A stretch of 59,369 nt of DNA, taken from positions 1 to 59,369 of the forward strand of contig JBDLJO010000001.1 of the NCBI GenBank assembly GCA_039714275.1. Direction: 5' to 3'. The notes beneath the pieces are model-generated. The model made no database searches and was not told the origin of the DNA. It saw only the letters and a list, made by a program, of their open reading frames with translations. Positions 1 to 59,369 of the stretch are shown here, one piece after another; within the stretch, counting starts at the first letter, position 1; the number at the start of each line of letters is the position of its first letter. Position numbers and translations under genes: made by a program. The DNA is from Chloroflexota bacterium (GTDB lineage: Bacteria > Chloroflexota > Anaerolineae > Anaerolineales > UBA11858).

Positions 1-1
1 A

Positions 2-589
2 AGTAACTTGTGGAAAAATGAACCAAATCAATATGGTCCGTCTTGGAAAGAGATTGCTGATTTTGTGCGAAATCGGGATCAATATCTTTGCAAAGTTTGT
101 GGAAATCCCCAAACTGAAACGACTCATCATGTGCATCATATAAAACCCTTTCGTGCTTTTGATTCAATCCAAGATGCAAACGATACCGAGAATCTGATCA
201 CCCTTTGTCCGAGTTGTCACCGTCGCGCGGAACGCGTTGTTCGGATTCGTAGCGGATTAGCCGGAGCAGCCTACACTTTAGGGCATATAGCTCCACTATT
301 TTTAATGTGCGATACTCGCGATCTAGGCGTTTTTTCTGACCCTCAATTTATCCTCGGCGATAGACAGCCAACCATCGTCATTTACGAAATGATTCCTGCG
401 GGCATCGGATTTGCCCAACGTCTTTTTGAGCGTAGCGATGAACTAATAAAAAGTGCATTCGAATTGGTTTCAAAATGCATCTGCTCTGATGGCTGTCCAT
501 CATGCATTGGTCCTGGAGGGGAACAGGGTTCAGGATCTAAAAAAGAAGTTTTAGCTATATTTAATTCAATTCAATTTGGGGAAAAGTAG
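2..589 (+). CDS. 5'-truncated CDS: C-terminal end of a helicase-associated DUF1998/MZB-type zinc-ribbon protein with an embedded HNH nuclease motif
   Basis: The frame is open to the window edge. HNH-like signature CKVCG..HHVHHIKPF..NLITLCPSCHRRAE is followed by the terminal Cys cluster CICSDGCPSCIG typical of DUF1998 C-termini of DEAD/DEAH helicases. Confidence 0.55.
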   Translation, partial: SNLWKNEPNQYGPSWKEIADFVRNRDQYLCKVCGNPQTETTHHVHHIKPFRAFDSIQDANDTENLITLCPSCHRRAERVVRIRSGLAGAAYTLGHIAPLFLMCDTRDLGVFSDPQFILGDRQPTIVIYEMIPAGIGFAQRLFERSDELIKSAFELVSKCICSDGCPSCIGPGGEQGSGSKKEVLAIFNSIQFGEK

Positions 590-686
590 ATTAAATTCAC
601 AACAATCAACACTAACATCTATTCTTTAGTTAGCATTTGATGTTTAATTGGACACTTGATTAAAAATACATAATTACTATTCTAGG

Positions 687-905
687 CTACCATTCATCAA
701 AGTCATCATTTCCAATTGCATCAGCTTCATCATCCCATTCATCAAAACCATCGAGATCATCGTCATCCCAGACACTTTCTTCAGCATCACCAAGCTGCCT
801 AAATGTAAGACACCCCTCATCGGGATCAATTTTCACGCTTGAGGTGCTGCAAAAATTATCTTCAAGATGTATACACCCAAGGTAAAGACAATGGATTTTA
901 GGCAT
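687..905 (-). CDS. 72-aa Cys-containing small protein with an extremely acidic, Trp-punctuated C-terminal tail (N-terminus possibly DUF1540-like)
   Basis: ATG is preceded by an AAGGAGAG Shine-Dalgarno. N-terminal half has C6/C11/C19/C32 (HCLYLGCIHLEDNFCSTSSVKI). C-terminal 35 aa are about 50% D/E, with FDEW occurring twice and W as the last residue. Confidence 0.5.
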   Translation of the reverse strand: MPKIHCLYLGCIHLEDNFCSTSSVKIDPDEGCLTFRQLGDAEESVWDDDDLDGFDEWDDEADAIGNDDFDEW

Positions 906-941
906 AATTCTTTACTCTCCTTTACTCTTTACTTGAGCGCC

Positions 942-1376
942 TTAATTATCAATTAGATTCTTAATTGATAAAATTAGAAGCAATACCAATACAATAGCCG
1001 AAAGAACACAATATGGACAAATGGCGTGCAAAATAGCGACTTCGACATATGTTAGATAAGCTGAATATAACACACCGGCAAGGCTAATTCCAAATACAAA
1101 TAAAGGTGCATTTTCGCGCCAAAACTCTGTTCGAAGCTCCATTAGTAGAAAGATTATGATCATCAGGTATGCACCAACCCCAAAAAGGGCAATAGGGATA
1201 CCCGCAATTTCTGCATAAGGACTAGAATTTACACTTTCGCAATCTCCAATGTTCCCACAAGCTGCTGTAGCATTCGCAAGTTTTAGCCAAGATAAATAAA
1301 TAGAATCAAGTAATCCGACAAAAGCAATAATCGCGAATGTCCAACGAAATTTATTTTTTTTCACTAATGATGCCAT
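942..1376 (-). CDS. vitamin K epoxide reductase (VKOR) family membrane protein
   Basis: 144 aa with about 4 TM helices. Has a loop Cys pair (CGNIGDC) and an intramembrane CPYC redox motif. Its start codon directly abuts the moeA stop (1376/1377). Confidence 0.75.
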   Translation of the reverse strand: MASLVKKNKFRWTFAIIAFVGLLDSIYLSWLKLANATAACGNIGDCESVNSSPYAEIAGIPIALFGVGAYLMIIIFLLMELRTEFWRENAPLFVFGISLAGVLYSAYLTYVEVAILHAICPYCVLSAIVLVLLLILSIKNLIDN

Positions 1377-2651
1377 TTAAAGATCAGTTCCTCCATAACG
1401 CGTATCCTGCTCTTCAGCAAAAAACCAAGCGTCAACCTTGGAGCCCTCAGGCAAGTAAGTAACACCAGCAGGAATAATTAGTAATGTGTTGGCCTGGACA
1501 AGAGAGTGTAGATTACCTGAGCCTTGATGTCCTGTCAAGTGAGCTGTCCAGGCGGAATTATTACTTTTGGCATTTGCTCGCAAATACGATTCCCTTCCAT
1601 CTGAATGAATCGGATCAAGAAGTTGAACTTTCCGTACAACGCGTTGGATAGGAGACTTCATCAACATCTTGCGCAATATCGGTTTTACAAAAATTTGAAA
1701 ACTGACGTAAGCTGAGACAGGATTTCCCGGCAAACCAATAAAAGGTACATCTCGATAATGACCAAAAACAAGTGGTTTTCCAGGTCGCATATTAACTCTC
1801 CATAACCTTAATTCACCCTCTGTTTCTAGTAAAGCTCGGATAAAATCATATGCACCAACACTAATCCCCCCAGTGGTAATAAATAAATCAATACCATTAG
1901 CAATACTTTTGTCTAAATATGCTTTTATATATTCAGGATTATCGGCAACAATCCCAAAATCAAGAGATTCGGCACCACAGTCTTTAATTAAAGCCTTCAG
2001 CATATGCGAATTTGACTCATATACTTTCCCTGGATCAAGAGGATCTCCAGGCGTAATCAATTCATCACCGGGAGTGATAACTCCGATCCTCGGCCGGCGA
2101 ATAACAGGAACTTCAGCCACACCCAACATAGCCAGCATCCCTAAATCCTGCGGTCGTATATTTTGACAAGACGCAAACACTTCGTCACCAACGTTAATAT
2201 CCTGCCCTTTTGGGCGGATATTAGCCCCCGGGATAATTTTTTGCATTACCTTTACCTGTTTGGGTAATGGAGTCCCTGCCAATCGCTCCCCGTAATCCGT
2301 ATTTTCAACCATGACAACTGCATCGGCACCAGCCGGCATCATAGCACCGGTCATGATTCGAATTGCTTCTCCAGGTTCTAAACTATGCCATTTTGAATCC
2401 CCCGCAGGAATATCGGCAACCACATCCAAAGTTATCGGAGAATTTACACTCGCCGTTTTAACATCAGCTGAACGGATCGCAAAGCCATCTACACTGGAAG
2501 CATCAAAGGGAGGCAATGACAATTCGGAATATATAGGATTAGCTAAAGTGCGTCTAGCTGCTTCCCTCAAATTGACATATTGCATATCCAAAGCTGTAAA
2601 ATACCCTAATATATAATTAACAGCTTTTGTTACAGGTGTTAAATTAGACAA
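1377..2651 (-). CDS. moeA: molybdopterin molybdotransferase MoeA
   Basis: 424 aa with MoeA/gephyrin-E layout. Central MoCF-binding region (RIGVITPGDEL, ITTGGISVGAYD) and a C-terminal barrel. Lies 23 nt downstream of rel. Confidence 0.85.
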   Translation of the reverse strand: MSNLTPVTKAVNYILGYFTALDMQYVNLREAARRTLANPIYSELSLPPFDASSVDGFAIRSADVKTASVNSPITLDVVADIPAGDSKWHSLEPGEAIRIMTGAMMPAGADAVVMVENTDYGERLAGTPLPKQVKVMQKIIPGANIRPKGQDINVGDEVFASCQNIRPQDLGMLAMLGVAEVPVIRRPRIGVITPGDELITPGDPLDPGKVYESNSHMLKALIKDCGAESLDFGIVADNPEYIKAYLDKSIANGIDLFITTGGISVGAYDFIRALLETEGELRLWRVNMRPGKPLVFGHYRDVPFIGLPGNPVSAYVSFQIFVKPILRKMLMKSPIQRVVRKVQLLDPIHSDGRESYLRANAKSNNSAWTAHLTGHQGSGNLHSLVQANTLLIIPAGVTYLPEGSKVDAWFFAEEQDTRYGGTDL

Positions 2652-2674
2652 TTCTATTTCCTAAAAGAATGGGA

Positions 2675-4909
2675 TTAACCAGCTCGCATTCGACACGCAT
2701 CAACGACATTTGGAAGATGTTTAACTCGGCTAAGCACACGGCTTAAGTGACTCACATCGCGCACTTCTAAGGTTAGATTAAATTCAGCAATATTTTCGCT
2801 ATTAATATCAACACGCACAGTCTCAATCCCTGCACCTTCATCGGAAATGAGGGTAGAAATATCACGCATTAATCCATCGCGATCGTAAGCATTAACGCGA
2901 ATTGGAACGCTAAAAACATTTTTTGGCACTCCCCATGACACTTGTACCAATCGTTCTTTTTCTTTGATAGTGAGTACATTTGGGCAATCACGACGGTGAA
3001 CTGTTGCACCACGACCACGGGTAATATAACCAACAATTTCATCCCCAGGTGCAGGATTGCAGCAGCGAGCGGTGCGCGTAAGTAAACCTTTTAGGCCCCG
3101 TACCTTTACGCCATCAGTGGTATCTTGATCTAACTTACTACTTAATTCTTCTGGCGTTGGAAATTTAAAATCTTCTTCTTCAATCTTAGCCGTGGTGATT
3201 AAAGCATTTGTAACTCGCATAAGTGATAGATCACCGCAGCCGAGGGCTTCTGATAAATCATCAAGATTTCTAAAATTCAACGAACGCGCCAATTGCTCTA
3301 AATTAATATCAGTCAAACCAAGCTGGCGCATTTCTCGCTCTATAATATCTCGTCCATTTTTTATGTTTTGATCGCGATCTTGTTGTTTATACCAACGTCG
3401 AATTTTGGCGCGCGATCTTTGTGACTTAATCATTCCCAAATGAGGATTTAGCCAATCACGACTAGGCCCGCCGCGTTTTGATGTCAGTATTTCTACTTGA
3501 TCACCGGTTTTTAGCACGGTATCCAAGGAAACAAGTTTGCCCCCAATTTTCGCTCCTCGACATCGATGGCCCACTTCAGTATGCACATTGTATGCAAAAT
3601 CGATCGGGGTTGCTCCCGTAGGTAAATCAATGATGTCACCGTTTGGCGTGAACACATACACCCTGTCCCCAAAAACATCTGATTTCATGCTGTCAACGAA
3701 CTCTTGAGCATCGTCAACATCCTGGCGCCATTCCATCAGACTTCGCAAATATTCTATGCGTCTTTCAAAATCTTGATCACGCGAACCACCTTCTTTATAG
3801 CGCCAATGTGCGGCAATACCATATTCTGAGTTCTGATGCATTTCAGGAGTACGAATTTGAATTTCAAGGGTTTTCCCATCATCATAGACGACAGCAGTGT
3901 GTAAACTACGATAGAAATTTTCTTTGGGGGCAGCAATATAATCATCGAAAGAACCCGGAATAGGTCGCCATTGTTGGTGAATTTCGCCTAACGCTAAATA
4001 ACAATCCCCATTTTCCGGCACAATCAAACGAACACCACGTACATCATAAACCATTTCAAAAGGAACCCCTTTGCGCATCATTTTCTTGTAAATAGAGAAG
4101 ATATGCTTGGGCCTACCTGATATTTCAATTTTTTCAATTCCAGCCTGAGTGAGGATGCCCAGCAAATGCTTTTTAATTTTCGACAATTGAACATTGCGCT
4201 CTGAGCGACGTGTATCCAATTTTGCTGCAATTTCTTTGTAAATGTCCGGTTGTAAATAACGAAAAGCCTGATCTTCTAATTCCCATTTCATTTGCCAGAT
4301 TCCAAGACGACTGGCCAAAGGAGCAAAAATATCCATGGTTTCTTGTGCAATACGCAATTGCTTATGAGGAGGCATGTGGCTTAGCGTGCTCATATTATGG
4401 AGACGATCTGCTAATTTAATTAGCACAACTTGAGGGTCGTCAGCCATAGCCAAGAAAGTTTTACGCAAAGTTTCAGATGCCAATGATATCTTAGCTTCCC
4501 GTATTCGTTGACCACTTTTCTTTGTAGATATTTCCCCGTTTAGTCCATCATCATTGACAATATCGCCCCGGGATACTCGTGGTAATGACGTCAATTTTGT
4601 TACAGCATCAACTAATTTTCCTATTTCAATACCAAAATCACGGTTAATATCATCTAATGTAATTTTGGTATCCTCAACCGTGTCATGAAGCAATCCAGCT
4701 GCAACAATTGATGGCGGCACATGCATTTCTGCAAGAATTTTTGCGACGGCAATACAATGCGTGAAATAAGGTTCTCCCGAAACTCGTTTTTGGTTTTTGT
4801 GTGCTTTCGATCCTGTCTCAAAAGCACGGGAAATAAGCTCTCTATCTACTTGAGAATAGGACGTAGGAAGATGTTCCAAAAATGCTTTTGATGTAAGTTC
4901 ATAAGCCAT
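2675..4909 (-). CDS. rel: bifunctional (p)ppGpp synthetase/hydrolase (RelA/SpoT homologue)
   Basis: HD hydrolase motif (LLHDTVEDT), synthetase region (RPKHIFSIYKKM, YRSLHTAV), TGS domain (VFTPNGDIIDLPTGATPIDFAY) and a C-terminal ACT-like domain. The ORF opens at GTG 4954, but ATG 4909 (MAYELTSK) fits family N-termini better. Confidence 0.9.
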   Translation of the reverse strand: MAYELTSKAFLEHLPTSYSQVDRELISRAFETGSKAHKNQKRVSGEPYFTHCIAVAKILAEMHVPPSIVAAGLLHDTVEDTKITLDDINRDFGIEIGKLVDAVTKLTSLPRVSRGDIVNDDGLNGEISTKKSGQRIREAKISLASETLRKTFLAMADDPQVVLIKLADRLHNMSTLSHMPPHKQLRIAQETMDIFAPLASRLGIWQMKWELEDQAFRYLQPDIYKEIAAKLDTRRSERNVQLSKIKKHLLGILTQAGIEKIEISGRPKHIFSIYKKMMRKGVPFEMVYDVRGVRLIVPENGDCYLALGEIHQQWRPIPGSFDDYIAAPKENFYRSLHTAVVYDDGKTLEIQIRTPEMHQNSEYGIAAHWRYKEGGSRDQDFERRIEYLRSLMEWRQDVDDAQEFVDSMKSDVFGDRVYVFTPNGDIIDLPTGATPIDFAYNVHTEVGHRCRGAKIGGKLVSLDTVLKTGDQVEILTSKRGGPSRDWLNPHLGMIKSQRSRAKIRRWYKQQDRDQNIKNGRDIIEREMRQLGLTDINLEQLARSLNFRNLDDLSEALGCGDLSLMRVTNALITTAKIEEEDFKFPTPEELSSKLDQDTTDGVKVRGLKGLLTRTARCCNPAPGDEIVGYITRGRGATVHRRDCPNVLTIKEKERLVQVSWGVPKNVFSVPIRVNAYDRDGLMRDISTLISDEGAGIETVRVDINSENIAEFNLTLEVRDVSHLSRVLSRVKHLPNVVDACRMRAG

Positions 4910-5235
4910 TAGCAAAGTATAACCATTGAAAAATATTGGCGCAAGGGTAAGCACAATTGATGATATTAATTTCCTGCACTTAATTGTATCTAAGAACTGT
5001 GATTCTAATTATTTTCCATAAATAAATATTTATGAATGAATCACAATACTTTATTCTAGGTCTTCACCCAAATATTTTTCCTAAATTTTCATTGTCTTTA
5101 TTATGTTATCTCGGTCAAAATAAGAAGAGATATTTCAGCAAATTAAATCAAATTCACCTCGACGCAAAAACATTTTCTGATACACTAGTGTCAGAATTAT
5201 TTATATTGAAATTTATTTAGTAAGTATGTAATTTT

Positions 5236-6228
5236 ATGCAACAATCATCTATTCCTGTCCCAATTAAAAAAATCCTCATTGTTGAAGATAACAAAGATGT
5301 TAGGAATGGCATTTCACAATATCTTAAAATTGAAAAGTATATTGTGTTGCAAGCAAGCAATGGTGTAGATGCACTAAAAGTCCTCGAAACTTTCACGCCC
5401 GATATTATTGTTTCCGACATAAATATGCCGCGCATGGACGGTATAGAACTTTATAAAGCTGTCCGCCAAAACCATCAATGGATAACGATTCCTTTTTTAT
5501 TTTTAACTGCAGATAATTCTCCGCAAAGCATTCGACTTGGACGCGAGTTGGGGGTTGAAGATTACCTGACTAAACCTATCCGCCCTAAGGATTTAGTAAA
5601 TACTATCAGCGCTCGATTACTGCGCTCTGCCGAAGTGGAGGTTGCACACATAGGCTTAGCATACCTCGAAACTGTAAAAGTGCTAGCTAATGCTATTGAA
5701 GGACGCGATAAGTACACCCGCGGGCACGTTGACCGTGTCACGCATTATGCACTCGGCACAGCAGAAGAATTGCATTGGACTCCAAGCCAAATCCGCACTC
5801 TCGAATTTGGTGCTCGCTTACATGATATTGGAAAAGTAATTATTCCCGATAGTATTCTTAACAAAAAATCTAAATTGACTTCGGAAGAATGGGAGTTAAT
5901 GAAGCAGCACCCAGTTGAGGGTGTAAAAATACTTGAGGGCATAACCCATTTGCAAAAAACGAGGCCCTACATTCTCTACCACCATGAACGTTGGGATGGT
6001 AGTGGATACCCGCATGGTTTAAAAGGACAAGACATCCCTATAGAGGCAAGACTTCTAGCAATTGCAGATGTTTACGATGCTCTGACAACTGCACGCCCCT
6101 ATCACCCCCCTCGTCCTTATTCAGAAGTAATAAAATACTTAACGCTAAGTGCTGGCACACACTTTGATCCTGAATTAGTCCCGATTTTCATAAAAGTCAT
6201 AAAAAGAAATCCACCATCAAGTATCTAA
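5236..6228 (+). CDS. response regulator with HD-GYP output domain (RpfG-like c-di-GMP phosphodiesterase)
   Basis: N-terminal receiver (KILIVEDN, PDIIVSDINMP, LTKP). C-terminal HD-GYP motifs (HDIGK, HHERWDGSGYPHGL). Confidence 0.85.
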   Translation: MQQSSIPVPIKKILIVEDNKDVRNGISQYLKIEKYIVLQASNGVDALKVLETFTPDIIVSDINMPRMDGIELYKAVRQNHQWITIPFLFLTADNSPQSIRLGRELGVEDYLTKPIRPKDLVNTISARLLRSAEVEVAHIGLAYLETVKVLANAIEGRDKYTRGHVDRVTHYALGTAEELHWTPSQIRTLEFGARLHDIGKVIIPDSILNKKSKLTSEEWELMKQHPVEGVKILEGITHLQKTRPYILYHHERWDGSGYPHGLKGQDIPIEARLLAIADVYDALTTARPYHPPRPYSEVIKYLTLSAGTHFDPELVPIFIKVIKRNPPSSI

Positions 6229-6499
6229 TCCATAATCATTATTATCAATTGATGCTTGATATATAACTATTTATCCCTTTCAATATTATTTTCGGTATTT
6301 AAGGTAACGCTTTCCTCCATTCCTCAATATCAGGTTGTTTCTTGCATTTATAGCCAATTTTTTGTATTTAATACCTACAATTCTATGATATATAAATATG
6401 ACATAAAACAGAATCTAATTTGCCTATGCGCATTTCTTCTGTTCGTTTGATGCGAATTAATACTTTTCTTCTATTCAAAATCGGTTATTAGCAAAATAA

Positions 6500-7846
6500 T
6501 TAGGTGTTTACAGAAATATCATCTCGCAAGTAAAGCATTTTTACTGCTGGACGACTACGAAACCATAACCAAATTGTTTGAATTGATGAGCCTAATACTA
6601 TGGCTCCTAACCCGACATATAGACCAGTTATCGTTTGTTGGCCAACTCCGATCAAAAGTAATGAACTGGTTGTAACCAAGAAAATACTAACGGCTTCTGG
6701 AATTGCGCTTGTTATCTTGCTGTGTAGAATAACGCCCTGATACCAACTTTGAAATGCAGTTAATCCCGGCATTAACAACCCTATCCACAATCCATTTTTT
6801 GCAAAAATGACCAGCATAGGATCAAGTGCTGAAATATCTCTAAGCCAAAATTCGGCCGCTGGGGATATTAAAAATAATAGTAAGAGAAAGGTTGAAAACC
6901 CGGCCAATACCGTTGTAAATCTTCGCAAGCTTAATGTTGATCCTAAATCATCAAGGTGAGCAACAACAACCTCGTTAAATGCAACCCCCATACTTCGCAA
7001 TGTAAAAATCAAACCTGAAACAATTGGCCAAACTGCCAGGGATTCCAAGGCTCTCGGCATGCGACTCAATGCCGCGCTTCCAATAGGTTGCATCAATAAT
7101 GTTAACAGCGAAGTTAATATCAATGGGCCATAAAATTTTGCAAAAACACCATATGTCAAAGCAGGCTCGACAACTGGCGCTGTTTTTAATTGATTGTTAA
7201 TTACAGGACGAACACGGAAACTAGTATAGAGTGCTTCAGTAACGACACCTGCGGCTACAGCGCTTGTAGCTACAATTATTCCTGGAATTTCTTGCACAAT
7301 TAGTCCACCAATAAGTACACTTGCATCAACACTTAACCTGATCCCCGTACCAATGCCAATTGCTCCAGAGTGCCCAAAACGAATCATGATTCCTTGATTA
7401 AAACGTCGACTAGCTATCGCCCAAGTCCAGGGAGTCATGATCTTCAATCCAATTCGGGCGGGTTCAATAATTTCGTGTGGCACTCCGATAATATCCCGAA
7501 CAACTATATAATAAATTGGCGTAAAAGCAACCACGATATGCAAAATTGTAAGCAAAGTACCTGAAAGCAGCATATACTGTCTTAACTTTTTATAAGATGC
7601 CCAATCTTTGGATAACGTTGTGGATGCTGCCAAAAGCATGATTACAGGCGCCTCAATTAACAAGGCCAAAGGAAATACAACGCCCCCATATGCCGCCAAA
7701 TTAATTTTAGGGTTCTCAAGTCGTGCCACGAAAGCACTCAACACTGGCATTTCGAGACCCATTAAAATCCAACTGGCCGCTAAAGGCCACCAGGTCCTTA
7801 ATATTTGAATAAAAGTAACCCGTTTTTTCTCAACCATGCTTTTCAA
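6500..7846 (-). CDS. polytopic membrane protein, MATE/MOP-superfamily-like
   Basis: 448 aa with about 12 hydrophobic segments in a two-half arrangement. Overlaps the upstream MFS gene by 4 nt (translational coupling). The family call is weak. Confidence 0.4.
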   Translation of the reverse strand: MKSMVEKKRVTFIQILRTWWPLAASWILMGLEMPVLSAFVARLENPKINLAAYGGVVFPLALLIEAPVIMLLAASTTLSKDWASYKKLRQYMLLSGTLLTILHIVVAFTPIYYIVVRDIIGVPHEIIEPARIGLKIMTPWTWAIASRRFNQGIMIRFGHSGAIGIGTGIRLSVDASVLIGGLIVQEIPGIIVATSAVAAGVVTEALYTSFRVRPVINNQLKTAPVVEPALTYGVFAKFYGPLILTSLLTLLMQPIGSAALSRMPRALESLAVWPIVSGLIFTLRSMGVAFNEVVVAHLDDLGSTLSLRRFTTVLAGFSTFLLLLFLISPAAEFWLRDISALDPMLVIFAKNGLWIGLLMPGLTAFQSWYQGVILHSKITSAIPEAVSIFLVTTSSLLLIGVGQQTITGLYVGLGAIVLGSSIQTIWLWFRSRPAVKMLYLRDDISVNT

Positions 7847-9021
7847 ATCTCTCTAATTTCTGAGTTCTTTGGAAGTAATAATATCCCGGGAATTGCAAAA
7901 ATTGAGAGTGCCGCACTCCAATAAAAGGCTGTTTGCAAACCAATTTTATCGCCAGCTATACCAACGAGGACCATAGCCAAAGAACGAAGCAAAAATGAAA
8001 TTGAAAGAAATAGGCCGTTACCTACTGCCCGATTACGTGGAAAATGATCCTGAATTAATGCAAGAAATACAGGTCCCGTTGATAAACTAGTAAAGCCCAA
8101 AGCTAGCAACAAAACTACTAATAGCCATCCAGAAACTTTCAGGAATACAAGCATCAATAAGGGGGAAATAATGCTAACAAACAGCAGCATTGGTTTCCTC
8201 CCTAAGCGATCACTTAGTGTTCCGCTCAGTAAGGCTCCACCAACTCCAGCAAACTCTAATATTGAAAGAGATGCCCCACCCAGCAATAAACTAGCTCCAT
8301 TCATACTCATAAAGGTTGGTAAATATGTTGTCATACTTACTACCATAAAATTCCGAAAAAAAACCACCCAAATCAACGGCAAAAATAATGACCGCACCTT
8401 CGGAAGCACGCTTTGAAGACTTCCTGTTTTCTGCGAGCTAGCAGGAATGTTTTTTAATCTCCAAAATAAGATTGCGGAAGCCGTCCAACCGAGCAGAGAA
8501 TTTCTATATAGGCCATCTAAGCCCCATATAGAAACAGACCAAACAGCAAATATTGGTCCAACTGTTCGTCCTAATTCACCTCCTGCCATGAACCAACTCA
8601 TTCCCCTCCCAATACGTTTGCCAGACAAGCGACCAACCATCGCTGGAGCAGGAGCATGAAAAACCGCAACACTAATTCCCGTTACAATTAACAACAATAC
8701 TAAACTATAATAATTGGGAGCTAATCCCATCCAGCTAATAAGTGTGCCGGTCACTGCAGGAGCAAAGATAACAAAGTAACGTATGCTGAATTTGTCGGCT
8801 AAATGCCCAATAAAGGGATTTAGAATTGCTGGGATTTGCATGAAAGCACTAAGTGAGCCCGCCATAGTTAAAGTTAACGACAATTTTTCAATAATTAACG
8901 GTAATAACGGCGCCACAAAAGCCGAATACACATCATGGATGAAATGCCCACCAACAATTGTAGCGACTTGCTCAGTTTGGAAATTGTCTGATTGGTGCGT
9001 TGTTCTAAAGGTTTTTTCCAT
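7843..9021 (-). CDS. MFS transporter
   Basis: 392 aa with about 12 TM segments. Has MFS-type loop motifs (GHLADKFSIR; LSDRLGRKP). Confidence 0.65.
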   Translation of the reverse strand: MEKTFRTTHQSDNFQTEQVATIVGGHFIHDVYSAFVAPLLPLIIEKLSLTLTMAGSLSAFMQIPAILNPFIGHLADKFSIRYFVIFAPAVTGTLISWMGLAPNYYSLVLLLIVTGISVAVFHAPAPAMVGRLSGKRIGRGMSWFMAGGELGRTVGPIFAVWSVSIWGLDGLYRNSLLGWTASAILFWRLKNIPASSQKTGSLQSVLPKVRSLFLPLIWVVFFRNFMVVSMTTYLPTFMSMNGASLLLGGASLSILEFAGVGGALLSGTLSDRLGRKPMLLFVSIISPLLMLVFLKVSGWLLVVLLLALGFTSLSTGPVFLALIQDHFPRNRAVGNGLFLSISFLLRSLAMVLVGIAGDKIGLQTAFYWSAALSIFAIPGILLLPKNSEIREI

Positions 9022-9430
9022 TTTTATATTGTATCCCTTTTGTTAAGGTAGATAAATATATCATAAATCAGGTCTGCTGGGAAAAAACCTATTTCTGAAA
9101 GCGGCCCGATTTAATAAATCGTAGGAACAAATATATTGGATAGTGGAAACAAAAAATTGTTTTCTCAAATTTAAGAGCTATAATTACTTAGTCATCACCA
9201 TTGAATTTCAAGTAAGAACTGGTGAATTTGGGCAAGCAGGTTTTTTCCTGATTGGAAAATCTCCTCAACAGCAATGGAGGATGTATTTCTTACCCTACGC
9301 TCTCGAAAGGAGATGTATTACACAGATTTTATTTACCTCTTTATTATTAGCTAATTTAAAACAAACCCGCATTGGTAATGCCTAAATCTAAAATATAAGA
9401 TATTTTATCCTTACTCAGATAAACTTTTTA

Positions 9431-12400
9431 ATGTCAATAACAATAACTCGCACAAAAATAATAGTTCCTCGCCGCCGCGCTGATCTATTATCACGTAAAC
9501 GCCTGATAGCGATGTTTGATGATCTGTTAGATTACAAACTTCTTTTGATTGCTGCCCCCGCGGGTTATGGCAAGACATCTCTGCTAGTTGACTGGACACA
9601 TCAGGGAGATATACCCGTCTGTTGGTATGCTTTAGATTCCGTCGATCAAGATGTTCACAGATTTATAAACTATTTTATCGCTGCAATCTCCGAAATATTC
9701 CCATCATTTGGTAAACAATCGCAAGCGGTTCTCCAGAACCAAAAACGTGGGGAACTTGATCTAGATAATATCGTAACTGCAATTGTCAATGATGCGTATG
9801 AATATATCAAAGAACATTTTGTTTTTGTGCTGGATGATTTTCACACAGTTGATTGTATTGATGATATCAACTATTTTGTGAATAATATCATCGAAGAATT
9901 TGATGAAAACTGTCATTTAATCATCTCATCTCGGACTTTGGGTTCATTACCAAACCTGCCTCTAATGGTTGGTCGATCCATGGTAAAGGGGTTGAGTTTT
10001 GATGAACTAGCATTCCAACCCAACGAAATTCAAGCATTGATCAACCAGAATTATCAGCGATTAATATCTGAAGATGAGGCTGCAAAGCTTGAATTACAAA
10101 CCGAAGGTTGGATTACCGGATTACTACTGTCGGCCGAAACTCTTTGGGATGGCATGGAGGACCGATCTAGATTAGCTAATGCATCAGGAATAGGCCTTTA
10201 TGATTATTTAGCTCAGCAAGTATTAGATCAACAACCGGAGTTAATAAGGGACTTCTTACTTAAAACATCTTTACTTGAGGAATTTGATGCAGACCTTTGT
10301 GAAGCTGTATTTAACAGCCCCCCTGAAGGAACCCAGTGGAACAATTTAATTGGGGAAGTACTACAAAACAATCTCTTTGTTTTACCCGTTGAGAACCAAA
10401 ATACGTGGCTTCGCTACCATCATTTATTTCGTGATTTTTTACAAGCAAAAATCACACAAACTGCTCCTGATGAAGCAAAGAGAATTCTACAAAAACTAGC
10501 TGATGTTTTTTCCAAGAGGTTTATGTGGGAAAAAGCATATGAAATATATCAACGCATTGATGATAAACAGGGAGTACTTCATCTAATAGAAAAAGCCGGT
10601 ACCCCAATGCTAAAGAATGGCCGCGTAGTCACACTTGAAAAATGGTTAAACGCGTCATCGGTTGATAATCTCAACACTAATCCGTCACTACTTTCTCTTC
10701 AGGGCATCGTAAACTTCTTTTATGGGGACGTAGAACAAGGCATTATTAATTTAAACCAGGCTGAAGTTATATTTCGGGACACAAAAAATCTTCTACCATT
10801 GGCCCTAACATTGGTTAGGCGAGCAACTGGGCAGCGTTTTCTAGGTAATTATCAAAAATCTCTTGCCGATATTGATGAAACACTATCTATTCTAGACAGT
10901 ATAGAAAAGTCCCATAATATTGAGGACATTCAAGCTGAAGCATCCAGGATAAAAGGTTTGTGTCTTTATAGTATTGGGCAATTAGATACTTGTGTAGATT
11001 TCCTAGAAAAAGCTTTTAGCATATATTCTTTTTTGGAAGATGAGCACAATAAAGCATTGCTCCATCTTGATTTGGGTCTTGTCTACATGAGACAAGGTCA
11101 TTTTTCCAGTTCTCTATCCCATTACGAAGATGCTCTTTCTCATTGGCGCAAAACCGGAAATATTGTCAGGCAGTCTAATTTACTAAATAATTTAGGGGTC
11201 TATTATCATCTTCGCGGCCAATATACAAAAGCGGGAGAACATCTACATAAAGCCTTATCCCTGGCCCAAAAAAGCGGTAACACCCGCATCGAATCCTATT
11301 CGCTAACCAGCCTAGGGGATATTTATACGGATTTAGAAGTTTTCGATGCGGCTCAAGAATCTTACAGACAAGCAAAAGAAATCAGCACTCGTATTGATAA
11401 TCGCTTTCTGCAACTTTATATCAATCTTGCTGAGACAATACTCGGTTGTAAGCTAAAAGATTTTACTCAAGCAGCAAATTTCCTTGAAATTGCTAAAACT
11501 TTCATCAAAGAAAAAACGTCTGACTTTGAGATTGGATTAATTCAATTAACATCCGGGATATTAAGTTTGGCTGAAGGAAAATCTGCCGAAGCGCTACCAA
11601 TGCTTATCAAATCTTTGAGTCAATTTTCTAGCGGTGGACAGCCAACAGAGATAATTCGCAATCACGTCGCATTGGCTAGAGCCCATTTCGCTCAAGGCGA
11701 CAGACAATCAAGTTTTTCACATTTAGATCAGGCCATTACAATAGGAAATAACCAAGAAAATGCGCACACATTAATAATTGCCAGCAGAGATGCAAAAGAG
11801 CTGATTGAACATGCCCGAGCTTCATCCAAATTAGCATACTCATCCACGCAAATTCAGGCACAAGTAGCAAAATTTGAAAAAAAAATACCAATATGGCGAC
11901 GAGAATTAAGACAGCTTGATTTCAAAGGCAATATTAAACAACACGCCAAACTAAACATAATCACATTAGGAACAACCCAAATATCGATTTCAGCTAAACC
12001 TGTCACCGTTCCAGAATGGAGCAATCAGAAAACTGTCAGGGAGCTTTTCTTTCTTTTACTAGCAAATCCCAAGGGGCTTTCGAAAGAAACTATTGGGCTT
12101 CATTTTTGGCCAGACAGCACACCACGCCAATTGAAAACGCAATTTAAAAATGCACTTTATCGTTTACGACGAGCACTGGGTAAAGATGTAATCCTTTTCA
12201 ATGAACATGAAGATATCTATCACTTTAATCGTACCCAAGATTATGAATACGATGTCGAATCTTTTTTCAATTTCATTAACCAAGGGGAGAATGCTACATC
12301 CCAGGAAGACAAAATTGCATCTTTTCACGCTGCAATAAATATCTATGGAGGTGTTTATTTGCCGGATATTGATAATTCATGGATTGATTTGGCAAGAGAA

Positions 12401-12685
12401 CAATATTCTCAGGCATTTTTAAAACTTGAACTAACATTAGCCAAATATTCCTTAGATACTGGTGATCCCGAAACTGCGTTAACCCAATGCCATAACATTC
12501 TCCAAGACGATTCTTGCTCTGAAGAGGCCCATCGCTTAGCGATGCAAGCTCACTCTGCTCTCGGTAATCAGGCCAATCTTGTACGACAATTCGAAATCTG
12601 CAAAAATTCTTTGGATCATGAATTGGGGGTCATGCCATCATCACATACAGAGAAACTTTACAAGAAATTAATCAAACAAAACTAG
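9431..12685 (+). CDS. large STAND-type ATPase regulator: MalT-like N-terminal NTPase, TPR repeats, and C-terminal SARP-type winged-helix plus BTAD domain
   Basis: N-terminus TKIIVPRRRADLLSRKRL..LLIAAPAGYGKTSLL (Walker A) and VLDDFH (Walker B). Central repeated TPR-like units (LNNLGVYYHLRGQYTKAGEHLHKAL etc.). The C-terminus from about nt 11948 has an OmpR/SARP-like wHTH (ELFFLLLANPKGLSKETIGLHFWPD..ALYRLRRALG) followed by BTAD-like helices. Confidence 0.75.
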   Translation: MSITITRTKIIVPRRRADLLSRKRLIAMFDDLLDYKLLLIAAPAGYGKTSLLVDWTHQGDIPVCWYALDSVDQDVHRFINYFIAAISEIFPSFGKQSQAVLQNQKRGELDLDNIVTAIVNDAYEYIKEHFVFVLDDFHTVDCIDDINYFVNNIIEEFDENCHLIISSRTLGSLPNLPLMVGRSMVKGLSFDELAFQPNEIQALINQNYQRLISEDEAAKLELQTEGWITGLLLSAETLWDGMEDRSRLANASGIGLYDYLAQQVLDQQPELIRDFLLKTSLLEEFDADLCEAVFNSPPEGTQWNNLIGEVLQNNLFVLPVENQNTWLRYHHLFRDFLQAKITQTAPDEAKRILQKLADVFSKRFMWEKAYEIYQRIDDKQGVLHLIEKAGTPMLKNGRVVTLEKWLNASSVDNLNTNPSLLSLQGIVNFFYGDVEQGIINLNQAEVIFRDTKNLLPLALTLVRRATGQRFLGNYQKSLADIDETLSILDSIEKSHNIEDIQAEASRIKGLCLYSIGQLDTCVDFLEKAFSIYSFLEDEHNKALLHLDLGLVYMRQGHFSSSLSHYEDALSHWRKTGNIVRQSNLLNNLGVYYHLRGQYTKAGEHLHKALSLAQKSGNTRIESYSLTSLGDIYTDLEVFDAAQESYRQAKEISTRIDNRFLQLYINLAETILGCKLKDFTQAANFLEIAKTFIKEKTSDFEIGLIQLTSGILSLAEGKSAEALPMLIKSLSQFSSGGQPTEIIRNHVALARAHFAQGDRQSSFSHLDQAITIGNNQENAHTLIIASRDAKELIEHARASSKLAYSSTQIQAQVAKFEKKIPIWRRELRQLDFKGNIKQHAKLNIITLGTTQISISAKPVTVPEWSNQKTVRELFFLLLANPKGLSKETIGLHFWPDSTPRQLKTQFKNALYRLRRALGKDVILFNEHEDIYHFNRTQDYEYDVESFFNFINQGENATSQEDKIASFHAAINIYGGVYLPDIDNSWIDLAREQYSQAFLKLELTLAKYSLDTGDPETALTQCHNILQDDSCSEEAHRLAMQAHSALGNQANLVRQFEICKNSLDHELGVMPSSHTEKLYKKLIKQN

Positions 12686-12761
12686 CTTACTCGTTAGATA
12701 TTTTCCTCTAAATTTCAATCTTTTTAAAATATTTTTGTAATATTTGTGTGATTTTTTAGGA

Positions 12762-12798
12762 TTAAGAGCCCCCTTAAGAGCCTAAAAGATGTCATAAT
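12762..12798 (+). promoter_or_regulatory. direct-repeat operator candidate (2 x TTAAGAGCC, 12-nt period) followed by an extended -10 (TGTCATAAT)
   Basis: TTAAGAGCC occurs at 12762-12770 and 12774-12782. TGTCATAAT lies at 12790-12798. No good -35 hexamer is present. The site is 50 nt upstream of ATG 12848 and directly downstream of the SARP-type regulator gene. Confidence 0.4.
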
Positions 12799-12847
12799 TA
12801 GGACAATATATGGATAAACAATAATTTTTTTTCCAAAGGAGAAAACA

Positions 12848-12991
12848 ATGATTAATCGTATTATTAAACTGTCTCAATTTTCTAGATTTCTAGATCGCCA
12901 ATATCTTCGACCTGCCCTTCTGCTGCTATATTTGGCACTCCTAGTTCTTGGCGTTGGCGCACCAGGTGCCAGCGGTGATTTTGGTCTTTAG
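12848..12991 (+). CDS. 47-aa small ORF with one hydrophobic segment, probably translationally coupled to the DUF5317 gene
   Basis: Strong SD (AAGGAG, 7-nt spacer) before ATG 12848. Product is MINRIIKLSQFSRFLDRQYLRPALLLLYLALLVLGVGAPGASGDFGL. The TAG stop lies 3 nt before, and in frame with, the TTG start at 12995. Confidence 0.4.
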   Translation: MINRIIKLSQFSRFLDRQYLRPALLLLYLALLVLGVGAPGASGDFGL

Positions 12992-12994
12992 GAC

Positions 12995-13576
12995 TTGATC
13001 TTACTTTTAGCCATTTTTGTTGGTGTTGCAGCTGGTATAGCCAGATCATGGATTGGAGACCAACCCTATTCTCCACCCGCATTTCAGGTAGTTTGGTTGC
13101 TGCTGATTGCAACATTTCCTCAAATTCTTGTTTTTCATCTGCCATACACTTCGAAATTGATCCCCAACCAATTTGCGCCAACGATTCTGGTCGGATCCCA
13201 AATCCTACTCCTAATATTCGTTTGGTTCAATCGTCATCTTCCCGGCATGGCCATTTTAGGGATCGGTCTCATTGCTAACTTTCTTGTAATTAGCATAAAT
13301 GGAGGACTAATGCCAATCAGTCCTGAAACCATTCAACAACTTCTACCCAAAGCTACAATTAATTCTTCACTTTTTTATACCCGCTTAGGGTCAAGCAAAG
13401 ATATCTTACTTCCAATTTCAGAAACTAAAATGTGGTGGTTTTCAGATCGTTTTCTATTACCTTCCCAGTTTCCTTTCGGTGCAGCATTCAGCTTTGGTGA
13501 TATTTTCGTAGCCATCGGTACATTTTGGATGCTTTGGTCACAAGGAAAACCACTTATACAACCACAAATTTCATAA
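12995..13576 (+). CDS. DUF5317-like integral membrane protein
   Basis: 193 aa with TTG start and about 6 TM segments. Motifs NGGLMPIS and FSFGDIFVAIGTFWML resemble the DUF5317 family as I recall it. Confidence 0.55.
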   Translation: MILLLAIFVGVAAGIARSWIGDQPYSPPAFQVVWLLLIATFPQILVFHLPYTSKLIPNQFAPTILVGSQILLLIFVWFNRHLPGMAILGIGLIANFLVISINGGLMPISPETIQQLLPKATINSSLFYTRLGSSKDILLPISETKMWWFSDRFLLPSQFPFGAAFSFGDIFVAIGTFWMLWSQGKPLIQPQIS

Positions 13577-13590
13577 AGGAGCTTTATCAC

Positions 13591-13884
13591 ATGAACGCCT
13601 TTACATCCACAGCTATGATGTCTCCATATCCATATCAAAACAAAATGCATGATATCCCGAATGGAAGAGATTTAAGCCGGTTGCTTACTGCAGCAGTAGT
13701 TAATAAAACCTTCCGAATGAAATTGTTAGCGGATCCAAAAAGCGCTTTACTGGCTGGTTACAATGGAGAACCGTTCTCACTAAAAAATGAAGATAAAGAT
13801 CTGATTTTATCAATTCGTGCATCATCATTATCAGAATTTGCTGCACAATTATCAAATCACAAGCATCAAAATCAAGACCTTTAA
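13591..13884 (+). CDS. 97-aa small protein with an NHLP (nitrile-hydratase leader peptide)-like helix region; resembles the Os1348-type NHLP-clan proteins
   Basis: AAGGAG SD lies 8 nt before ATG 13591; the longer ORF-track start at 13525 overlaps the DUF5317 gene. Core LLTAAVVNKTFRMKLLADPKSALLAGYNGEPFSL matches the NHLP-leader pattern (aromatic/F-R-x-x-LL-x-DP-x-x-AL). No Cys-rich core and no GG cleavage motif. Confidence 0.5.
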   Translation: MNAFTSTAMMSPYPYQNKMHDIPNGRDLSRLLTAAVVNKTFRMKLLADPKSALLAGYNGEPFSLKNEDKDLILSIRASSLSEFAAQLSNHKHQNQDL

Positions 13885-13960
13885 CTTTTATTGATCAACC
13901 CAAATAACATTAAATACCTTTAACAATTAATTTCTTTGAAAAACACCAATTGGTGGATCA

Positions 13961-14731
13961 ATGGATTGTGTACCCAATAACGCTGCAAATATTCTCTGGG
14001 CTCTAAATACTAAAGGCATTTTAACATTGTTTGAAGGGAGCACTTTAGACGGCTTTCAGTTTGGCACCTCTAATTTCGTAGGACGCCCGATGATCGATGT
14101 GTTTGAAAATCATCCTTCAATTATTGATATAGTTAGACGCGGACTGGAGGGTGAAAGCATTGTGTCACAGGTGATTCTTTCCAATTTGCAATTATCAATC
14201 CAATGTTTTCCTCTTCTCGACACGAAAGGTAATATCTCCAGCCTAGTTGGGATATTCAATAATTTAAAAAAGGAAAAAACTGCAACCGATGAACAAAAGT
14301 CTCTAAAAACGATGCTGGCTACCTTACGTGGCGCTCCTAATCGCAAGCAATTGCTATTAACTATCATGGAACAAGTCACAAATTTATTTAGCGCAGAAGG
14401 TGTTGCAATAGCTGTCTTTTTCCCTGAAGAAGTAGAAGCAACTATTAATGCCACATCAGAGAAATGGAAATTAATGGCCAAGAAAAATTTTTCTGATAAT
14501 TTTCAGAGTTATCTGTTTCAAGATGCACAAACAACATTTCAAAAAAACGATTTTGCTATTAAATCTAGTATTTACGATAACCATACTGTAATTGAAATAC
14601 CTCTGTTGGCTCAAACGAAACAAATAGGTGTTTTTTGGATTGCAAATAAAAGCTCTTTATCAAAAAATAAAATCCGATTGGCAATGTCAATCGCAGAAAT
14701 TATAGTAATTGGACTATATAACAGATATTAA
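13961..14731 (+). CDS. stand-alone PAS-GAF sensor protein (no output domain)
   Basis: 256 aa. The N-terminal ~110 aa are PAS-like (ALNTKGILTLFEG..FVGRPMIDVF..LLDTKGNISSLVGIF). The C-terminal ~130 aa are GAF-like (LLLTIMEQVTNLFSAEGVAIAVF...IPLLAQTKQIGVFWIAN). Confidence 0.5.
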   Translation: MDCVPNNAANILWALNTKGILTLFEGSTLDGFQFGTSNFVGRPMIDVFENHPSIIDIVRRGLEGESIVSQVILSNLQLSIQCFPLLDTKGNISSLVGIFNNLKKEKTATDEQKSLKTMLATLRGAPNRKQLLLTIMEQVTNLFSAEGVAIAVFFPEEVEATINATSEKWKLMAKKNFSDNFQSYLFQDAQTTFQKNDFAIKSSIYDNHTVIEIPLLAQTKQIGVFWIANKSSLSKNKIRLAMSIAEIIVIGLYNRY

Positions 14732-15175
14732 GGAAGCTTCTTAGATTCAAATCAAGTAGCATACTCTAAATCCAGAACAGCATAAAACAAAGATTCAATC
14801 ACTGCAAGAATGGATTTTTTCGCAGTCACAATAGTAAATTATAGGGGGAAATTTATTTAAATCATTTTCACTAATCCAAATTATTAAGATCAATATTTTT
14901 CCATGTCCAAGATTGAGGGGGTATAATTTCCCAATGAGTCATATTATCATTTAAAAAACTTTTAATTAATTTAAGCGCACTATAGACTCTAGATTCCAGC
15001 AACTTACTTCATATTGTTGTTTACTAGGATGCTTATTGAACATCTCTCATATTCCACATGGAAAGCATTGAAATATTCCTATTTTATTGATGCCAATGTC
15101 ACTATTTTGAAATTGACTGTGGTTATATTCCTAAATGGATTTCACCAACCAAAATGATCAATACAAGGAGAACAA

Positions 15176-15661
15176 ATGATTAGCAAAGAAAAGGTTGATT
15201 TCAATCTCGTTGTAGGCATAGAATTCATGCTCACTATTGAAGGTGATTTTATTGATATGCCCATAGATCTCAACACGCTCGAATACTTACACGGACACAA
15301 CAATATTATCCCGGGCCTGGAACGCGAGCTTAGAGGTATGGTAGTGGGAGAAAGTAAAATCGTAGTTGTATCACCTAAAGATGGTTACGGTGATTATGAT
15401 TCAGAAGCATTAGTGAATATTCCCATAGCAGAATTTTCTAACACAGAGAATTTATCAATTGGATCCGACCTTGAAATGGAAAACATAGATGGAGTTGTAA
15501 TGATCGCCACTGTGATCGCGCTTGACAATTCAATCGTAAAGCTTGATTTTAATCACCCTTTAGCTGGAAAAGAACTACAATTTGATGTTAAGATTATCAC
15601 TGTACGCTCCGCTACCGAGAAGGAGTTAGAAAATGGTGAGATCTTAAATTCTAACGATTGA
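15176..15661 (+). CDS. FKBP-type peptidyl-prolyl cis-trans isomerase (SlyD-like, with IF insert)
   Basis: LHGHNNIIPGLERELRGMVVGESKIVVVSPKDGYGDYD ... LDFNHPLAGKELQFDVKII. AAGGAG SD upstream. Confidence 0.8.
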   Translation: MISKEKVDFNLVVGIEFMLTIEGDFIDMPIDLNTLEYLHGHNNIIPGLERELRGMVVGESKIVVVSPKDGYGDYDSEALVNIPIAEFSNTENLSIGSDLEMENIDGVVMIATVIALDNSIVKLDFNHPLAGKELQFDVKIITVRSATEKELENGEILNSND

Positions 15662-15672
15662 GGTTAATAGAT

Positions 15673-16209
15673 ATGGCAGACTATAAAACCATCGCTTCAA
15701 AAATCATTTTTGAGCACCCGTTTTTCCGCTTTATGGCCGATCGCGTACAACATAAAGATCATAAAAAAGATTATTTCTATTTGGTGAGTCCGGTCGAGGC
15801 AGTTGCAACCTTAGGTTTAACAGCAGAAAACAATATCCTTCTTGTTGAGCAATATCGTCACCCCGTCAATGAAGTAATCTTCGACCTCCCCGCTGGAAGT
15901 TTAAATTCATCGGAAGCACCAATCGACGGCGCTCGCCGAGAATTTGAAGAAGAAACCGGGTTTTATCCAAATCATCTTGAAGCTTTAGGTTACTACAATC
16001 AATTTCCAGGCATTATTCAAGCGGGCACACACCTTTTCTTTGCAAAAGACTTATCCCCTACTCGTCAAAACCTTGACCCTGGTGAAGTTCTAAAGGTACA
16101 CACCAAACCAATCAATGAAGTTCTAGATTGGGTTTTAAATGGCAATATCATTGATGGTTCACTTCAATTAGCGCTACTTTTGGCTATCAAAAAAGAGTTG
16201 CTATCTTGA
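15673..16209 (+). CDS. NUDIX hydrolase (ADP-ribose pyrophosphatase-like)
   Basis: NUDIX box GSLNSSEAPIDGARREFEEETGF. ATG 15673 with GAGG SD is preferred over TTG 15658. Confidence 0.8.
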   Translation: MADYKTIASKIIFEHPFFRFMADRVQHKDHKKDYFYLVSPVEAVATLGLTAENNILLVEQYRHPVNEVIFDLPAGSLNSSEAPIDGARREFEEETGFYPNHLEALGYYNQFPGIIQAGTHLFFAKDLSPTRQNLDPGEVLKVHTKPINEVLDWVLNGNIIDGSLQLALLLAIKKELLS

Positions 16210-16240
16210 CACACGGTGTCTATGCGCAATCCTAAATAAT

Positions 16241-17032
16241 ATGCGACTATTCTGGGAAATCACTAAGACTTCTTATCAACGCTATCTCAGTTACCGAGCA
16301 GCCACAATAGCAGGCTTGATAACAAATTTCTTTTTTGGGATTTTGCGTGCCGCGATTCTAATTGCACTTTATGGCACCCGAAAAGAAGTTGCTGGGATTT
16401 CTCTTCAAGGCGCGATCACTTATGCAGCCTTGACGCAATCCATTATTGGCTATTTGAGTTTATTTGGTTGGGTAGACTTAATGAACACTGTTTATACTGG
16501 TCAAATAGCTAATGACCTACTCAAACCAATGAGTTATTTTCGTTTTTGGTTGGCTCAAGACCTGGGACGAGCTGGCGTAAATTTTGTCTTCCGCGGTATG
16601 ATTGTAATATTAGGGTATAGCTTAATCTTCGATCTTGTTTGGCCACAATCAATTTCACAGTGGATAGCTCTTACTCTTGCATTGATCTTAAGTTGGTTAC
16701 TCAGTTTCTCTTGGCGCTTTATCACAAACCTTGCGGCATTCTGGACTCCCAATGCCTATGGTATTTCCCGTTTTTTCTTTATTTTTTCGTGGTTTTTTTC
16801 CGGGTTTCTCATGCCGCTGCGATATTTCCCAGATTGGGTTGTAAAGCTTAGCTATTTAACCCCTTTTCCACATATGTTAAATACGGTTGTAGAGATATAT
16901 TTAAATTTAGTTCAAGGTCCAGATTTAATTATGGCGCTGCTCTATCAACTAATATGGATAGCGGTATTGATTACGTCCGGGCAATTGATTTTAAGATCTG
17001 GTGTACGACGCCTGGTTATTCTAGGAGGGTAG
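16241..17032 (+). CDS. ABC-2 family transporter permease
   Basis: 263 aa with 6 TM segments. It is the first of two paralogous permease genes followed by an ABC ATPase. Confidence 0.6.
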   Translation: MRLFWEITKTSYQRYLSYRAATIAGLITNFFFGILRAAILIALYGTRKEVAGISLQGAITYAALTQSIIGYLSLFGWVDLMNTVYTGQIANDLLKPMSYFRFWLAQDLGRAGVNFVFRGMIVILGYSLIFDLVWPQSISQWIALTLALILSWLLSFSWRFITNLAAFWTPNAYGISRFFFIFSWFFSGFLMPLRYFPDWVVKLSYLTPFPHMLNTVVEIYLNLVQGPDLIMALLYQLIWIAVLITSGQLILRSGVRRLVILGG

Positions 17033-17039
17033 CAAATAG

Positions 17040-17849
17040 ATGGTTTTCGCGCTTAATATATACCGCCGGCTGCTGGGGGCGCAGGTTCGTGGCCAAATGC
17101 AGTATCGCGCATCCTTCTTTTTTGAATTTTTTGGCGCAATATTAATTACTTTATTCGAATATGCTTCCTTGGCCTTGGTTTTTGACCGCTTTGGTTCACT
17201 CCAAGGTTGGAGTTTAGGTGAAGTAGCTTTCCTTTACGGATTATCTGAGATTTCGTTTGGTGTTATGAATTTGTTATTTGGCGGCTTTGATCCTGGCACA
17301 TTCGGTATTGAGATTAGGCGTGGCACATTCGATCAATATTTGCTGCGCCCCATCAACATCACCTTACAGGTGCTTAGTTCAAGATTTGTACTCCGGCGTA
17401 TAGGTAAAATTGGTGTTGGTTTAGGTATTTTTATCACTGCACTCAATATGACTTCAATTCATTGGAACATCGCCAAAATCATCTACCTCCCGATGGTAGT
17501 TCTAGGAATCACATTTTTCTTTGGCAGCTTATTTATGGTTGGATCAACCATAACTTTTTGGACCGTAGAATCTATCGAGGTGATCAACATCTTCACCTAC
17601 GGTGGCAGTTTTATGATTTCACACCCAATGCACATTTACCCAAACTGGTTACGCCGTATCTTCACGTATGTAATCCCAGCAGCTTTTCTTAATTATTACC
17701 CAGCTCTTTATTTTCTCGATAAACCGGATCCTTTTAATTTGCCCGCGGCAGCTTCCTTTGCTGCGCCTTTAGCTGGTATTATTTTTATATTCATTTCAAC
17801 TGCCTTTTGGCTGTTCGGTATTCAACATTACCAAAGCACAGGAACTTAA
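17040..17849 (+). CDS. ABC-2 family transporter permease
   Basis: 269 aa with 6 TM segments, in the same operon as 16241-17032 and 17929-18915. Confidence 0.6.
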   Translation: MVFALNIYRRLLGAQVRGQMQYRASFFFEFFGAILITLFEYASLALVFDRFGSLQGWSLGEVAFLYGLSEISFGVMNLLFGGFDPGTFGIEIRRGTFDQYLLRPINITLQVLSSRFVLRRIGKIGVGLGIFITALNMTSIHWNIAKIIYLPMVVLGITFFFGSLFMVGSTITFWTVESIEVINIFTYGGSFMISHPMHIYPNWLRRIFTYVIPAAFLNYYPALYFLDKPDPFNLPAAASFAAPLAGIIFIFISTAFWLFGIQHYQSTGT

Positions 17850-17928
17850 ACTGTTCAATATAAAAACTCATCGATTGATAATTTTTTCTACATATATTTA
17901 GATATTTCAACAAGGAAAAATCTCCGAA

Positions 17929-18915
17929 ATGAATTTAATTCAGGTCAATAAACTTGCGAAACACTTCAAAGTATTCCAACATCATCGCGGTGGATTTGGC
18001 GCGCTGCGCAATCTCTTTAGCCGCAAATACAATCTTGTTCGAGCAGTGGATGAAATAAATTTTAATATTGGTGCTGGCGAATTTGTTGGATACATAGGAC
18101 CAAATGGTGCTGGAAAATCAACGACGATTAAAATGTTAGCAGGATTACTGGTGCCTACCAGCGGCGAAATCATAGTAAATGGTTTCATTCCTTGGAAAGA
18201 TCGACAAAACTATGTTGCCGAAGTGGGAGCTGTATTTGGACAACGTACAACCCTTTGGTGGGATCTCCCGGTTATCGAATCGCTGTCATTGTTAAAATAT
18301 ATTTATCGAGTTCCAAACAACCGTTTTAATGAAAATTTACTAAATTTTCGAAAATTGTTAGATTTAGATTCTTTTCTCGATACTCCAGTACGCTCACTTT
18401 CCTTGGGGCAAAGAATGCGTGCTGATATTTGTGCTGCCCTACTCCACGATCCTAAGATACTTTTCCTTGACGAACCTACCATCGGTCTTGATGTTGTTGC
18501 AAAAGAGCGCATAAGAAAATTCATGAAATTGATCAATCGCGAACAAGGGACAACGGTCATCCTAACCACACACGATTTATCCGATGTTGAAAAACTTTGC
18601 CATCGGGTTCTTATCATAGATCATGGAAAATTGCTTTATGATGGCAACCTAAACAAGTTAAAAACGCGCTTTGGCGGTAATCGTCATTTAGTAGTAGAGT
18701 TTTCTGAAAAATATCCAAATTTCATCATTGATGGGGCAAAGATTATCGAACAATCGGATTTACAAACAACCTATAGTTTTGAGCGCGGTACTATCACAGC
18801 ATCAGAATTAATTGGCCGAATTTCTGCAAAGTATCGCATTCGCGATCTTGAAGTGCGCGAACCAGATATTGAAGGAACTATCCACAAAATATACGAAGAA
18901 CAATTATTAACCTAA
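17929..18915 (+). CDS. ABC transporter ATP-binding protein
   Basis: Walker A GPNGAGKST, signature LSLGQRMR, Walker B ILFLDEPT, H-loop TTHD. Confidence 0.9.
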   Translation: MNLIQVNKLAKHFKVFQHHRGGFGALRNLFSRKYNLVRAVDEINFNIGAGEFVGYIGPNGAGKSTTIKMLAGLLVPTSGEIIVNGFIPWKDRQNYVAEVGAVFGQRTTLWWDLPVIESLSLLKYIYRVPNNRFNENLLNFRKLLDLDSFLDTPVRSLSLGQRMRADICAALLHDPKILFLDEPTIGLDVVAKERIRKFMKLINREQGTTVILTTHDLSDVEKLCHRVLIIDHGKLLYDGNLNKLKTRFGGNRHLVVEFSEKYPNFIIDGAKIIEQSDLQTTYSFERGTITASELIGRISAKYRIRDLEVREPDIEGTIHKIYEEQLLT

Positions 18916-18988
18916 AAGCGAAACTAACCAGATTCAATGCCAAATATTGCTAATATTTTTTCTACAAAATATCCCCTATAATACTTTT

Positions 18989-19507
18989 ATGAACTCAGAA
19001 ATTAAAATTGATGATTGGCGAGCAGCGCTAATCCAAATTGCACATACACTCAATACAAATAATATAGATTACAAAGTAGTTGGAGGTACCGTTGCAGCTC
19101 TGTATGGCATTTCCACACCAATAAAGGATATAGATATAGAACTCAGTGCCGAAGATTCTTATCGCTTCCAGGAACTCTTTGCGGACTACATTGTTGAACC
19201 TGTTTCTCTTAGCGACAACGGAGAACATCGTTCACATTATGGTAAATTCATGATTAAAGGTATCCCAGTAGACATTATGGGTGATCCTCACCGCCGAAGT
19301 GAAAATCTTTGGGTTCCCGCATATACTTTAACTCTTGCGATATTGAAACTCAATGCAATTGACATCATGGCCCCTTGGCTGGAGGAGGAAACATTGGCCT
19401 ACATCCGGCGCGGAAAAATGGAACGAGCCGGCCTATGCTTACCCCACTGCAATCAAACTCGCCTATTGGCATTGTTGCAAGGCAAACAACTGACCAATGT
19501 CATCTAA
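18989..19507 (+). CDS. nucleotidyltransferase-fold (Pol-beta superfamily) protein
   Basis: GG-x7-YG..x..DIDIEL pattern (VVGGTVAALYGISTPIKDIDIEL). ATG 18989 is preferred over the upstream TTG. Confidence 0.4.
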   Translation: MNSEIKIDDWRAALIQIAHTLNTNNIDYKVVGGTVAALYGISTPIKDIDIELSAEDSYRFQELFADYIVEPVSLSDNGEHRSHYGKFMIKGIPVDIMGDPHRRSENLWVPAYTLTLAILKLNAIDIMAPWLEEETLAYIRRGKMERAGLCLPHCNQTRLLALLQGKQLTNVI

Positions 19508-19623
19508 TCTATATATTCTTGAATTCGAAGAACGTTAGTACAAAACCCAAGGAAGCTCAATAATTCAATCAGTTCTTTTGTATAGGTTTCCCTTGCCCAA
19601 AAAATATATACTCAAAGTATTAT

Positions 19624-20325
19624 CTAAAACAGCATATATCCAACAATAATTGCCGCCAAAGCAATAGTTAGATTATCCACATCTCGAAACGGAAGCGATT
19701 CAACGAGCATGCCAGCAAAGGCAATAATCAATATAGGTACAGCATAAATATTAAATGGACCAGCAAATACACCCCTTGAGACAAAGACCGCGATTACAAA
19801 TGCACTCAACAGCCATCCACCCATCAAAACCCCCAACGATCCAGCAATTGATTTTTGCCGGCTCCAAAACAGCTTTGGCGATTTTATCTTTCTCCCAACA
19901 ACATCCGCTATACCGTCACCACCGCACATTAGCATTAAAGCAATTATGCCTATCGGGTTGTCTTTCCAGAAAATCAATGTGACAAGTACGAAAACCAAAC
20001 CGTAAAATAATGGTCCGCGCAAGATTTCGCGCCGATCACCTGACCGAGACATTGCTTTTACGGCAGCATCATCCTTCAAAATACCCATGCCGATCATTAC
20101 AAACTGAATTGTAATGGCAAATGGCACCAAGGCCGCAAGCCATCGGGCTGAAGGAGCATCATCAAACAGCAGCCAACATAAAACAAAAATTGGTCCAGTT
20201 CCAATATGAATTATCTTTCTACTTAAACGTGATTCAATCCAGCCTCGATGTGCGAAAAAATCCATTACCCGCAACCAGCCAAGGGCTGCTGCAAAAGTAA
20301 TCACGAGTGCAATTGTATTGTTCAT
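19624..20325 (-). CDS. polyprenol/phytol/dolichol kinase family membrane protein (CTP-dependent, CdsA-like)
   Basis: 233 aa with about 6-7 TM segments. Motifs RKIIHIGTGP and CGGDGIADVVGRK..KSIAGS are typical of phytol-kinase/DolK-type proteins. Confidence 0.6.
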   Translation of the reverse strand: MNNTIALVITFAAALGWLRVMDFFAHRGWIESRLSRKIIHIGTGPIFVLCWLLFDDAPSARWLAALVPFAITIQFVMIGMGILKDDAAVKAMSRSGDRREILRGPLFYGLVFVLVTLIFWKDNPIGIIALMLMCGGDGIADVVGRKIKSPKLFWSRQKSIAGSLGVLMGGWLLSAFVIAVFVSRGVFAGPFNIYAVPILIIAFAGMLVESLPFRDVDNLTIALAAIIVGYMLF

Positions 20326-20383
20326 CTATATTCTCCTGTTTTTATTATTTAGTGTGCAAACCCTTTTGAACGAGAAAAGCAAC

Positions 20384-21670
20384 ATGACAATTAATTACGG
20401 TAAGTCTCTGATAGAAAATGCACTTAAAAATTATAACTTACACAAACCATCTAGCAGGCGGATTGCTTTACGAATCAAACCTACTGCAGAACGCGCTCTG
20501 CGAAACGGTCACCCCTGGCTCTTTGAAGATGCGATCCTTGAACAAAGCCACGAAGGTAGTCCGGGAGATTTAGCAATCGTTTTTGACAAAAAGCGCCGGT
20601 TTTTAGCTGTAGGATTATATGACCCTCGCGATTCAATCCGTGTCCGCATATTACAACACAAGAAACCAGCCCCAATCAATCAAGATTGGTTCAAAAAGAA
20701 TCTTGCCCTTGCAAAAAAACGACGGCAGCCGCTGATTACTGGATCCCCAGAAACCACTACCACAGGTTATCGCCTTGTGCATGGAGAAAATGATAGTTTC
20801 CCAGGGTTGGTTCTTGACCTATATAATCAAAGTGCTGTTCTTAAGCTCTACACTCCAGCATGGATTCCTCACCTAGAAGATTTTCTTTGCGCCCTCCAAA
20901 ATACAGCCCCTGTTGAGCGTATAGTATTGCGCCTAAGCAGGGCCATGATGGAACATCAGCAGAGTTTGCACGGTTTACAAGATGGCCTTATTCTAATTGG
21001 GACAACCATAAATCACCCAATATTATTTCATGAAAATGGATTGATTTTCGAGACAGACCCTATTCGTGGCCAAAAAACAGGCTTCTTCCTTGATCAACGC
21101 GATAACCGTGCAAGGGTGGGAAAACTTTCCAAAGGAAAATCAGTATTGAATGTATTTGCTTATACCGGGGGGTTTTCAGTTTACGCTGCACGCGGAGGGG
21201 CCAAGAAAATCATTAGTCTTGACCAAAGCAACCATGCTCTCGAAACAGCTGTCCGAAATTTCTCACATAACAATAAAATCCCTGATGTTTTATCCGCTAA
21301 ACATGAAATTATGGCTGATGATGCTTTCGCTGCAATGAATAAAATGAAAAACGAGAGCCGCCGGTTCGATATGGTAATTGTTGATCCGCCAATGTTTGCC
21401 CAAAAAAAAGCACAAGTCTCAAAGGCTATTCAAGCTTATAGACGATTAACACAATTAAGTTTGAGCTTGCTGTATCCTGGTGGAATCCTTGTGCAAGCTT
21501 CTTGTTCAAACCCAATTGAAGCTGCTCTCTTCTTCAAAAATGTTCAACAATCCGCTTTACAAATGGGTCGCCCCATAACCGAGATAGAACGCAGTCAACA
21601 CGCACTTGATCATCCCATTACATTCAAAGAGGGAGCTTATTTGAAATGCATTTTCGCCTTTGCGCCATAA
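20384..21670 (+). CDS. class I SAM-dependent rRNA (cytosine-C5) methyltransferase, RlmI-like (PUA + MTase)
   Basis: N-terminus RNGHPWLFEDAI (PUA-like), GYRLVHGENDSFPGLVLDLY, MTase core VLNVFAYTGGFSVYAA ... VIVDPP. ATG 20384 avoids overlap with the divergent gene. Confidence 0.7.
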   Translation: MTINYGKSLIENALKNYNLHKPSSRRIALRIKPTAERALRNGHPWLFEDAILEQSHEGSPGDLAIVFDKKRRFLAVGLYDPRDSIRVRILQHKKPAPINQDWFKKNLALAKKRRQPLITGSPETTTTGYRLVHGENDSFPGLVLDLYNQSAVLKLYTPAWIPHLEDFLCALQNTAPVERIVLRLSRAMMEHQQSLHGLQDGLILIGTTINHPILFHENGLIFETDPIRGQKTGFFLDQRDNRARVGKLSKGKSVLNVFAYTGGFSVYAARGGAKKIISLDQSNHALETAVRNFSHNNKIPDVLSAKHEIMADDAFAAMNKMKNESRRFDMVIVDPPMFAQKKAQVSKAIQAYRRLTQLSLSLLYPGGILVQASCSNPIEAALFFKNVQQSALQMGRPITEIERSQHALDHPITFKEGAYLKCIFAFAP

Positions 21671-21856
21671 TAGCCACATCTGCTTTTGCGAACTCTTCGA
21701 AAACCTGTCTGTAATTTTCTCCCCATCCATTTTTAGACTACCGAAAAATCAGATGAAAAGAAACCTTAAAAGTGTGCGGGTCCAATTTATCTTGCTAATG
21801 TATATGATAAACTAGGCGCTATTCGCATTAAGCTATTTCCATCTAAGGGAAGCACC

Positions 21857-22975
21857 ATGCAAGTCCGCAAAATTGAAAACAGTAATCAACGCGATATTCG
21901 TAAATTTATCCAATTTCCATTTGATCTTTACCGCAATAATTCCCTTTGGGTTCCTCCCATGCGCTCCGAAATAAAATTCTCACTAAACCGTCAGCAATTT
22001 CCGTTTTACAGGCATTCCGAAGCTGATTTCTTTATCGCTGAAAGCAATGGAAAAATTGTTGGCCGCATCTCAGTAATCAATAATCGTAATTATAATGAGT
22101 ACAATAAGACAAAAACTGCATTTTTCTACTATTTTGATGTAGTTAACAACCAAGATACCGCCGATTTGCTGTTTGAGACTGCTTCCAAATGGGCACAAAA
22201 ACGTGGGTTAACTAAGATATTCGGACCAAAAGGGCTGCTGCAAACGGACGGAAACGGATTGCTTGTTGAAGGGTTTGAACATCCTCCCGCGATGGGCATA
22301 GCCTATAACTATCCTTATTATCATGATCTAGTCACAAATGCCGGCTTTACACCAAAGGTAAATTATTTATCCGGCTTGCTAAGTGCTGAAATGGAGCTTG
22401 AACAACGAGTTTTTGATTTGTCAGAACGCATCATGCAGAAACGCGGTTTTCGCGTTGAAAAATTCAATAGCAAAAAATCTCTACTTGAATGGGCTCCAAA
22501 ATTAAAAAATGTTTATAATGCCGCTTTTGATGGTGAGAACGTTTTTTCACCAATCACGACTGCCGAAATGGAACACATTTCAAAGCGTTTACTTTCCTTC
22601 GCCGACCCAAGATTAATTAAGCTAATCTTCAAGGGCGATGAGATAGTTGGATTTTTATTTGCCTATCATAATATCAGTGAGGGCTTGCGTAAGACGAACG
22701 GCAGCTTGTGGCCTTTGGGATGGTTTCATATTTGGCGCGCATTTAAAACTACAAAGTGGGTTGATATTAATGGTATTGGTCTGCTCCCCAAATACCAGGG
22801 CCTGGGTGGCCCATCGATACTTTATGTTGAGTTGGAAAAAACGATCCGGGATTTCGGTTTTAATTTTGCTGAAACCATTCATATACGCGACAATAACATC
22901 AAGAGCATGGCCGAGATGAAGGCATTAGGGGTTAAATGGTATAAACGCCACCTGGTTTATCAAAAAGATATCTAA
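21857..22975 (+). CDS. GNAT-superfamily N-acyltransferase-like protein (372 aa)
   Basis: N-terminus FIQFPFDLYRNNSLWVPPMRSEI..FPFYRHSEADFFIAESNGKIVGRISVI matches a widespread ~370-aa putative acetyltransferase family. Assigned from recollection only. Confidence 0.45.
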   Translation: MQVRKIENSNQRDIRKFIQFPFDLYRNNSLWVPPMRSEIKFSLNRQQFPFYRHSEADFFIAESNGKIVGRISVINNRNYNEYNKTKTAFFYYFDVVNNQDTADLLFETASKWAQKRGLTKIFGPKGLLQTDGNGLLVEGFEHPPAMGIAYNYPYYHDLVTNAGFTPKVNYLSGLLSAEMELEQRVFDLSERIMQKRGFRVEKFNSKKSLLEWAPKLKNVYNAAFDGENVFSPITTAEMEHISKRLLSFADPRLIKLIFKGDEIVGFLFAYHNISEGLRKTNGSLWPLGWFHIWRAFKTTKWVDINGIGLLPKYQGLGGPSILYVELEKTIRDFGFNFAETIHIRDNNIKSMAEMKALGVKWYKRHLVYQKDI

Positions 22976-22994
22976 TGCTCAAAGGATTCAAGAT

Positions 22995-23387
22995 ATGCTT
23001 AAAATTAATGACAGTGCTTCATTGACCAAAACCTTCAGCGATAACGATGTGCGCACTTTTGCGGAAATTTCAGGTGATGTTAACCCAGTTCACCTTGATG
23101 ATGACTTCGCTGCAGCAACTCGTTTCGAGAAACGCCTTGTCCATGGCATGCTCACAGCTGGTCTAATCTCGGCTGTTTTAGGCACACAACTTCCGGGACC
23201 GGGCAGCGTTTATATTCGCCAGATCATCAATTTCCGGGCACCTGTATTTATCAATGATACGATCACGGCAACAGTGACGGTTGCTAACCTACAAGATGAG
23301 AAACCCATTGTAACCCTGAAAACAATCTGTAAAAACCAGGACGATGTGGTAGTACTAGATGGTGAAGCAGTGCTTTTAAAACCTTGA
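22995..23387 (+). CDS. MaoC-like (R)-specific enoyl-CoA hydratase / hotdog-fold dehydratase
   Basis: FAEISGDVNPVHLDDDFAA..RFEKRLVHGML motif; 130 aa. Confidence 0.8.
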   Translation: MLKINDSASLTKTFSDNDVRTFAEISGDVNPVHLDDDFAAATRFEKRLVHGMLTAGLISAVLGTQLPGPGSVYIRQIINFRAPVFINDTITATVTVANLQDEKPIVTLKTICKNQDDVVVLDGEAVLLKP

Positions 23388-23395
23388 TTTTTCTC

Positions 23396-24232
23396 TTATA
23401 AATTCACCATTTGATTACTTATTTCCCACAAAAGATGAGCACTTGCTAAATCATAACTAGCAGGATTTGAGCATACTGCTTCTTCACGAACAAAGTATTT
23501 CCCGCTTACACCTTCCACTTCCGGTGAGCAGGCTAAATAAATATTGGTTAGCGCGCCGTCCTCAGGCGTTAACTCATTTCGAGTAATAAAAGACCATATC
23601 TTGCTAATTAACCAGCCATTATTGTTACCAATATTTGTTGATACAAGTCCGGGATGCACGGCATTAACCGCAATATCTGTATTATTAAGTTGACGCGCTA
23701 GTTCATAGGAAAACAAAATATTTGCCAACTTAGAGCGTCCATAGGCTTTCAAACCATGATAACGATACTCATTTTGTAAATCTTTAAAATTCAGTTGATG
23801 TTTTTTATGTGCATTAGAAGACACAATGACAACACGAGCCGCAGCGCTTGCCTTTAAAGAATCCATTAAAAGATGCGTTAGTAGAAAATAGCTGAGATGA
23901 TTCAAGGCAAAGGTCATTTCAATGCCATCTACGCTTAGCTTGCGTTTGAAAAAGAATCCACCCGCATTATTCACCAAAACGTCTAATCGATCAAATTTTG
24001 TTTTAAATTCTTCAGCAAGCCGATGAATTTCAGCCTGACTAGAAAGATCGGCTAATAAATATTGCACATTAGTAGCAGGAATTTCTTCCCGAATTTTTAA
24101 CACTACCTTTTCCGAACGTTCTCGATCACGGCCTACTAAAACTACAATTGCACCTTGGCGAGCAAGTTCCAAAGCAGTGACTTCACCAATCCCTGATGTA
24201 GCTCCAGTGACCATGCAGATTTTTTCCTGCAT
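23396..24232 (-). CDS. SDR family oxidoreductase
   Basis: TGATSGIGE cofactor motif, NNAG, Y-x3-K (YGRSK). ATG 24232 has a GAGGAG SD. Confidence 0.85.
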   Translation of the reverse strand: MQEKICMVTGATSGIGEVTALELARQGAIVVLVGRDRERSEKVVLKIREEIPATNVQYLLADLSSQAEIHRLAEEFKTKFDRLDVLVNNAGGFFFKRKLSVDGIEMTFALNHLSYFLLTHLLMDSLKASAAARVVIVSSNAHKKHQLNFKDLQNEYRYHGLKAYGRSKLANILFSYELARQLNNTDIAVNAVHPGLVSTNIGNNNGWLISKIWSFITRNELTPEDGALTNIYLACSPEVEGVSGKYFVREEAVCSNPASYDLASAHLLWEISNQMVNL

Positions 24233-24335
24233 TGATACTCCTCGATTATTAATTAAGAATACACTCATTTGCAAGCATCATTAGTATACCTTGTGTAAGT
24301 TATAATTATGTAATTATTATGATTGGAGTATAAAA

Positions 24336-25148
24336 TTGCGAAATTATTTTCAGCGTCACATCGCTTTGACAAGCGAACATGGATCATGGGTTTTTCTGCT
24401 TAGTCCTTTGTTGATTGGTTTATTTGCAGGAAAAAATTGGTCCTCAATCTCTTTTTATCTTTTCTTTGCAGCACTCTCGGGCTTCCTTGTCCGTCATCCA
24501 ATCACCATTGTAGTCAAAGTTTATAGCGGTCGTCGTCCAAAACGCGATATGCCGGGAGCCATTTTTTGGATCATCATATACAGCCTTTTTGGGTTAGCAA
24601 TGATATTCGGCTTGGTTTTGCGCGGCTTCAGCTATTTGCTTTATCTAACCATTCCTGGCATGCTGGTTTTCATTTGGCATTTATATTTGATCAGCAAGCG
24701 TTCAGAACGACGCAAAATCGGCATTGAAGTTGTCGCCAGTGGTGTTTTAGCTTTAGCTGCTCCCGCCGGGTTGTGGATTGGCCTGGGATATCTAGACAAT
24801 TTAGGTTGGTGGCTTTGGATGTTGACCTGGCTGCAATCTGCTGCATCCATTGTATATGCTTACGCACGCTTAGAACAGCGTGGTTGGGATCATGTACCAT
24901 CATTGGAAAAACGGCTAAAATCTGGTAGACGGGCGATTTTATATACAAGTTTTAACCTAATTTTCGTGTTGATTCTCAGTATCCTCAGGCTGTTATCTCC
25001 CTGGCTTTTTATTCCTTATTTGCTGCAATGGCTTGAAACCCTTTGGGGTACGGCGAAACCAGCCGTAGGCCTAAAACCCACCACAATCGGCTTCCGGCAG
25101 TTAACTGTAAGCACACTTTTCACAATTGCCTTTATTTTGACCTGGTAA
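24336..25148 (+). CDS. YwiC-like membrane protein
   Basis: TTG start with GGAG SD. N-terminus SEHGSWVFLLSPLLIG; about 8 TM segments. Confidence 0.55.
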   Translation: MRNYFQRHIALTSEHGSWVFLLSPLLIGLFAGKNWSSISFYLFFAALSGFLVRHPITIVVKVYSGRRPKRDMPGAIFWIIIYSLFGLAMIFGLVLRGFSYLLYLTIPGMLVFIWHLYLISKRSERRKIGIEVVASGVLALAAPAGLWIGLGYLDNLGWWLWMLTWLQSAASIVYAYARLEQRGWDHVPSLEKRLKSGRRAILYTSFNLIFVLILSILRLLSPWLFIPYLLQWLETLWGTAKPAVGLKPTTIGFRQLTVSTLFTIAFILTW

Positions 25149-25228
25149 AGTAATATCCTTCGCAACCAATCACCCAATTTAGGGTTATTATGCACAACAA
25201 ACATTATTATCTACCTTGGAGGAGATCT

Positions 25229-25567
25229 ATGACTGAAAACCCAACCCCCCCTGAAATGACTAGTGACCCTGAAATCACTAGTGACGATAAGCTATGGGCG
25301 ATGCTTGCGTATGTGTTTTCCCCTATCGTGCCTATCATCTTGATGTTCATCGAAGATAAAAAAGACCGTCCTTTTATCAAAGAACATAATGTTCAGGCAC
25401 TTATTGTGGGTGTGCTCACTACCATTGTCGCTGCGACTGTAGTTTTGTCTTGCGTTGCACTGCCAATGTGGTTGGTAATGCTTTATTGGGGCATCCAGGC
25501 TTATCAAGGCAAATCGGTAGAAATTCCCCTTCTAACCAAATTCGTCAAGGATCAGGGCTGGGCATAA
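25229..25567 (+). CDS. DUF4870-like small membrane protein
   Basis: GGAGG SD before ATG 25229. LWAMLAYVFSPIVPIILMFIEDKKDRPFIKEHNVQAL matches the DUF4870 pattern. Confidence 0.6.
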   Translation: MTENPTPPEMTSDPEITSDDKLWAMLAYVFSPIVPIILMFIEDKKDRPFIKEHNVQALIVGVLTTIVAATVVLSCVALPMWLVMLYWGIQAYQGKSVEIPLLTKFVKDQGWA

Positions 25568-25584
25568 TCCTGAGATCCATTAAC

Positions 25585-25630
25585 AAAAAAGTTCCGCTTT
25601 TTCGAAAAGAGAAGCGGAACTTTTTTATTT
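25585..25630 (+). terminator. rho-independent terminator
   Basis: 9-bp perfect stem GTTCCGCTT (25591-25599) / AAGCGGAAC (25612-25620), extendable with wobble pairs, followed by TTTTTT. An A-tract upstream suggests it may act bidirectionally. Confidence 0.8.
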
Positions 25631-25667
25631 TCAACATATCTATTTATCTAATTGTCTGACAAATTAC

Positions 25668-25696
25668 TTGACTTTTAGGCTTCATCCCTTTAAAAT
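25668..25696 (+). promoter_or_regulatory. sigma-70-type promoter for the glycine riboswitch/gcv operon
   Basis: TTGACT (25668-25673), 17-nt spacer, TAAAAT (25691-25696), about 20 nt upstream of the first aptamer. Confidence 0.6.
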
Positions 25697-25715
25697 TATT
25701 AATACAGTATAACCA

Positions 25716-25930
25716 GAATTCGGGGAGAGACTCGATCCTGTATTGAGCACCGAAGGGGCAAGCCTTGCGCGAAAACGCTTTGTGAAACTCTCAGGTATAA
25801 AGGACCCGGTTCTTGGCAACCCTCTGGAAAGTCGTTCCATTTTTAAATGTTGAATGACACCGACGGGGCAAATCCTAAACCTATTATGATTTTTAGATTT
25901 TGGGATGAATCTCTCAGGTTTACGACAGAG
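25716..25930 (+). promoter_or_regulatory. tandem glycine riboswitch (two aptamers)
   Basis: Aptamer 1: GGGGAGAG ... GCACCGAAGGGGCAA ... CTCTCAGGTATAAAGGAC. Aptamer 2: CTCTGGAAAG ... ACACCGACGGGGCAA ... CTCTCAGGTTTACGACAGAG. Located directly upstream of gcvH. Confidence 0.9.
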
Positions 25931-25966
25931 CGCACGTGTTGTTTACGCGTGCGCTTTTATTTTTAT
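25929..25966 (+). terminator. riboswitch expression-platform terminator
   Basis: Stem AGCGCACG (25929-25936) / CGTGCGCT (25948-25955) followed by TTTTATTTTT. The 5' arm abuts or overlaps the 3' strand of aptamer-2 P1. Confidence 0.75.
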
Positions 25967-25996
25967 CATCTAATTTTTTGACTTCGGAGGTCAACT

Positions 25997-26383
25997 ATGG
26001 ACACCCCTAAAGACTTAGTATTCACATCCAATGACGAATGGGTTCGTGTTGAAGGAGATACCGCAACTATAGGCATTACTGACTACGCGCAAGATCAGCT
26101 TTCTGACATTGTTTTCGTTGAATACCTTGTTGACGAAGGCGAAGATATCGATAAAGGTGATGCATGTGTTACCGTTGAATCAGTTAAGGCTTCTGCTGAG
26201 GTTTATATGCCATTAAGTGGGGAAATACTTGCCATCAATGAAGACCTCACAGAAATACCTGAAAAGGTCAACAGCGACCCGTATGGGGCTGCCTGGATGG
26301 TCAAAGTAAAAATAAGCGACACCAGCGAATTAGCTGAGTTACTTGATTTGGCGGCTTACAATGCTTTAGACCGCGATCATTGA
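25997..26383 (+). CDS. gcvH: glycine cleavage system H protein
   Basis: 128 aa. Lipoyl-lysine motif VESVKASAEVYMPLSGEI. GGAGG SD. Confidence 0.95.
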   Translation: MDTPKDLVFTSNDEWVRVEGDTATIGITDYAQDQLSDIVFVEYLVDEGEDIDKGDACVTVESVKASAEVYMPLSGEILAINEDLTEIPEKVNSDPYGAAWMVKVKISDTSELAELLDLAAYNALDRDH

Positions 26384-26438
26384 TCGAGTTTAACCATTCA
26401 ATAGTTTTTTTTCGTAATTGCTGCATAAAGGAGCACGC

Positions 26439-27785
26439 ATGTTTTTACCCCATACCGATTCTGATCGGGAGGCGATGCTGCGCACAATTGGCGTAGAACG
26501 CATGGAAGATCTCTTTCAGAGTCTCCCCACTGCCAACCTCTTCCCCAATTTAAGTCTCCCCGATGGTTTGACTGAAATGGAAGCTCAAGGGGAATTGCAA
26601 CATATTGCATCAGCCAATGAAACAGCACAAGACTTGGTTTCTTTTCTTGGTGCCGGAGTATATAACCATTACTGCCCCAGCGTGGTGGATTCAATTTTGC
26701 GCCGGGGGGAGTTTTACACAGCCTATACCCCTTACCAACCTGAAATTTCTCAGGGAACACTTCAAGCCATTTTTGAATACCAAAGTCTAATTGTCAACTT
26801 AACCGGCATGGAGGCTTCCAACGCTTCTCATTACGATGGTGCTACAGCAATTGCCGAAGCCGTCAATATGGCATATCACGTACACCGCACTAAGCGCAAA
26901 AAGATCATTCTATCCCCTGGACTCCATCCGCATCACCGAGAAACAGTTCACACATATATTCAAGACTCCAGCATCCAGATTGTTGGTGAAAATCTATCTA
27001 TTGAAGCAGGACCTGAAGAAATCATAAATCTCATTGACCAAGATACTGCCTTGGTGGTGATGCAATACCCTGATTTCTTCGGACGCATCTACGATTTTAG
27101 TGCATTAGTCGAAGCTGCTCATGCTGCTAAAGCTTTGGTTGCAGTTCATGTGAATCCACTTGCTCTCGGTATGCTTACCCCTCCTGGTGATTTTGGCGCT
27201 GACATTGTCACAGGTGAAGGTCAATCGCTAGGTATTCCGATGTCATATGGCGGCCCTTATTTAGGAATATTTGCTACACGCAGCAAATACGTCCGGAAAA
27301 TGGCAGGGCGTTTAGTTGGTGAAACCACTGACAGCAAGGGTCAACGTGGATATGTTTTAACATTGAGTACACGTGAACAACATATCCGTCGCGAGCGCGC
27401 GATTTCCAATATCTGCAGCAATCAAGGACTGCTTGCATTGGCCGCAGGTATATATATGTCATTGCTCGGAAAAAATGGGTTACGACAAGTTGCAGAATTA
27501 AATTACCATAAAGCCCATTACGCTGCACAAAAAATTGCAGCTATCCCTGGATTTGAAATTGCATTTGAAAGCCCTTTTTTCAATGAATTTGCAGTGCGTT
27601 GTCCTCGTCCTGCTGCAGAAATTGCTGATCATTTACTTACACATCATGACATCATAGCAGGCTATGACCTCGGCCAAGATTATGATGGCATGGAAAATCA
27701 TTTACTTATCGCAGTCACTGAAATGAATAGTCGCGAAGAAATTGACTATCTCGTGGAAACATTATCGGAGGAACCCCATGCCTGA
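26439..27785 (+). CDS. gcvPA: glycine dehydrogenase (aminomethyl-transferring) subunit 1
   Basis: N-terminus MFLPHTDSDREAML; FLGAG.Y.HY.P; YTPYQPEISQGTLQ. ATG 26439 has an AAAGGAG SD. Confidence 0.95.
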   Translation: MFLPHTDSDREAMLRTIGVERMEDLFQSLPTANLFPNLSLPDGLTEMEAQGELQHIASANETAQDLVSFLGAGVYNHYCPSVVDSILRRGEFYTAYTPYQPEISQGTLQAIFEYQSLIVNLTGMEASNASHYDGATAIAEAVNMAYHVHRTKRKKIILSPGLHPHHRETVHTYIQDSSIQIVGENLSIEAGPEEIINLIDQDTALVVMQYPDFFGRIYDFSALVEAAHAAKALVAVHVNPLALGMLTPPGDFGADIVTGEGQSLGIPMSYGGPYLGIFATRSKYVRKMAGRLVGETTDSKGQRGYVLTLSTREQHIRRERAISNICSNQGLLALAAGIYMSLLGKNGLRQVAELNYHKAHYAAQKIAAIPGFEIAFESPFFNEFAVRCPRPAAEIADHLLTHHDIIAGYDLGQDYDGMENHLLIAVTEMNSREEIDYLVETLSEEPHA

Positions 27786-29274
27786 GCCAACGATTTATGA
27801 TATTTCTTCTCCAGGCCGGCAGGGAATGTACTATCCGGACCCTGATGTACCTTTGGCATCACTTCCAGATTCCCTAATTCGCAAAGATTTTCCCTTTCCA
27901 GAAATTTCTGAGATTGATGTTGTACGGCACTACACCCGCCTTTCTCAGCTTAATCACGGTGTCGATACCGGCTTCTACCCCTTAGGATCCTGTACTATGA
28001 AATACAATCCTAAGATCAATGAGGAAACGGCTCGGATGCCAGGCTTTACGCAGCTTCATCCACTGCAGCCTTTTGAAACAGCGCAAGGTGCATTGGGCCT
28101 AATGTATGAAACACAGGAATGGCTAAAAGCTATTAGCGGTTTTGATGCTGTTACCTTACAACCAGCGGCTGGTGCTCACGGAGAAATGACGGGTGTTCTA
28201 ATCATGAAAGCGTACCATCGCAGCCGTGGAGATAATAAACGCATAAAAATGCTGCTCCCTGATTCAGCCCATGGAACCAACCCGGCTTCATCAGCCATGA
28301 CTGGATTGAAGAGCGTACAAATTCTTTCAGACGAGCGCGGAAACGTTGATCTTGCCGCTTTGCGAGCCGAGTGCGATGATACCCTTGCAGGGTTAATGAT
28401 AACCAATCCCAATACCCTGGGGCTATTTGATGAAAACTTGGAAGAAGTCGTAAAAATCGTTCACGATGCTGGAGGACTGGTTTATGGTGATGGTGCTAAC
28501 TTAAACGCCATCATGGGTATTTCCCGTCCTGCTGACTCCGGCATTGATGTTATGCATTTTAATTTACATAAGACTTTCTCGACACCTCATGGCGGCGGTG
28601 GACCGGGATCTGGTCCAGTAGGTGTAACTGCTGAACTCTCCCAATTTCTCCCCTCCCCCATAGTTGATATTATCGAAGATGCAGATGACGACGGAGCCCC
28701 GCTATATGGTCTTGTAACACCTGAAAACACGATTGGCCGCGTGAAATCCTTCCATGGTCACTTTGGTATTCTTGTTCGTGCTTTCACCTATATGATCATG
28801 CTGGGCGAAAAAGGATTGCGTCAAGCATCCGAACATGCCGTTCTTAATGCCAACTATTTGCAAGCCTTACTACGAGATACGTATAAGATACCGCATGACC
28901 GGATCTGTATGCATGAGTTCGTCATGGAGGGACATTGGGAAGATGCCCCTGGGATACACGCTTTAGATATCTCCAAACGGTTAATGGATTTTGGGTTCCA
29001 TCCCCCCACTAATTACTTCCCCTTAATCGTGCCTGAAGCATTGATGATTGAACCTACAGAAACAGAAAACAAAGAAACACTAGATGCCTTTGTGGATGCT
29101 TTAATTCAAATTGCCGATGAAGCCCATAATAATCCCGAGATACTACAAAACGCACCGCACAATACCCTTTTTGGCCGCATGGATGAAGTCCAAGCAGCCA
29201 GAAATTTGGTTTTGTGCTGCTGGCTTCCAGAAGATTATGAAGAATCAGCGCCACAACCCTTGATTCTTGATTAG
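27778..29274 (+). CDS. gcvPB: glycine dehydrogenase (aminomethyl-transferring) subunit 2
   Basis: PLGSCTMKYNP; PLP-lysine region NLHKTFSTPHGGGGPG. ATG 27778 overlaps the gcvPA stop by 8 nt. Confidence 0.95.
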   Translation: MPEPTIYDISSPGRQGMYYPDPDVPLASLPDSLIRKDFPFPEISEIDVVRHYTRLSQLNHGVDTGFYPLGSCTMKYNPKINEETARMPGFTQLHPLQPFETAQGALGLMYETQEWLKAISGFDAVTLQPAAGAHGEMTGVLIMKAYHRSRGDNKRIKMLLPDSAHGTNPASSAMTGLKSVQILSDERGNVDLAALRAECDDTLAGLMITNPNTLGLFDENLEEVVKIVHDAGGLVYGDGANLNAIMGISRPADSGIDVMHFNLHKTFSTPHGGGGPGSGPVGVTAELSQFLPSPIVDIIEDADDDGAPLYGLVTPENTIGRVKSFHGHFGILVRAFTYMIMLGEKGLRQASEHAVLNANYLQALLRDTYKIPHDRICMHEFVMEGHWEDAPGIHALDISKRLMDFGFHPPTNYFPLIVPEALMIEPTETENKETLDAFVDALIQIADEAHNNPEILQNAPHNTLFGRMDEVQAARNLVLCCWLPEDYEESAPQPLILD

Positions 29275-29293
29275 GGTAATTTCCGGCACCATT

Positions 29294-29330
29294 AAATCCC
29301 GGTTCTTGTCTGAACCGGGATTTATTCATT
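29294..29330 (+). terminator. rho-independent terminator after gcvPB
   Basis: 12-bp perfect stem AAATCCCGGTTC (29294-29305) / GAACCGGGATTT (29312-29323), then a T-rich tail. Confidence 0.7.
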
Positions 29331-29494
29331 AATTAGGCTTAGCCCATAAATATAGGTAAAAAAATAATTAACTTTTTAAATAGCTGCTTCTGTTAAATAT
29401 TTTGGAATCTTTCGCACTACCTGATTAATCCATACATGACACAATCTACGTGATAAAATTGGCTTCTCTCAGTCAGACATCACTAAATAAACCT

Positions 29495-31204
29495 ATGACT
29501 AATAATAAAATCCAATTTACTCCCATAAGTGAGATAATCGAAGTCCACATTCCAGATGGACGTGTGCTATCAGGACCGCGCGGTTCAACTGTCGGTGCTT
29601 TTTTGAACCAATTACAACAAGAGCGAGATGATTTGATCGTAGGGGCAATCGTTAACAATCAATTACGCGAGTTATCTTACACATTAGACATGGATGCTCA
29701 CGTAAACCCAGTCAGCACCAGCCAAGCAGATGGAATGCGCTTTTATCGTCGTTCGCTAACATTTCTTCTCGAAACAGCCTTCAATGAGCTTTTCCCGAAC
29801 GCGAATCTTGCTATCGACCACTCCATTGCCTCAGGTGGCTATTTCTGCCAAATCTTCGATCGTGCTTCACTTTCGGGTGATGATTTAGCAGCACTCGAAA
29901 ATCGCATGCACGAACTCGTAGATCAAGATATCCCCTTCAAGCGAAAAAGAGTATCGTTAGATGATGCAACCAACTATTTTTCTGAAGCCGGACATACGGA
30001 TAAAGTTCGCTTGCTAGAGTATCGACAAAAAGATTATCTTGAACTCTATAGTTTAGGTAAGCGGCTCGATTATCACCATGGCTATTTAGTACCTTCAACC
30101 GGCTATCTCAAGTGGTTTAAAATATCTGCTATGGGAGATGGATTTGTACTCCGTTTCCCTCGGCGGCACAAACCCAACGAAATTCTTCCTCTCCCCGACA
30201 CATCCAATATGTTGGCTACTTTTCGCCAGTACGGAGATTGGTTGCAGCGCCTCGGCATTAATAATGTAGGCATGCTTAACGATAAAATCCAACATAAACG
30301 TGTCCGGGAGGTGATATTAATTTCTGAAGCTTTGCACGAACAACGCATAGCTTCCATTGCCAGTCAAATTGCTGATCAAATCGATCAATTGCGCGTTGTT
30401 CTTATTGCAGGACCATCATCATCGGGTAAAACCACATTTTCTAAGCGTTTGGCAATTCAACTTCTAGCCTTGGGCATTTCACCTTTTCCGCTTGAAATGG
30501 ACCGCTATTTTGTTGATCGCGATCAAACTCCTCTGGATGAAAATGGTGAGTATAACTTTGAAACCATTAAAGCCGTTGATACTAAAACTTTAGGAGATAA
30601 CGTACAGAAGTTAATTTTAGGAGAAAAAGTTCGCGTACCTCACTTTGATTTCAAATCTGGGACAAGTTCTCCAGGAGATACCATCCGCTTACTCCCAGGT
30701 CAAATTATTATTTTAGAGGGGATTCACGGCATGAATCCCGAACTACTCCCCAATATTCCAGACCACCAAACTTTCCGAATTTACGCTTCGGCCCTAACAC
30801 AGTTGAATCTTGATGCCCACAATCGTGTATCTACTACTGATACTCGCTTAATACGACGCATTGTGCGTGATGCTCGTGAGCGTGGTTATTCCGCCCAAGA
30901 CACAATTGGCCGATGGGAATCTGTACGGCGGGGTGAAAAACGATATATTTTTCCTCACCAAGGCAATGCTGATACGATTTTTAATTCAGCGCTCGTTTAC
31001 GAACTTTCAGCGCTTAAAGTACTGGCCGAACCTTTATTAAGACAGGTTCCCTTTGGAACTCGTGAACACCTGGAAGCTAAACGGTTGCTATCCTTGATAG
31101 AATGGTTCCGCCCCCTAGACATTGATCTAATACCAGACAACTCATTATTACGTGAATTTATGGGATTTTCTATTCTCCATAATTTCAAAATATGGCAATC
31201 TTAA
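29495..31204 (+). CDS. uridine-kinase/PRK-family nucleoside kinase fused to an N-terminal TGS and ThrRS-like second additional domain
   Basis: N-terminal beta-grasp region (IEVHIPDGRVLSGPRGSTVGAFL). P-loop IAGPSSSGKTTFSKRL, then IILEGIHG and RRIVRD as in Udk. The start is uncertain (GTG 29450 or ATG 29495). Confidence 0.65.
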   Translation: MTNNKIQFTPISEIIEVHIPDGRVLSGPRGSTVGAFLNQLQQERDDLIVGAIVNNQLRELSYTLDMDAHVNPVSTSQADGMRFYRRSLTFLLETAFNELFPNANLAIDHSIASGGYFCQIFDRASLSGDDLAALENRMHELVDQDIPFKRKRVSLDDATNYFSEAGHTDKVRLLEYRQKDYLELYSLGKRLDYHHGYLVPSTGYLKWFKISAMGDGFVLRFPRRHKPNEILPLPDTSNMLATFRQYGDWLQRLGINNVGMLNDKIQHKRVREVILISEALHEQRIASIASQIADQIDQLRVVLIAGPSSSGKTTFSKRLAIQLLALGISPFPLEMDRYFVDRDQTPLDENGEYNFETIKAVDTKTLGDNVQKLILGEKVRVPHFDFKSGTSSPGDTIRLLPGQIIILEGIHGMNPELLPNIPDHQTFRIYASALTQLNLDAHNRVSTTDTRLIRRIVRDARERGYSAQDTIGRWESVRRGEKRYIFPHQGNADTIFNSALVYELSALKVLAEPLLRQVPFGTREHLEAKRLLSLIEWFRPLDIDLIPDNSLLREFMGFSILHNFKIWQS

Positions 31205-31309
31205 CTCTAACACCAGTCACCAAATATGATCACATAGGTCTTTTTCTATATCAAGAAAAGACAGAAGCTTCCTAATCGATTCCATACTATTTTAATCTCC
31301 TAGGAACAC

Positions 31310-31362
31310 AAAAAAAGCACACCGGAGAACACGATTTAGCAACATGTTCTCCGGTGTGCTTT
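31310..31362 (-). terminator. strong intrinsic terminator closing the 28-kb minus-strand array (possibly bidirectional)
   Basis: 16-bp perfect stem AGCACACCGGAGAACA (31316-31331) / TGTTCTCCGGTGTGCT (31345-31360). On the minus strand it is followed by a U7 tract (A-run 31310-31316). Confidence 0.85.
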
Positions 31363-31408
31363 AAGATTTAATAATCACCAGAAATGTAATTAACCTGTTT
31401 TTGTAACT

Positions 31409-32629
31409 TTAACCCAATATTTCAGACAGCACTTGTCCCAAACGTATGATTCCTTCTTGGATCATTTCCGGTTTTGAGTTCGAGAAGTTCAGTCGCATAG
31501 TATTCAAACCACCCCCATTTGCATGAAATGGTCCGCCCGGCACGAAAGCCACTTTCTTCTCGACTGCTTTTGTTAGAATCTCAGCAGCATCCACGCCCTC
31601 TGGCAAGGTCACCCAGAGGAACATACCTCCGTCTGGGTGTGTCCAATGTACATTTTCAGGGAAATGTTCAGCCATTGAATCCAACATAACCTTTCGACGC
31701 TTGTTATAAGTTTCCCTGATAATTTCAACATGCTGATCCAAGAATTCATCTTGAGCTGTTTGAAACGCAACAAGTTGGGTAAAGGTTGATGTATGTAAAT
31801 CAGCACCTTGCTTAGCCTGCACCATCTTTGCAATCACTTCTTTTGGGGCAACTACCCAAGCCAAACGAAAACCCGGGGCTAATATTTTAGAAAACGTACT
31901 CATATAAATTACGTTGCCCTGGTATGAAGCGTTTTCATTATTACGATAGAGGCTATCTAAGACTACTACGGGGGATAAGTGCTTGCCAATATACCGAAGT
32001 TGCCCATAAGGATCATCTTCAATCAAAGGAACGCCGTATTGATCAGCTAAACGAATTAATTCTTCACGCCGATTCAATGAGAGTGTGACCCCGGTTGGGT
32101 TCTGAAAATTGGGCAGTACATAAATAAACTTTGGCCCAGTGCGCAGAGCTGCCTCAAGCGAGTCCGTTATCATACCGTGATTATCAAAAGGTACTGAAAC
32201 AAATTCAGGACCATAAGCATTCCAGGCTTGCAAGGCACCTAAATAAGTTGGAGATTCTACGAGTACGCGATCCCCCCGATTTATAAATATTTTCCCTAGA
32301 ATATCTAAAGCCTGCTGAGAACCCGAAGTGATTAGTATATTTTCAACATCAACATTTAGTCCAAAACGCGATGACCGTTCAACAATTAACTCACGCAAAG
32401 GTGTATATCCCTGAGTGATTCCATATTGCAGCGCCTTATCAGCATTCATGCTGAGAACGCGTTCTGTAGCGGCTTTTACGGCCTCGGCAGGAAAAACCTC
32501 TGGCGCCGGAAGCCCACCGGCAAAAGATATTACTCCAGGAAGTTGCGTAAATTTTAGTATTTCCCGAATTGCCGAACTTTGCATCCTTTGGGTACGCTGT
32601 GCAAAACGATGCTCCCAGGGTGTTTGCAT
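31409..32629 (-). CDS. PLP-dependent aminotransferase, class I/II (2-aminoadipate/aromatic aminotransferase-like)
   Basis: FAGGLP, NPTG, PLP-lysine motif STFSKILAPGFRLAW. ATG 32629 has an AAGGAG SD. Confidence 0.8.
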   Translation of the reverse strand: MQTPWEHRFAQRTQRMQSSAIREILKFTQLPGVISFAGGLPAPEVFPAEAVKAATERVLSMNADKALQYGITQGYTPLRELIVERSSRFGLNVDVENILITSGSQQALDILGKIFINRGDRVLVESPTYLGALQAWNAYGPEFVSVPFDNHGMITDSLEAALRTGPKFIYVLPNFQNPTGVTLSLNRREELIRLADQYGVPLIEDDPYGQLRYIGKHLSPVVVLDSLYRNNENASYQGNVIYMSTFSKILAPGFRLAWVVAPKEVIAKMVQAKQGADLHTSTFTQLVAFQTAQDEFLDQHVEIIRETYNKRRKVMLDSMAEHFPENVHWTHPDGGMFLWVTLPEGVDAAEILTKAVEKKVAFVPGGPFHANGGGLNTMRLNFSNSKPEMIQEGIIRLGQVLSEILG

Positions 32630-32687
32630 TAGGAAATCTCCTTGCAATAGTTTAATTAATAAATTCGATTCTAGATATCTATGCTAA

Positions 32688-35600
32688 CTACAGTGCGATT
32701 ATCTTTTTAGGGAACCGGCGAAGTACACTTGCTGCGCTTGGCATAGTAATACGATCACCAGAGCGAAGCTCTGCCGGCGCCTTATTGGGTTTGTCAGACG
32801 CACCTTGGAAGATATAAATTTTTGTGCCTTCTTTGGCATGCTTCAAAGCAACAAATGCCTGTCCTAGCAAGAATCCTTCGCTATCTGCAGCACAACTTGT
32901 CACCTCTCCGATTACACGGCCGTTAGCATCCATAACGGGATCTCCAGGATGCGCCATTCGTACACGTTTTTTATCAAAGCGGAAACGGACAACAACGCCT
33001 TTGCGCTTTACCTCACGAGCCAGGTAAGCATCGCGTCCAATGAACCAGGGTTTATATGTTTTCACATATGAACCAAACCCTGCTTCGGCAACGCCATTAT
33101 TCAAATCACCGCCCATTTCATGACCATATAAAGGTAATCCCGCCTCTGTGCGCAGCGAATCACGCGCTCCTAAACCAACGGGAACTAAACCAAATGGTTT
33201 GCCAACTTCAAGCAATTTTTTGAATAAATCTTGCGCTTTATCAGGATGTACGAATAATTCAAAAGCCATTTTTTCGCCGGTATAACCCGTGCGGGAAACG
33301 ATCAAGTCGAATCCACCCACTACAGCATCACAGAGCTGTGTGCGTTTTAGTTTCATAATGCGCTTTCGAGTTATATCATCAACGCCCAAAGCCAAAAGGA
33401 TTTCACGTGAGCGCGGACCTTGTAATGGTAGGTCAACGCGCATATCGGCACCTTCTTTAGGATCGCGCAAATTCCTCAAAATTACGTTTCGGCCAAAGGC
33501 ACGAGCCCATGGGTGTTCATTATCTACTTTGACTTGACCTTCCCGAACAGCATTTAGCCAAGTCCAATCCTTATCATCGTTGGAAGCATTGACTACAACA
33601 AGATATTTCTGCTCCGCGCGACAATATACTAAAAGATCATCAATAACGTTTGCATCGGGAGTCAGGAAATGTGTGTAGAGAGATTCCCCTACATCTAATG
33701 AGTTGATATCATTACTGCAAACGCTATCCAGGAAAGATGCTGCGTCTGGTCCTTCCGCTTGATAGACGCCCATATGGGCAGCATCGAACAGCCCAGCAGC
33801 TCGACGAACGGCTAAATGCTCATCCATCACCGAACCGTAACGAACGGGCATTTCCCATCCAGCAAAGGGCACCATGCGTCCACCCAACTCAACATGCAAA
33901 TCATAAATCGGTGTACGTTGAATTTGTGCATCTTCTTCTTCCCATGCATAGTCAGGTAAAGGTTCTCCTGATCCCTCAGAAATACCGATAAAATACGGTT
34001 TCGTTCCTTCGGGAACCTCTATATTCTTTATTGGCGTCTCGTCCGCTGTATGTGGTATAGATTTCACCCAAACAGGTCCCGGCACCTTACGCAGCAAATC
34101 ATCATCAACACGCACATAGCCATCAGAGAGATCTCTCAACCAGGCAGATGCAAGACCAGCCTGAGTGCTTGAAACTGCAAGACGGAACAGATGTGTCCCC
34201 ACACAAGTAAGCGTGGCATCTACCTCGCCTTGAGGGGTAAAAAAGCGTGTCGGTTGTGATTCTCCATCGGCAAGAGATTCCACATCGCTGGCAAAAACAA
34301 CATTAAGGAATTGTCTGATGCGTGCACCGCCCAATTCAAAGGCTGCTGCATCACCTGAGTATTGATCATCCATATAATAAAAATGTGGATAACTATGGTC
34401 ACCAGGCTCAAAATCAATCCCTGCACCAGTAGCCAATTCTCGCACTTTTAGCTTTGCATTCTGGAAAGCAGAAAAATCGACCTTGGCACGTAAAGCTTTC
34501 CCTTGATAGTAGGGTGTAGCAGCCTGAAGAATATCAGCAATAGCATCAGCAAGAGCGATGGATTCATCTTCTTTAAACCCGCGTTGTGTAACCCAGGGCA
34601 TACCCATACGAACACCTGAAGGTTTAAGTGCAGAGCGATCACCAGGAATCGTATTACGATTGGTAGTTATGCCTGCTAAGTCGAGTAATCTAGCAGCCAA
34701 ATCCCCACTTAGCGTTGCACCATCATCGCCCTTTATAGACTTTGTGTCCAGATTCATCAAATGCGTATTAGTCCCACCAAAGGGGATTGTAAATCCACGC
34801 TCAGCAAGGCGATCCGTAAATACGGCACAATTTTTTACTACTTGCGTTTGCAGTTCACGGAATTGTTCGGTTTGTGAGATTTTAAATGCCAGGGCCATAG
34901 CTGCAAAGACATTAACATGTGGACCACCCTGCTCACCAGGAAATACGGCTCTATCAATCTTTCGAGCTAATAACCGGTTAGTAGTCATAATAATTGCACC
35001 GCGCGGTCCATTTAGGGTCTTATGTGTGGTGGATGTAACCACGTCTGCAATACCGATTGGCGAAGGATAAATACCTGCAGCAACAAGACCAGCCACGTGA
35101 GCAATATCAGTTAGCAAGTAGGCGTCAACTTTATCAGCAATTTCGCGGAACCGAGCCCAATTAATTTGCCAGGGATATGAAGATACCCCTGCAATGATCA
35201 TCCGAGGTTTATGCTCAAGAGCCAATGCTTCAACATCATCGTAATCGATTTTCTCAGTATCAGCATTAATGGAGTAAGACACGATATTGTAATATTTACC
35301 CGATCTATTTACCGGTGATCCGTGTGAAAGGTGACCTCCAAAAAGCAAATCCATGCCCATGACGGTATCACCCGGTTTAACCAAAGCGTGATAAACAGCA
35401 TTATTTGCTGGCCCCCCCGAGAGAGCCTGAACATTTACGTAAATCTCATCAGCGTTGACATCATTAGCAGCAAAGGTTTCTGCGCATCGCCGGCGTGCCA
35501 GCGCTTCAACTACATTTGCATATTCCACACCTTTATAATATCGAGGATCGGAATATCTACGATCTTCCGCAAGTCGATTATCATAATCTAATATTTCATC

Positions 35601-35813
35601 TTCGTTGAGAAACCTAGTATATTCCGAGGGATAACCTTCGGCATAAACATTGTGGAATGCAGTGGAAAGGGCTTCACGAACAGCTAGTGGGGATGTGCTT
35701 TCACTTGGTATGAGGATCAGTTTACGATATTGTCGTTCCGCTTCAATTTCAGTTAATTCAGCAAGTTTGGGGTCTAAATCAGTTAGTTTGCCGCGGAAAA
35801 GAAAGTCAGCCAT
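32688..35813 (-). CDS. glyA-gcvT: fusion protein: serine hydroxymethyltransferase (N-terminal), partial GcvT-like repeat, and full aminomethyltransferase GcvT (C-terminal)
   Basis: Residues 1-460 are SHMT (LIPSESTSP, YAEGYP, GGHLSHGSPVN, PLP site TSTTHKTLNGPRGA). Residues 631-1041 are GcvT (RTPIYDLHVELGGRMVPFAGWEMPVRYGSVMDEHLAVRRAAGLFDAAHMG, SRTGYTGE, ARDSLRTEAGLPLYGHE). One uninterrupted 1041-codon ORF. Confidence 0.9.
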   Translation of the reverse strand: MADFLFRGKLTDLDPKLAELTEIEAERQYRKLILIPSESTSPLAVREALSTAFHNVYAEGYPSEYTRFLNEDEILDYDNRLAEDRRYSDPRYYKGVEYANVVEALARRRCAETFAANDVNADEIYVNVQALSGGPANNAVYHALVKPGDTVMGMDLLFGGHLSHGSPVNRSGKYYNIVSYSINADTEKIDYDDVEALALEHKPRMIIAGVSSYPWQINWARFREIADKVDAYLLTDIAHVAGLVAAGIYPSPIGIADVVTSTTHKTLNGPRGAIIMTTNRLLARKIDRAVFPGEQGGPHVNVFAAMALAFKISQTEQFRELQTQVVKNCAVFTDRLAERGFTIPFGGTNTHLMNLDTKSIKGDDGATLSGDLAARLLDLAGITTNRNTIPGDRSALKPSGVRMGMPWVTQRGFKEDESIALADAIADILQAATPYYQGKALRAKVDFSAFQNAKLKVRELATGAGIDFEPGDHSYPHFYYMDDQYSGDAAAFELGGARIRQFLNVVFASDVESLADGESQPTRFFTPQGEVDATLTCVGTHLFRLAVSSTQAGLASAWLRDLSDGYVRVDDDLLRKVPGPVWVKSIPHTADETPIKNIEVPEGTKPYFIGISEGSGEPLPDYAWEEEDAQIQRTPIYDLHVELGGRMVPFAGWEMPVRYGSVMDEHLAVRRAAGLFDAAHMGVYQAEGPDAASFLDSVCSNDINSLDVGESLYTHFLTPDANVIDDLLVYCRAEQKYLVVVNASNDDKDWTWLNAVREGQVKVDNEHPWARAFGRNVILRNLRDPKEGADMRVDLPLQGPRSREILLALGVDDITRKRIMKLKRTQLCDAVVGGFDLIVSRTGYTGEKMAFELFVHPDKAQDLFKKLLEVGKPFGLVPVGLGARDSLRTEAGLPLYGHEMGGDLNNGVAEAGFGSYVKTYKPWFIGRDAYLAREVKRKGVVVRFRFDKKRVRMAHPGDPVMDANGRVIGEVTSCAADSEGFLLGQAFVALKHAKEGTKIYIFQGASDKPNKAPAELRSGDRITMPSAASVLRRFPKKIIAL

Positions 35814-35876
35814 CGTTGTCTCCTAAGAAAAAAAGTAAAACAATTCAATTACATGTGTTAGTTGTCAGACAATTAA

Positions 35877-35905
35877 ATTGTAATTCTAAGATATGCAGTG
35901 GTCAA
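35877..35905 (-). promoter_or_regulatory. sigma-70-type promoter for the glyA-gcvT fusion gene
   Basis: On the minus strand: TTGACC (35905-35900), 17-nt spacer, TACAAT (35882-35877). The leader of about 55-60 nt ends in an AGGAGA SD. Confidence 0.55.
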
Positions 35906-35968
35906 GTTACGAATGACACAAATTAGCAAAAATGTGTAGTCCACGCTACATTTTTCTCTAAGACACCT

Positions 35969-36850
35969 TCATTTTTTTAAAAATTTTATCAATAGTGGAT
36001 TCACAATTTCAGGGCATTCGTAATGCGGTAAATGACCGGCGTGCTCAACCACGTGAAATTCAGTATCAGGCATTAAATCTAAAATAATACGGCTGTGTGA
36101 GATCGGTATCGTGTGATCATTCCGACCCCAAATCAATAGTTTTGGGTATCTTTGTCCACCCACAAGCTTATAAATTGATGAAAAATCCCCCAACATACCC
36201 GCTCGCATTGTGCGGATCAGGGAACGTTTAAACCCTTGATATTTCATTTGTTCTTGATAGCGATGGAGAAAATTCTTAATATTTTGTGGTTTATAAAAAT
36301 CTTTTGCCGTTCCTTTAAGCAGCATCCTATTTCCTAACCAACCAAAGATCAACTCCCCGGCAACAGGAAGCACACCCAATAAAGATAAGAGTGAAAATTT
36401 TGTCGATTTCCCTCCAACAGGATCAATCAAAACCAAACTTCTCACTTTTATTGGATGACGATTACAGAAGTTAATTACAATTGGACCACCCATTGAGAGC
36501 CCAATTAAATCAACTTGTTTCTCAATCTTTAATGCATCCAACAAATCTACTAATTGGTCATCATATAGATCTAATCCATAGGAAGTATTTGGACGGTCAG
36601 ATGTGCCACGGCCGAAAAGATCATAACGAAGCACCCGAAACCCTGCTTCTACAAGCGCACTAAATGTGGGATCCCAAATATATGACGGAACTGAAAACCC
36701 ATGCACAAACACAATTGTTTGCTCATCCTCAGATCCAGATAGCTCATAATGGGTTACACCGTTTTTTAACTTAACAAAACTACCCGGGAGAGCGGCACGC
36801 GACTCGGAATCAAGTCTCTTCGTTTCCCGGCTGAAAAACAAGGACATCAT
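35969..36850 (-). CDS. alpha/beta-fold hydrolase
   Basis: HGFSVPS oxyanion region, nucleophile elbow GLSMGG, and a C-terminal HxxH region (EHAGHLPH). Start overlaps the upstream stop (ATGA). Confidence 0.8.
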   Translation of the reverse strand: MMSLFFSRETKRLDSESRAALPGSFVKLKNGVTHYELSGSEDEQTIVFVHGFSVPSYIWDPTFSALVEAGFRVLRYDLFGRGTSDRPNTSYGLDLYDDQLVDLLDALKIEKQVDLIGLSMGGPIVINFCNRHPIKVRSLVLIDPVGGKSTKFSLLSLLGVLPVAGELIFGWLGNRMLLKGTAKDFYKPQNIKNFLHRYQEQMKYQGFKRSLIRTMRAGMLGDFSSIYKLVGGQRYPKLLIWGRNDHTIPISHSRIILDLMPDTEFHVVEHAGHLPHYECPEIVNPLLIKFLKK

Positions 36851-39051
36851 GAAATCTTTCCTAATCCACGTAAAACACTTTCCGGGGTGAGAGGAAATTC
36901 ATCAAACCATACGCCCGTAGCATCATGCAATGCTGCAATAATGGCTGGTGCTAAGGGGATATATGGCATTTCTCCCATACCCCGAGCCCCAAAGGGACCA
37001 ATCGGATCAGCATATTCAACAATTACAGAATTTACCTTATCTGGAATATCAAGTACGCCTGGAATTAAATATGTAGAAAGATGAGGTGTAAGAGTATAGC
37101 CGTCCTTCTGGATGAAGTTTTCTAACAACACATATCCCGAAGCTTGCACCACGCCACCTTCAATTTGACCAACAACCTGTTGAGGGTTGATGGCTTTGCC
37201 AACATCGTTGGTAGAAATCACTTCCAATAAACGTATTAAACCAGTCTCTGTATCAACTTCAATCTGAACAGCCTGAGCGACATAACCATAAGCAAAATTC
37301 GGATCACACTCACCAGTAACTGGGTCGAATGGGGTAGTTGGAGGAGGAACAAATTTATATCGTGAGATGGCTGGACGCTCCTCAGCCTGCCATTTGATGA
37401 GGGCTCGCTCTGCAGCACCTTTTATTGCATTACCCGCCATAAAGGTCATGCGCGATGCTGAAACACTCCCAGAATTGTCCGTCTTAGTTGTATCAGCGGA
37501 AATCAATTCAATAATGTCAATGGGTACACCCACTGCTTCCGCTGTCATTTGAACAATTGCCGAGTGAGTGCCCTGCCCAACTTCAGCGGCAGCATGTCGA
37601 ACAATAACACGTTCTATTTCGGATTTCCCGAAAAGCTCAATTGTAGCCCAGGAATTTTCTGGTGCACCAAAGGAAAAGCCAACATTTTTAAATCCGCAGG
37701 CAAATCCGCGACCACGCGCGAATGTTGAGGAATCATCTTTTCCACCAATGGTTCTTTTCTTTTCCCACTCAGCTTCTTGGGCGCACTTTTCAATAACTTG
37801 CGGCATCGATACACCTTTCGGCATCGGCGTATTGACGGATAATAATGAGCCATCCTTAACCGAATTGCGCCGACGGATTTCAACAGGATCCATATCTAAA
37901 GCTTGGGCCAGCTTATTGATTTGAGTTTCCGCGGCGAAAGCACCCTGTGGCCCCCCAAAGCCACGGAACGCACCGCCAGGGATATTATTTGTGTATATTG
38001 CATAGGAATCAACTTTGACATTAGGTATTTCGTACGGGCCTGTACACATCAGTGTGGCATTTCCAAGCACCTTGCCGCTCGTATAAATATATGCGCCGCC
38101 GTTCGCAACTACTTCAACTTCTGCGGCCAGAATTTTTCCATCTCGATTAGCTGCCCAGCGCGTGCGCAATAAATATTCGTGACGCTTAGCATGTCCAATG
38201 ATTGACTCTTCTCGGCTCCAAACAATTTTCACCGCCCGATTTATGCCGCGCTGGTGAAGTCGATAGGTCGCCAGTGCCAACACAATTTGGACAGACATAT
38301 CTTCGCGCCCACCAAATGCGCCGCCAATCGCAGGGTGAATAACTCTGATCTGATTTTCGGGCAAGTTCAATGCATGAGCAATTTGTTCTCGTTCTTCATG
38401 AATCCATTGCCCAGCAACTTCAACTGTCACACGCCCATCATCATCAATATATGCAATGCCTGCCTCTGGCTGAAGGAAGGCATGCTCTTGAACAGGCGTA
38501 TGGTATTCGCTTTCTATTTCTACATCTGCTTTTGAAAATGCTTCATCTACATCGCCCTTTCTAATGCGATAATGCAGCATAATATTGGTTTCTCTTTCGG
38601 GATGTAACAAAGGCGCATCAGGTTGCATTGCACCAACGGCATCGGTAATTACAGGTAAATCTTCATAATTAACCGTAATTAAATCACGAGCCTTCGAAGC
38701 AATTGCGTCAGATTCTGCTATTACCAGGGCTACCTGGTCTCCAATAAAACGCACTCGATCGGCAAAATCTTTGTTGGACCCCGGACCGCAAAGAACTGGC
38801 TGATCAGCTTCAATCAAACCATACTCGTTATTTGGCACGTCCTTGGCTGTCAGGACCGCAATTACACCTTCAAGTTTTTCAGCTTTAGTAATATCAATCG
38901 AGCGCACGATCGCATGAGGACGATGGGCAAAAAGAATTTTCATATACGCTTGCCCTACTCGATTAATATCCCCAGGATAAAGTGCTTCTCCAGTAACTTT
39001 TTCTATCGCGTCCAAACGTGTTACAGATTTTCCAATTTGTGACATATTCAT
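36847..39051 (-). CDS. xanthine dehydrogenase family molybdopterin-binding subunit (Moco only)
   Basis: 734 aa. a/b-hammerhead N-terminus (VTGEALYPGDI), GGAFGGRE, GGAFRGFGGPQG, and a C-terminal GMGE motif (FGARGMGEMP). Confidence 0.85.
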   Translation of the reverse strand: MNMSQIGKSVTRLDAIEKVTGEALYPGDINRVGQAYMKILFAHRPHAIVRSIDITKAEKLEGVIAVLTAKDVPNNEYGLIEADQPVLCGPGSNKDFADRVRFIGDQVALVIAESDAIASKARDLITVNYEDLPVITDAVGAMQPDAPLLHPERETNIMLHYRIRKGDVDEAFSKADVEIESEYHTPVQEHAFLQPEAGIAYIDDDGRVTVEVAGQWIHEEREQIAHALNLPENQIRVIHPAIGGAFGGREDMSVQIVLALATYRLHQRGINRAVKIVWSREESIIGHAKRHEYLLRTRWAANRDGKILAAEVEVVANGGAYIYTSGKVLGNATLMCTGPYEIPNVKVDSYAIYTNNIPGGAFRGFGGPQGAFAAETQINKLAQALDMDPVEIRRRNSVKDGSLLSVNTPMPKGVSMPQVIEKCAQEAEWEKKRTIGGKDDSSTFARGRGFACGFKNVGFSFGAPENSWATIELFGKSEIERVIVRHAAAEVGQGTHSAIVQMTAEAVGVPIDIIELISADTTKTDNSGSVSASRMTFMAGNAIKGAAERALIKWQAEERPAISRYKFVPPPTTPFDPVTGECDPNFAYGYVAQAVQIEVDTETGLIRLLEVISTNDVGKAINPQQVVGQIEGGVVQASGYVLLENFIQKDGYTLTPHLSTYLIPGVLDIPDKVNSVIVEYADPIGPFGARGMGEMPYIPLAPAIIAALHDATGVWFDEFPLTPESVLRGLGKIS

Positions 39052-39060
39052 TCCTCTATA

Positions 39061-40767
39061 TTATTTTTCCAAGCGTTTCTGCTCTAACTGCAAAACACGA
39101 CGTAATATTGCTAGAGATGTCGCATAAGCAGGATCCATTCCAAAATAGGAAAGCGAGCTAGATCCTAGGTTTTTTCCCTTGCTAAGTGGGGTATCCGAAG
39201 CATAATGCAGTAATCCAAAATCAAATGGCAAATTATCTAAATTGACAATTTCATCAATTGGATGACGTTTTGGACGACTCATTTCATATACGGCTGAAAG
39301 ATAGGGACCGGCTTCCATTTCGATATCGGTATAACCTTCACGGTAGAAAACATCCATATATTTTGCATTTTGCAAGAAAGTACCACGTACAGTTACTGCT
39401 TTTTGGTTATCCAACACTGTGCCATACATTAAATAGGGTGCAACATCTCCAGCACCAAAGGCATTGGGAGATATGAAGGTATTTCGTGAGTGCTCATCAT
39501 ATATTACTTTGGGAATCATAACATCACCGATAACCCCATTGAGAGTTGCTGCCTTCCCAAGAATATATACTCCCAGCACATTATCAGCATGGATTGAGAC
39601 TTCAGTGAGGATATTGTATGCTGCCAACCCGAGCGGATAATCAATATTCAGGATGATAGCATCACTTTTTACCATATCATTGGGATCGCAATCCAAAATA
39701 CGCGAATCCATCCATTCTGGTTGCATTTTGGATAGATCAATTACTTGCGCATCCACATCAAAAAAGTTTTCACTATAGATACGGTGAATACCACAAATCT
39801 CCTCGTGTTCAGCTCTTTCAGCATGGAATTTTTGACCGACTGATGTTTGCATATATTTTTTTAAAATATAATAAAAGAAATTTTCTTGACTGGAAGGAAC
39901 TTGACGCGTTTGAATATCCCGCCACTCGGTGAGCAAATCATCGTCACTCGATTCTTGCAAATATTGCACCAACGTATCTCGTCGCTGTAAGCCAAATCCA
40001 GAAACCAGATTGACAAGGCTGTGCATATTGCTTGAAATAAAATAAATCGGTCGTTCTCGTAAATCGGGGCAAACTTGCTCAATACGCTGCCACCATCCAT
40101 TTGTTGCCCGGCGATATTCTCGAAGTGAACTATTTAACAAGCGGACAGCTAAGCGTTGAGGGGAGGTCATTATGCGCTCGAAAATAGTTACAAAGTCATC
40201 TCCCCAAATCGTGCGAAGGCGTTCTAAATCTTCGATTGATATTTTCAATATCGCCGCTAATTCAGCACGTGATTTCGAATTTTCATCAGCAGCTATTAAA
40301 ATTTCCTGATCAATGGTTTGATGCATTAATCGGTGCAATTTTTTCCGCTCAATTTGATATGCGGTTAATATCGGTACAACATCATCAATATCAGAGCGGC
40401 TGGCAATAATGCATGCCAAAGTAGCATCACCGTCAAAGTAACACCTGCGGCGTCTTGCACGAGCCACAACTGAAGTCCATTCCTCCACATCACCTACACC
40501 AAACCGAGTAAAAACATCACTGCTCTGGCCTAGAACAACCGTACGGACTTGATGTATGCAGGTCGGCAATCGCAAAATGCTGTAAATGAAGGCAGACATA
40601 TCTGGTGTTTCTCCGCGAGCACCTTGATGCAGCAAAGAATTCGTACCAGAATGCACTTCCTCAAGTGTGCGTATTTGCACATCAGACGATGAACGCAGCA
40701 AAGAGTAATATGTGCGTAAATAAAGCTCGACTTCCTCTGATGCAGTGTAAGGAACCGTTCGTTCCAT
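39061..40767 (-). CDS. 568-aa uncharacterized protein; the C-terminal ~180 aa resemble the PNP/UDP/AMP-nucleosidase phosphorylase fold
   Basis: C-terminus LNIDYPLGLAAYNIL..VYILGKAATLNGVIGDVMIP..TDIEMEAGPYLSAVYE..LLHYASDTPL parallels DeoD/Amn motifs (G-K/x-A/G..GD, EMEAAG, SD). The N-terminal ~380 aa have no motif I recognise. GAGAGG SD. Confidence 0.45.
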   Translation of the reverse strand: MERTVPYTASEEVELYLRTYYSLLRSSSDVQIRTLEEVHSGTNSLLHQGARGETPDMSAFIYSILRLPTCIHQVRTVVLGQSSDVFTRFGVGDVEEWTSVVARARRRRCYFDGDATLACIIASRSDIDDVVPILTAYQIERKKLHRLMHQTIDQEILIAADENSKSRAELAAILKISIEDLERLRTIWGDDFVTIFERIMTSPQRLAVRLLNSSLREYRRATNGWWQRIEQVCPDLRERPIYFISSNMHSLVNLVSGFGLQRRDTLVQYLQESSDDDLLTEWRDIQTRQVPSSQENFFYYILKKYMQTSVGQKFHAERAEHEEICGIHRIYSENFFDVDAQVIDLSKMQPEWMDSRILDCDPNDMVKSDAIILNIDYPLGLAAYNILTEVSIHADNVLGVYILGKAATLNGVIGDVMIPKVIYDEHSRNTFISPNAFGAGDVAPYLMYGTVLDNQKAVTVRGTFLQNAKYMDVFYREGYTDIEMEAGPYLSAVYEMSRPKRHPIDEIVNLDNLPFDFGLLHYASDTPLSKGKNLGSSSLSYFGMDPAYATSLAILRRVLQLEQKRLEK

Positions 40768-40785
40768 AAAAATAACCTCTCAAAA

Positions 40786-41697
40786 TCATGCCCGAGGAAA
40801 ATTCCCGGCATGTTCTACCCAATAAACACCTAATAATATGCTTAATCCACCCAACAACGATGTTACAAAAAATGGTTCACGAAGAATAATGGCCGCAACA
40901 GCAACAGTAACAATGGGTTCAAAATACAGCATTGCACCAACTTATGAGGCTGGAAGCGCTTGCAAACCATCATACCAGAAAACATATGCTATACCTGAAC
41001 AAGCAATTCCCAGAAAAAGGACACTGGTCCATCCCTGTCCGGTGAGCTTTCCAATTTCAGCAAATCCAAGCCCCATCAAAAATGGAATCCCCATCAACAC
41101 CCATCCAAAACACATAACAAAAAACATCATATGTGAAGGCGGGTACTTTTTTAATCCATGACGAGAAAGCACAGAAAAAATCGCCCAATTTGGAGCGCTG
41201 ATCAAAATAAGCCGGTTTCCAGATTCAAACAATTGATCAAATCTGAGAGCAGTCACTTCTCCACCAGAAACAACAATAAGAACTCCTATTGATGCCAATC
41301 CAATTCCCATAATCTGAAACCAGTTTAGACTCTCTTTGAGTATAAACCAGCCCAATATTGCAATAAAAATGGGAGTTGTTGAAACAATCCAAGCAGTCGT
41401 AGAAGCTTGAGCTGTAACCAATCCAGTTGATTGCAGCCATTGATGATATGTGATTCCAATAAAACCTAATAATGCGAAATAAAGGCTGTCCTTCAATGAC
41501 GGCAATTTGAATTGGCCACGTAACAATACGACATATCCCAAAACAAGCACTCCTAAAGCGAAGCGCAGCCAAATTACCGTTATCGGTGAGACATCTTGCA
41601 GGGCAATTTTTGTGGCAATGAACGAAATACCCCAAACCACGACTGCAAAAATCACTTTGGAAAGTGGAAGCATTGCTAATTGACTATTTCTTGACAT
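40786..41697 (-). pseudogene. EamA/DMT-family transporter interrupted by a single in-frame TAA (40942-40944)
   Basis: The ORF-track protein ends ..YDGLQALPAS*. The same frame continues VGAMLYFEPIVTVAVAAIILREPFFVTSLLGGLSILLGVYWV.. (canonical last two EamA helices) to TGA 40786-40788, 19 nt before the next gene's ATG. Confidence 0.65.
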
Positions 41698-41862
41698 GCA
41701 TAATTCCACATTTATTTCAATCAATTTATGCGGGGTAGATATAGACCACAACAATTCCCAAACGTCTGAAATAAATAATTACCCTTTGACACGAATTTCT
41801 CGGTAGAAATTACTCCTTCACTAAAAAGAAATCAAATTTTTCAAATAGAGTTCTATCAAAAT

Positions 41863-42228
41863 TTATTTATATTTTTTTCTTTTCTGAAGCCGTTCAGGAG
41901 GAGCATCCAAAGGTCCAAGTCGGGAACCAGCAGCGCTCCGGTAAATGAACGAATAAATTGTTACCAAGATACTTAAACTAGCTATCAATAATAAAATCCC
42001 AATCAATAAATAAGCAAAAAGGTATGGATACTGGGGAGGACCAGTCAATTCAATCGGAATTCCAAACCACCCATGTTGAAAATTGGCTTTCACTAATTCA
42101 ACCGCACCAGCATATGACATCGCGGGCAGCAAAAAAATCATTATACAACCAATGCCTCGCCAAACTGGGTGAATCTTCCAGCCCGGACCTGTATCTCCTG
42201 CAACCATATTAGGATCATATCTACCCAT
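41863..42228 (-). CDS. 121-aa two-TM membrane protein, hypothetical
   Basis: ATG overlaps the stop of the FAD/FeS subunit gene by 8 nt. Two hydrophobic helices and a basic C-terminus (ERLQKRKKYK). Confidence 0.55.
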   Translation of the reverse strand: MGRYDPNMVAGDTGPGWKIHPVWRGIGCIMIFLLPAMSYAGAVELVKANFQHGWFGIPIELTGPPQYPYLFAYLLIGILLLIASLSILVTIYSFIYRSAAGSRLGPLDAPPERLQKRKKYK

Positions 42229-43648
42229 GATTCACCTCTTTATTACTTACAATTTCCACTGCATCAATTATTTTATAATACCCGGTACAGCGGCATAAAT
42301 TCCCCGTGATCGCTTGTTTGATATCATCGCGTGTTGAATTAGGCTTTTCATCCAACAACATTGTTGTTGACATGATAAAACCAGGCGTGCAGTAGCCACA
42401 CTGAACCGCTCCTTGTTGTACAAAAGCATCTTGTATCGGGTGAAGCTCTTCTAAATTCGCAACACCCTCAATTGTGGTAATCTCAGCACCATGTGCACGT
42501 GGTGCTGGCACTAGACAACTCATCACAGCTTCACCATCCAGATGTACCGTACAGGCCCCGCATTCTCCTTCGCCACAGCCTTCTTTAGTCCCCATTAGGC
42601 CGGCTTCATCGCGCAGCAAATCCAAGAGCGTTTTATTCTGACCGGTTTTAAATATATGTTCTTTTCCATTAATTTTTGTGCTAATAGCTGTATCACCATC
42701 GCTATGCGTACTGCCCGAATTTTGCACTTGTCCATTGTAATAATCATCGTTACGCAGCAGGATTGGAGCATCTGGAAAATCAGCTTTCTCTTGATCATCG
42801 CGGATTGCACTCAAAGCACGGTACGCCAAAACGCGCACCATCTCACTTCGATAAGCGGCTGACCCACGGATATCATCAATTGGGGTAGCAGATTCTTTTG
42901 CAAGCTCCGCTGCCTCAGTGATAACTTTTTCATTTAACGAGTGTCCAACTAAGCTGATTTCTGCTTTCTCAGCATGCATAATGATAGGAGATACAGCCCC
43001 GAGGGTAATCTTGGCATCACTAACAATATCACCCTCAAAAGTCAATACAACTGCTAAATTAACAACTGAAATGGCTTGAGCTTGGCGCAATCCTAGTTTT
43101 AGGAAAGTTCCTCTTTGGCTCTCGTCTAGGGCAGGAAAAGAAATATCTACCACCATTTCATCTGGGCGTAAAATTGTATTCCGCACACCAAGATAGAACT
43201 CACTCAAGGGCACAATGCGTTCACTATTACTAGAGCGCAATGTGAGCGTGGCACCTAAAGCCATCAATGGTGCAATGGTATCGTTGGCTGGCGAAGCGGT
43301 AATTAAATTCCCCGCAACAGTGCCTCGATTGCGAATTTGTGGAGCACCTACAGACCAACATGCTTGAGCTAATGGGAAAGCTTTTTCTCGAATCAATTTT
43401 GAAGCCACACAATGGTTGTGAGTTACTAAGGGGCCGAGATGCATTATATTATTTTCATCAAGCGTAATAGCGTCAATCTCTGCAATACGGGTAATATCGA
43501 TAAGTACATCAATATTACTGCTAATGTTACGCTCAATTTCCAAAATTAAATCTGTGGCTCCAGCCACGATGCGAGCGGATTCCCCATGTTCGGCTAAACT
43601 TTCTAATGCATCGTCAATACTGGCAGCATTGATATATTTACGCCACAT
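42221..43648 (-). CDS. xanthine dehydrogenase family fused FAD-binding (CoxM/XdhB-like) and [2Fe-2S] (CoxS-like) subunit
   Basis: N-terminus IVAGATDL, FAD_binding_5-type; AAYRSEM (CO_deh_flav_C). C-terminus GCGEGECGACTV..SC plus QCGYCTPGF..NLCRCTGY. GGAGGA lies before ATG 43648. Confidence 0.85.
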   Translation of the reverse strand: MWRKYINAASIDDALESLAEHGESARIVAGATDLILEIERNISSNIDVLIDITRIAEIDAITLDENNIMHLGPLVTHNHCVASKLIREKAFPLAQACWSVGAPQIRNRGTVAGNLITASPANDTIAPLMALGATLTLRSSNSERIVPLSEFYLGVRNTILRPDEMVVDISFPALDESQRGTFLKLGLRQAQAISVVNLAVVLTFEGDIVSDAKITLGAVSPIIMHAEKAEISLVGHSLNEKVITEAAELAKESATPIDDIRGSAAYRSEMVRVLAYRALSAIRDDQEKADFPDAPILLRNDDYYNGQVQNSGSTHSDGDTAISTKINGKEHIFKTGQNKTLLDLLRDEAGLMGTKEGCGEGECGACTVHLDGEAVMSCLVPAPRAHGAEITTIEGVANLEELHPIQDAFVQQGAVQCGYCTPGFIMSTTMLLDEKPNSTRDDIKQAITGNLCRCTGYYKIIDAVEIVSNKEVNHG

Positions 43649-43668
43649 AAATCCTCCAAATTTCAAGG

Positions 43669-44463
43669 TTATCTATTTATCATTGATTTTCCATCACCGC
43701 TATTTTGTATCATTAATATTTCAGCCATGATACTCATTGCTATTTCATTGGGTTTTTCTCCACCCAATCTCAATCCAATCGGTGAATGCACTTGCGCTAG
43801 TTTTTCAGCAGAGACACCTTTTTCCATTAACAATTCTTTTGTAAACGCCCATCGCCTTTGTGATCCAATCACCCCAATATAAGCAGCTTCACTTTTTAGC
43901 AAAGATGGTAGTCCAGCAACATCAACCTCACCGCTGCGTGAGGTTAGCACAATATAGGTTGATGGTGTAATTTTAAATTGATTCGCAAAGTCTTCAATAG
44001 TAACTGGATATCTCTCAACGTCATCAGGTACTGCTTCAGGAGAGCAAAATCCATCGCGATCGTCAGTAATTACTACCTTAAAGTCTAACCATTTTGCTAA
44101 ATGGGTCACTTCCTTGCCAACATGCCCCATTCCTACAATTACCACTACCGGACGCGGAATAATAGGTTCCACATAAACCTCCAAAGTACCACCGCAAACA
44201 CCTGGATCACCTGCTACGGGATCGATCATATTGTATTCCAAAATGCGCGTCTCTCCATCTTGAATGGCATCTAAAGCTTCGCCGCGGACGCGATTTTCCA
44301 TTTCCCCTCCCCCAATAGTTCCCACTATTTGTCCATCAGGTAATACCAGCATCTTGCTGCCAACACGGCGAGGAGTTGACCCATGACTGCGCACAATTAT
44401 GCAGAGCGCTCCAACTTCACCTTTTTCATTAATTTCTGCCAATGCACGGAATATGGACATCAA
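43669..44463 (-). CDS. XdhC/CoxI-family molybdoenzyme maturation factor
   Basis: N-terminus ALCIIVRSHGSTPR..GSKMLV..DG...GTIGGG and Rossmann-like VVIVGMGHVG. Confidence 0.85.
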   Translation of the reverse strand: MMSIFRALAEINEKGEVGALCIIVRSHGSTPRRVGSKMLVLPDGQIVGTIGGGEMENRVRGEALDAIQDGETRILEYNMIDPVAGDPGVCGGTLEVYVEPIIPRPVVVIVGMGHVGKEVTHLAKWLDFKVVITDDRDGFCSPEAVPDDVERYPVTIEDFANQFKITPSTYIVLTSRSGEVDVAGLPSLLKSEAAYIGVIGSQRRWAFTKELLMEKGVSAEKLAQVHSPIGLRLGGEKPNEIAMSIMAEILMIQNSGDGKSMINR

Positions 44464-44464
44464 T

Positions 44465-45811
44465 CTATCGCTCCAATAAACCTAGAATCACTGGTAACAA
44501 TTGTTTCTTGCGCGAAACCATACCCGTAGCATGCCTGGTTCCATCCGGCTGTTGAACATAGGGTAGTTCGTCAAGGATGATGGGGGCATCTGAGATTAGT
44601 AAACGGCTAGACCCGCGCACAACATCTGTCACCATGAGCATAGCAAAATCCAGACTTTGTTTCTTACGTAATTCATCCAAAGCAACACCTAACTCTTGGC
44701 GATGTTTACTTAGCTGCATTAGACTGGTAACCTCAGCTTGAGAAATAGAAAAATTCAAGCCACCAGCTTCATACACTTTCATGTCAGTACTAACAATTTC
44801 ATCTGGATCTCGGGTTGACAGGCCGGCACCCGCTTTCAATACTTGCTCTCCAAAAGATTGCAATGTTTCTCCTTTAAGAGCGCTTTCCCAAGAAAATGCC
44901 CAACGAGCCAAGCGTTCTGCGGCTAAATGATCACGCTCAGTTGTTGTGGGTGAAGTTAACAGCAGGGTATCTGAAATCAAACCTGAGAGCAATACGCCAG
45001 CAATATCTGGCGGAGCACTTAGGCCTGCATCCTCAATACGCTCTGAAACCAGGGTGCTCGTGCTGCCTACAATATCCACGGTGAAACGGATAGGTGTACG
45101 TGTAGATGGATTTCCCAGGCGATGGTGGTCGAGAATCTCAATAATTTCAGCTTCTTCTAACGCTCCAATGGCTTGCTCGCTTTCATTGTGATCAACCAGA
45201 ACTACGCGAAGCCTGGGCGGATTTAGCAAATCACGCTGTCGGCAAACACCAACATATTGTTTTTTTTCATCAACAACAAAGAAGAAATTGCGTTCTTCTC
45301 GCAATATGCGCGGTAATGCATCCCGAATTCGACTACCTGCCTGAAAACGCAAAATACCAGTTTCAGCCGCCTCATGACTGGGGACATCTAAAAAATCAGC
45401 GATGCGCATTTCTTGGCGTTTAGGATGTGGACCAATCCATTTGCTAAAAAAATTAAATAAACTTAATCCAGTAAGCAATCCGTAAGGTGTGCCATCATCA
45501 TTAACAAGGGGCGCAACACCACCTGTACGATTTGCAACAGCCCAAGCATCTCGAAGCTTCCCATCAGGAGGAGTAGTATCCATGCGCCGGGTGACACCTT
45601 CAAAGCGGGGAGAAGCGTCTGTTAACAAAACTGGCGGGTCAACTTTCAAACGATCAAGAACCCACAACGTTTGCTGATTAAGAGCGCCAGCTCGCGCGGC
45701 AATGACATCATCTCCATCACGTTCACGAAGCAGCCAAGCATACCCCAAAGCAGAAGCAATTGAATCGGTATCTGGATTTACATGCCCTACAACAAATATC
45801 CGCTCTTGCAT
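44465..45811 (-). CDS. CBS-domain-containing family II (DHH/DHHA2) inorganic pyrophosphatase
   Basis: DHH motifs VVGHVNPDTDSIAS and VLVDHNE, an internal CBS pair, and DHHA2 (MLMVTDV). ATG 45811 has an AGAGGAG SD. The ORF-track N-terminal extension overlaps the upstream gene. Confidence 0.8.
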   Translation of the reverse strand: MQERIFVVGHVNPDTDSIASALGYAWLLRERDGDDVIAARAGALNQQTLWVLDRLKVDPPVLLTDASPRFEGVTRRMDTTPPDGKLRDAWAVANRTGGVAPLVNDDGTPYGLLTGLSLFNFFSKWIGPHPKRQEMRIADFLDVPSHEAAETGILRFQAGSRIRDALPRILREERNFFFVVDEKKQYVGVCRQRDLLNPPRLRVVLVDHNESEQAIGALEEAEIIEILDHHRLGNPSTRTPIRFTVDIVGSTSTLVSERIEDAGLSAPPDIAGVLLSGLISDTLLLTSPTTTERDHLAAERLARWAFSWESALKGETLQSFGEQVLKAGAGLSTRDPDEIVSTDMKVYEAGGLNFSISQAEVTSLMQLSKHRQELGVALDELRKKQSLDFAMLMVTDVVRGSSRLLISDAPIILDELPYVQQPDGTRHATGMVSRKKQLLPVILGLLER

Positions 45812-45812
45812 G

Positions 45813-46736
45813 TTATGGTAACTCCTCTTTAAAAGGTGCTTTGTTCCCTTCTTCAGTATAAAACCGCTGCGTTGGATAGGCAAAATCAATATCCTCATAC
45901 TGAGAAAAAACCTGTAAAACTTCTTCCCAGATTTCATGCTCACTGCTGCGTCGATTTCGAATACCACATAAATAGCGCAGGGTGAGCAAGATACCGCTTT
46001 CTCGAACGCTAGTGTAAACTGTAGGTGCTGATTGTGTATAACTGATCATATAGCCCTTAGCTTTTTCATCACTGTAACCGGTCAAATCACCATCTGGAAT
46101 AACGGCATATCTCTCAACAATTTCTTGAAGTAAGACTTTCGCTTTGCTCCAATCACTCTCAAACGTGATCAAGACTGGAATTTCATGCCATAGCTGCTCA
46201 ATACCACGCGAGAAATTTACCAAGGGTTCTAAAAACATTTTTCCATTGGGAATATGTATCACTCGCCCAGTGCTTTGATCCGCGTCAACCCAATTGCCAA
46301 TCTCCAAAATTGAAAATTCAAAAACATTGATATCAACAACATCGCCTGAATATTTCCCGATTTCAATGCGCTCGCCGATTGAAAAAGGTCGCCGCCATAA
46401 AATCAACACCCATCCAAAGAAATTTGCTATTGGGTCTTTCATGGCAATCGCGAGACCCGCTGAGAGTAAACCTAGATAGGTTGAAAAGGCATCTAATCCT
46501 CCACGCAGCCAAATTCGCCCGAAAACCAAAATCAACAAAAAATAGAAGAGATAAGTGCTATTTTTTCGCCATTGATAGCGCGTTCTTTCCGCTTCTATTC
46601 GCACTATGAAAAAACGCATAACAAAGCGATAGAATATCCAAACAACAATTACCCACAATAACGACAAGAGAAGCTTTTGTTGATTGTCAGGTGAGAGAAT
46701 GAGAGCTTTCTCTAGCCATGCGAGAAAGGTAGCCAT
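45813..46736 (-). CDS. mechanosensitive ion channel (MscS family)
   Basis: LGLLSAGLAIAMKDPIANFFG pore-helix region and the beta-domain GDVVDINVFEFSILEIGNW..GRVIHIPN. Confidence 0.8.
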   Translation of the reverse strand: MATFLAWLEKALILSPDNQQKLLLSLLWVIVVWIFYRFVMRFFIVRIEAERTRYQWRKNSTYLFYFLLILVFGRIWLRGGLDAFSTYLGLLSAGLAIAMKDPIANFFGWVLILWRRPFSIGERIEIGKYSGDVVDINVFEFSILEIGNWVDADQSTGRVIHIPNGKMFLEPLVNFSRGIEQLWHEIPVLITFESDWSKAKVLLQEIVERYAVIPDGDLTGYSDEKAKGYMISYTQSAPTVYTSVRESGILLTLRYLCGIRNRRSSEHEIWEEVLQVFSQYEDIDFAYPTQRFYTEEGNKAPFKEELP

Positions 46737-46752
46737 ATAACTATTCCTGTAC

Positions 46753-49623
46753 TTAATTCCTAAGAGCCTTCCAGATCTTCTCAGGAGTAATCGGAATCGA
46801 ATCGATATTAACACCAACAGCGTTAAAGACAGCATTGCCTACTGCAGGAGCAACACCATCTAAAGGAATTTCAGCAACCGCTTTGACGCCAAAGGGATGA
46901 CTTGGTTCAAAGACTTCTACAAATATGGTTTCCAATTCTGGCATCTCATGCGATTGAAAGATATGGTAATCCCGCAAATCTTTTTCACGCGGTTGGCCAC
47001 GATCGTTATAAACCATCTCTTCACAAACAGCGTAACCTAACGCTTGCACCATACCGCCTTCAATTTGACCTGTTGCCGCAATCGGATTAACAATAACACC
47101 CGAATCAACTGCCATCACCAATTTATCTACCGTTAATTGACCAGTTTCAATATCAACGGTCACTTCTGCAAATTGAGCAGCAAAAGGTGGTGGAGCAACT
47201 TCCGACATATATGATCCAACTGCCATGATCTGCTCTTGATCTTCCTCGTGCAATGAGTGCAAAGCTATGTCGGCCAAGGTCACCGAATTGCCATTTGATG
47301 CAATTGCTTTGGATTCTTTCAGATGAATTTTATCAGCACTCACACCCAACATCTTTTCAGCACGCTTTTTTATGATTGAAGCGATTTTATCTGCTGCTTT
47401 GGTCACTGCCGCCCCAGAAATATAGGTAGTACTTGAAGCATACGCTCCGACATCGAATGGGGTAAAATCAGTATCAGATGAGTAGACAATAAAGTTATCG
47501 GTAGAGCACCCTAGCACTTCGGCGGCCATTTGTGCTAAAACGGTATCTGAGCCAGTACCCAAATCAGTTGCTCCAATTAGTAGGTTGAAAGAGCCATCAT
47601 CATTAAGTTTAATACTAGCACCACCCATATCTAGATATGGAATGGCCGTACCTTGCATGACCATCGCAACGCCAATACCGCGTCTCAGGTGAGGTTTTCC
47701 CGAGACCTGCTGCCAATCTACATTGCCATATTTTTTGTCCCAATTAATTTCATTTTTACCTTGATTTACACATTCCTTGATTTCGTTGGTTTCGATAGTT
47801 TCCGGTCTCGGTTCACGCCCCTCACTCCAGGCAGTGCTGAAGGGATGCAGCTCGCCGGATCGCAGCGCATTCTTTAAACGAAATTCAATTGGATTTATAT
47901 TAAGTTTGTGAGCAATTTTTTCTAAGTGTCGTTCTACCGGCCAAAATCCTTGCGGCACCCCATACCCTCGATACGCACCTGAAGGTAAATGATTGGTGTA
48001 CACCACATCAGCATTAAATCGAATATTTGGGTTCTTGCGATATTTGCCATCTCCCACATACATTGCCATAGATTTGTGCCCGGTATTACCGGTGACCGTC
48101 AATGCGTGGGCGCCATTTGCCCCGGTATCACTCAGGGTATACATCTCATTTGCAGTGATGGTACCATCATTTTTAACACCGGTTTTCATTCGCACACGCA
48201 TGGGATGGCGGGCACGAGAGGATATAAACTCTTCTTCTCGACTAGTCTCATAAACTACCGGACTGCCGGTAGCAATGGTTAAGTGTGCTGCGACATCCTC
48301 AATCAGCATTTCTTGCTTCCCGCCAAAACCACCACCTATACGAGGTTTGACAACCCGGATACGCTTCACTGGCAAGTTAAGTACTGGGGCAATCATACGA
48401 CGCACATGAAAAGGCACCTGCGTACTCGTACGAATAACTAAGCGATCATCTTCGTCCCAATAGGTAATCACAGCATGAGGTTCAATATGCGCCTGCTGTA
48501 CTTTCGAAACAATATATTCAGATTCAAATATCTGGTCAGCCTCAGAAAAACCCTGTTCCAAATCACCGATATCAATCCGAATTTCTGCTGCTAAATTTCG
48601 AGAAGGGTCTGAATCAGCAAAGCCAACATATTCCGGAGAGTCGTGCAAAATTGGAGCGCCTGGCTGCATAGCCTCTCTGGTGTCCAGGAGCGGCTCCAGG
48701 ACTTCATATTCGACATCGATCAACCTAAGGGCGGCCTCAGCAATTTCGGCGGTCTCAGCGGCCACGAAAGCAACCCGATCACCGACAAAGCGAACCTTCT
48801 TATCAAGAGAAAAGGTGTCTAGCGGTCCAGGAATAGGGTGTGACTGCCCTGCGGTGGAATAGACGACACGAGGGATATCCTCATGCGTAAGCACCGCAGC
48901 AACACCATCTAAAGCGCGAGCGCGAGTGACATCAATATTTTTAATCAGTGCGTGCGCATGAGGGCTGTGCAATATTTTTGCGATTAACAAATCACGTATT
49001 TCAAAATCAGTCGTGAAAACTGATTTCCCTAAAGCCAATTTCACTGCATCCACTTTAGGCTCAGATTGCCCTACACTTTGAAAGGCTTCACTCTCAGGGA
49101 CTTTTCGAACTTGCGTATCATTAAAAGCAGGAATTGTCTCTCCTCGCATTACAGCAGCAGCTCGCTGAACAGCCTGGACAGGTTTTTTATATCCCGTGCA
49201 ACGACAAAGCACACCTGATAAAGCATCACGCACCTCCGTTTCACTTGGATTGGGTTGATGATCGATCAACGCTTTAGCCGCAAGAATTTGAGCCGGAGTG
49301 CAGTAACCACACTGAATGGCGCCTGTTTCGATAAAAGCTTGCTGAAGGGGGTGCAAACCATCAGATGTCCGCCAAGCATGATCAGGATGTTCTCCCAGCG
49401 CTTCAATAGTCGCTATTTTATGACCCTCCGCCTGAGCAGCCAAGTACAGCGTTGCATTAATAGGGTCCCCATCCACAAGTACTGTATCTGCTCCAGTTTG
49501 GCCATGCTCATCTCCAAACTTAACACCATGATAACCCAAAGAACGCAAAACCTTGAACAGACTATCCCCTGGTGCTGCTTGAATTTCTTTTTCTTCCCCA
49601 TTGATAAGTAATTTTATTTTCAT
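46753..49623 (-). CDS. fused [2Fe-2S]-domain and molybdopterin-binding subunit (XdhD / Mop-like, no FAD domain)
   Basis: 956 aa from ATG 49623. The second FeS motif is intact (QCGYCTP, VLCRCTGY). Hammerhead (LHSPHAHALIKNIDV), GGGFGGKQ, and C-terminal FGVKAVAE. The first ferredoxin-type Cys motif is degenerate. Confidence 0.85.
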   Translation of the reverse strand: MKIKLLINGEEKEIQAAPGDSLFKVLRSLGYHGVKFGDEHGQTGADTVLVDGDPINATLYLAAQAEGHKIATIEALGEHPDHAWRTSDGLHPLQQAFIETGAIQCGYCTPAQILAAKALIDHQPNPSETEVRDALSGVLCRCTGYKKPVQAVQRAAAVMRGETIPAFNDTQVRKVPESEAFQSVGQSEPKVDAVKLALGKSVFTTDFEIRDLLIAKILHSPHAHALIKNIDVTRARALDGVAAVLTHEDIPRVVYSTAGQSHPIPGPLDTFSLDKKVRFVGDRVAFVAAETAEIAEAALRLIDVEYEVLEPLLDTREAMQPGAPILHDSPEYVGFADSDPSRNLAAEIRIDIGDLEQGFSEADQIFESEYIVSKVQQAHIEPHAVITYWDEDDRLVIRTSTQVPFHVRRMIAPVLNLPVKRIRVVKPRIGGGFGGKQEMLIEDVAAHLTIATGSPVVYETSREEEFISSRARHPMRVRMKTGVKNDGTITANEMYTLSDTGANGAHALTVTGNTGHKSMAMYVGDGKYRKNPNIRFNADVVYTNHLPSGAYRGYGVPQGFWPVERHLEKIAHKLNINPIEFRLKNALRSGELHPFSTAWSEGREPRPETIETNEIKECVNQGKNEINWDKKYGNVDWQQVSGKPHLRRGIGVAMVMQGTAIPYLDMGGASIKLNDDGSFNLLIGATDLGTGSDTVLAQMAAEVLGCSTDNFIVYSSDTDFTPFDVGAYASSTTYISGAAVTKAADKIASIIKKRAEKMLGVSADKIHLKESKAIASNGNSVTLADIALHSLHEEDQEQIMAVGSYMSEVAPPPFAAQFAEVTVDIETGQLTVDKLVMAVDSGVIVNPIAATGQIEGGMVQALGYAVCEEMVYNDRGQPREKDLRDYHIFQSHEMPELETIFVEVFEPSHPFGVKAVAEIPLDGVAPAVGNAVFNAVGVNIDSIPITPEKIWKALRN

Positions 49624-49744
49624 CGTTGACCCTCGCATATTTTTTAAAACGAGATTTTCCGGAAAAGTAGATTTTCTATTAGTTTAGATTGCTAATTAGT
49701 CATTATCGACAAAAGAAACGAAATCTAATATTAAAATGTTCTAA

Positions 49745-52657
49745 TCACATCACCTTCGCAATATCCAGCCAATTGGTCCCGATTTCTTTGTTGGCAATAT
49801 TCATGGCTTCTTGAGAACCAAGCACAACCACTTTGCCATCATCTTTAATTTTTGCTAATATTTTGGCAAATTCCTTGAAATCATCTTGTTTTGTTGCAAT
49901 TACTTCATTACGATACTGCTGCAAGAATTCATCGCTGACACCTAATAAGTGACGTGTCATTGATGTGTATCCCTTCGCATCCGGGAGTCTATAAGCGTCT
50001 ATCCCACCTATGGCACCAATAATAACCTTGATCAATTCTTCATCGCTGAGATCGAGGGACATCAAGAATGGTGCTGTTCCATCATAATTTTCTAAACTAC
50101 GCAACAAATTGGGGTCACGATAAGAGAGATAATTAAACAATCCTGACTGCTGGTCAAATGTTGAGAATCCACCATAGGCTCCACCCTGTACTCGGATTTT
50201 CTCCCACAACCAGGTGGTCCCGAGATAGCGCGTAATAACTGCGATGGTTCCACTTAATTTATAACCCATTTGGTATAGATTTGCGCCCTTACCTACATAG
50301 TTGACTTGTGCGGGGATGCTCAAACCCTCATGGATTTGGTTATAATCGGGATCCCATTTTTCCTTTGATGCTTCCATTTGAGGCAATATGCTAATTAATT
50401 CCATCAAGAAAGGCTGGACTTTAAGCCAGGCATCTTCATTCACAGTAATATTTATCAGTAAATTACTTTGATTTATTAACAATTTGCGCAGCAATTCCAA
50501 TTTGCTTAGCACTCCAGACCAATCATTTTCAATCGATTCAATTAATTTTCTTAAGAAAAACAGAAAATCGATTCCACCAATTTGTTCAGAAACCCAATCT
50601 GCTTCATTGAATTTGGCTTTGAGACGGTTATTTACAACTATGTGTCCAGTAGGAATTAGACTCGCCTCTGCTCCAGCTTTCTCTTCAAGGACGATTTGAC
50701 GAAATCGTTCTTGATTGTCCAGATTGGCTGTTAGCAATATTTCTTCTAAAAGTTTTAAAAGTTTAGGAGCACTCTCAATAATTGATTTTCCCCGATAGAA
50801 CAAATATGTTGCGCTTTGATCTAAATCCTTAATCATAGAAGAAAACACATTTGGTCGAATTCCACCAGTATCACGTCCAATACGCTGAGAAAGTCTGACA
50901 AAGTCTTCAGTATCTGTACCCATTTCCAATAGGGCGCGTCCAAACAATGCCACAAAAGGTAGCAATTCTTGAGGTAATGCATGCAAATCAAAGCCAATAT
51001 CTAAATAAAGGATGCCGTTGGTCGAGAGGTCATGGTGCAAAATCGGAACATCATTAATCTTAGTATCAACAATCGGAATGGGTTTGTGATCTTTATCCAA
51101 ATCAGCCAAGGTAAGCATCGGCAAGGTGCGCAGTGCATCTGGTGAATCAGCCGTATTTTGAATTTCGATCAGCTTTTGTGTCATTTCTATAACGGCATCA
51201 ATTTGCTCCCCTGACATATCCTTTTGGATTTTTTCTAATTTGGCTCGCTCTTCCCTTTCATCACGCTGGTTTAACATCGGATCAGGATTCAACAAAACAC
51301 TTGTATGGTGAGAATTGTCAATCAAATAATTTTGAATAAGATCCTCAAAATATCGATCTCCATGACCTAATTTTTCTTTGATGATCCTAAGTGGGGTTTC
51401 AAAAGCCAGGGATGCAAATGGATCAAAGTCATATAACCAAAATTCCAAGGCTCGCAGCATGAAAACAATACCACGAGGGTAAGCGCCAGTGTTATTTTCT
51501 CGCAAATTAAACTCAATCGTATTAATCGAAGCAGCGACAGTATCAGGATCAATACCATTCGCGGACAAATCCTCCAGGGTTTCCTTGATCAATGCTTCGA
51601 CTTTATCGGCATCTTTACTATCAATCCCTTTCAGCCCTGTTGAGAAAAATATTTGTCGCAATTCGTTTTCTAACCCAATACCCGCTAAATCTTCTCCCAA
51701 ATTTGACTCAAGCAATGCTTTACGTAAAGGGGAAGCAGGACTTCCTAAAAGTATATGTTCTAGAATTGATAATGCCAATGAAATTTCTGCATCACCTTGC
51801 TCAGCCAACAGCCAATTTAAAGTTAAGTAACTTTTTGCATTTTCGTCGCTAGCAGCATAAGGGGCAGTGACAGTTTTAGGTGCATACATTTTTGTTTGCA
51901 ATGCAACGGCCGATTGAACAAGTGCTGCCGCATAATCAGAAAGGCATTCATTCATCAAACGTAATCGTTCACCAGGATCATCGTCCCCATAAAAGAAAAT
52001 TCGGGCGTTGGAAGGATGATAGTATTTCTCGTGGAAACCTTTAAATTGCTCATAAGTCAAATCGGGAATAATTTTTGGGTCGCCCCCTGAAGACACACTA
52101 TAAACATGTCCCGGGAACAGTGAGTATTGCACCTCGTTGTTCAAAATACGATTAGGATCTGAGTATGCCCCTTTCATCTCATTAAAAACAACACCCTTAT
52201 AAACCATCTCATCCTTGGGATCTTCCATTTCGTAATGCCAGCCTTCTTGATCAAGGATATTGGGGTGCAGTAAAGGGTGGAAGACGGCATCAATATAGAC
52301 ATCAATTAGGTTATAAAAGTCTTGTAAATTCTGACTTGCACAGGGATAACAAGTTTTATCAGGAAATGTGAATGCATTGACAAAAGTTTGTAACGATCCC
52401 TTGAGCAGCTCTACAAATGGCTCTTTAACAGGATATTTTTGTGATCCAGCCAGAACAGCATGTTCTAAAATATGAGCAACACCATCACTTACAATAGGGG
52501 GAGTGCGAAAAGTGATTCCAAAGACTTTGTTCTCATCATCATTTTCCATAGATATCAACTCGGCCCCTGTAATTTCATGACGATATAAGTTTGCAAGGGC
52601 ATTTATCTCGGGAATATTTTGTTTTTTGATTAACTTAAATCCATGCAACACTGTCAT
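49745..52657 (-). CDS. M16C-family (PreP-like) zinc metallopeptidase
   Basis: About 970 aa. Inverted zinc motif HILEH, FNEMKGAY, and a four-domain length typical of presequence-protease-like enzymes. Confidence 0.85.
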   Translation of the reverse strand: MTVLHGFKLIKKQNIPEINALANLYRHEITGAELISMENDDENKVFGITFRTPPIVSDGVAHILEHAVLAGSQKYPVKEPFVELLKGSLQTFVNAFTFPDKTCYPCASQNLQDFYNLIDVYIDAVFHPLLHPNILDQEGWHYEMEDPKDEMVYKGVVFNEMKGAYSDPNRILNNEVQYSLFPGHVYSVSSGGDPKIIPDLTYEQFKGFHEKYYHPSNARIFFYGDDDPGERLRLMNECLSDYAAALVQSAVALQTKMYAPKTVTAPYAASDENAKSYLTLNWLLAEQGDAEISLALSILEHILLGSPASPLRKALLESNLGEDLAGIGLENELRQIFFSTGLKGIDSKDADKVEALIKETLEDLSANGIDPDTVAASINTIEFNLRENNTGAYPRGIVFMLRALEFWLYDFDPFASLAFETPLRIIKEKLGHGDRYFEDLIQNYLIDNSHHTSVLLNPDPMLNQRDEREERAKLEKIQKDMSGEQIDAVIEMTQKLIEIQNTADSPDALRTLPMLTLADLDKDHKPIPIVDTKINDVPILHHDLSTNGILYLDIGFDLHALPQELLPFVALFGRALLEMGTDTEDFVRLSQRIGRDTGGIRPNVFSSMIKDLDQSATYLFYRGKSIIESAPKLLKLLEEILLTANLDNQERFRQIVLEEKAGAEASLIPTGHIVVNNRLKAKFNEADWVSEQIGGIDFLFFLRKLIESIENDWSGVLSKLELLRKLLINQSNLLINITVNEDAWLKVQPFLMELISILPQMEASKEKWDPDYNQIHEGLSIPAQVNYVGKGANLYQMGYKLSGTIAVITRYLGTTWLWEKIRVQGGAYGGFSTFDQQSGLFNYLSYRDPNLLRSLENYDGTAPFLMSLDLSDEELIKVIIGAIGGIDAYRLPDAKGYTSMTRHLLGVSDEFLQQYRNEVIATKQDDFKEFAKILAKIKDDGKVVVLGSQEAMNIANKEIGTNWLDIAKVM

Positions 52658-52698
52658 CTCCAACTCCAATCAGATCAATACCTATAATTATCCTTCAT

Positions 52699-53466
52699 CT
52701 AACTAACAGCTTTCATACACCGAGATATTAGTTTGGATGCCATTTCACTTCTATACTCAGAACTTGCCCAAGAATCACCAGCTTCCCGATAGGCATCTAA
52801 GGCTGCGGTTTCTGCCCCAGCACCGGTAGGACCATCCATTGCCAAAAGAGGTGCTGAGCCATAGCCTCCCAATGCAACCCGTGTGCGGCCTGATGGCCAT
52901 AGGGCTACAGCAGCACAAACGATTGGTAGATCAGCCGGTGACCGAGCTACATATTGATAATCCAAACGCACACCCGCAGGAAAAGCTACCTCAACGATCA
53001 ACGCTCCATTTAACAATTCTTCTCTCAAGGGCAGTAAATCTCCAATGCTTATTTGCTGCACATCTGTACCCTGCTTGGCAATCTCCAATTGCGCATCCAG
53101 GGCCAGCATGGCAGTCGTAAAAGCTGAGCGACCATCTGCGGACACCAATGTTCCAGCAACCGTTGCTACTTGCCGTGTGTTATAAGTGGCTTGATGTTGG
53201 ATTGTCCGAGACAAAGCTTTAGGCAGCCCTTCGGCATCCAACAAATTTTGCAAGGTCAATGCAGCTCCAAGTTTCCAAGTTTTATTCCCCGTTTTAAGTT
53301 TATCAATGCCAAGGGCTTGCAAATCAACAACTTCAAAATCGATATCAGAAGCCTGGTTGAGAACCGTACCGCCACCCAAGGGCCGCGTATTCGGATCTGT
53401 TCGTGCCAATAATGCTAAAGCCTCATCCACTTTCTCAGGGCGATGATAAGCTGTAATCATAATCAT
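52699..53466 (-). CDS. xanthine dehydrogenase family FAD-binding subunit (YgfM/CoxM-like, 255 aa)
   Basis: LGGGTVL, ATVAGTL and C-terminal SSEYRSEMA motifs of molybdopterin-dehydrogenase FAD-binding subunits. Confidence 0.75.
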   Translation of the reverse strand: MIMITAYHRPEKVDEALALLARTDPNTRPLGGGTVLNQASDIDFEVVDLQALGIDKLKTGNKTWKLGAALTLQNLLDAEGLPKALSRTIQHQATYNTRQVATVAGTLVSADGRSAFTTAMLALDAQLEIAKQGTDVQQISIGDLLPLREELLNGALIVEVAFPAGVRLDYQYVARSPADLPIVCAAVALWPSGRTRVALGGYGSAPLLAMDGPTGAGAETAALDAYREAGDSWASSEYRSEMASKLISRCMKAVS

Positions 53467-53529
53467 TCTCCAATTATCGATATAAGCCCATCCCCATTAG
53501 TAATTCCAGGGCTGACGATAGAAAAGCAT

Positions 53530-54006
53530 TTAATCTGGGTAAACCTTCCAACCTAAATCTTCAAGATCTACTTCATCCAAGGCTTCTGGGGGAACATCAA
53601 CTAAAATAGCTTCAGCCTCAATTAAGAGATTACCTCCTGGGCCAAAAACCTGGGCCTCAGACATAGCCGATCGTCGTTTAGTTTTTATTGCTTGGGCAAC
53701 AATTCTAATAGGTTTGCCAATTGGAACTGGTTTCCTATATTGCACATTCAGTTTGGCAGTGTACATAAAACGGACATTTTTGGGGTCGCTACCCATATGT
53801 ACACGCCCAAGAGCTTCGTCAACCAAAGCTGCGGTTATGCCGCCATGTACAATGCCAGGATAACCTTGGAAACGATCAGGAACAATATAGTTAACTTCAA
53901 TTTCTCCCGGCGCTGTTTCATAAAATTTCAGCTTCAAACCATATTCATTTTCCAGACCGCATACAAAACAATGGCGTGAGTTGGGTTGTTTGGTTTTGAT
54001 AATCAT
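53530..54006 (-). CDS. PaaI-family hotdog thioesterase
   Basis: HCFVCG N-terminal motif and GIVHGGITAALVDEALG. Confidence 0.65.
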   Translation of the reverse strand: MIIKTKQPNSRHCFVCGLENEYGLKLKFYETAPGEIEVNYIVPDRFQGYPGIVHGGITAALVDEALGRVHMGSDPKNVRFMYTAKLNVQYRKPVPIGKPIRIVAQAIKTKRRSAMSEAQVFGPGGNLLIEAEAILVDVPPEALDEVDLEDLGWKVYPD

Positions 54007-54083
54007 AAACAACAAGCTTTGTGGATATATTTATAGGTAAGGGACACTTCATAAAAATCAATAACATTCACTTAATTTAGCCG

Positions 54084-55082
54084 CTATTTCAACGAAAAAG
54101 TATCAATGAGTAATTTAACATTACCGCCAACAGGATAAAGAATTGGACAAGTTGCGCCACGTTTGATATACTCCTGCACTTTTGCACGGGCTTCATCGGG
54201 AGTACCCGAAGCAGTGATCCGATATATTAAATCTTCAGGTACAAGATGTTTGGCTTTGTCAATTTGCTCTTTCGTAGCTGGCCAACCCAAGATTGATTGA
54301 ATTTCAGCTACAACATCGTTTGATACTCCTGATGCTTTAGCTATATGCGGTTGTTGCGCAAGGTATTGGGTTAACAAACCTCTTGTATGGTCAATTGCTT
54401 TGTCATGATCTTCATCCACAGAACATACAACTAATTGTGGACGATCGATATCATCTATTGTTTTCCCTGCTTTCTTTGCACCAGCAGTCAACAAATCAAT
54501 GGCTTGGTCATTATATTCAGGCGGCACACAGTAATTGAGAACGGCTCCGTCACAAATTTCACCGGTAAGCTGCATCATCTTGGGTCCGGTCGCCCCTATC
54601 ATGATTTCTACATCTCGCGGTTCTCGCCGCCCATGAACTACATCCAATTCGATATCTTTTACTTGGTGAAATTCACCATCAAAGGTAACCCTTTCCATAT
54701 TCAGTAAGCGGCGCAGTACTTCAACAGTTTCCCGCATAGCCTTCAGGGGTTTACGTCGAGTAATTCCCACATTAGCAGCCAGAGGGTCCCACCAGGCGCC
54801 GATTCCACAGATCGTGCGGCCAGGAGCCAAATCATCCAAAGTTAAAAAAGTAGCCGCGAGTAATCCAATGTTGCGCGTCCAGTTATTCAGCACACCAGAA
54901 CCGACTTTAATTTTCTCGGTCACAGCAGCATACGCAGCCATAGGCACAATAGCATCGCGAACCAGGCGCGACTCAGCCTGCCAAATAGCTTCAAATCCGT
55001 GCTCTTCAGCATAGCGAGCATACTCTAACCCATCGCGCAAATCATGCGAATCTTGTAAATATAAAGCAACCCGATCAACCAT
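54084..55082 (-). CDS. LLM-class (luciferase-like) F420-dependent oxidoreductase
   Basis: 332 aa TIM-barrel LLM pattern ([26 protein letters not shown]). It sits among F420 genes, so the cofactor assignment is contextual. Confidence 0.65.
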
Positions 55083-55098
55083 TATTTACCTCCAATAG

Positions 55099-55710
55099 TT
55101 ATTTCAATTCAATATTTAATTTCTTTTCCAACAATGCTAAATCTTCAGGTTCATCTAAATCTAAAATAAGGGAGGAAAGTTCACAAATTTCTAGACGCGC
55201 ACCAGCTTCAAGAGCAAGTTCACAATGTTTCTTAAATGAATTATTTCCATATTGATATTCGATTAAATCAGGAGGTGATAGTATCAATGCGTTAGTTCCG
55301 TTTTTATTGCGATCCGGCACAACGACCACAACCGGGGGGTCAACGGCTTTGCTCAACATTACTAATATATCCTCAGGTGTAATTAGAGGTAAATCGGCAG
55401 GCAAAACTAAAACGCTTTGCGTTGCATAAGTCTTGGCAATTACCGTTGCTCTTGAAAGTGCAACGTTTATTTGAGGAGCGCCATTTTCCTGGACAGTTCG
55501 AGCACCCAAACTTCGAGCTAATGAAAGTGCCGCTTGATCACGACTGACAACCAGAACGTGGGCAATCTCTGGAACACTCATCAAGGTGTTAATAGTATTT
55601 GCCAACAACTCCTCGTTCAATGCAGTGCACTCGTCAGGAGTTAATACTTTAGCTAAACGAGACTTACCTCTCCGCAATGGCTTAACAGGAACAATGGCCC
55701 ATAAACTCAT
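55099..55710 (-). CDS. cofC: 2-phospho-L-lactate / phosphoenolpyruvate guanylyltransferase (CofC/FbiD)
   Basis: N-terminus LWAIVPVKPLRRGKSRLA, LVLPADLP and a GTNAL motif. Confidence 0.8.
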   Translation of the reverse strand: MSLWAIVPVKPLRRGKSRLAKVLTPDECTALNEELLANTINTLMSVPEIAHVLVVSRDQAALSLARSLGARTVQENGAPQINVALSRATVIAKTYATQSVLVLPADLPLITPEDILVMLSKAVDPPVVVVVPDRNKNGTNALILSPPDLIEYQYGNNSFKKHCELALEAGARLEICELSSLILDLDEPEDLALLEKKLNIELK

Positions 55711-55812
55711 AAATCCTATTTCCTTTCGTAGGCCTATATTTTATCATCAGACACAAGCTGAAACCGATCACTTCACCATTCAAACAACATATATTTCAAT
55801 TTCCATCTCCAC

Positions 55813-56211
55813 TTAGTGTCCATCAACATGCTCCGGGAAAATTTTAAAAATCACACGAATTTCATCAGGAGAATTGAGTTCAAAATATGCATCATCCGTG
55901 TATTTTCCGGCTAAGATATTGATGTGATCGCGTGCATTTTCCTCAGTGATCTCCACAACGCGACCTCGGATTTGCAGATAACGATACACGCTTCCCGTAT
56001 CCATGATTGCCAACGCAACTTGGGGGCGGGAGCGTATATTTCGATCCTTCGTACGACCTTTGGCTGTGTTGATCAAGATATATTCCCCATCAGTATTGAA
56101 CCAGACTGGCGTAACCTGCGGAGAGCCATCAGTCATCGTTGTCGCCAAAAAAGCAATTGCTTTTGTTTGATCATCTAGTAAATCTTGATATGATTCGGGG
56201 ATTCTTTTCAT
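55813..56211 (-). CDS. PPOX-class (pyridoxamine-5'-phosphate-oxidase-like split barrel) probable F420/FMN-dependent protein
   Basis: LATTMTDGSPQVTPVWF..DGEYILINTAKGRTKDRNI...VALAI pattern. About 132 aa. Confidence 0.65.
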   Translation of the reverse strand: MKRIPESYQDLLDDQTKAIAFLATTMTDGSPQVTPVWFNTDGEYILINTAKGRTKDRNIRSRPQVALAIMDTGSVYRYLQIRGRVVEITEENARDHINILAGKYTDDAYFELNSPDEIRVIFKIFPEHVDGH

Positions 56212-56296
56212 ATACACACACTTCTTCTCTGTTTATTAACAGACTTGGATAATTATTCATGCCTAGCATTGAAGTCTAAGCAATCCTGTTTTTTTC

Positions 56297-57064
56297 CTAA
56301 CGAAACATATCCTTATCTTTCGTACGCAGCAATTCTGGCAATTCCGCTTCCCGCAAGGGATAAGGAAGACCTCGGGCATGTACAATGGGCGTACCCTCAG
56401 CGGCTTGCCCCATCATCAAAGATGCCGCGGCGGCGAGTTCATCAGCAACACCTACTACAGTTACTTGCAGCTCATAATCAAATAAATCTTGTTCTCCACG
56501 CAAATCTGCTACACCAGGCACTCCAGAAATACCTATACTCACGCCAACAGTGCCCAAGCGCCATGCCCTACCGTGGGAGTCAATAATCATCACGCCAAGT
56601 TGCGCCCCGGTTTCTAGCTCCAATGCAGTTCGCAGTGCGTCAGCTGAAGAATCAGAATTTTCAGGCAGCAGCAAAACCCAGTCATCGGGATTTCCTCCAT
56701 CACCACGCACATTAGAATGATCAATGCCAGCGTTAGCACAGACAAATCCCAAATTATGTTCGACGATAATTAATCCCAGGCGCGTACGCAGTATTTCCTT
56801 GCTTTCAGACAAAATTAGCTCAACCAAACGTGGATCTTTTTCTGTTTCTATCCCTAAAGTCTCTGCTTTTAGAGAGGGGGTTATGTCGTTCAAGTTAACC
56901 AAGCGCCCCTCTGCCTTGGAGACAATTTTTTGCGCCAACACTAGAACATCACCATCCTGCAATGAAATTTGCGAGTAGGACAGTGCGCTTAAGATGATCT
57001 GCGCTAAATCATCACCGGGCTTGACCAAAGGAATACCTGAAAGTGCTGTAAGCGTTAACGGCAT
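56297..57064 (-). CDS. cofE: coenzyme F420-0:L-glutamate ligase (stand-alone CofE, no nitroreductase domain)
   Basis: GIPLVKPGDDLAQII, DGDVLVLAQKIVSKAEGR, CANAGID and IIDSHGRAWR motifs. The start is ambiguous (57064 or 57100). Confidence 0.85.
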   Translation of the reverse strand: MPLTLTALSGIPLVKPGDDLAQIILSALSYSQISLQDGDVLVLAQKIVSKAEGRLVNLNDITPSLKAETLGIETEKDPRLVELILSESKEILRTRLGLIIVEHNLGFVCANAGIDHSNVRGDGGNPDDWVLLLPENSDSSADALRTALELETGAQLGVMIIDSHGRAWRLGTVGVSIGISGVPGVADLRGEQDLFDYELQVTVVGVADELAAAASLMMGQAAEGTPIVHARGLPYPLREAELPELLRTKDKDMFR

Positions 57065-57080
57065 ATGATTTGTCCCGCTA

Positions 57081-57734
57081 TTAAATACCTGTAATGCCAA
57101 TACTGGCTGTTTTCACCTTATGGAATTTGTTCAAACTAATTAAAATAGCGGTCAGTCCTTCCACCGTAACAGCATTGACCAAGCCTCCAGCATAAAAAGA
57201 TTTCATACCGCCAGCCTCGGCTAATTCAATCACCTGCTCCGCCGCGTCAACATCATTTGAGCAAATTAGTACATCGCTATCAATAGGTTCGTCTAATTTT
57301 CTTAAGGCATGGGCGGGAACATTTTGGAATGCGGCCACAACACGGACCCCTTCTCCTAGAATTTCCTGAGCAATTTCTGCTGCTGCAGGTGGTGCAGGCG
57401 GTTTTGGGTCACGAAAGTCAATTCTAGCAGTAGCATCAGCCAGAATCTTGCCCTGCAGTGCATTTTTCAAACCATTTAACGCTGCTTGCTGGGCCGATTG
57501 CACTACTGTGAGTACAGATATGTCGGCTGCTCGGGCTGCAGCATCATTTTCCATGCCTGTAATCGTATCAATACCAAGCGTTAAATTTAGTTCAGCAGCG
57601 GTTATATCGGCTTTTTCCTTTTGGCGAGAACCGATAATAATTTGATAACCAGCGTTCGCCCAACGCAGAGCCAGGCCTGGTCCTTCTTTCCCAGTGCCGC
57701 CAAGGACGGCAACGATCGGTTTCTTCATGGTCAT
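57081..57734 (-). CDS. npdG: NADPH-dependent F420 reductase (Fno/NpdG)
   Basis: VAVLGGTGKEGPGLALRWANAGYQIIIGSR..EKA...ITGMENDAAA..DISVLTV closely parallels archaeal Fno. AAGGAG SD. Confidence 0.85.
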   Translation of the reverse strand: MTMKKPIVAVLGGTGKEGPGLALRWANAGYQIIIGSRQKEKADITAAELNLTLGIDTITGMENDAAARAADISVLTVVQSAQQAALNGLKNALQGKILADATARIDFRDPKPPAPPAAAEIAQEILGEGVRVVAAFQNVPAHALRKLDEPIDSDVLICSNDVDAAEQVIELAEAGGMKSFYAGGLVNAVTVEGLTAILISLNKFHKVKTASIGITGI

Positions 57735-57854
57735 ACTTATCTCCTTTAATCTCACCGCAGCTAAAAAACTGCTTTAATTATTTTTTCTTCAGAATTTCGT
57801 TTACTGTTTGTTTTTTTTACCAACTTTCACTATGTAAATTGATAAATGGGTTGA

Positions 57855-59210
57855 TTAACTTGAGTATCTTCCAACATAATTTTCGTACCGCTGCCAAATT
57901 TTTGGGGCCATTTCGCGAGCATGAGCTGCAATTGCTTCTTCATCCAAAGTAAGCAGTTTCCGTTCACGCATTAATATTTTTCCTTCTACGATGGTCGTAG
58001 TAATCATACTTTCGTTAAAACCAAAAATGATCTGCCAGGGCAAATTCCCTACAGTCAAGGGTGTATGTGGATGATAATCTACAAAAATCAAATCTGCTTG
58101 TGCGTCAGGAACAATCACCCCTAGTGGTGCTTCCGGGAAAAACATTTCGGCAAGCGCTGCGTTGTTGTAAATTCCCATTTGCATTACATCCATACCATTC
58201 ATTCGACGCGGATCGCTGTTTATGACTTTATGCAGCAAATATACTGTTTTCCACTCATCCCACATAGTTGAGGAAAATCCATCTGTTCCCAAGCAAACCG
58301 GTATTCCGAGACGCAGCAATGATTCAACCCCAGCGGCACCAACTGCATTATTCATATTTGAACGTGCCTGGTGAGTCACCCAAGTATTGGATTCGGCAAG
58401 CAGCTTAGCTTCACGGGCATCAATATGGATAGCGTGAGCAACAATGGAATTGGGTCCTAATATGCCATGCTTGTGCAAACGATCAACGGTTCGTAATCCA
58501 TATTTCTCCAGACTATCATACTGATCAACTTGATGTTCAGCGACATGGATATGAAATCCTGCACCTTCAGGTAACGCTGCTTGACAGGCATCCAATGTGG
58601 AAGCTGTTAATGTAAGTGATGCATGTAACCCAAAGGAAGCTGCTAACCGAGAATGTGATCGGACATAATTGGACTTTATGAAACGAACATTTTCTTGAAT
58701 GCCCGCTTTTGCGCCAGCTTCTCCATTGCGATCAGTTACTTCATAACACAATGCTGCCCGAACACCAGCTTCATCAACAGCATCAGCAATTACATCCATT
58801 GATCCGTCGATAAAATTTGGCGAAGCATGGTGGTCGATCAAAGTTGTTGCGCCGTGCTTAATGGCGTCTACCAGCATGATCAAGGCGGAGAAACGGACTG
58901 CTTCTTCATCTAGTGCCATATCCAAAGGCCACCATAATTTATCGAGTATTTCCGGAAAATCTTTAGGCGCCGGTCCTGGAATAGCCATACCTCGAGCAAA
59001 AGCACCATAAAAGTGTGTGTGAGCAACTATGCTGCCCGGCAAAATATATTGACCTTGGGCATCCAAACGGTCAACATCGGGGTATTTTTCATCCATTTCA
59101 ACTTGCGGACCAAGCTCTCTGATCTTGCCATCCTCGACATAGATGGCATAGTTTTCAAGAACACGATTTTCTTTTTCCCAGGTTATGACTTTCCCATTGG
59201 TAATCAGCAT
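57855..59210 (-). CDS. ssnA: SsnA-like amidohydrolase (putative aminohydrolase of the chlorohydrolase/deaminase group)
   Basis: HTHFYGAFARGM..PAPKDFPEILDKLWWPLDMALDEE..IDHHASPNFIDGS..THQARSNMNN..LGTDG parallels E. coli SsnA as I recall it (HNHFYSGLSRG..FISTLKNLWWRLDRALDEE..IDHHASP..HNARSNMNN). GGAGA SD. Confidence 0.7.
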   Translation of the reverse strand: MLITNGKVITWEKENRVLENYAIYVEDGKIRELGPQVEMDEKYPDVDRLDAQGQYILPGSIVAHTHFYGAFARGMAIPGPAPKDFPEILDKLWWPLDMALDEEAVRFSALIMLVDAIKHGATTLIDHHASPNFIDGSMDVIADAVDEAGVRAALCYEVTDRNGEAGAKAGIQENVRFIKSNYVRSHSRLAASFGLHASLTLTASTLDACQAALPEGAGFHIHVAEHQVDQYDSLEKYGLRTVDRLHKHGILGPNSIVAHAIHIDAREAKLLAESNTWVTHQARSNMNNAVGAAGVESLLRLGIPVCLGTDGFSSTMWDEWKTVYLLHKVINSDPRRMNGMDVMQMGIYNNAALAEMFFPEAPLGVIVPDAQADLIFVDYHPHTPLTVGNLPWQIIFGFNESMITTTIVEGKILMRERKLLTLDEEAIAAHAREMAPKIWQRYENYVGRYSS

Positions 59211-59257
59211 ACTTTTCTCCATATAAGACAAGAACCAATTTCACAAACAACAATTAT

Positions 59258-59369
59258 CTAAAAATCAATCACAAATTCTTCCTGGAAAACATTTTCCAAC
59301 GCATCAGGTATAAGTTTTCGCACCCATTCAATTGCTTCTTGCCCATTTATTTTTAAGTGATGCTTAGCT
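59258..59369 (-). CDS. 3' end (36 codons) of an unidentified CDS running off the window
   Basis: Open minus-strand frame ..AKHHLKINGQEAIEWVRKLIPDALENVFQEEFVIDF* with TAG at 59258-59260, 26 nt upstream of the ssnA-like ORF. Confidence 0.4.
   Translation of the reverse strand, partial: AKHHLKINGQEAIEWVRKLIPDALENVFQEEFVIDF

What the first reader, a model, noticed from the sequence alone, without database searches (positions are those of the whole stretch)
9431..14731. Compact module of unknown function: STAND/TPR/SARP regulator plus sORF, DUF5317 membrane protein, NHLP-leader-like peptide and PAS-GAF sensor
Four same-strand genes (12848-14731) follow the 1084-aa regulator with short spacers and their own activator-type promoter. 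None encodes a recognisable enzyme.

The set combines a 47-aa hydrophobic sORF, a polytopic membrane protein, a leader-peptide-like 97-aa protein and an output-less ligand sensor. SARP-type regulators classically control secondary-metabolite or peptide clusters.

However, no YcaO, radical-SAM, lanthionine synthetase or C39-peptidase exporter is present anywhere in the window. The nearest transporter (16241-18915) is an ordinary ABC-2 system. The combination looks like a self-contained signalling or peptide module that current RiPP or defence categories do not explain.
Basis: partly seen in the sequence, partly recalled or inferred. Interest (0 to 1): 0.7.

Follow-up and report, generated by a model that had tools for sequence, protein, structure and literature searches.

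The report
Micropeptide–DUF5317 c-di-GMP signalling module
A regulator and four small genes recur together in Anaerolineae, and their core pair (a tiny membrane peptide plus the membrane protein DUF5317) lies beside enzymes that make or break the messenger c-di-GMP in at least two phyla, so this looks like an undescribed signalling device, not a peptide-antibiotic cluster.

Summary
All five ORFs exist at the stated coordinates and the module is real. Among 30 Chloroflexota loci retrieved through the 97-aa protein, DUF5317 precedes it in 26 of 29 assessable loci. The 47-aa sORF precedes DUF5317 in 25 of 25. A STAND-TPR-SARP gene lies upstream in 22 of 26.

The fourth operon gene is normally a PAS-GAF-HD-GYP c-di-GMP phosphodiesterase (20 of 29). 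The window keeps only the PAS-GAF part.

The promoter is strongly footprinted: 2-4 direct repeats with a 12-nt period, the last ending 10 nt before the -10 box.

In Actinomycetota, homologous tiny peptides and DUF5317 flank membrane GGDEF-EAL genes (50 of 59 assessable metagenome loci). DUF5317 is fused to EAL in Euzebya and follows an HD-GYP gene in Natranaerobius.

The 97-aa protein is a conserved LigA/NHLP-fold domain. It has no cleavage motif or core, no conserved maturase nearby, and ends with the domain in some relatives, so it is not a RiPP precursor.

Best reading (inferred): a STAND/SARP-activated operon whose micropeptide-DUF5317 pair is a membrane input for c-di-GMP turnover. A peptide-signal or precursor reading of the sORF remains open, because sORF and the 97-aa gene are amplified in some genomes.

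I found no literature on DUF5317.

The parts
9431..12685 (+). Regulator of 1084 aa: MalT-type STAND ATPase (residues ~7-426), TPR sensor (~450-800) and a C-terminal SARP module (putative winged helix ~840-940, BTAD 941-1080).
   Evidence: Pfam and NCBIfam hits. PDB MalT 8bob at E 6e-30. A C-terminal family profile hits the AfsR SARP domain 8hvr_I at E 3e-7. An orthologue lies upstream of the operon in 22 of 26 assessable Chloroflexota loci. Pfam Trans_reg_C was not detected.
12762..12782 (+). Two direct repeats, TTAAGAGCC (12762-12770 and 12774-12782), with a 12-nt period. Putative SARP binding site that takes the place of a -35 box.
   Evidence: Repeats found. Two to four repeats of the same type (TTTTGAAGCC-like) with a 12-nt period occur upstream of the sORF in 18 loci. 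Binding by the regulator is inferred.
12793..12798 (+). Putative -10 hexamer CATAAT, starting 10 nt after the last repeat.
   Evidence: Sequence. The 10-nt distance from the last repeat core to a -10-like hexamer is kept in 13 of the 18 loci examined.
12848..12991 (+). sORF, a 47-aa micropeptide: basic N-terminal region, one hydrophobic helix (residues ~23-41), a GVGAP motif (family consensus LGAGAP) and an 8-aa Gly-rich tail.
   Evidence: Present upstream of DUF5317 in 25 of 25 assessable loci. The four L030 copies differ by 4-11 synonymous-only codon changes, with 4-6 amino-acid changes confined to the first 12 residues. The family profile aligns with the actinobacterial peptide profile (hhalign probability 90.6%, E 1.3e-6; reciprocal HMM hits are specific).
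12995..13576 (+). DUF5317 protein of 193 aa: five transmembrane helices and a 65-aa loop (102-166). Pan-phylum invariant residues are NGGxMP, D151 and FSxGD169. The start codon lies 3 nt after the sORF stop.
   Evidence: Pfam E 4.4e-33. AlphaFold2 model with pLDDT 88.9. Invariant residues. sORF-DUF5317 gaps of -4 to +9 nt in most loci. No solved-structure match by fold or sequence.
13591..13884 (+). PEP, a 97-aa soluble protein with a LigA/NHLP-clan helical domain (residues ~27-88), a variable N-terminus and a 9-aa tail.
   Evidence: Sub-threshold PF14407 and NF038399 hits. Alignment of 31 homologues shows invariant GYNGE and LILSI motifs, and no GG motif or core. AlphaFold2 pLDDT 72.6; the top PDB match is Os1348 (6lk7) at a non-significant E 1.5. 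No predicted transmembrane segment.
13961..14731 (+). PAS-GAF protein of 256 aa. It corresponds to the N-terminal PAS plus first GAF domain of PAS-GAF-GAF-HD-GYP c-di-GMP phosphodiesterases. The catalytic HD-GYP domain is absent.
   Evidence: Best full-length homologues are 620-666-aa HD-GYP proteins. Genes at the same position in relatives carry the HHEKWDGTGYP motif. tblastn finds no HD-GYP remnant in 14732-15175.

Best explanation
**What it is.** This is the Anaerolineae version of a wider, uncharacterised membrane signalling module linked to the second messenger c-di-GMP.

**Shown.**
- A MalT-type STAND ATPase with a TPR sensor and a C-terminal AfsR-like SARP module is encoded just upstream of a four-gene operon.
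- The operon promoter has no -35 box. It has 12-nt-spaced direct repeats that end 10 nt before the -10 box.
- The operon encodes four products: a 47-aa single-pass micropeptide with a conserved GAGAP-type motif; the translationally coupled five-helix membrane protein DUF5317; a small soluble LigA/NHLP-fold protein (PEP); and a PAS-GAF protein.
- In most relatives the PAS-GAF protein ends in an HD-GYP c-di-GMP phosphodiesterase domain. That domain is missing in this window.
- Homologous micropeptide and DUF5317 genes flank membrane GGDEF-EAL genes in Actinomycetota. DUF5317 is fused to an EAL domain in Euzebya and follows a MASE9-HD-GYP gene in Natranaerobius.

**Inferred.**
- The STAND protein, once its TPR sensor binds an unknown ligand and it oligomerises with ATP, binds the repeats through its SARP module and recruits RNA polymerase.
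- The micropeptide and DUF5317 meet at the outer face of the membrane. The positive-inside rule places both the GAGAP motif and the NGGxMP/D151/FSxGD169 motifs on that side. Together they act as an input device that controls the partner c-di-GMP enzyme.
- In Actinomycetota and Bacillota the contact would occur within the membrane, through the enzyme's MASE9-like domain. In Anaerolineae the enzyme is soluble, and PEP would be the coupling protein.
- In this genome the output is crippled, or taken over by another enzyme such as the REC-HD-GYP protein at 5236-6228.

The module is not a RiPP cluster.
For: **Conserved synteny in Chloroflexota.**
- DUF5317 directly upstream of PEP in 26 of 29 assessable loci.
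- sORF upstream of DUF5317 in 25 of 25.
- STAND-BTAD gene upstream in 22 of 26.
- HD-GYP gene downstream in 20 of 29.
- Sampling from the DUF5317 side gives the same partners.

**Promoter and regulator.**
- Promoter footprint: 12-nt period in 18 loci; the -10 box starts 10 nt after the last repeat in 13.
- Regulator: MalT nucleotide-binding domain at E 6e-30 and AfsR SARP domain at E 3e-7.

**Link to c-di-GMP.**
- HHEKWDGTGYP motif in the genes at the fourth position.
- Euzebya: DUF5317 (95.9 bits) and EAL (203 bits) in one 846-aa protein.
- Natranaerobius: MASE9-HD-GYP gene followed by DUF5317.
- All four actinobacterial genomes examined: a GGDEF-EAL gene beside DUF5317, overlapping it by 4 nt in three and divergent in the fourth.
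- 50 of 59 assessable metagenome loci have a GGDEF-EAL or HD-GYP gene within 700 nt of DUF5317.
- Of 27 full-length partner enzymes, 25 keep the EAL motif and 22 keep GGDEF.

**Micropeptide.**
- 47 hits at E < 1e-3 among 4159 ORFs; those printed with the gene table lie between DUF5317 and the enzyme gene or just upstream of the enzyme gene.
- Cross-phylum profile match at probability 90.6%, with specific reciprocal HMM detection.
- Purifying selection on the L030 copies.
- Translational coupling to DUF5317.

**Membrane versus soluble partner.**
- Partner enzymes are membrane proteins with MASE9-like N-termini in Actinomycetota and soluble in Anaerolineae.
- PEP and STAND are absent from all actinobacterial loci.
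Against: - Nothing here is experimental. No interaction, c-di-GMP effect or DNA binding has been shown.
- The window's own fourth gene lacks the catalytic domain.
- About a third of Chloroflexota loci have no c-di-GMP enzyme gene beside the triad.
- sORF (up to 5 copies) and PEP (up to 3 copies) are amplified behind a single DUF5317 gene in L124/L125. sORF occurs 4 times in L030 and twice in several actinobacterial loci. This fits a consumed precursor better than a stoichiometric sensor subunit.
- DUF5317 has two invariant Asp residues and an invariant Asn-Gly-Gly, which looks enzyme-like.
- The 12-nt repeat period differs from the 11-nt period known for SARP sites (my own knowledge).
- Pfam does not detect an OmpR-type DNA-binding domain.
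- Anaerolinea species keep the repeats but have no STAND-SARP gene within 7 kb.
- The Bacillota evidence is a single plasmid.
Confidence: 0.5

Rival explanations
1. Peptide-signal (pheromone or RiPP-like) system. The sORF is a precursor that is inserted in the membrane and cut or modified near GAGAP by DUF5317, which would be a new intramembrane Asp-dependent enzyme. PEP is a dedicated cytosolic chaperone, or a leader domain acting in trans. The product is sensed by the TPR domain of the STAND regulator (feedback on its own promoter) and/or by the membrane domain of the c-di-GMP enzyme.
For: - Tandem sORF copies: 4 in L030, 5 in L124, 4 in L125, 2 in several actinobacterial loci.
- PEP and sORF alternate in arrays.
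- The sORF looks like a signal-anchor followed by a short, variable tail in Chloroflexota.
- The peptide gene lies directly downstream of a TPR regulator gene, and the sizes match AgrD/AgrB (~45 aa and ~190 aa polytopic). This analogy rests on my own knowledge.
- DUF5317 has invariant D151 and D169 plus NGG at the same membrane face as GAGAP.
- PEP belongs to a fold group that includes RiPP leaders and a leader-recognition domain (PMC12353581).
Against: - Actinobacterial peptides end 3-4 residues after the motif (...LGAGxKWG), leaving almost nothing to release.
- DUF5317 resembles no known peptidase: Foldseek best E 5.9, PDB profile search empty, hhalign against signal peptidase II at 1%.
- No exporter, C39 peptidase or maturase is conserved.
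- STAND and PEP are missing in Actinomycetota.
- Tight translational coupling of one sORF to DUF5317 suggests stoichiometric partners.
Confidence: 0.27
2. The sORF is a regulatory leader peptide (upstream ORF or arrest peptide) that tunes expression of the downstream gene, rather than a functional membrane peptide.
For: - In every locus where its position could be read it is the 5'-most gene and directly precedes the first operon gene: DUF5317 in Chloroflexota, GGDEF-EAL in Actinomycetota. L124/L125 are exceptions.
- It has a conserved Gly/Ala/Pro or Trp-containing C-terminal motif, loosely like known arrest motifs (my own knowledge).
- Spacers of 60-110 nt to the next gene occur in several actinobacterial loci.
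Against: - It contains a full hydrophobic helix with a basic N-terminus, which points to membrane insertion.
- Tandem copies each have their own ribosome-binding site.
- In L124/L125 the copies lie downstream of DUF5317, interleaved with PEP.
- No conserved RNA hairpin occurs at its 3' end: z-scores range from -2.5 to +1.7 across 25 loci.
- The helix directly abuts the motif, so it could not act as a pulling-force sensor.
Confidence: 0.07
3. A classical RiPP cluster in which the 97-aa NHLP-like protein is the precursor (leader plus core) and the SARP regulator controls its production. This is where the first reader leaned.
For: - Sub-threshold hits to PF14407 and NF038399.
- The weak top Foldseek hit is Os1348, an antibiotic-related small protein (PMC7726476).
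- The tail after the domain is variable.
Against: - All hits are below the curated cut-offs. The NHLP leader model TIGR03793 reaches only E 0.097, in one relative.
- There is no GG cleavage motif and no Cys/Ser/Thr-rich core. The window's tail is 9 aa.
- L124/L125 homologues end with the domain itself.
- No GNAT, HEXXH or SagB genes as in the Os1348 cluster, and no other maturase is conserved in ~30 loci.
Confidence: 0.03
4. An Avs-like STAND anti-phage defence locus, or a chance juxtaposition of unrelated genes.
For: STAND ATPases with TPR sensors occur in defence systems. PADLOC gives generic TPR hits, the best at E 2.6e-8.
Against: - PADLOC has no hit for the other four proteins and none for the STAND ATPase core.
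- The regulator ends in a DNA-binding SARP module, not an effector.
- Gene order is conserved across ~30 loci with different flanking genes, which excludes chance.
Confidence: 0.02

Closest known systems
AfsR-type SARP/STAND regulators (Streptomyces) and MalT (E. coli)
   Same: A MalT-like nucleotide-binding domain (8bob, E 6e-30), a TPR sensor and a SARP (BTAD) module homologous to AfsR (8hvr_I, E 3e-7). The target promoter has tandem direct repeats abutting the -10 box and no -35 box.
   Different: The SARP module is C-terminal here and N-terminal in AfsR (my own knowledge). The repeat period is 12 nt rather than 11. Pfam finds no OmpR-type domain. The regulated genes are a signalling operon, not a biosynthetic cluster. 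One related locus (L125) uses a GerE/LuxR output instead.
MASE9-containing c-di-GMP enzymes (Galperin and Chou, bioRxiv 10.1101/2021.11.05.467447)
   Same: Partner enzymes of DUF5317 in Natranaerobius and several actinobacterial loci have MASE9 or MASE9-like membrane N-termini fused to HD-GYP or GGDEF-EAL. The preprint proposes ligand binding inside the membrane. A transmembrane micropeptide would suit that idea.
   Different: The passages of the preprint I retrieved (its MASE9 and DUF mentions) do not mention DUF5317 or a micropeptide. In Anaerolineae the enzyme is soluble PAS-GAF-HD-GYP, and in this window it has no catalytic domain.
Os1348 / PF14407 'Frankia_peptide' / NHLP clan (LigA-like fold group in ECOD)
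   Same: The 97-aa protein gives consistent weak hits to PF14407 and NF038399. Its model's top PDB match is Os1348, 6lk7. The fold group also contains NHase-alpha, Nif11, ComX, DurB and the TglI leader-recognition domain (PMC12353581).
   Different: All scores are below the curated cut-offs, and Foldseek E 1.5 is not significant. The neighbours of Os1348 (GNAT, HEXXH peptidase, SagB-type dehydrogenase) are absent. There is no core peptide.
agr (AgrD propeptide plus AgrB membrane peptidase) and Phr/PapR/NprX propeptides beside TPR receptors
   Same: Working analogy only (my own knowledge): a ~45-aa peptide gene beside a ~190-aa polytopic membrane protein gene and a TPR-containing regulator gene. 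The peptide genes can be multiplied.
   Different: Pfam reports only DUF5317 for this protein, so there is no sequence similarity to AgrB. There is no histidine kinase. The output is c-di-GMP enzymes. Actinobacterial peptides have almost no tail.
Small membrane proteins that regulate sensors (e.g. MgrB-PhoQ)
   Same: The concept of a single-pass micropeptide modulating a membrane signalling protein (my own knowledge).
   Different: No homology. Here the micropeptide is tied to a dedicated five-helix partner, and in some genomes it is amplified.

Membership tests
DUF5317 (PF17248) | Match to the Pfam model above the gathering score | tested here: met
   114.9 bits against a cut-off of 25, E 4.4e-33, residues 30-181. 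All 36 aligned homologues match.
MalT-like STAND ATPase | Nucleotide-binding oligomerisation domain homologous to MalT, followed by a helical-repeat sensor | tested here: met
   NCBIfam MalT model, residues 7-426, E 2.7e-67. The score of 227 bits is below the 537-bit equivalog cut-off, so it is not MalT itself. PDB 8bob at E 6e-30. TPR_12 at 94 bits and TPR_MalT at 51 bits.
SARP regulators | BTAD domain | tested here: met
   PF03704, 63.6 bits against a cut-off of 22.1, residues 941-1080. The family profile hits the AfsR SARP domain at E 3e-7 over AfsR residues 76-281.
SARP regulators | OmpR-type winged-helix DNA-binding domain next to the BTAD | tested here: inconclusive
   Pfam Trans_reg_C is not reported at E <= 0.1 or E <= 1. 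The alignment to AfsR starts inside its DNA-binding domain (residue 76). Residues ~840-940 are highly conserved in the family.
SARP regulators | Target promoter with tandem direct repeats overlapping the -35 position | tested here: met
   Two to four repeats with a 12-nt period; the last ends 10 nt before the -10 box in 13 of 18 loci. Binding itself cannot be tested here.
NHLP leader peptide RiPP precursors (TIGR03793) | Match to the leader model, a Gly-Gly type cleavage site and a variable core peptide | tested here: not met
   No hit for the window protein. The best relative reaches E 0.097 and 12.5 bits against a cut-off of 50.9. No GG motif or core appears in 31 aligned homologues. Some homologues end with the domain.
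PF14407 Frankia_peptide / NF038399 Os1348 family | Score above the curated cut-off | tested here: not met
   28.2 bits against 48, and 30.1 against 40. Relatives score 15-34 bits. This is a related branch of the clan, not a member by the curated thresholds.
RiPP biosynthetic gene cluster | Precursor gene accompanied by a recognisable maturase and usually a peptidase or exporter | tested here: not met
   None is found among the operon genes or the genes within ~8 kb in the window, or among the neighbours examined in related loci. The rest of the window was not scanned.
HD-GYP c-di-GMP phosphodiesterase | HD-GYP domain with the HHExxDGxGYP motif | tested here: not met
   The window's 256-aa protein has no such domain, and there is no remnant downstream. 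The feature is met in the genes at the same position in 20 of 29 related loci.
PAS-GAF sensor | PAS and GAF domains | tested here: met
   Pfam is only faint (GAF_3, E 0.073). Full-length homology at E 2e-28 to 1e-13 covers the PAS_4 plus first GAF region of HD-GYP proteins.
Signal peptidase II (peptidase A8), considered for DUF5317 | Profile or fold similarity including the two catalytic Asp motifs | tested here: not met
   - Foldseek against PDB: best E 5.9, with no LspA hit.
- PDB profile search: empty.
- hhalign: probability 1% over 28 columns.
- NCBIfam LspA hit in 1 of 36 members, E 0.23.

Known anti-phage defence systems (PADLOC) | Match of the components to defence-system models | tested here: not met
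   Only generic TPR hits for the regulator. Nothing for the other four proteins.

The most novel reading that the evidence does not exclude
The sORF family (the 'GAP' micropeptides) would be a new class of ribosomal signal or precursor peptide. DUF5317 would be a new family of intramembrane Asp-dependent enzymes that cut or modify these peptides at the outer membrane face. The LigA/NHLP-fold protein would act as a leader domain supplied in trans. The product would feed directly into c-di-GMP turnover and into a STAND/SARP autoinduction loop. Together this would be a peptide-to-c-di-GMP communication system shared by Chloroflexota and Actinomycetota.
Probability: 0.2. Interest if true: 0.85.

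Novelty: new variant of a known kind. Interest (0 to 1): 0.6.

Why it matters
- **DUF5317.** The searchable literature holds nothing on DUF5317 (0 papers). Yet it and a previously unannotated micropeptide family turn out to be regular companions of c-di-GMP enzymes in Actinomycetota and Chloroflexota, and in one Bacillota plasmid.
- **MASE9 inputs.** What MASE9-type and many other membrane c-di-GMP enzymes sense is an open question in second-messenger signalling. A dedicated micropeptide and five-helix partner gives a concrete, testable candidate for that input.
- **Chloroflexota regulation.** The Anaerolineae version adds a cleanly footprinted STAND/SARP promoter and an NHLP-fold protein that is evidently not a RiPP precursor. 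This matters for genome mining, because such hits should not be called RiPP clusters.
- **Tractability.** Several parts are testable in cultured organisms, including Anaerolinea thermolimosa IMO-1, Euzebya pacifica and Natranaerobius thermophilus.

Tried and rejected
1. **DUF5317 as a relative of signal peptidase II.** The SDRF...FSxGD motifs resemble GNxxDR...FNxAD. Foldseek, a PDB profile search, hhalign and family scans give nothing significant. Rejected as homology and kept only as a motif resemblance.
2. **An RNA attenuator at the sORF 3' end.** The window has a terminator-like hairpin at 12952-12974. Folding the same region in 25 loci shows no conserved structure.
3. **A riboswitch in the leaders.** Rfam finds nothing in eight loci or in the L124 leader.
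4. **Programmed read-through joining the sORF to DUF5317.** The two are in frame in only about half the loci.
5. **A decayed HD-GYP domain downstream of the 256-aa gene.** tblastn finds only the separate REC-HD-GYP gene at 5236-6228.
6. **Defence system.** PADLOC is negative.
7. **Literature.** Searches for Franean1_4349 and DUF5317 returned 0 papers. HD-GYP plus Anaerolinea returned nothing relevant. PMC3268129, my remembered id for the 2009 amidoligase paper that defined these peptide families, is not held.
8. **Plasmid searches.**
   - The PEP search found nothing.
   - The window's DUF5317 found Euzebya and Natranaerobius.
   - Two further DUF5317 queries found only the same two records, so the Bacillota evidence stays at one locus.
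9. **The Natranaerobius small ORF (4398-4493).** It looks sORF-like but is not significant against the sORF profiles (E 0.14).
10. **A mixed-phylum DUF5317 alignment.** It was too divergent for the locus scan.

Full report
**1. Source and observation**

The window is a complete 59,369-bp contig of a Chloroflexota MAG. The 97-aa protein is NCBI ABFS03_00060. G+C content is about 36-46%.

- 9431-12685 (1084 aa)
- 12848-12991 (47 aa)
- 12995-13576 (193 aa, TTG start)
- 13591-13884 (97 aa)
- 13961-14731 (256 aa)

The spacers are 162, 3, 14 and 76 nt.

The domain calls are as follows.
- **Regulator.** It combines a MalT-type nucleotide-binding domain (NCBIfam MalT, residues 7-426, E 2.7e-67; PDB 8bob, E 6e-30), TPR repeats and a C-terminal BTAD domain. 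A profile of the last 281 residues of 13 orthologues hits the SARP domain of AfsR (8hvr_I, E 3e-7). Pfam does not report an OmpR-type winged helix.
- **193-aa protein.** DUF5317, E 4.4e-33.
- **97-aa protein ('PEP').** It gives only sub-threshold hits to PF14407 (28.2 bits against 48) and NF038399, the Os1348 NHLP-clan model (30.1 against 40).
- **47-aa sORF.** No family hit.
- **256-aa protein.** Pfam barely sees it (GAF_3, E 0.073).

**2. The module is conserved in Anaerolineae**

Homologues of PEP were traced to contigs and to 27 loci in GTDB species genomes. Nearly all are Anaerolineae. They include the cultured Anaerolinea thermolimosa IMO-1 (L036).

I built profiles from the window and three relatives and scanned all ORFs. 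Among 30 distinct loci:

| Feature | Loci with feature / assessable |
|---|---|
| DUF5317 directly upstream of PEP | 26 / 29 |
| sORF directly upstream of DUF5317 | 25 / 25 |
| STAND-TPR-BTAD gene upstream | 22 / 26 |
| HD-GYP gene directly downstream of PEP | 20 / 29 |

- The STAND gene is absent within 7 kb in four Anaerolinea loci.
- The HD-GYP genes carry the canonical HHEKWDGTGYP motif and variable PAS and/or GAF N-termini.
- Flanking genes differ between loci, so this is a module and not conserved chromosome context.
- Sampling from the DUF5317 side finds the same partners.

**3. The fourth gene in the window is a phosphodiesterase without its catalytic domain**

An exhaustive search with the 256-aa protein gave 1509 hits.
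- The best full-length matches (E 2e-28 to 1e-13) are 620-666-aa proteins with PAS, GAF, GAF and HD-GYP domains. The window protein aligns to their residues ~46-290.
- It stops at the boundary where relatives continue into the rest of the enzyme.
- tblastn finds no HD-GYP remnant in the 444-nt spacer downstream. The only HD-GYP in the window is a separate REC-HD-GYP gene at 5236-6228.

The 'output-less sensor' is therefore a real observation. Its meaning is that the module's normal output is c-di-GMP hydrolysis, and that output has been lost or transferred here. A second case of damage occurs in L005, where an IS element shortens the HD-GYP gene.

**4. Promoter**

Upstream of the window's sORF, TTAAGAGCC occurs twice with a 12-nt period (12762-12770 and 12774-12782). 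CATAAT follows at 12793-12798.
- In 18 loci, 2-4 repeats of the same type (TTTTGAAGCC-like) occur with a 12-nt period, apart from a few 11- or 13-nt steps (five of the 29 intervals).
- A -10-like hexamer starts exactly 10 nt after the last repeat core in 13 of them.
- No -35 box is present.

This is a clear phylogenetic footprint of an activator-dependent promoter. Tandem head-to-tail sites abutting the -10 box are what SARP and OmpR-type activators use (established knowledge; the AfsR-RNA polymerase structures are the PDB entries hit). Binding by the adjacent STAND-SARP protein is inferred.

Two caveats apply. The period is 12 nt rather than 11. Anaerolinea species keep the repeats without an adjacent regulator gene.

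**5. The sORF is a real, selected micropeptide**

Alignment of 29 copies shows four parts:
- a basic N-terminal region of 20-25 aa;
- one hydrophobic helix;
- a nearly invariant (L/I)(G/A)AGAP motif;
- a variable Gly-rich tail of 5-16 aa.

The evidence for translation and selection is as follows.
- L030 has four tandem copies, each with its own ribosome-binding site. Pairs of copies differ by 4-11 synonymous-only codon changes. The 4-6 amino-acid changes per pair all fall in the first 12 residues, and residues 13 onward are identical apart from a terminal Gln that copy 1 lacks.
- The sORF stop and the DUF5317 start are -4 to +9 nt apart in most loci, which indicates translational coupling.
- No conserved RNA structure explains the motif.

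**6. DUF5317**

The AlphaFold2 model is confident (pLDDT 88.9). It shows five transmembrane helices and a 65-aa loop between helices 4 and 5.

Residues invariant across Chloroflexota and Actinomycetota are Q43, N79, N95, N102-G-G-x-M-P107, D151, P156, F165-S-x-G-D169 and G175.

By the positive-inside rule applied to the alignment (my inference), the N-terminus is outside and the C-terminus inside. That places NGGxMP, D151 and D169 at the outer membrane face. The sORF's GAGAP motif lies on the same side, given its basic N-terminus.

No solved structure resembles the model (Foldseek best E 5.9), and no PDB sequence matches the profile. A motif-level resemblance to signal peptidase II did not survive testing.

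**7. The link to c-di-GMP extends beyond Chloroflexota**

| Source | Observation |
|---|---|
| Euzebya pacifica plasmid | DUF5317 (95.9 bits) fused to EAL (203 bits) in one 846-aa protein, next to a GGDEF-EAL gene |
| Natranaerobius thermophilus plasmid | MASE9-HD-GYP gene directly followed by DUF5317 |
| Four actinobacterial genomes or MAGs chosen only for contig length | GGDEF-EAL gene beside DUF5317 in all four (overlapping by 4 nt in three, divergent in one); tiny genes of 29-40 aa called upstream in three |
| 80 metagenome loci retrieved with an actinobacterial DUF5317 alignment (scored together with those four loci) | GGDEF-EAL or HD-GYP gene within 700 nt of DUF5317 in 50 of 59 assessable loci (18 co-directional upstream, 28 divergent, 4 downstream) |

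- In the same set, 35 loci have a micropeptide ORF at E < 1e-3. These are 47 hits among 4159 ORFs. Those printed alongside the gene table lie between DUF5317 and the enzyme gene or just upstream of the enzyme gene.
- The actinobacterial micropeptide consensus is MKARLYRLALVAGVVAVFLEGLGAGxKWG, often in two tandem copies.
- Its profile aligns in register with the Chloroflexota sORF profile (hhalign probability 90.6%, E 1.3e-6).
- Each profile, searched against all ORFs of the other phylum's loci, returns only true micropeptides at E < 0.01.
- The partner enzymes mostly keep both the GGDEF motif (22 of 27) and the EAL motif (25 of 27).
- They have 5-7-helix N-termini with weak to significant MASE9 matches.
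- MASE9 was described as a sensor domain thought to bind its ligand within the membrane (bioRxiv 10.1101/2021.11.05.467447). The passages I retrieved do not mention DUF5317, and a full-text search of the library for DUF5317 returned no paper.
- PEP and the STAND regulator are absent from all actinobacterial loci.

**8. PEP is not a RiPP precursor**

In 31 homologues the conserved part is a 62-residue helical domain (SRLLTAAVVN...GYNGExF...LILSIxAxSLxEFA).
- The N-terminus is variable. The tail is short, hydrophilic and variable in length.
- There is no Gly-Gly site and no Cys/Ser/Thr-rich core.
- The AlphaFold2 model (pLDDT 72.6) is a five-helix bundle. Its best, non-significant PDB match is Os1348 (6lk7), followed by nitrile hydratase alpha.
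- ECOD places PF14407 in a LigA-like group with NHase-alpha, Nif11, ComX, DurB and the leader-recognition domain of TglI (PMC12353581).
- Os1348's neighbours (GNAT, HEXXH peptidase, SagB-type dehydrogenase; PMC7726476) are absent here.
- In L124/L125 the homologues are 74-82 aa and end with the domain itself.

PEP is soluble. It occurs in the phylum where the partner enzyme is soluble and is absent from all actinobacterial loci. I therefore infer a coupling or chaperone role.

**9. What does not fit neatly**

- In L124/L125 a single DUF5317 gene is followed by alternating arrays of PEP (3 and 2 copies) and sORF (5 and 4 copies, some identical). A ParA/BY-kinase-like ATPase gene comes next, and no c-di-GMP enzyme gene is present. 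L125 also has a MalT-TPR-GerE regulator.
- Such amplification, together with the two invariant Asp residues of DUF5317, keeps alive a reading in which the sORF is a consumed precursor or signal and DUF5317 is its processing enzyme.
- Against that reading, actinobacterial peptides end 3-4 residues after the motif. DUF5317 also resembles no known peptidase.
- About a third of Chloroflexota loci lack an adjacent c-di-GMP enzyme gene.

**10. Verdict**

- Its key is c-di-GMP and the micropeptide-DUF5317 pair, not the NHLP-like protein.
- The gene associations and the promoter footprint are shown. The regulatory and signalling mechanism is inferred.
- I rate it a new variant of known kinds (STAND/SARP regulation; accessory membrane input to c-di-GMP enzymes).
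- It has a genuinely undescribed core, with moderate to high interest.

Noticed in passing
window 25712-25817 (+): Glycine riboswitch aptamer, 56.5 bits against a gathering score of 32. It is the only Rfam match in the window.
   Followed up: no
window 5236-6228 (+) and 2675-4954 (-): A REC-HD-GYP (RpfG-type) response regulator and a RelA/SpoT (p)ppGpp enzyme lie within 7 kb upstream of the module. They are not found next to the module in other loci. The REC-HD-GYP protein could substitute for the lost phosphodiesterase domain.
   Followed up: partly
window 6500-7846 (-): A 448-aa ORF between the REC-HD-GYP gene and an MFS transporter gene, with no Pfam hit at E <= 1e-4.
   Followed up: no
window 12952-12974 (+): A terminator-like GC-rich hairpin followed by a T-run lies inside the 3' end of the sORF, over the GVGAPGASG codons. 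It is not conserved in 24 other loci.
   Followed up: yes
L124 6582-8125 and L125 6584-7771: Alternating arrays of PEP (74-82 aa, no tail) and sORF (44-47 aa) genes follow a single DUF5317 gene, with some copies identical. A 203-aa ParA/BY-kinase-like gene comes next. L125 also has a MalT-TPR-GerE regulator gene.
   Followed up: partly
L124 ~5820-5870 and L125 ~5830-5870: A conserved strong hairpin plus U-run (GGCTGCCCCC...GGGGGCAGC) lies in the ~200-nt leader between the repeat promoter and DUF5317. It has no Rfam family and may be an attenuator.
   Followed up: partly
L002 9505-10001 (same contig as L011): In an uncultured Chloroflexia chromosome, the sORF and DUF5317 are replaced by a ~500-nt stretch with a tandem repeat (PNERWWLGSPHF-like units in one frame). 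The STAND, PEP and HD-GYP genes remain.
   Followed up: no
L005 10484-12662 compared with L004: A DDE transposase gene sits directly after the HD-GYP gene, which is shortened from 538 to 447 aa. This is a second independent case of damage to the module's phosphodiesterase.
   Followed up: no
L038 4398-6336 (Natranaerobius thermophilus plasmid NZ_CP144220): A 31-aa ORF (MRPMNKVVLILVTLLGVVLAGGASFTWGGGG) precedes the MASE9-HD-GYP and DUF5317 genes. It looks sORF-like but is not significant (E 0.14). Both larger genes appear split by frameshifts in this record.
   Followed up: partly
L034 (CASBPX010000082.1): The record is labelled 'uncultured cyanobacterium'. Its module has the same arrangement and nearly identical sORFs as the Caldilineales locus L035, and the same arrangement as the Caldilineaceae locus L123, so this is probably a binning or label error.
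   Followed up: no
window 12989-12997 and 13 other loci: The sORF and DUF5317 are in the same frame, separated by one stop codon and a few codons, in about half the loci (14 of 28). This is more than the one-third expected but is not consistent.
   Followed up: yes

Follow-up and report, generated by a model that had tools for sequence, protein, structure and literature searches.

Background

The closest described relative of the protein discussed here, and the only one to have been studied, is Os1348 of Pseudomonas sp. Os17 (PDB 6LK7), an 85-residue protein that forms a six-helix dimer; its gene is followed by genes of GNAT, HExxH-peptidase-like and SagB type, and it influences antibiotic activity (PMC7726476). 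The authors of that study think that Os1348 is a precursor subject to post-translational modification, a view for which they offer no proof (PMC7726476). [quoted passage not shown] In genome-mining pipelines and annotation models, small proteins of the NHLP clan are counted as RiPP precursors.

A second body of background concerns circuits in which a regulator is coupled to a small peptide, as in the RRNPP systems (PlcR-PapR, Rgg-SHP), in MalT with MalK, MalY and Aes, and in AfsR-AfsS.

The small protein that is the subject of this study is encoded within a stretch of 59,369 nucleotides from a Chloroflexota bacterium (GCA_039714275.1, JBDLJO010000001.1:1-59369), the whole of which is referred to below as the window. 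It belongs to the clan of Os1348 and stands in surroundings of a quite different kind, namely a cassette of signalling genes. In our judgement it is probably a docking (adaptor or output) module of that cassette rather than the precursor of a peptide natural product. A literature search found no published description of either the cassette or DUF5317, and nothing relevant that links NHLP proteins with response regulators in Chloroflexi.

The gene and its immediate surroundings

The features that make up the locus are collected in Table 1.

Table 1 Features of the window referred to in the text, with the basis on which each was assigned.
Feature	Position	Strand	Basis or remark
REC-HD-GYP gene	5236-6228		separate from the cassette's missing HD-GYP
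MalT-like STAND ATPase + TPR sensor + C-terminal BTAD (SARP-type) regulator, 1084 aa	9431..12685	+	HMM
Promoter region	12762..12798	+	sequence read
Tiny ORF, 47 aa	12848..12991	+	conserved across related loci
DUF5317 polytopic membrane protein, 193 aa	12995..13576	+	PF17248, E=4.4e-33
Small NHLP-clan protein (Os1348/Frankia_peptide-like), 97 aa	13591..13884	+	ORF, HMM matches, homologues
PAS/GAF-like sensor protein without output domain, 256 aa	13961..14731	+	weak PAS and GAF Pfam matches only

The reading frame of the small protein runs from an ATG at 13591 to a TAA at 13882-13884, and is served by a Shine-Dalgarno sequence, AAGGAG (13576-13581), that lies 9 nt upstream of the ATG and overlaps the DUF5317 stop codon by that codon's final base. 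Met 13591 is preferred to the longer alternative frame, which would start from TTG at 13525, because the two closest homologues (P0002, beginning MNAVTT, and P0003, beginning MNVLTS) are likewise 97 residues long and have an identical start position. A first homologue search returned 46 proteins of 80-143 residues at 90% clustering. The open reading frame is a real gene, and a single-copy one. The AF2 model of the product (pLDDT 74, which is moderate confidence only) has helices at residues 25-37, 39-47, 49-55, 66-74 and 80-94, residues 1-24 forming a disordered N-terminus and residues 25-94 the core of five helices, with a tail of 10 residues. It contains no REC domain and is a stand-alone protein, a point to which we return below.

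As to the regulator, the MalT equivalog model covers its N-terminal 420 residues (E=2.7e-67), and the Pfam domains found are TPR_12, TPR_MalT and BTAD (residues 941-1080). Downstream of its gene, TTAAGAGCC occurs twice at a 12-nt period (12762-12770 and 12774-12782) and is followed by an extended -10 element, TGTCATAAT (12790-12798). Exact direct repeats of 7-9 nt having the same 12-nt period precede the tiny ORF in 10 of 28 other loci examined, and in most of the remaining loci inspection by eye picks out near-repeats of the (T/A)GAGCC or GAAGCC type, followed by a CATAAT or GATAAT -10 box. Such an arrangement fits a SARP-type activator site; the direct repeats would be the site at which the regulator binds, and the regulator is presumably the activator of the downstream operon.

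Within that operon the DUF5317 gene starts 3 nt past the stop codon of the tiny ORF. No terminator is predicted between 13884 and 13961, and the PAS/GAF-like gene is probably the last of the operon. Its product can be aligned with the N-terminal sensor part of a 683-residue PAS-GAF-HD-GYP protein (27% identity over 240 residues, E=1e-26), the gene for which follows the small gene in a related locus (L006). The HD-GYP output itself is absent from the downstream gene of the window. A broken HD-GYP gene was considered and rejected, there being no remnant downstream of 14731; so was an anti-phage defence system, as PADLOC found no more than generic TPR matches in the regulator and no match at all in the other four proteins.

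Family membership

The best NCBIfam match of the small protein is NF038399, the Os1348 family NHLP clan protein model (E=3.8e-7, 30.1 bits, model positions 2-59 of 63; 29.9 bits in a scan of the whole genome), while the best Pfam match is PF14407, Frankia_peptide (28.2 bits, E=2.4e-6), which is also what the precomputed annotation in the protein collection gives. The E-values of both matches are significant, but both scores fall under the curated cut-offs (40 bits for NF038399, and a gathering threshold of 48 bits for PF14407), and this counts against the adaptor role proposed below. TIGR03793, the canonical NHLP leader model (cut-off 50.9 bits), gives no match to the small protein at E<=1, and weak matches, at 13-21 bits, to some of its relatives.

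Direct comparison with known structures yields little. When the family profile was searched over PDB sequences it did not reach 6LK7, and gave only a weak match to nitrile hydratase alpha (2zcf, E=1.7), in which the profile stretch LLtAAvvnreFrklLLtnpasALea.GY...NGE is aligned with LVARAWTDPEFRQLLLTDGTAAVAQyGYlgpNGE. A Foldseek search of the PDB with the AF2 model returned no significant match, and again not 6LK7; non-significant local superpositions were obtained with 8tb1, a proteusin precursor leader (30 columns, rmsd 0.9), and with 2ahj, a nitrile hydratase alpha subunit (29 columns, rmsd 0.5), in each case covering the three-helix core only.

The link to Os1348 is instead provided by intermediates. 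The family profile (A1) also recovers shorter and more divergent relatives from other Anaerolineae that have no GYNGE insert, and three of these exceed the NF038399 cut-off, at 42.7, 46.1 and 78.9 bits. The highest-scoring of them matches Os1348 itself (6LK7, E=0.0045, residues 6-66), as well as giving a weak match to the LigA-like domain of gallate dioxygenase. Because the HMM matches, although sub-threshold, are joined by intermediates that pass the cut-off and reach 6LK7, the small protein belongs, as judged from profile comparisons, to the NHLP clan, within which it is a diverged representative of the Os1348/Frankia_peptide branch, lying below both curated cut-offs.

The sequence-only reading, which was made before any database search, had likened the protein to the Os1348 type of the NHLP clan and had picked out in it a motif like that of nitrile-hydratase-like leader peptides. 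The assignment is upheld by the significant if sub-threshold matches and the route to 6LK7, and the motif is indeed present, being the stretch that aligns (weakly) with 2zcf. The same reading proposed that both the Os1348 model and the NHLP leader models be run: with the former, as with PF14407, similarity to the clan was found, while with TIGR03793 it was not.

The family is large. An exhaustive profile search collected 827 clusters (50% identity) at E<=1e-3, and among the best 150 of these nearly all are stand-alone proteins of 77-160 residues. In the family alignment a core of 60 residues, with 21 invariant positions and the consensus ELSRLLTAAVVNxxFxxLLLxNPxxALxxGYNGExFxLxxEExxLILSIxAxSLxEFAxQL, is flanked by N-terminal heads and C-terminal tails that cannot be aligned. 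A pattern scan of species-representative genomes located the close family in 38 genomes, all of them annotated as Anaerolineae-type Chloroflexota (Anaerolineales, Brevefilum, Levilinea, Anaerolinea).

A conserved cassette and its constant members

On metagenome contigs the gene order is regulator (about 1075 residues), a 52-residue ORF, DUF5317, small protein and PAS-GAF-HD-GYP protein. The order from regulator to small gene in the window, all on one strand, is that of loci L003, L008, L010 to L043 and L078. Across the 38 genome loci the regulator lies upstream wherever there is sufficient upstream sequence, DUF5317 is the gene immediately before the small gene in about 33, and in about 20 the next gene on the same strand encodes a protein of HD_5 type with variable sensor domains; in loci of the Brevefilum type the small gene ends the operon and nothing follows it on the same strand. 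The regulator, the direct-repeat promoter, the tiny peptide, DUF5317 and the small protein, often with an HD-GYP protein, thus constitute a cassette that is conserved in Anaerolineae.

The constancy of these companions was assessed in a sample of 301 genomes of the class (which, being related, are not independent samples). DUF5317 is found in 100 of them and the small protein in 81, with 63 genomes having both, and for 51 of the 91 matches to the small protein there is a DUF5317 gene 9-372 nt upstream on the same strand. When 20 non-adjacent matches were examined, a STAND-BTAD homologue proved to lie just upstream of 13 of them, and a glycine-tailed tiny ORF upstream of at least 7. Conversely, out of 20 DUF5317 genes for which no small protein was detected, 11 belong to HD-GYP-then-DUF5317 pairs that lack the regulator and the tiny peptide as well, while those DUF5317 genes that do have a regulator are mostly accompanied by a small protein so divergent that the profile misses or nearly misses it (as at L084 and L099). 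DUF5317 and HD-GYP therefore form a module that can exist alone, and the counts imply that the presence of the small protein goes with that of the regulator and the tiny peptide, not with that of DUF5317 or HD-GYP. Adjacency to the regulator may, of course, reflect co-regulation only.

These results change the picture of the neighbourhood considerably. The sequence-only reading took the small gene for an orphan, which, as part of a conserved cassette, it is not; its constant companions are the STAND-TPR-BTAD regulator and the glycine-tailed tiny peptide, the latter of which that reading had not linked with the gene. The same reading named the neighbouring PAS-GAF protein or membrane protein as possible binding partners. 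The first of these is not a constant neighbour, in that an HD-GYP protein is downstream in about half of the loci and nothing at all in those of Brevefilum type. The second fares better, as DUF5317 is a frequent neighbour, but it too is dispensable.

The tiny ORF of the window encodes a peptide with a basic N-terminus, one transmembrane helix and the C-terminal tail VGAP-GASGDFGL. It is kept in nearly all related loci, where an invariant AGAP leads into a stretch, usually of 8-9 residues, that fits PxxxGGxGx and runs up to the stop codon, giving a conserved ending that may be written AGAP-x3-GG-x-G. In some loci without DUF5317 the helix has been lost and the motif multiplied: two loci (L024 and L034) have five tandem ORFs of 22 residues, MKQTIQKIAIFTSPASVGGFGG; another (L001) has a single ORF with four in-frame repeats of [SA]PMSDGGLGH; and in L064 there are two tandem copies.

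DUF5317 and domain fusions

DUF5317 has the invariant residues N102, G104, M106, P107, R130, D151, S166, G168 and D169. Its AF2 model is of high pLDDT (91.6), and no relative was found for it in the PDB either by Foldseek or by sequence profile. The invariant LSD and SxGD motifs raised the speculative possibility of a GxGD-type intramembrane aspartyl protease; this was set aside, there being no PDB relative and the profile matching nothing.

In one clade of the family, in proteins of 270-306 residues, the small domain is N-terminal to a REC domain. The N-terminal domain matches the family profile in hmmsearch at E=7e-9 to 8e-16, and the C-terminal half matches Pfam Response_reg at 88-99 bits (four proteins scanned). 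In the protein collection such fusions make up 20 clusters (90% identity) of 200-296 residues. At locus L078 a fusion of this kind takes the small gene's usual place in the cassette, with the regulator, the tiny ORF and DUF5317 ahead of it. A 21st fusion cluster, P0051, comprises 11 member sequences; in this protein of 468 residues DUF5317, the small domain and REC are joined in a single frame, and the DUF5317 fusion is known from this one cluster, on a 1.9-kb contig. Separate genes tell a similar story: stand-alone REC genes lie directly downstream of the small gene at two loci (L053 and L065, as judged by receiver-type N-terminal sequence), and at L054 the small gene is preceded by a response regulator and by a large gene, probably for a kinase, lying upstream (judged likewise by N-terminal sequences).

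Since a REC domain cannot be the core of a RiPP, these fusions imply that the small domain belongs to the output or adaptor modules of signal transduction. They bear also on topology. The fusions imply that the C-terminus of DUF5317 is cytoplasmic, and this, taken with the positive-inside rule, would place the conserved loop domain of DUF5317 (NGGxMP...R...SKD...LSD...SxGD) outside the membrane, on the same side as the tail of the tiny peptide; the small protein would be cytoplasmic.

Tails, maturases and paralogues

Beyond the last conserved helix, the tails of the family range from 3 to 53 residues (median 23), the shortest being that of P0015, which stops 3 residues past the helix. They are basic, with R, G, S, N and K abundant in them and a Cys content of 0.2%. 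In the small protein of the window the tail is SNHKHQNQDL, and there is neither a Cys nor a Gly-Gly site anywhere in the 97 residues.

An NCBIfam and Pfam scan of the neighbours revealed no modifying enzyme near the small gene, and across about 100 contexts examined no maturase-like enzyme is constant; all of the contexts examined are signalling ones, none of them with a maturase. In the organism's own assembly (2.97 Mb in 526 contigs, 85.7% complete) there is no YcaO, C39 peptidase, LanC-like or HExxH-domain protein, the sole SagB-type match is a partial one of 42 bits (cut-off 78) on another contig of 1.6 kb, and no second copy or paralogue of the small gene was found. At 85.7% completeness the absence of maturases and paralogues is no proof, and a distal maturase could be missed.

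In these matters the results agree with the sequence-only reading. It had described a genuine small gene (borne out by the Shine-Dalgarno sequence and the homologues) whose product has no Cys/Ser/Thr-rich core and no Gly-Gly site, with no modifying enzyme nearby; it had called for a search for paralogues, and the gene is present in a single copy in the assembly; and it had named a distal maturase cluster with several cognate precursors as the finding that would make this a conventional RiPP precursor, in place of which there is one weak, partial SagB-type match. Its further suggestion, that a leader-like fold had been co-opted as a binding module and is not that of a RiPP precursor, is supported by the near-tailless members, by the REC and DUF5317 fusions and by the signalling contexts without maturases.

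A proposed role, and the alternatives

The scheme that we favour, and on balance think probable, is as follows. The MalT-like ATPase-TPR-BTAD regulator would activate the operon by way of the direct repeats, which are situated where a -35 box would otherwise sit. The products would then include a tiny membrane peptide, with its AGAP-x3-GG-x-G tail facing outward, and DUF5317, with its conserved loop domain on the same outer side as that tail. The small protein would be a folded helical domain of NHLP/LigA-like fold, working on the cytoplasmic side of the membrane, where it might dock near the C-terminus of DUF5317, or with soluble partners (REC, HD-GYP or PAS-GAF proteins, or the TPR sensor of the regulator), or both, and so relay or feed back the state of the peptide and membrane unit. 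We infer in this scheme the cytoplasmic location, the membrane topology, the binding of the regulator at the repeats, and every physical interaction. As to which partners might be involved, the membrane unit and two-component or cyclic-di-GMP partners are favoured because of the fusions to REC and DUF5317, and the regulator or the tiny peptide because of their near-universal co-occurrence with the small protein.

Several observations count against an adaptor function. The small protein of the window lacks the REC domain and its downstream gene the HD-GYP output, the DUF5317 fusion is a single instance, adjacency to the regulator could come from shared regulation, and the profile scores are below the cut-offs; in addition, Os1348, the one relative that has been studied, is regarded by its authors as a modified precursor.

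A narrower version of the adaptor proposal, overlapping with it, is that the small protein has a single partner, the TPR sensor of the STAND regulator, which it either activates or inhibits, DUF5317 and HD-GYP being passengers. Here the model would be the way in which MalY, Aes and MalK act on MalT, or in which AfsS relates to AfsR. The regulator is certainly the most constant neighbour (at all loci with enough upstream sequence, and at 13 of the 20 loci without an adjacent DUF5317), the operon carries what is presumed to be the regulator's direct-repeat operator, and one could speculate that basic tails such as RKRPFV and ARKFS are TPR ligands. However, the other 7 of those 20 loci have no detectable STAND homologue, some of them being beside REC genes; the fusions known are to REC and DUF5317, with none to the regulator; and co-regulation would explain the co-occurrence equally well. 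We regard exclusive feedback on the regulator as a possible explanation, though not a probable one.

A different alternative makes the tiny ORF the true product, with the NHLP-like protein binding it as a chaperone or as a leader acting in trans, and presenting it either to DUF5317 (for export or processing) or to the TPR sensor of the regulator; leader and core would then be split between two genes. Consistent with this, the tiny peptide accompanies the small protein at nearly all loci, neither being present in the HD-GYP-DUF5317 pairs; the multiplied peptide motifs (at L024, L034, L001 and L064) are reminiscent of a RiPP core or a pheromone, and LigA-like domains occur also in RiPP-binding proteins such as TglI (PMC12353581). 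Yet the tail of the peptide is predicted (from the REC fusion and the positive-inside rule) to face outward and the small protein to be cytoplasmic, no modifying enzyme is conserved in the cassette, and REC fusions suit an output domain in signalling better than they do a chaperone, so that an escort function of this kind seems unlikely.

One can also conceive of a combined arrangement, namely a Chloroflexota peptide-signalling system whose leader and core are split over two genes, in which the micropeptide would be the signal or substrate and the NHLP-fold protein an intracellular recognition module that couples the handling of the peptide by DUF5317 to the MalT/SARP-type regulator and to cyclic-di-GMP or two-component outputs. 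This is a quite doubtful proposition as it stands; were it true, what began as a tag on a substrate, the NHLP "leader" fold, would have become in the course of evolution a receptor or adaptor in signalling.

Finally, that the small protein is a conventional RiPP precursor, with an NHLP-type leader, the variable C-terminal tail as its core and a distal or unrecognised maturase (perhaps DUF5317 or the HD-domain protein), is suggested by clan-level homology to NHLP leaders and to Os1348 (with its GNAT/HExxH/SagB cluster and its effect on antibiotic activity) and by hypervariable tails like those of RiPP cores, but is highly improbable in view of tails that shrink to 3 residues with virtually no Cys and no Gly-Gly site, of a REC domain filling the "core" position in one clade, of a single gene copy in a genome with no YcaO, LanC, C39 or HExxH protein and a SagB-type match that is only partial (42 bits), and of the lack of any enzyme constant in the cassette.

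Significance

The clade described here is large (827 clusters at 50% identity) and core-less, has no maturases nearby, and turns up time after time as a fusion to, or a neighbour of, receiver, HD-GYP and STAND-regulator genes. A core-less clade linked in this way to signalling points to a second life of the leader fold as a signalling module, and genes of this type should not be counted as biosynthetic potential. The cassette, which is unpublished, occurs in Anaerolineae, an abundant and poorly cultured group, and may be the first peptide-linked regulatory circuit to be recognised there. The parts needed for its reconstitution can be named: the regulator, the direct-repeat operator, the micropeptide, a membrane protein of unknown fold, and the putative adaptor.

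Comparison with known systems

The likeness to circuits that combine a regulator with a small peptide is that a TPR-containing regulator is found beside a short peptide gene with a conserved C-terminal tail, and that small proteins encoded beside a regulator may feed back on it. The differences are that the regulator of the cassette combines a MalT-type ATPase with an output of SARP (BTAD) type, that the peptide tail is Gly-rich and conserved, and that those circuits contain nothing corresponding to DUF5317 or to the NHLP-like protein.

With NHLP leaders and proteusin precursors (TIGR03793; NMR structure 8tb1), and with nitrile hydratase alpha, the small protein shares the pattern F-R-x-x-L-L-x-(D/N)-P-x-x-A in its first three helices. 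In contrast to NHLP leaders it has no TIGR03793 match, no Gly-Gly site, no Cys/Ser/Thr-rich core, no maturase and no C39 transporter, and it adds two conserved helices that complete a small domain.

Os1348 and the protein of the window are both small, all-helical, stand-alone proteins of one clan with no Cys-rich core, and Os1348, which itself matches PF14407, crystallises as a folded dimer rather than being a floppy leader. Unlike Os1348, the protein of the window is under the NF038399 cut-off and has the GYNGE insert; encoded around it are a STAND regulator, a tiny peptide, DUF5317 and a PAS-GAF protein, and genes of GNAT, HExxH or SagB type are absent from the locus. As for the LigA-like members listed by ECOD, none has been described with a receiver fusion or in a STAND-regulator cassette, but the small protein has in common with that group the three-helix core, and those of its members that act by binding other proteins match the adaptor role proposed here.

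DUF5317 and its association with HD-GYP proteins

Some DUF5317 loci of the class sample show a second and simpler module, in which an HD-GYP gene is followed immediately, or with overlap, by the DUF5317 gene, and from which the STAND regulator, the tiny peptide and the NHLP-like protein are all absent. This arrangement suggests that DUF5317 can by itself be the membrane partner of an HD-GYP enzyme. The AF2 model of the DUF5317 protein from the window is of high confidence (pLDDT 91.6) and comprises five transmembrane helices together with a structured loop domain; neither Foldseek nor sequence comparison found a relative of it in the PDB. The polar residues that are invariant in DUF5317 (N102, G104, M106, P107, R130, D151, S166, G168 and D169) are grouped within the part predicted to face outwards.

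As regards the window itself, the PAS/GAF-like protein matches only the N-terminal sensor part of a 683-residue PAS-GAF-HD-GYP protein of a relative (L006), and the HD-GYP output is lost from the window gene, with no remnant left. An RpfG-type REC-HD-GYP response regulator is encoded 7 kb upstream on the same strand; between it and the cassette lie two genes on the minus strand, one of them apparently encoding a transporter.

Coordinates of the features discussed (L numbers other than L101 denote loci in other Anaerolineae genomes)
Feature	Location	Strand
HD-GYP + DUF5317 modules	L081, L082, L085, L087, L091-L095, L097, L098	
DUF5317 gene	window 12995-13576	
PAS/GAF-like gene	window 13961-14731	
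PAS-GAF-HD-GYP gene	L006:341-2392	
REC-HD-GYP gene	window 5236-6228	+
Direct repeats and -10 box	window 12762-12798; equivalent intergenic regions of L011, L021, L025, L035 and others	
Long regulator/tiny-ORF gap	L033:5796-7030	
SagB-type match	G000:C416:6-278 (L101)	
Five tandem 22-residue mini-ORFs	L024:7040-7900; L034:7050-7950	+
Single ORF, four in-frame [SA]PMSDGGLGH repeats	L001:7666-7851	
Two tandem 41-residue copies	L064, upstream of the small gene	

Repeats ahead of the tiny ORF

Two or three copies of a direct repeat with a 12-nt period recur ahead of the tiny ORF, immediately 5' of the -10 box. The repeats are exact in 10 of the 28 other loci examined, similar near-repeats being visible in most of those remaining. 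The sequence of the repeat shifts from clade to clade (TTAAGAGCC; TGAGCCTGTTT/TGAAGCC; TTTGATGCCTG), which may reflect co-evolution of the putative operator with the regulator. In one Brevefilum locus (L033) the gap between regulator and tiny ORF is about 1.2 kb, as against the usual 0.2-0.4 kb or so, possibly through an insertion.

A SagB-type match, and variants of the tiny peptide

In the genome assembly to which the window belongs, a 1.6-kb contig carries at one end an incomplete open frame that scores 42 bits with the SagB-type dehydrogenase model, against a cut-off of 78; the product of this frame is probably an ordinary nitroreductase-fold protein.

In four loci (L024, L034, L001 and L064) DUF5317 is absent and other ORFs take the place of the tiny transmembrane peptide, namely tandem mini-ORFs (MKQTIQKIAIFTSPASVGGFGG), each preceded by its own ribosome-binding site, a single ORF with internal repeats, or two tandem copies. 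The P-x3-GG-x-G tail behaves in the manner of a core or pheromone unit that has been multiplied.

Follow-up and report, generated by a model that had tools for sequence, protein, structure and literature searches.

A predicted urate-reducing gene cluster combining SsnA, coenzyme F420 genes and a luciferase-like oxidoreductase in Anaerolineae (Chloroflexota)

Gene content of the locus

The window, which is the whole stretch of DNA that was analysed (59,369 nt), carries near its right end a long string of genes on one strand (Table 1). The ten genes from ssnA to the xdhD-type gene, which the original prediction had described as co-directional and tightly spaced, were all recovered on the minus strand with the expected boundaries. 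Measured from the likely start codons (for CofE near 57064, where the homologue alignment begins), the gaps across the ten genes were approximately 16 to 121 nt. On the coding strand, none of these gaps held a terminator-like site, and promoters and terminators were counted no more often than in shuffled sequences.

Table 1. Features of the cluster, in the direction of transcription
Feature	Position	Strand	Basis and remarks
Dual-specificity (DSP/PTP-type) phosphatase, gene 3' end	59258..59369	-	C-terminus match; cut by contig end
SsnA-family amidohydrolase	57855..59210	-	NCBIfam, BLASTP; predicted ring-opening hydrolase for reduced purine
Fno/NpdG, NADPH-dependent F420 reductase	57081..57755	-	TIGR01915, 186.5 bits (cut-off 149.8); Pfam F420_oxidored
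CofE, F420-0:gamma-glutamyl ligase	56297..57100	-	TIGR01916, 266.8 bits (cut-off 180.65)
PPOX-class (FDOR-B type) F420-dependent oxidoreductase	55813..56217	-	TIGR03618, 94.1 bits (cut-off 79.05)
CofC, guanylyltransferase of F420 biosynthesis	55099..55710	-	TIGR03552, 159.8 bits (cut-off 105)
Mer-like F420-type luciferase-like oxidoreductase (LLM)	54084..55082	-	Pfam Bac_luciferase; candidate 2,8-dioxopurine (yanthine) reductase
Hotdog-fold (4HBT) thioesterase-like protein	53530..54015	-	Pfam 4HBT
YgfM-like FAD subunit of XdhD-type enzyme, 255 aa	52699..53466	-	Pfam FAD_binding_5
PreP-like M16C metallopeptidase	49745..52669	-	Pfam M16C_assoc, PreP_C, Peptidase_M16, M16_C; between FAD subunit and XdhD-type gene
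XdhD-type [2Fe-2S] and molybdopterin fusion, 956 aa	46753..49623	-	Fer2_2, hammerhead, MoCoBD_1/2; predicted urate to 2,8-dioxopurine reductase/dehydrogenase
MscS-type channel protein	45813..46736	-	Pfam MS_channel_2nd
DHH-CBS-DHHA2 phosphoesterase	44465..45811	-	Pfam
XdhC/CoxI-family Moco insertion/maturation factor	43669..44463	-	Pfam XdhC_CoxI, XdhC_C
FAD and 2x[2Fe-2S] fusion subunit, second xanthine-dehydrogenase-like enzyme	42221..43666	-	Pfam FAD_binding_5, CO_deh_flav_C, Fer2, Fer2_2
DUF6909 protein, 568 aa	39061..40767	-	PF21850, 744 bits
Molybdopterin subunit of second XDH, 734 aa, pucD/XdhA-like	36847..39051	-	TIGR03196 pucD

The genes downstream of the xdhD-type gene include a second xanthine dehydrogenase (XDH). 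Its molybdopterin subunit matched TIGR03196 (pucD) best, at 574 bits and under the cut-off, with 30% identity to E. coli XdhA, and its FAD/FeS fusion was XdhB-like and XdhC-like in NCBIfam. The XdhC/CoxI-family protein aligned with the N-terminal half of E. coli YqeB at 34% identity (BLASTP). The DUF6909 protein had no solved relative by sequence. The same window also harbours an SHMT-GcvT fusion, together with gcvH, gcvPA and gcvPB behind a glycine riboswitch.

Assignment of the proteins

The SsnA protein cleared both curated NCBIfam cut-offs (NF005540, 503 bits against 444; TIGR03314, 483 bits against 455), and an NCBI MAG protein named SsnA was 100% identical to it. BLASTP was run both ways against the 22 proteins of the E. 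coli K-12 xdhA-uacT region, and within that region the predicted ssnA-ygfM-xdhD trio was upheld, its members being reciprocal best hits of E. coli SsnA, YgfM and XdhD. For SsnA the identity was 34% (232 bits); the HxH, IDHHASP and RSNMNN motifs were common to the window protein and E. coli SsnA, and GuaD was without them. Judged by profile and motif, the protein is a bona fide member of the SsnA family, for which a ring-opening role in urate degradation has been demonstrated (PMC12507026).

The best NCBIfam family of the 956-aa fusion was TIGR03313 (XdhD), at 718 bits and under the cut-off of 1102. In BLASTP, identity to E. coli XdhD was 37% over the full length (610 bits, compared with 420 bits for XdhA); in a separate comparison it was approximately 39%, against approximately 35% to E. 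coli XdhA. The fusion has the XdhD-specific insertion, with a Glu aligned to Glu606 of E. coli XdhD (WSEGREPRP vs IGEGKAPTS), and E. coli XdhA has a gap at this site. Li et al. proposed that Glu606 of XdhD orients urate (PMC12507026). By these alignments, the large molybdenum enzyme is of the XdhD type and not of the XdhA type. The FAD subunit matched TIGR03312 (YgfM) best, at 74 bits and far under the cut-off of 241; its identity to E. coli YgfM was 29% (70 bits, compared with 46 bits for XdhB).

The best 17 NCBIfam families of the LLM protein were all F420-type LLM families, and the best nine solved structures by sequence were all F420 enzymes, the top one being jMer (E 9e-37). The Foldseek matches at ranks 1-30 were also all F420-dependent LLMs, from a weak query model (pLDDT 66). 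Profile, solved structures compared by sequence, and fold thus agree in placing the protein in the F420-type class. Its homologues were 84-95% identical among the best 120 matches, and the LLM gene was the most conserved gene of the cluster. The PPOX-class protein, for which the best solved structure by sequence was 3f7e, is a second F420-class enzyme of the cluster. Neither CofD nor FO synthase was encoded within the 59-kb window.

It had been noted that none of the other enteric partners was visible. No homologue of YgfK, HyuA, YgeW, YgeX, YgeY or YqeA was found in the 59 kb, and no DHO_dh (UacX-type) protein was detected by Pfam in any open reading frame of at least 110 aa. This absence is in part an assembly artefact, as only 138 nt of contig remain upstream of the longest ssnA reading frame. 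A few relatives did carry such genes nearby (HyuA-like at L079 and L155, YgeX-like at L061). An M20 peptidase neighbouring the clusters of relatives was considered as YgeY and rejected, as it belongs to a dipeptidase family. The frame cut by the contig end terminates in ...INGQEAIEWVRKLIPDALENVFQEEFVIDF followed by a stop. Matching C-termini were found in reading frames of approximately 165-190 aa directly upstream of ssnA in relatives (L005-L009, L013, L024, L025, L032, L052, L065, L077), and these match Pfam DSPc/PTP-SAK.

Conservation of the cluster in related genomes

The neighbourhood of ssnA was surveyed at 80 loci of GTDB species representatives, 70 of which had at least 1.5 kb of room and 52 at least 7 kb downstream. 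The adjacency to F420 genes, on which the original prediction depended, is conserved: fno and cofE each followed ssnA directly at 66/70 loci. Among the 52 longer loci, fno and cofE were each present downstream at 50, cofC at 46, cofD at 43 and the same LLM gene at 43, and the PPOX gene was found in 22 clusters. The recurrent order across the 80 loci was ssnA, fno, cofE, further genes, cofD, cofC, LLM. When the survey was started from the LLM gene instead, ssnA was found at 22 of the 26 loci with enough upstream room, and fno, cofE and cofC at 24-25. No FO synthase gene was seen in any surveyed cluster.

XDH-family genes, XdhD-type copies included, recurred on either flank, with at least one at 14 of 20 well-flanked LLM loci. 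At 21/42 related loci no XDH gene lay closer than 10 kb to ssnA, so that the purine link recurs without being universal. The unit that does not vary in Anaerolineae consists of ssnA, the F420 genes and the LLM gene, and the XDH modules adjoin it on either side. The description of the locus as a contiguous trio into which F420 genes have intruded was thus the wrong way round. Beyond the core, the flanks varied (upstream a NACHT-HEAT gene, NUDIX, DSP phosphatase or XDH; downstream GlcDEF, or hotdog plus XDH), which indicates that the ssnA/F420/LLM linkage is not just residual synteny.

At locus L070 the LLM gene directly follows ssnA, with no cof genes between them. At four loci (L056, L058, L060, L071) cofC is followed by an inserted YgfK/PydA-type reductase and a second SsnA, and at L058, which extends far enough, this pair stands directly before the LLM gene. 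The presence of such a pair suggests that the locus attracts enzymes of the same chemistry.

The hotdog and PreP genes, which stand between members of the trio, are themselves conserved. The hotdog gene recurs between the LLM gene and the FAD subunit of the XdhD-type (type B) module at most loci having that module. The PreP gene follows the FAD subunit at L007, L069 and L108, where the loci end, and the order FAD subunit, PreP, XdhD-like was found at L088 and L134. The conservation extends further downstream. The DHH-CBS-DHHA2 gene also follows the XdhD-type gene in L006, L008, L032, L076, L087, L093, L145 and L155, the FAD/FeS fusion gene comes after the XdhC gene in many of the related clusters, and the DUF6909 gene lies between the FAD/FeS and molybdopterin subunits in L132; in L155 it comes directly after FAD/FeS, at which point the locus ends. 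The MscS-type protein had no labelled counterpart in the related clusters surveyed, and its gene is probably incidental. The interval from 36.8 to 59.2 kb of the window forms a single conserved supercluster that includes a second XDH, which is an addition of the present analysis.

Discussion

The region from approximately 36.8 to 59.2 kb probably represents the Anaerolineae version of the upper part of an anaerobic, reductive urate (2,8-dioxopurine, "yanthine") pathway. Several observations led to this reading: a YgfK- or UacX-type reductase is absent from the window; the molybdenum enzyme is XdhD-type with the Glu606 loop, and SsnA scores over its curated cut-offs; the LLM protein is F420-type; the ssnA/F420/LLM linkage is conserved from both starting points, with direct adjacency in L070 and recurrent XDH genes; and a YgfK/PydA-type reductase with a second SsnA, and YqeB- and YqeC-like genes, occur in some related clusters. 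Against it, the XdhD-like and YgfM-like proteins score under their equivalog cut-offs, half of the loci have no nearby XDH gene, HyuA- or YgeX-like genes occur near few relatives, CofD and FO synthase are missing from the window, and the PPOX protein is a second F420-class enzyme of the cluster.

In the proposed scheme, the conventional XDH, matured by XdhC, would convert hypoxanthine or xanthine to urate, and the XdhD-type enzyme with its FAD subunit would remove the 6-oxo group to give 2,8-dioxopurine. The Mer-like LLM enzyme would then dearomatise this ring with a hydride from F420H2, and SsnA would hydrolyse the reduced ring and so pull the unfavourable reduction forward. Fno would recharge F420 from NADPH, and CofC and CofE would contribute to its supply, with CofD encoded elsewhere. 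The substrate, the direction of each reaction and co-transcription are as we infer them. We also infer that the LLM enzyme is the reductase; the PPOX protein could take this role instead.

That an F420-linked module may replace the YgfK-type reductase, as originally predicted, is supported by comparative genomics and by an independent published inference. The accompanying statement that no F420-coupled version had been described is out of date, as Li et al. (2025), in an SsnA similarity network, had already flagged a putative F420-dependent yanthine reductase replacing YgfK/UacX in Chloroflexota (PMC12507026). According to the same authors YgfK needs SsnA to drive its reaction (PMC12507026), which would rationalise the tight linkage of reductase and SsnA. 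The embedding of F420 biosynthesis genes in the cluster is added here; it was not found in the main text of that paper.

The module might be a real functional unit acting on an N-heterocycle other than 2,8-dioxopurine, with the XDH modules as interchangeable feeders; candidates would be a different product of the XDH family, a purine that is oxidised or damaged, a pterin, or a ring of the nicotinate or pyrimidine type. The variable attachment of three XDH-family enzymes (type A lying upstream, the XdhD-type B lying downstream, and a Mo2/FAD-FeS type) would fit this, as would the half of loci without a nearby XDH gene, the NUDIX and phosphatase genes often preceding ssnA, and the low identity of the Chloroflexota SsnA to the E. 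coli protein. The second, more canonical SsnA beside a YgfK/PydA-type reductase in some clusters could likewise indicate two parallel substrate lines. However, SsnA clears a model of equivalog level that was built on the characterised family, the XdhD-type partner has the XdhD-specific loop, and no cluster gene points to an alternative substrate. Another substrate is considered rather unlikely.

It is less probable still that an F420 operon (fno, cofE, cofC and an unrelated F420 enzyme) merely lies beside uncoupled purine-catabolic genes. F420 genes often form clusters of their own, the MscS and PreP genes are unrelated genes inside the cluster of the window, and the related loci all belong to a single class, so that shared ancestry contributes to the conservation. 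Nevertheless, the gene order persists down to approximately 63% SsnA identity with completely different outer flanks, and ssnA is the first gene of a string with very short gaps. The retention of ssnA and LLM only in L070, the presence in four species of a canonical reductase-SsnA pair inserted into this string, and a conservation of LLM exceeding that of every other cluster gene also speak against juxtaposition.

There is very little likelihood that the LLM protein is a true Mer-type methylene-tetrahydropterin reductase of C1 metabolism, with SsnA unrelated to it. Among characterised proteins, Mer is the closest to it in sequence and in fold, and the gcv and SHMT genes share the window; yet these genes lie outside the conserved cluster at other loci, and the protein stays far under the two equivalog cut-offs for Mer (173 vs 276 and 170 vs 349; NCBIfam). 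The position of jMer Asp96 is occupied by Trp (HMMER alignment), and that of the essential jMer Glu6, by ungapped extrapolation, by Tyr8 and not Glu (residue roles from PMC11094777). Equally remote is a role of SsnA in the F420 pathway itself, such as modifying or salvaging a deazaflavin or pyrimidine precursor: this would explain its place at the head of the cof operon, and would fit an adjacency to fno and cofE tighter than to any XDH gene and the lack of FO synthase in the clusters, but we know of no F420-pathway step that needs an amidohydrolase, F420-producing lineages outside Anaerolineae make the cofactor without SsnA, and the family has its demonstrated urate role (PMC12507026).

Under the preferred urate reading, the step that differs from known systems would be the reduction of the 2,8-dioxopurine ring, which falls to YgfK in E. 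coli and, in C. difficile, to UacX and is here proposed for the LLM enzyme. A likeness is seen at the edge of the cluster: the YqeB/YqeC genes adjoin the uricolytic genes in E. coli, and YqeB- and YqeC-like genes close several of the related Anaerolineae clusters.

Organisation of the gene cluster

Ten co-directional genes were found at 46753-59231 on the minus strand of the window, in the layout first described. Assignments were made with NCBIfam and with Pfam, the latter run on all window ORFs of at least 110 aa. Neighbouring genes among the ten lie approximately 16-121 nt apart, and across the full run of 21 co-directional genes the largest gap measures approximately 174 nt. No terminator-like site was present in any gap, and promoter and terminator counts did not exceed the shuffle expectation, in a scan which has no power to place operon boundaries; the ten genes are presumably co-transcribed. 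A search of Rfam detected no riboswitch or other RNA family at 31-59 kb, even at an E-value of 0.1. The window closes with 112 nt from the 3' end of a DSP-type phosphatase gene. The deposited start of ssnA, at 59210, gives a protein of 451 aa, and the longest ORF is 458 aa.

Table. Genes of the cluster and other features of the window, with supporting family matches (NCBIfam and Pfam unless stated; curated cut-offs in brackets).
Feature	Coordinates	Strand	Evidence
TPR/BTAD regulator, 1084 aa	9431-12685		
DUF5317 membrane protein	12995-13576	+	
Small ORF	13525-13884	+	PF14407 (Frankia-type ribosomal peptide family), sub-threshold, 27 bits (48)
Glycine riboswitch	25712-25817	+	Rfam RF00504, 56.5 bits (gathering score 32)
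SHMT-GCV_T fusion, 1041 aa	32688-35813	-	Pfam SHMT (~87-423), GCV_T (~637-905)
Three-part XDH	36847-44463		
DUF6909 protein, 568 aa	39061-40767	-	PF21850, 744 bits
XdhC/YqeB-N-like, 264 aa	43669-44463		
FeS+Moco fusion, 956 aa	46753-49623	-	Fer2_2, hammerhead, MoCoBD_1/2
PreP/M16C peptidase, 974 aa	49745-52669	-	Pfam M16C_assoc, PreP_C
FAD subunit, 255 aa	52699-53466	-	Pfam FAD_binding_5
Hotdog protein	53530-54015	-	Pfam 4HBT
LLM (luciferase-like oxidoreductase)	54084-55082	-	Pfam Bac_luciferase
CofC	55099-55710	-	TIGR03552, 160 bits (105)
PPOX, F420 class	55813-56217	-	TIGR03618, 94 bits (79)
CofE	56297-57100	-	TIGR01916, 267 bits (181)
Fno	57081-57755	-	TIGR01915, 186 bits (150)
SsnA	57855-59210	-	NF005540, 503 bits (444); TIGR03314, 483.3 bits (455.5)

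SsnA, XdhD-type and YgfM-like proteins

The assignment of three of the products to the E. coli SsnA, YgfM and XdhD families was upheld, as each was the reciprocal best match of its counterpart by BLASTP, in a comparison with 22 E. coli K-12 proteins encoded from xdhA to uacT. SsnA is the only member of this trio above a curated equivalog cut-off; it exceeds both cut-offs of its family (IPR017700), and the next-best NCBIfam family scored 236 bits. It is 34% identical to E. coli SsnA over 451 columns (232 bits), and the motifs HxH, IDHHASP, HIHxAE, RSNMNN and GTDG are common to the two proteins and absent from GuaD. More than 100 homologues were listed at 68-87% identity, those with a named source being from Anaerolineales or Chloroflexi, and the relatives surveyed here were 63-87% identical.

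The 956-aa fusion is of the XdhD type. It matches E. coli XdhD over its full length (residues 1-953 of XdhD) at 37% identity and 610 bits, versus 420 bits for XdhA, and its Fer2_2, Ald_Xan_dh_C, MoCoBD_1 and MoCoBD_2 domains without an FAD domain reproduce the XdhD architecture (approximately 950 aa, N-terminal 2x[2Fe-2S]). The XdhD model TIGR03313 is its top family, yet the score is below the cut-off (717.9 versus 1101.9 bits). An XdhD-specific loop containing the equivalent of Glu606, a residue proposed to orient urate in the E. coli enzyme (PMC12507026), is present (WSEGREPRP aligned to IGEGKAPTS of E. coli XdhD) and falls in a gap in E. coli XdhA. The 255-aa FAD subunit is 29% identical to YgfM (70 bits, versus 46 bits for XdhB); the YgfM model TIGR03312 (family length approximately 257 aa) is its top family, with a score below the cut-off (74.4 versus 241.5 bits).

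F420 genes and missing partners

CofC, CofE and Fno all scored above their equivalog cut-offs. In most relatives cofD and a nitroreductase gene resembling the C-terminal domain of FbiB lie between cofE and cofC. These two genes are missing from the cluster in the window (55710-55813) and in the close relative L087 (13460-13825); for F420 to be made, they must be encoded at another site of the genome. By tblastn no CofD, nitroreductase, cluster-type NUDIX or M20 protein was found in the window, and no FO synthase was recognised by Pfam among the window ORFs or in those examined from related loci. In about 37 related loci an ORF of approximately 850 aa lies directly upstream of ssnA; it was considered as FbiC/FO synthase and rejected, because its Pfam domains are those of a NACHT NTPase with HEAT repeats. 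This gene ends 3-6 nt before ssnA on the same strand, in loci with no XDH nearby (L010-L021, L026, L028, L029, L036-L039, L042-L048, L051, L054 and others), and its product might be a regulator.

The original prediction noted that the E. coli partner genes were not visible, and indeed no homologue of YgfK, HyuA, YgeW, YgeX, YgeY or YqeA was found by BLAST in the 59 kb. [quoted passage not shown] There was also no Pyr_redox_2/DHO_dh protein among the window ORFs by Pfam. The divergent M20 peptidase of relatives was rejected as YgeY, as identity was 24% over 151 aa and the protein belongs to the PRK08201 dipeptidase family.

Conservation of the ssnA-F420-LLM linkage

An SsnA alignment was scanned over one genome per GTDB species, giving at least 595 matches; the best 80 loci were examined, with ORFs labelled by BLASTP against a reference set. 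All of these 80 were from Anaerolineae-type MAGs, except for two oddly binned contigs. The gene string ssnA>fno>cofE>(LigT/PPOX/nitroreductase)>cofD>cofC>LLM was nearly invariant. Where at least 1.5 kb was available downstream of ssnA (70 loci), fno and cofE were each present in 66, and in the 52 loci with at least 7 kb, fno and cofE were each found in 50, cofC in 46, and cofD and the LLM gene each in 43. The converse survey, centred on the LLM in metagenome contigs, gave the same picture: where 7 kb or more was available upstream (26 loci), cofE was present in 25, fno and cofC each in 24, and ssnA in 22. The adjacency of ssnA to F420 genes, which the original prediction proposed to survey, is conserved in both directions. 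An XdhD-like gene was present in 21 of 42 ssnA loci.

Outside this core the neighbourhoods differ. Upstream of ssnA there is the NACHT-HEAT gene in some loci and a NUDIX, DSP phosphatase or XDH gene in others, and downstream of the LLM gene either GlcDEF or a hotdog gene with XDH follows. That the outer flanks vary while the core stays argues for selection on the linkage and not for residual synteny. In one locus (L070, 23-2394; 77% identity to the cluster LLM) the LLM gene immediately follows ssnA with no cof genes between them. This contig is binned as Acidobacteriota, which mis-binning or transfer could explain.

XDH modules and related loci

Three XDH-family forms attach to the ssnA-F420-LLM core. 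Type A lies upstream, in the order FAD subunit, FeS+Moco fusion, NUDIX, ssnA; its top families are selenium-dependent XDH and XdhB, and it is approximately 30% identical to E. coli XdhD. Type B, to which the fusion in the window belongs, lies downstream, in the order LLM, hotdog, 255-aa FAD subunit, PreP (in some loci), FeS+Moco fusion, and is approximately 40% identical to E. coli XdhD; the Glu606-type loop was present in 12 of 12 downstream type B copies. The third is a three-part XDH, made up of XdhC, an FAD+FeS fusion and a pucD-like Mo subunit, which follows in many loci and is also present in the window. Of 20 LLM loci with good flanks, 14 had at least one XDH-family gene, and half of the relatives in the ssnA survey had no XDH nearby. 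The purine link is frequent, not universal.

YqeB- and YqeC-like genes sometimes accompany the three-part XDH, and end the cluster downstream of the Mo subunit in five metagenome loci (L100, L114, L133, L158 and L163). One of the 2025 studies (bioRxiv 10.1101/2025.04.24.650524) uses these genes to mark molybdenum hydroxylases with the labile-selenium cofactor trait. In the window there is the single XdhC/YqeB-N-like gene and no YqeC.

Gene order in the window recurs in its relatives. Two loci (L132 and L155) repeat it through the DUF6909 gene, L132 also through the Mo subunit, and two others (L088 and L134) repeat the order hotdog, FAD subunit, PreP, XdhD. These matches make the window from 36.8 to 59.2 kb one conserved supercluster, in which the hotdog and PreP genes that separate the trio are conserved members. 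A PreP-type M16C peptidase gene lies between the YgfM-like and XdhD-type genes in L007, L069, L088, L108 and L134. The nearest relatives on longer contigs were L085/L086 (SsnA 87% identical) and L087 (81%), which carry upstream of ssnA a divergent M20 gene followed by the type A FAD subunit and XDH, NUDIX and DSP genes; synteny with L085 and L087 suggests a like set beyond position 59369, where the window ends. In L087 ssnA is followed by fno, cofE, PPOX, cofC, LLM, hotdog, the type B FAD subunit and XdhD, and DHH-CBS, with no cofD in the cluster.

Four loci of a sub-clade (L056, L058, L060 and L071) carry after cofC an 835-aa protein combining GltD-like and PreA/DHO_dh-like parts, a reductase of the YgfK/PydA type, together with a second, more canonical SsnA (NF005540, 561 bits). 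This paralogue shares 46% identity with the cluster SsnA, and its score on the SsnA model is the higher of the two. In L058, where the locus is long enough, the pair lies directly before the LLM gene (15633-19486). The insertion gives these clusters two reductase-SsnA pairs each and suggests that the locus collects enzymes of like chemistry. A YgfK/PydA-type reductase and a second SsnA were also seen in L050 and L122.

The LLM as a candidate reductase

Of all the cluster proteins the LLM is the best conserved, with 84-95% identity over its top 120 database matches compared to 68-87% for SsnA; the LLMs of metagenome loci were 79-86% identical to that of the window. Its top 17 NCBIfam matches are F420-type LLM families. 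In a search of solved structures by sequence the best nine were all F420 enzymes, led by Mer (E-value 9e-37, approximately 27% identity). The AlphaFold model was weak (pLDDT 66) because the available homologues are all more than 84% identical, and served for fold-level ranking only, not for reading the active site; Foldseek ranks 1-30 were all F420-dependent LLMs, with a TM-score of approximately 0.73. At the cis-peptide motif, GSGV of the LLM aligns to GPGV of the Mer enzyme jMer. By these comparisons the LLM is nearer to the F420-dependent than to the FMN-dependent families, and is a candidate for F420 binding and hydride transfer.

The LLM was rejected as Mer itself. The scores were below the equivalog cut-offs of TIGR03555 (170 versus 349 bits) and NF002619 (173 versus 276 bits), and the position of jMer Asp96 is occupied by Trp in the alignment. 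Tyr8 would stand at the position of the essential Glu6, by an ungapped extrapolation that is a weak guide. Glu6 and Asp96 of Mer are the catalytic and acidic pterin-binding positions (PMC11094777).

Other features of the window

The glycine riboswitch, which is the sole Rfam match in the window, lies upstream of gcvH (25997), gcvPA (26418) and gcvPB (27742), an ordinary arrangement. The SHMT-GCV_T fusion is unusual; it lies at the distal end of the co-directional run beside an aminotransferase gene, and is outside the conserved cluster elsewhere. The DUF6909 gene lies between an EamA transporter gene and the gene for the Mo subunit of the second XDH, and likewise comes after FAD/FeS in L132 and L155. 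Neither a solved structure related by sequence nor an NCBIfam match was found for its product. Inspection by eye suggests a nucleoside phosphorylase or AMP-nucleosidase fold for the C-terminal third (DYPLG..., GKAATLNG, IEMEAGPY). The small PF14407-like ORF adjoins the DUF5317 gene and lies downstream of the TPR/BTAD regulator gene.

Proposed pathway and its significance

The anaerobic urate pathway of E. coli and Clostridium was solved in two 2025 studies (PMC12507026; bioRxiv 10.1101/2025.04.24.650524). In it, XdhD-YgfM (or XdhAC, "DOPDH") dehydroxylates urate to 2,8-dioxopurine (yanthine), YgfK ("DOPOR"), or UacX in C. difficile, carries out the reductive dearomatisation of 2,8-dioxopurine, and SsnA opens the ring after the reductase step. 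If the cluster acts on the same substrate and in the same directions, Fno would reduce F420 with NADPH, the second XDH would supply urate from (hypo)xanthine, and the XdhD-type enzyme would convert urate to 2,8-dioxopurine. The LLM, in preference to the PPOX protein, would then transfer hydride from F420H2 to 2,8-dioxopurine. SsnA is predicted to open the ring of the reduced 2,8-dioxopurine by hydrolysis, which would pull the reaction forward.

In a broader form of this proposal, Anaerolineae would make F420 largely as a cofactor dedicated to reducing the purine ring anaerobically. The LLM would be the first 2,8-dioxopurine (purine) reductase to depend on F420H2, and selection would have kept the genes for SsnA, Fno and cofactor biosynthesis together in a single operon. 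We rate this as slightly short of an even chance. If true, it would give the first defined physiological role of F420 in this abundant, mostly uncultured class, and a new reaction class for deazaflavin enzymes. Reduction of 2,8-dioxopurine with F420H2 would be a third, mechanistically distinct route for the thermodynamically difficult dearomatisation in anaerobic urate degradation, besides YgfK (NAD(P)H/FeS/flavin) and UacX (ferredoxin/FMN). The metagenome contigs carrying the cluster include sediment and fermentation samples, and with the at least 595 SsnA relatives this indicates that the cluster could be relevant to the turnover of purines and nitrogen beyond the gut. For the engineering of uricolytic strains, the LLM might be a candidate reductase that tolerates oxygen and is free of FeS.

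Comparison with known systems

The window resembles the E. coli pathway in its SsnA-family member, its XdhD-type fusion with the Glu606 loop and its short YgfM-like FAD subunit, and also in having an XdhC/YqeB-like maturation factor and a second XdhA-like XDH nearby. It differs in that the trio is not contiguous, YgfK, HyuA, YgeW, YgeY, YgeX and YqeA are missing, and the place of the reductase is occupied by the F420-type LLM with fno, cofE and cofC; the window proteins are only 29-37% identical to those of E. coli. In the variant of C. difficile and C. sporogenes (UacX and UacY, with XdhAC as DOPDH) the reductase was likewise swapped and SsnA kept. However, UacX is an FMN/FeS enzyme of the DHO_dh type, whereas its place in the window would be taken by a TIM-barrel LLM predicted to depend on a deazaflavin, and the electron donor would be NADPH via Fno and F420 in place of ferredoxin.

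Mer (PDB 8qpl, 1z69) is the closest solved relative of the LLM, sharing the TIM-barrel LLM fold and GxGV at the non-prolyl cis-peptide site, and the substrates of both would be reduced N-heterocycles accepting hydride. Unlike Mer, the LLM scores below the Mer cut-offs, apparently lacks Glu6 and Asp96, and occurs in a bacterial, non-methanogenic setting. Bacterial F420 operons (cofC/fbiD, cofD/fbiA, cofE/fbiB and fbiC) with fno share CofC, CofE and Fno with the window, and CofD and the nitroreductase with its relatives. In contrast to these operons, no gene for CofD, the nitroreductase or FO synthase was recognised in the window, and the cluster is headed by the catabolic hydrolase gene ssnA and ended by the LLM gene.

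The original prediction held that an F420-linked module replaces YgfK in such a pathway and that no F420-coupled version had been described. The second part is out of date. Li et al. (2025, PMC12507026) had already made the same inference, from Chloroflexota SsnA neighbourhoods which, according to these authors, have neither YgfK nor UacX, so that it was in print as an untested bioinformatic remark. Apart from that study, our literature search found no paper tying F420 to the pathway; in a 2021 review of F420 the word "purine" is absent, and a role of F420 in Chloroflexi, for example in biodegradation, is put forward there only by inference (PMC8498797). The gene arrangement is real, and comparative genomics supports the predicted F420-linked reading, the idea of which is not new. 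The window, with its LLM gene five genes from ssnA and with neither YgfK nor UacX, as predicted for the Chloroflexota variant, belongs to exactly the group of Li et al. (sections 9 and 13) and is a further member of the variant predicted in 2025. The main text of that paper names only a PF00296 neighbour; it does not mention the fno, cofE, (cofD) and cofC genes between ssnA and the LLM gene, the up to three XDH-type modules, or the conserved hotdog and PreP genes. New here are the findings that the genes for F420 biosynthesis and recharge belong integrally to the ssnA-LLM unit and are near-invariant in it, that several XDH types, a true XdhD type among them, dock onto this unit, and that the 22-kb arrangement of the window is conserved as a whole.
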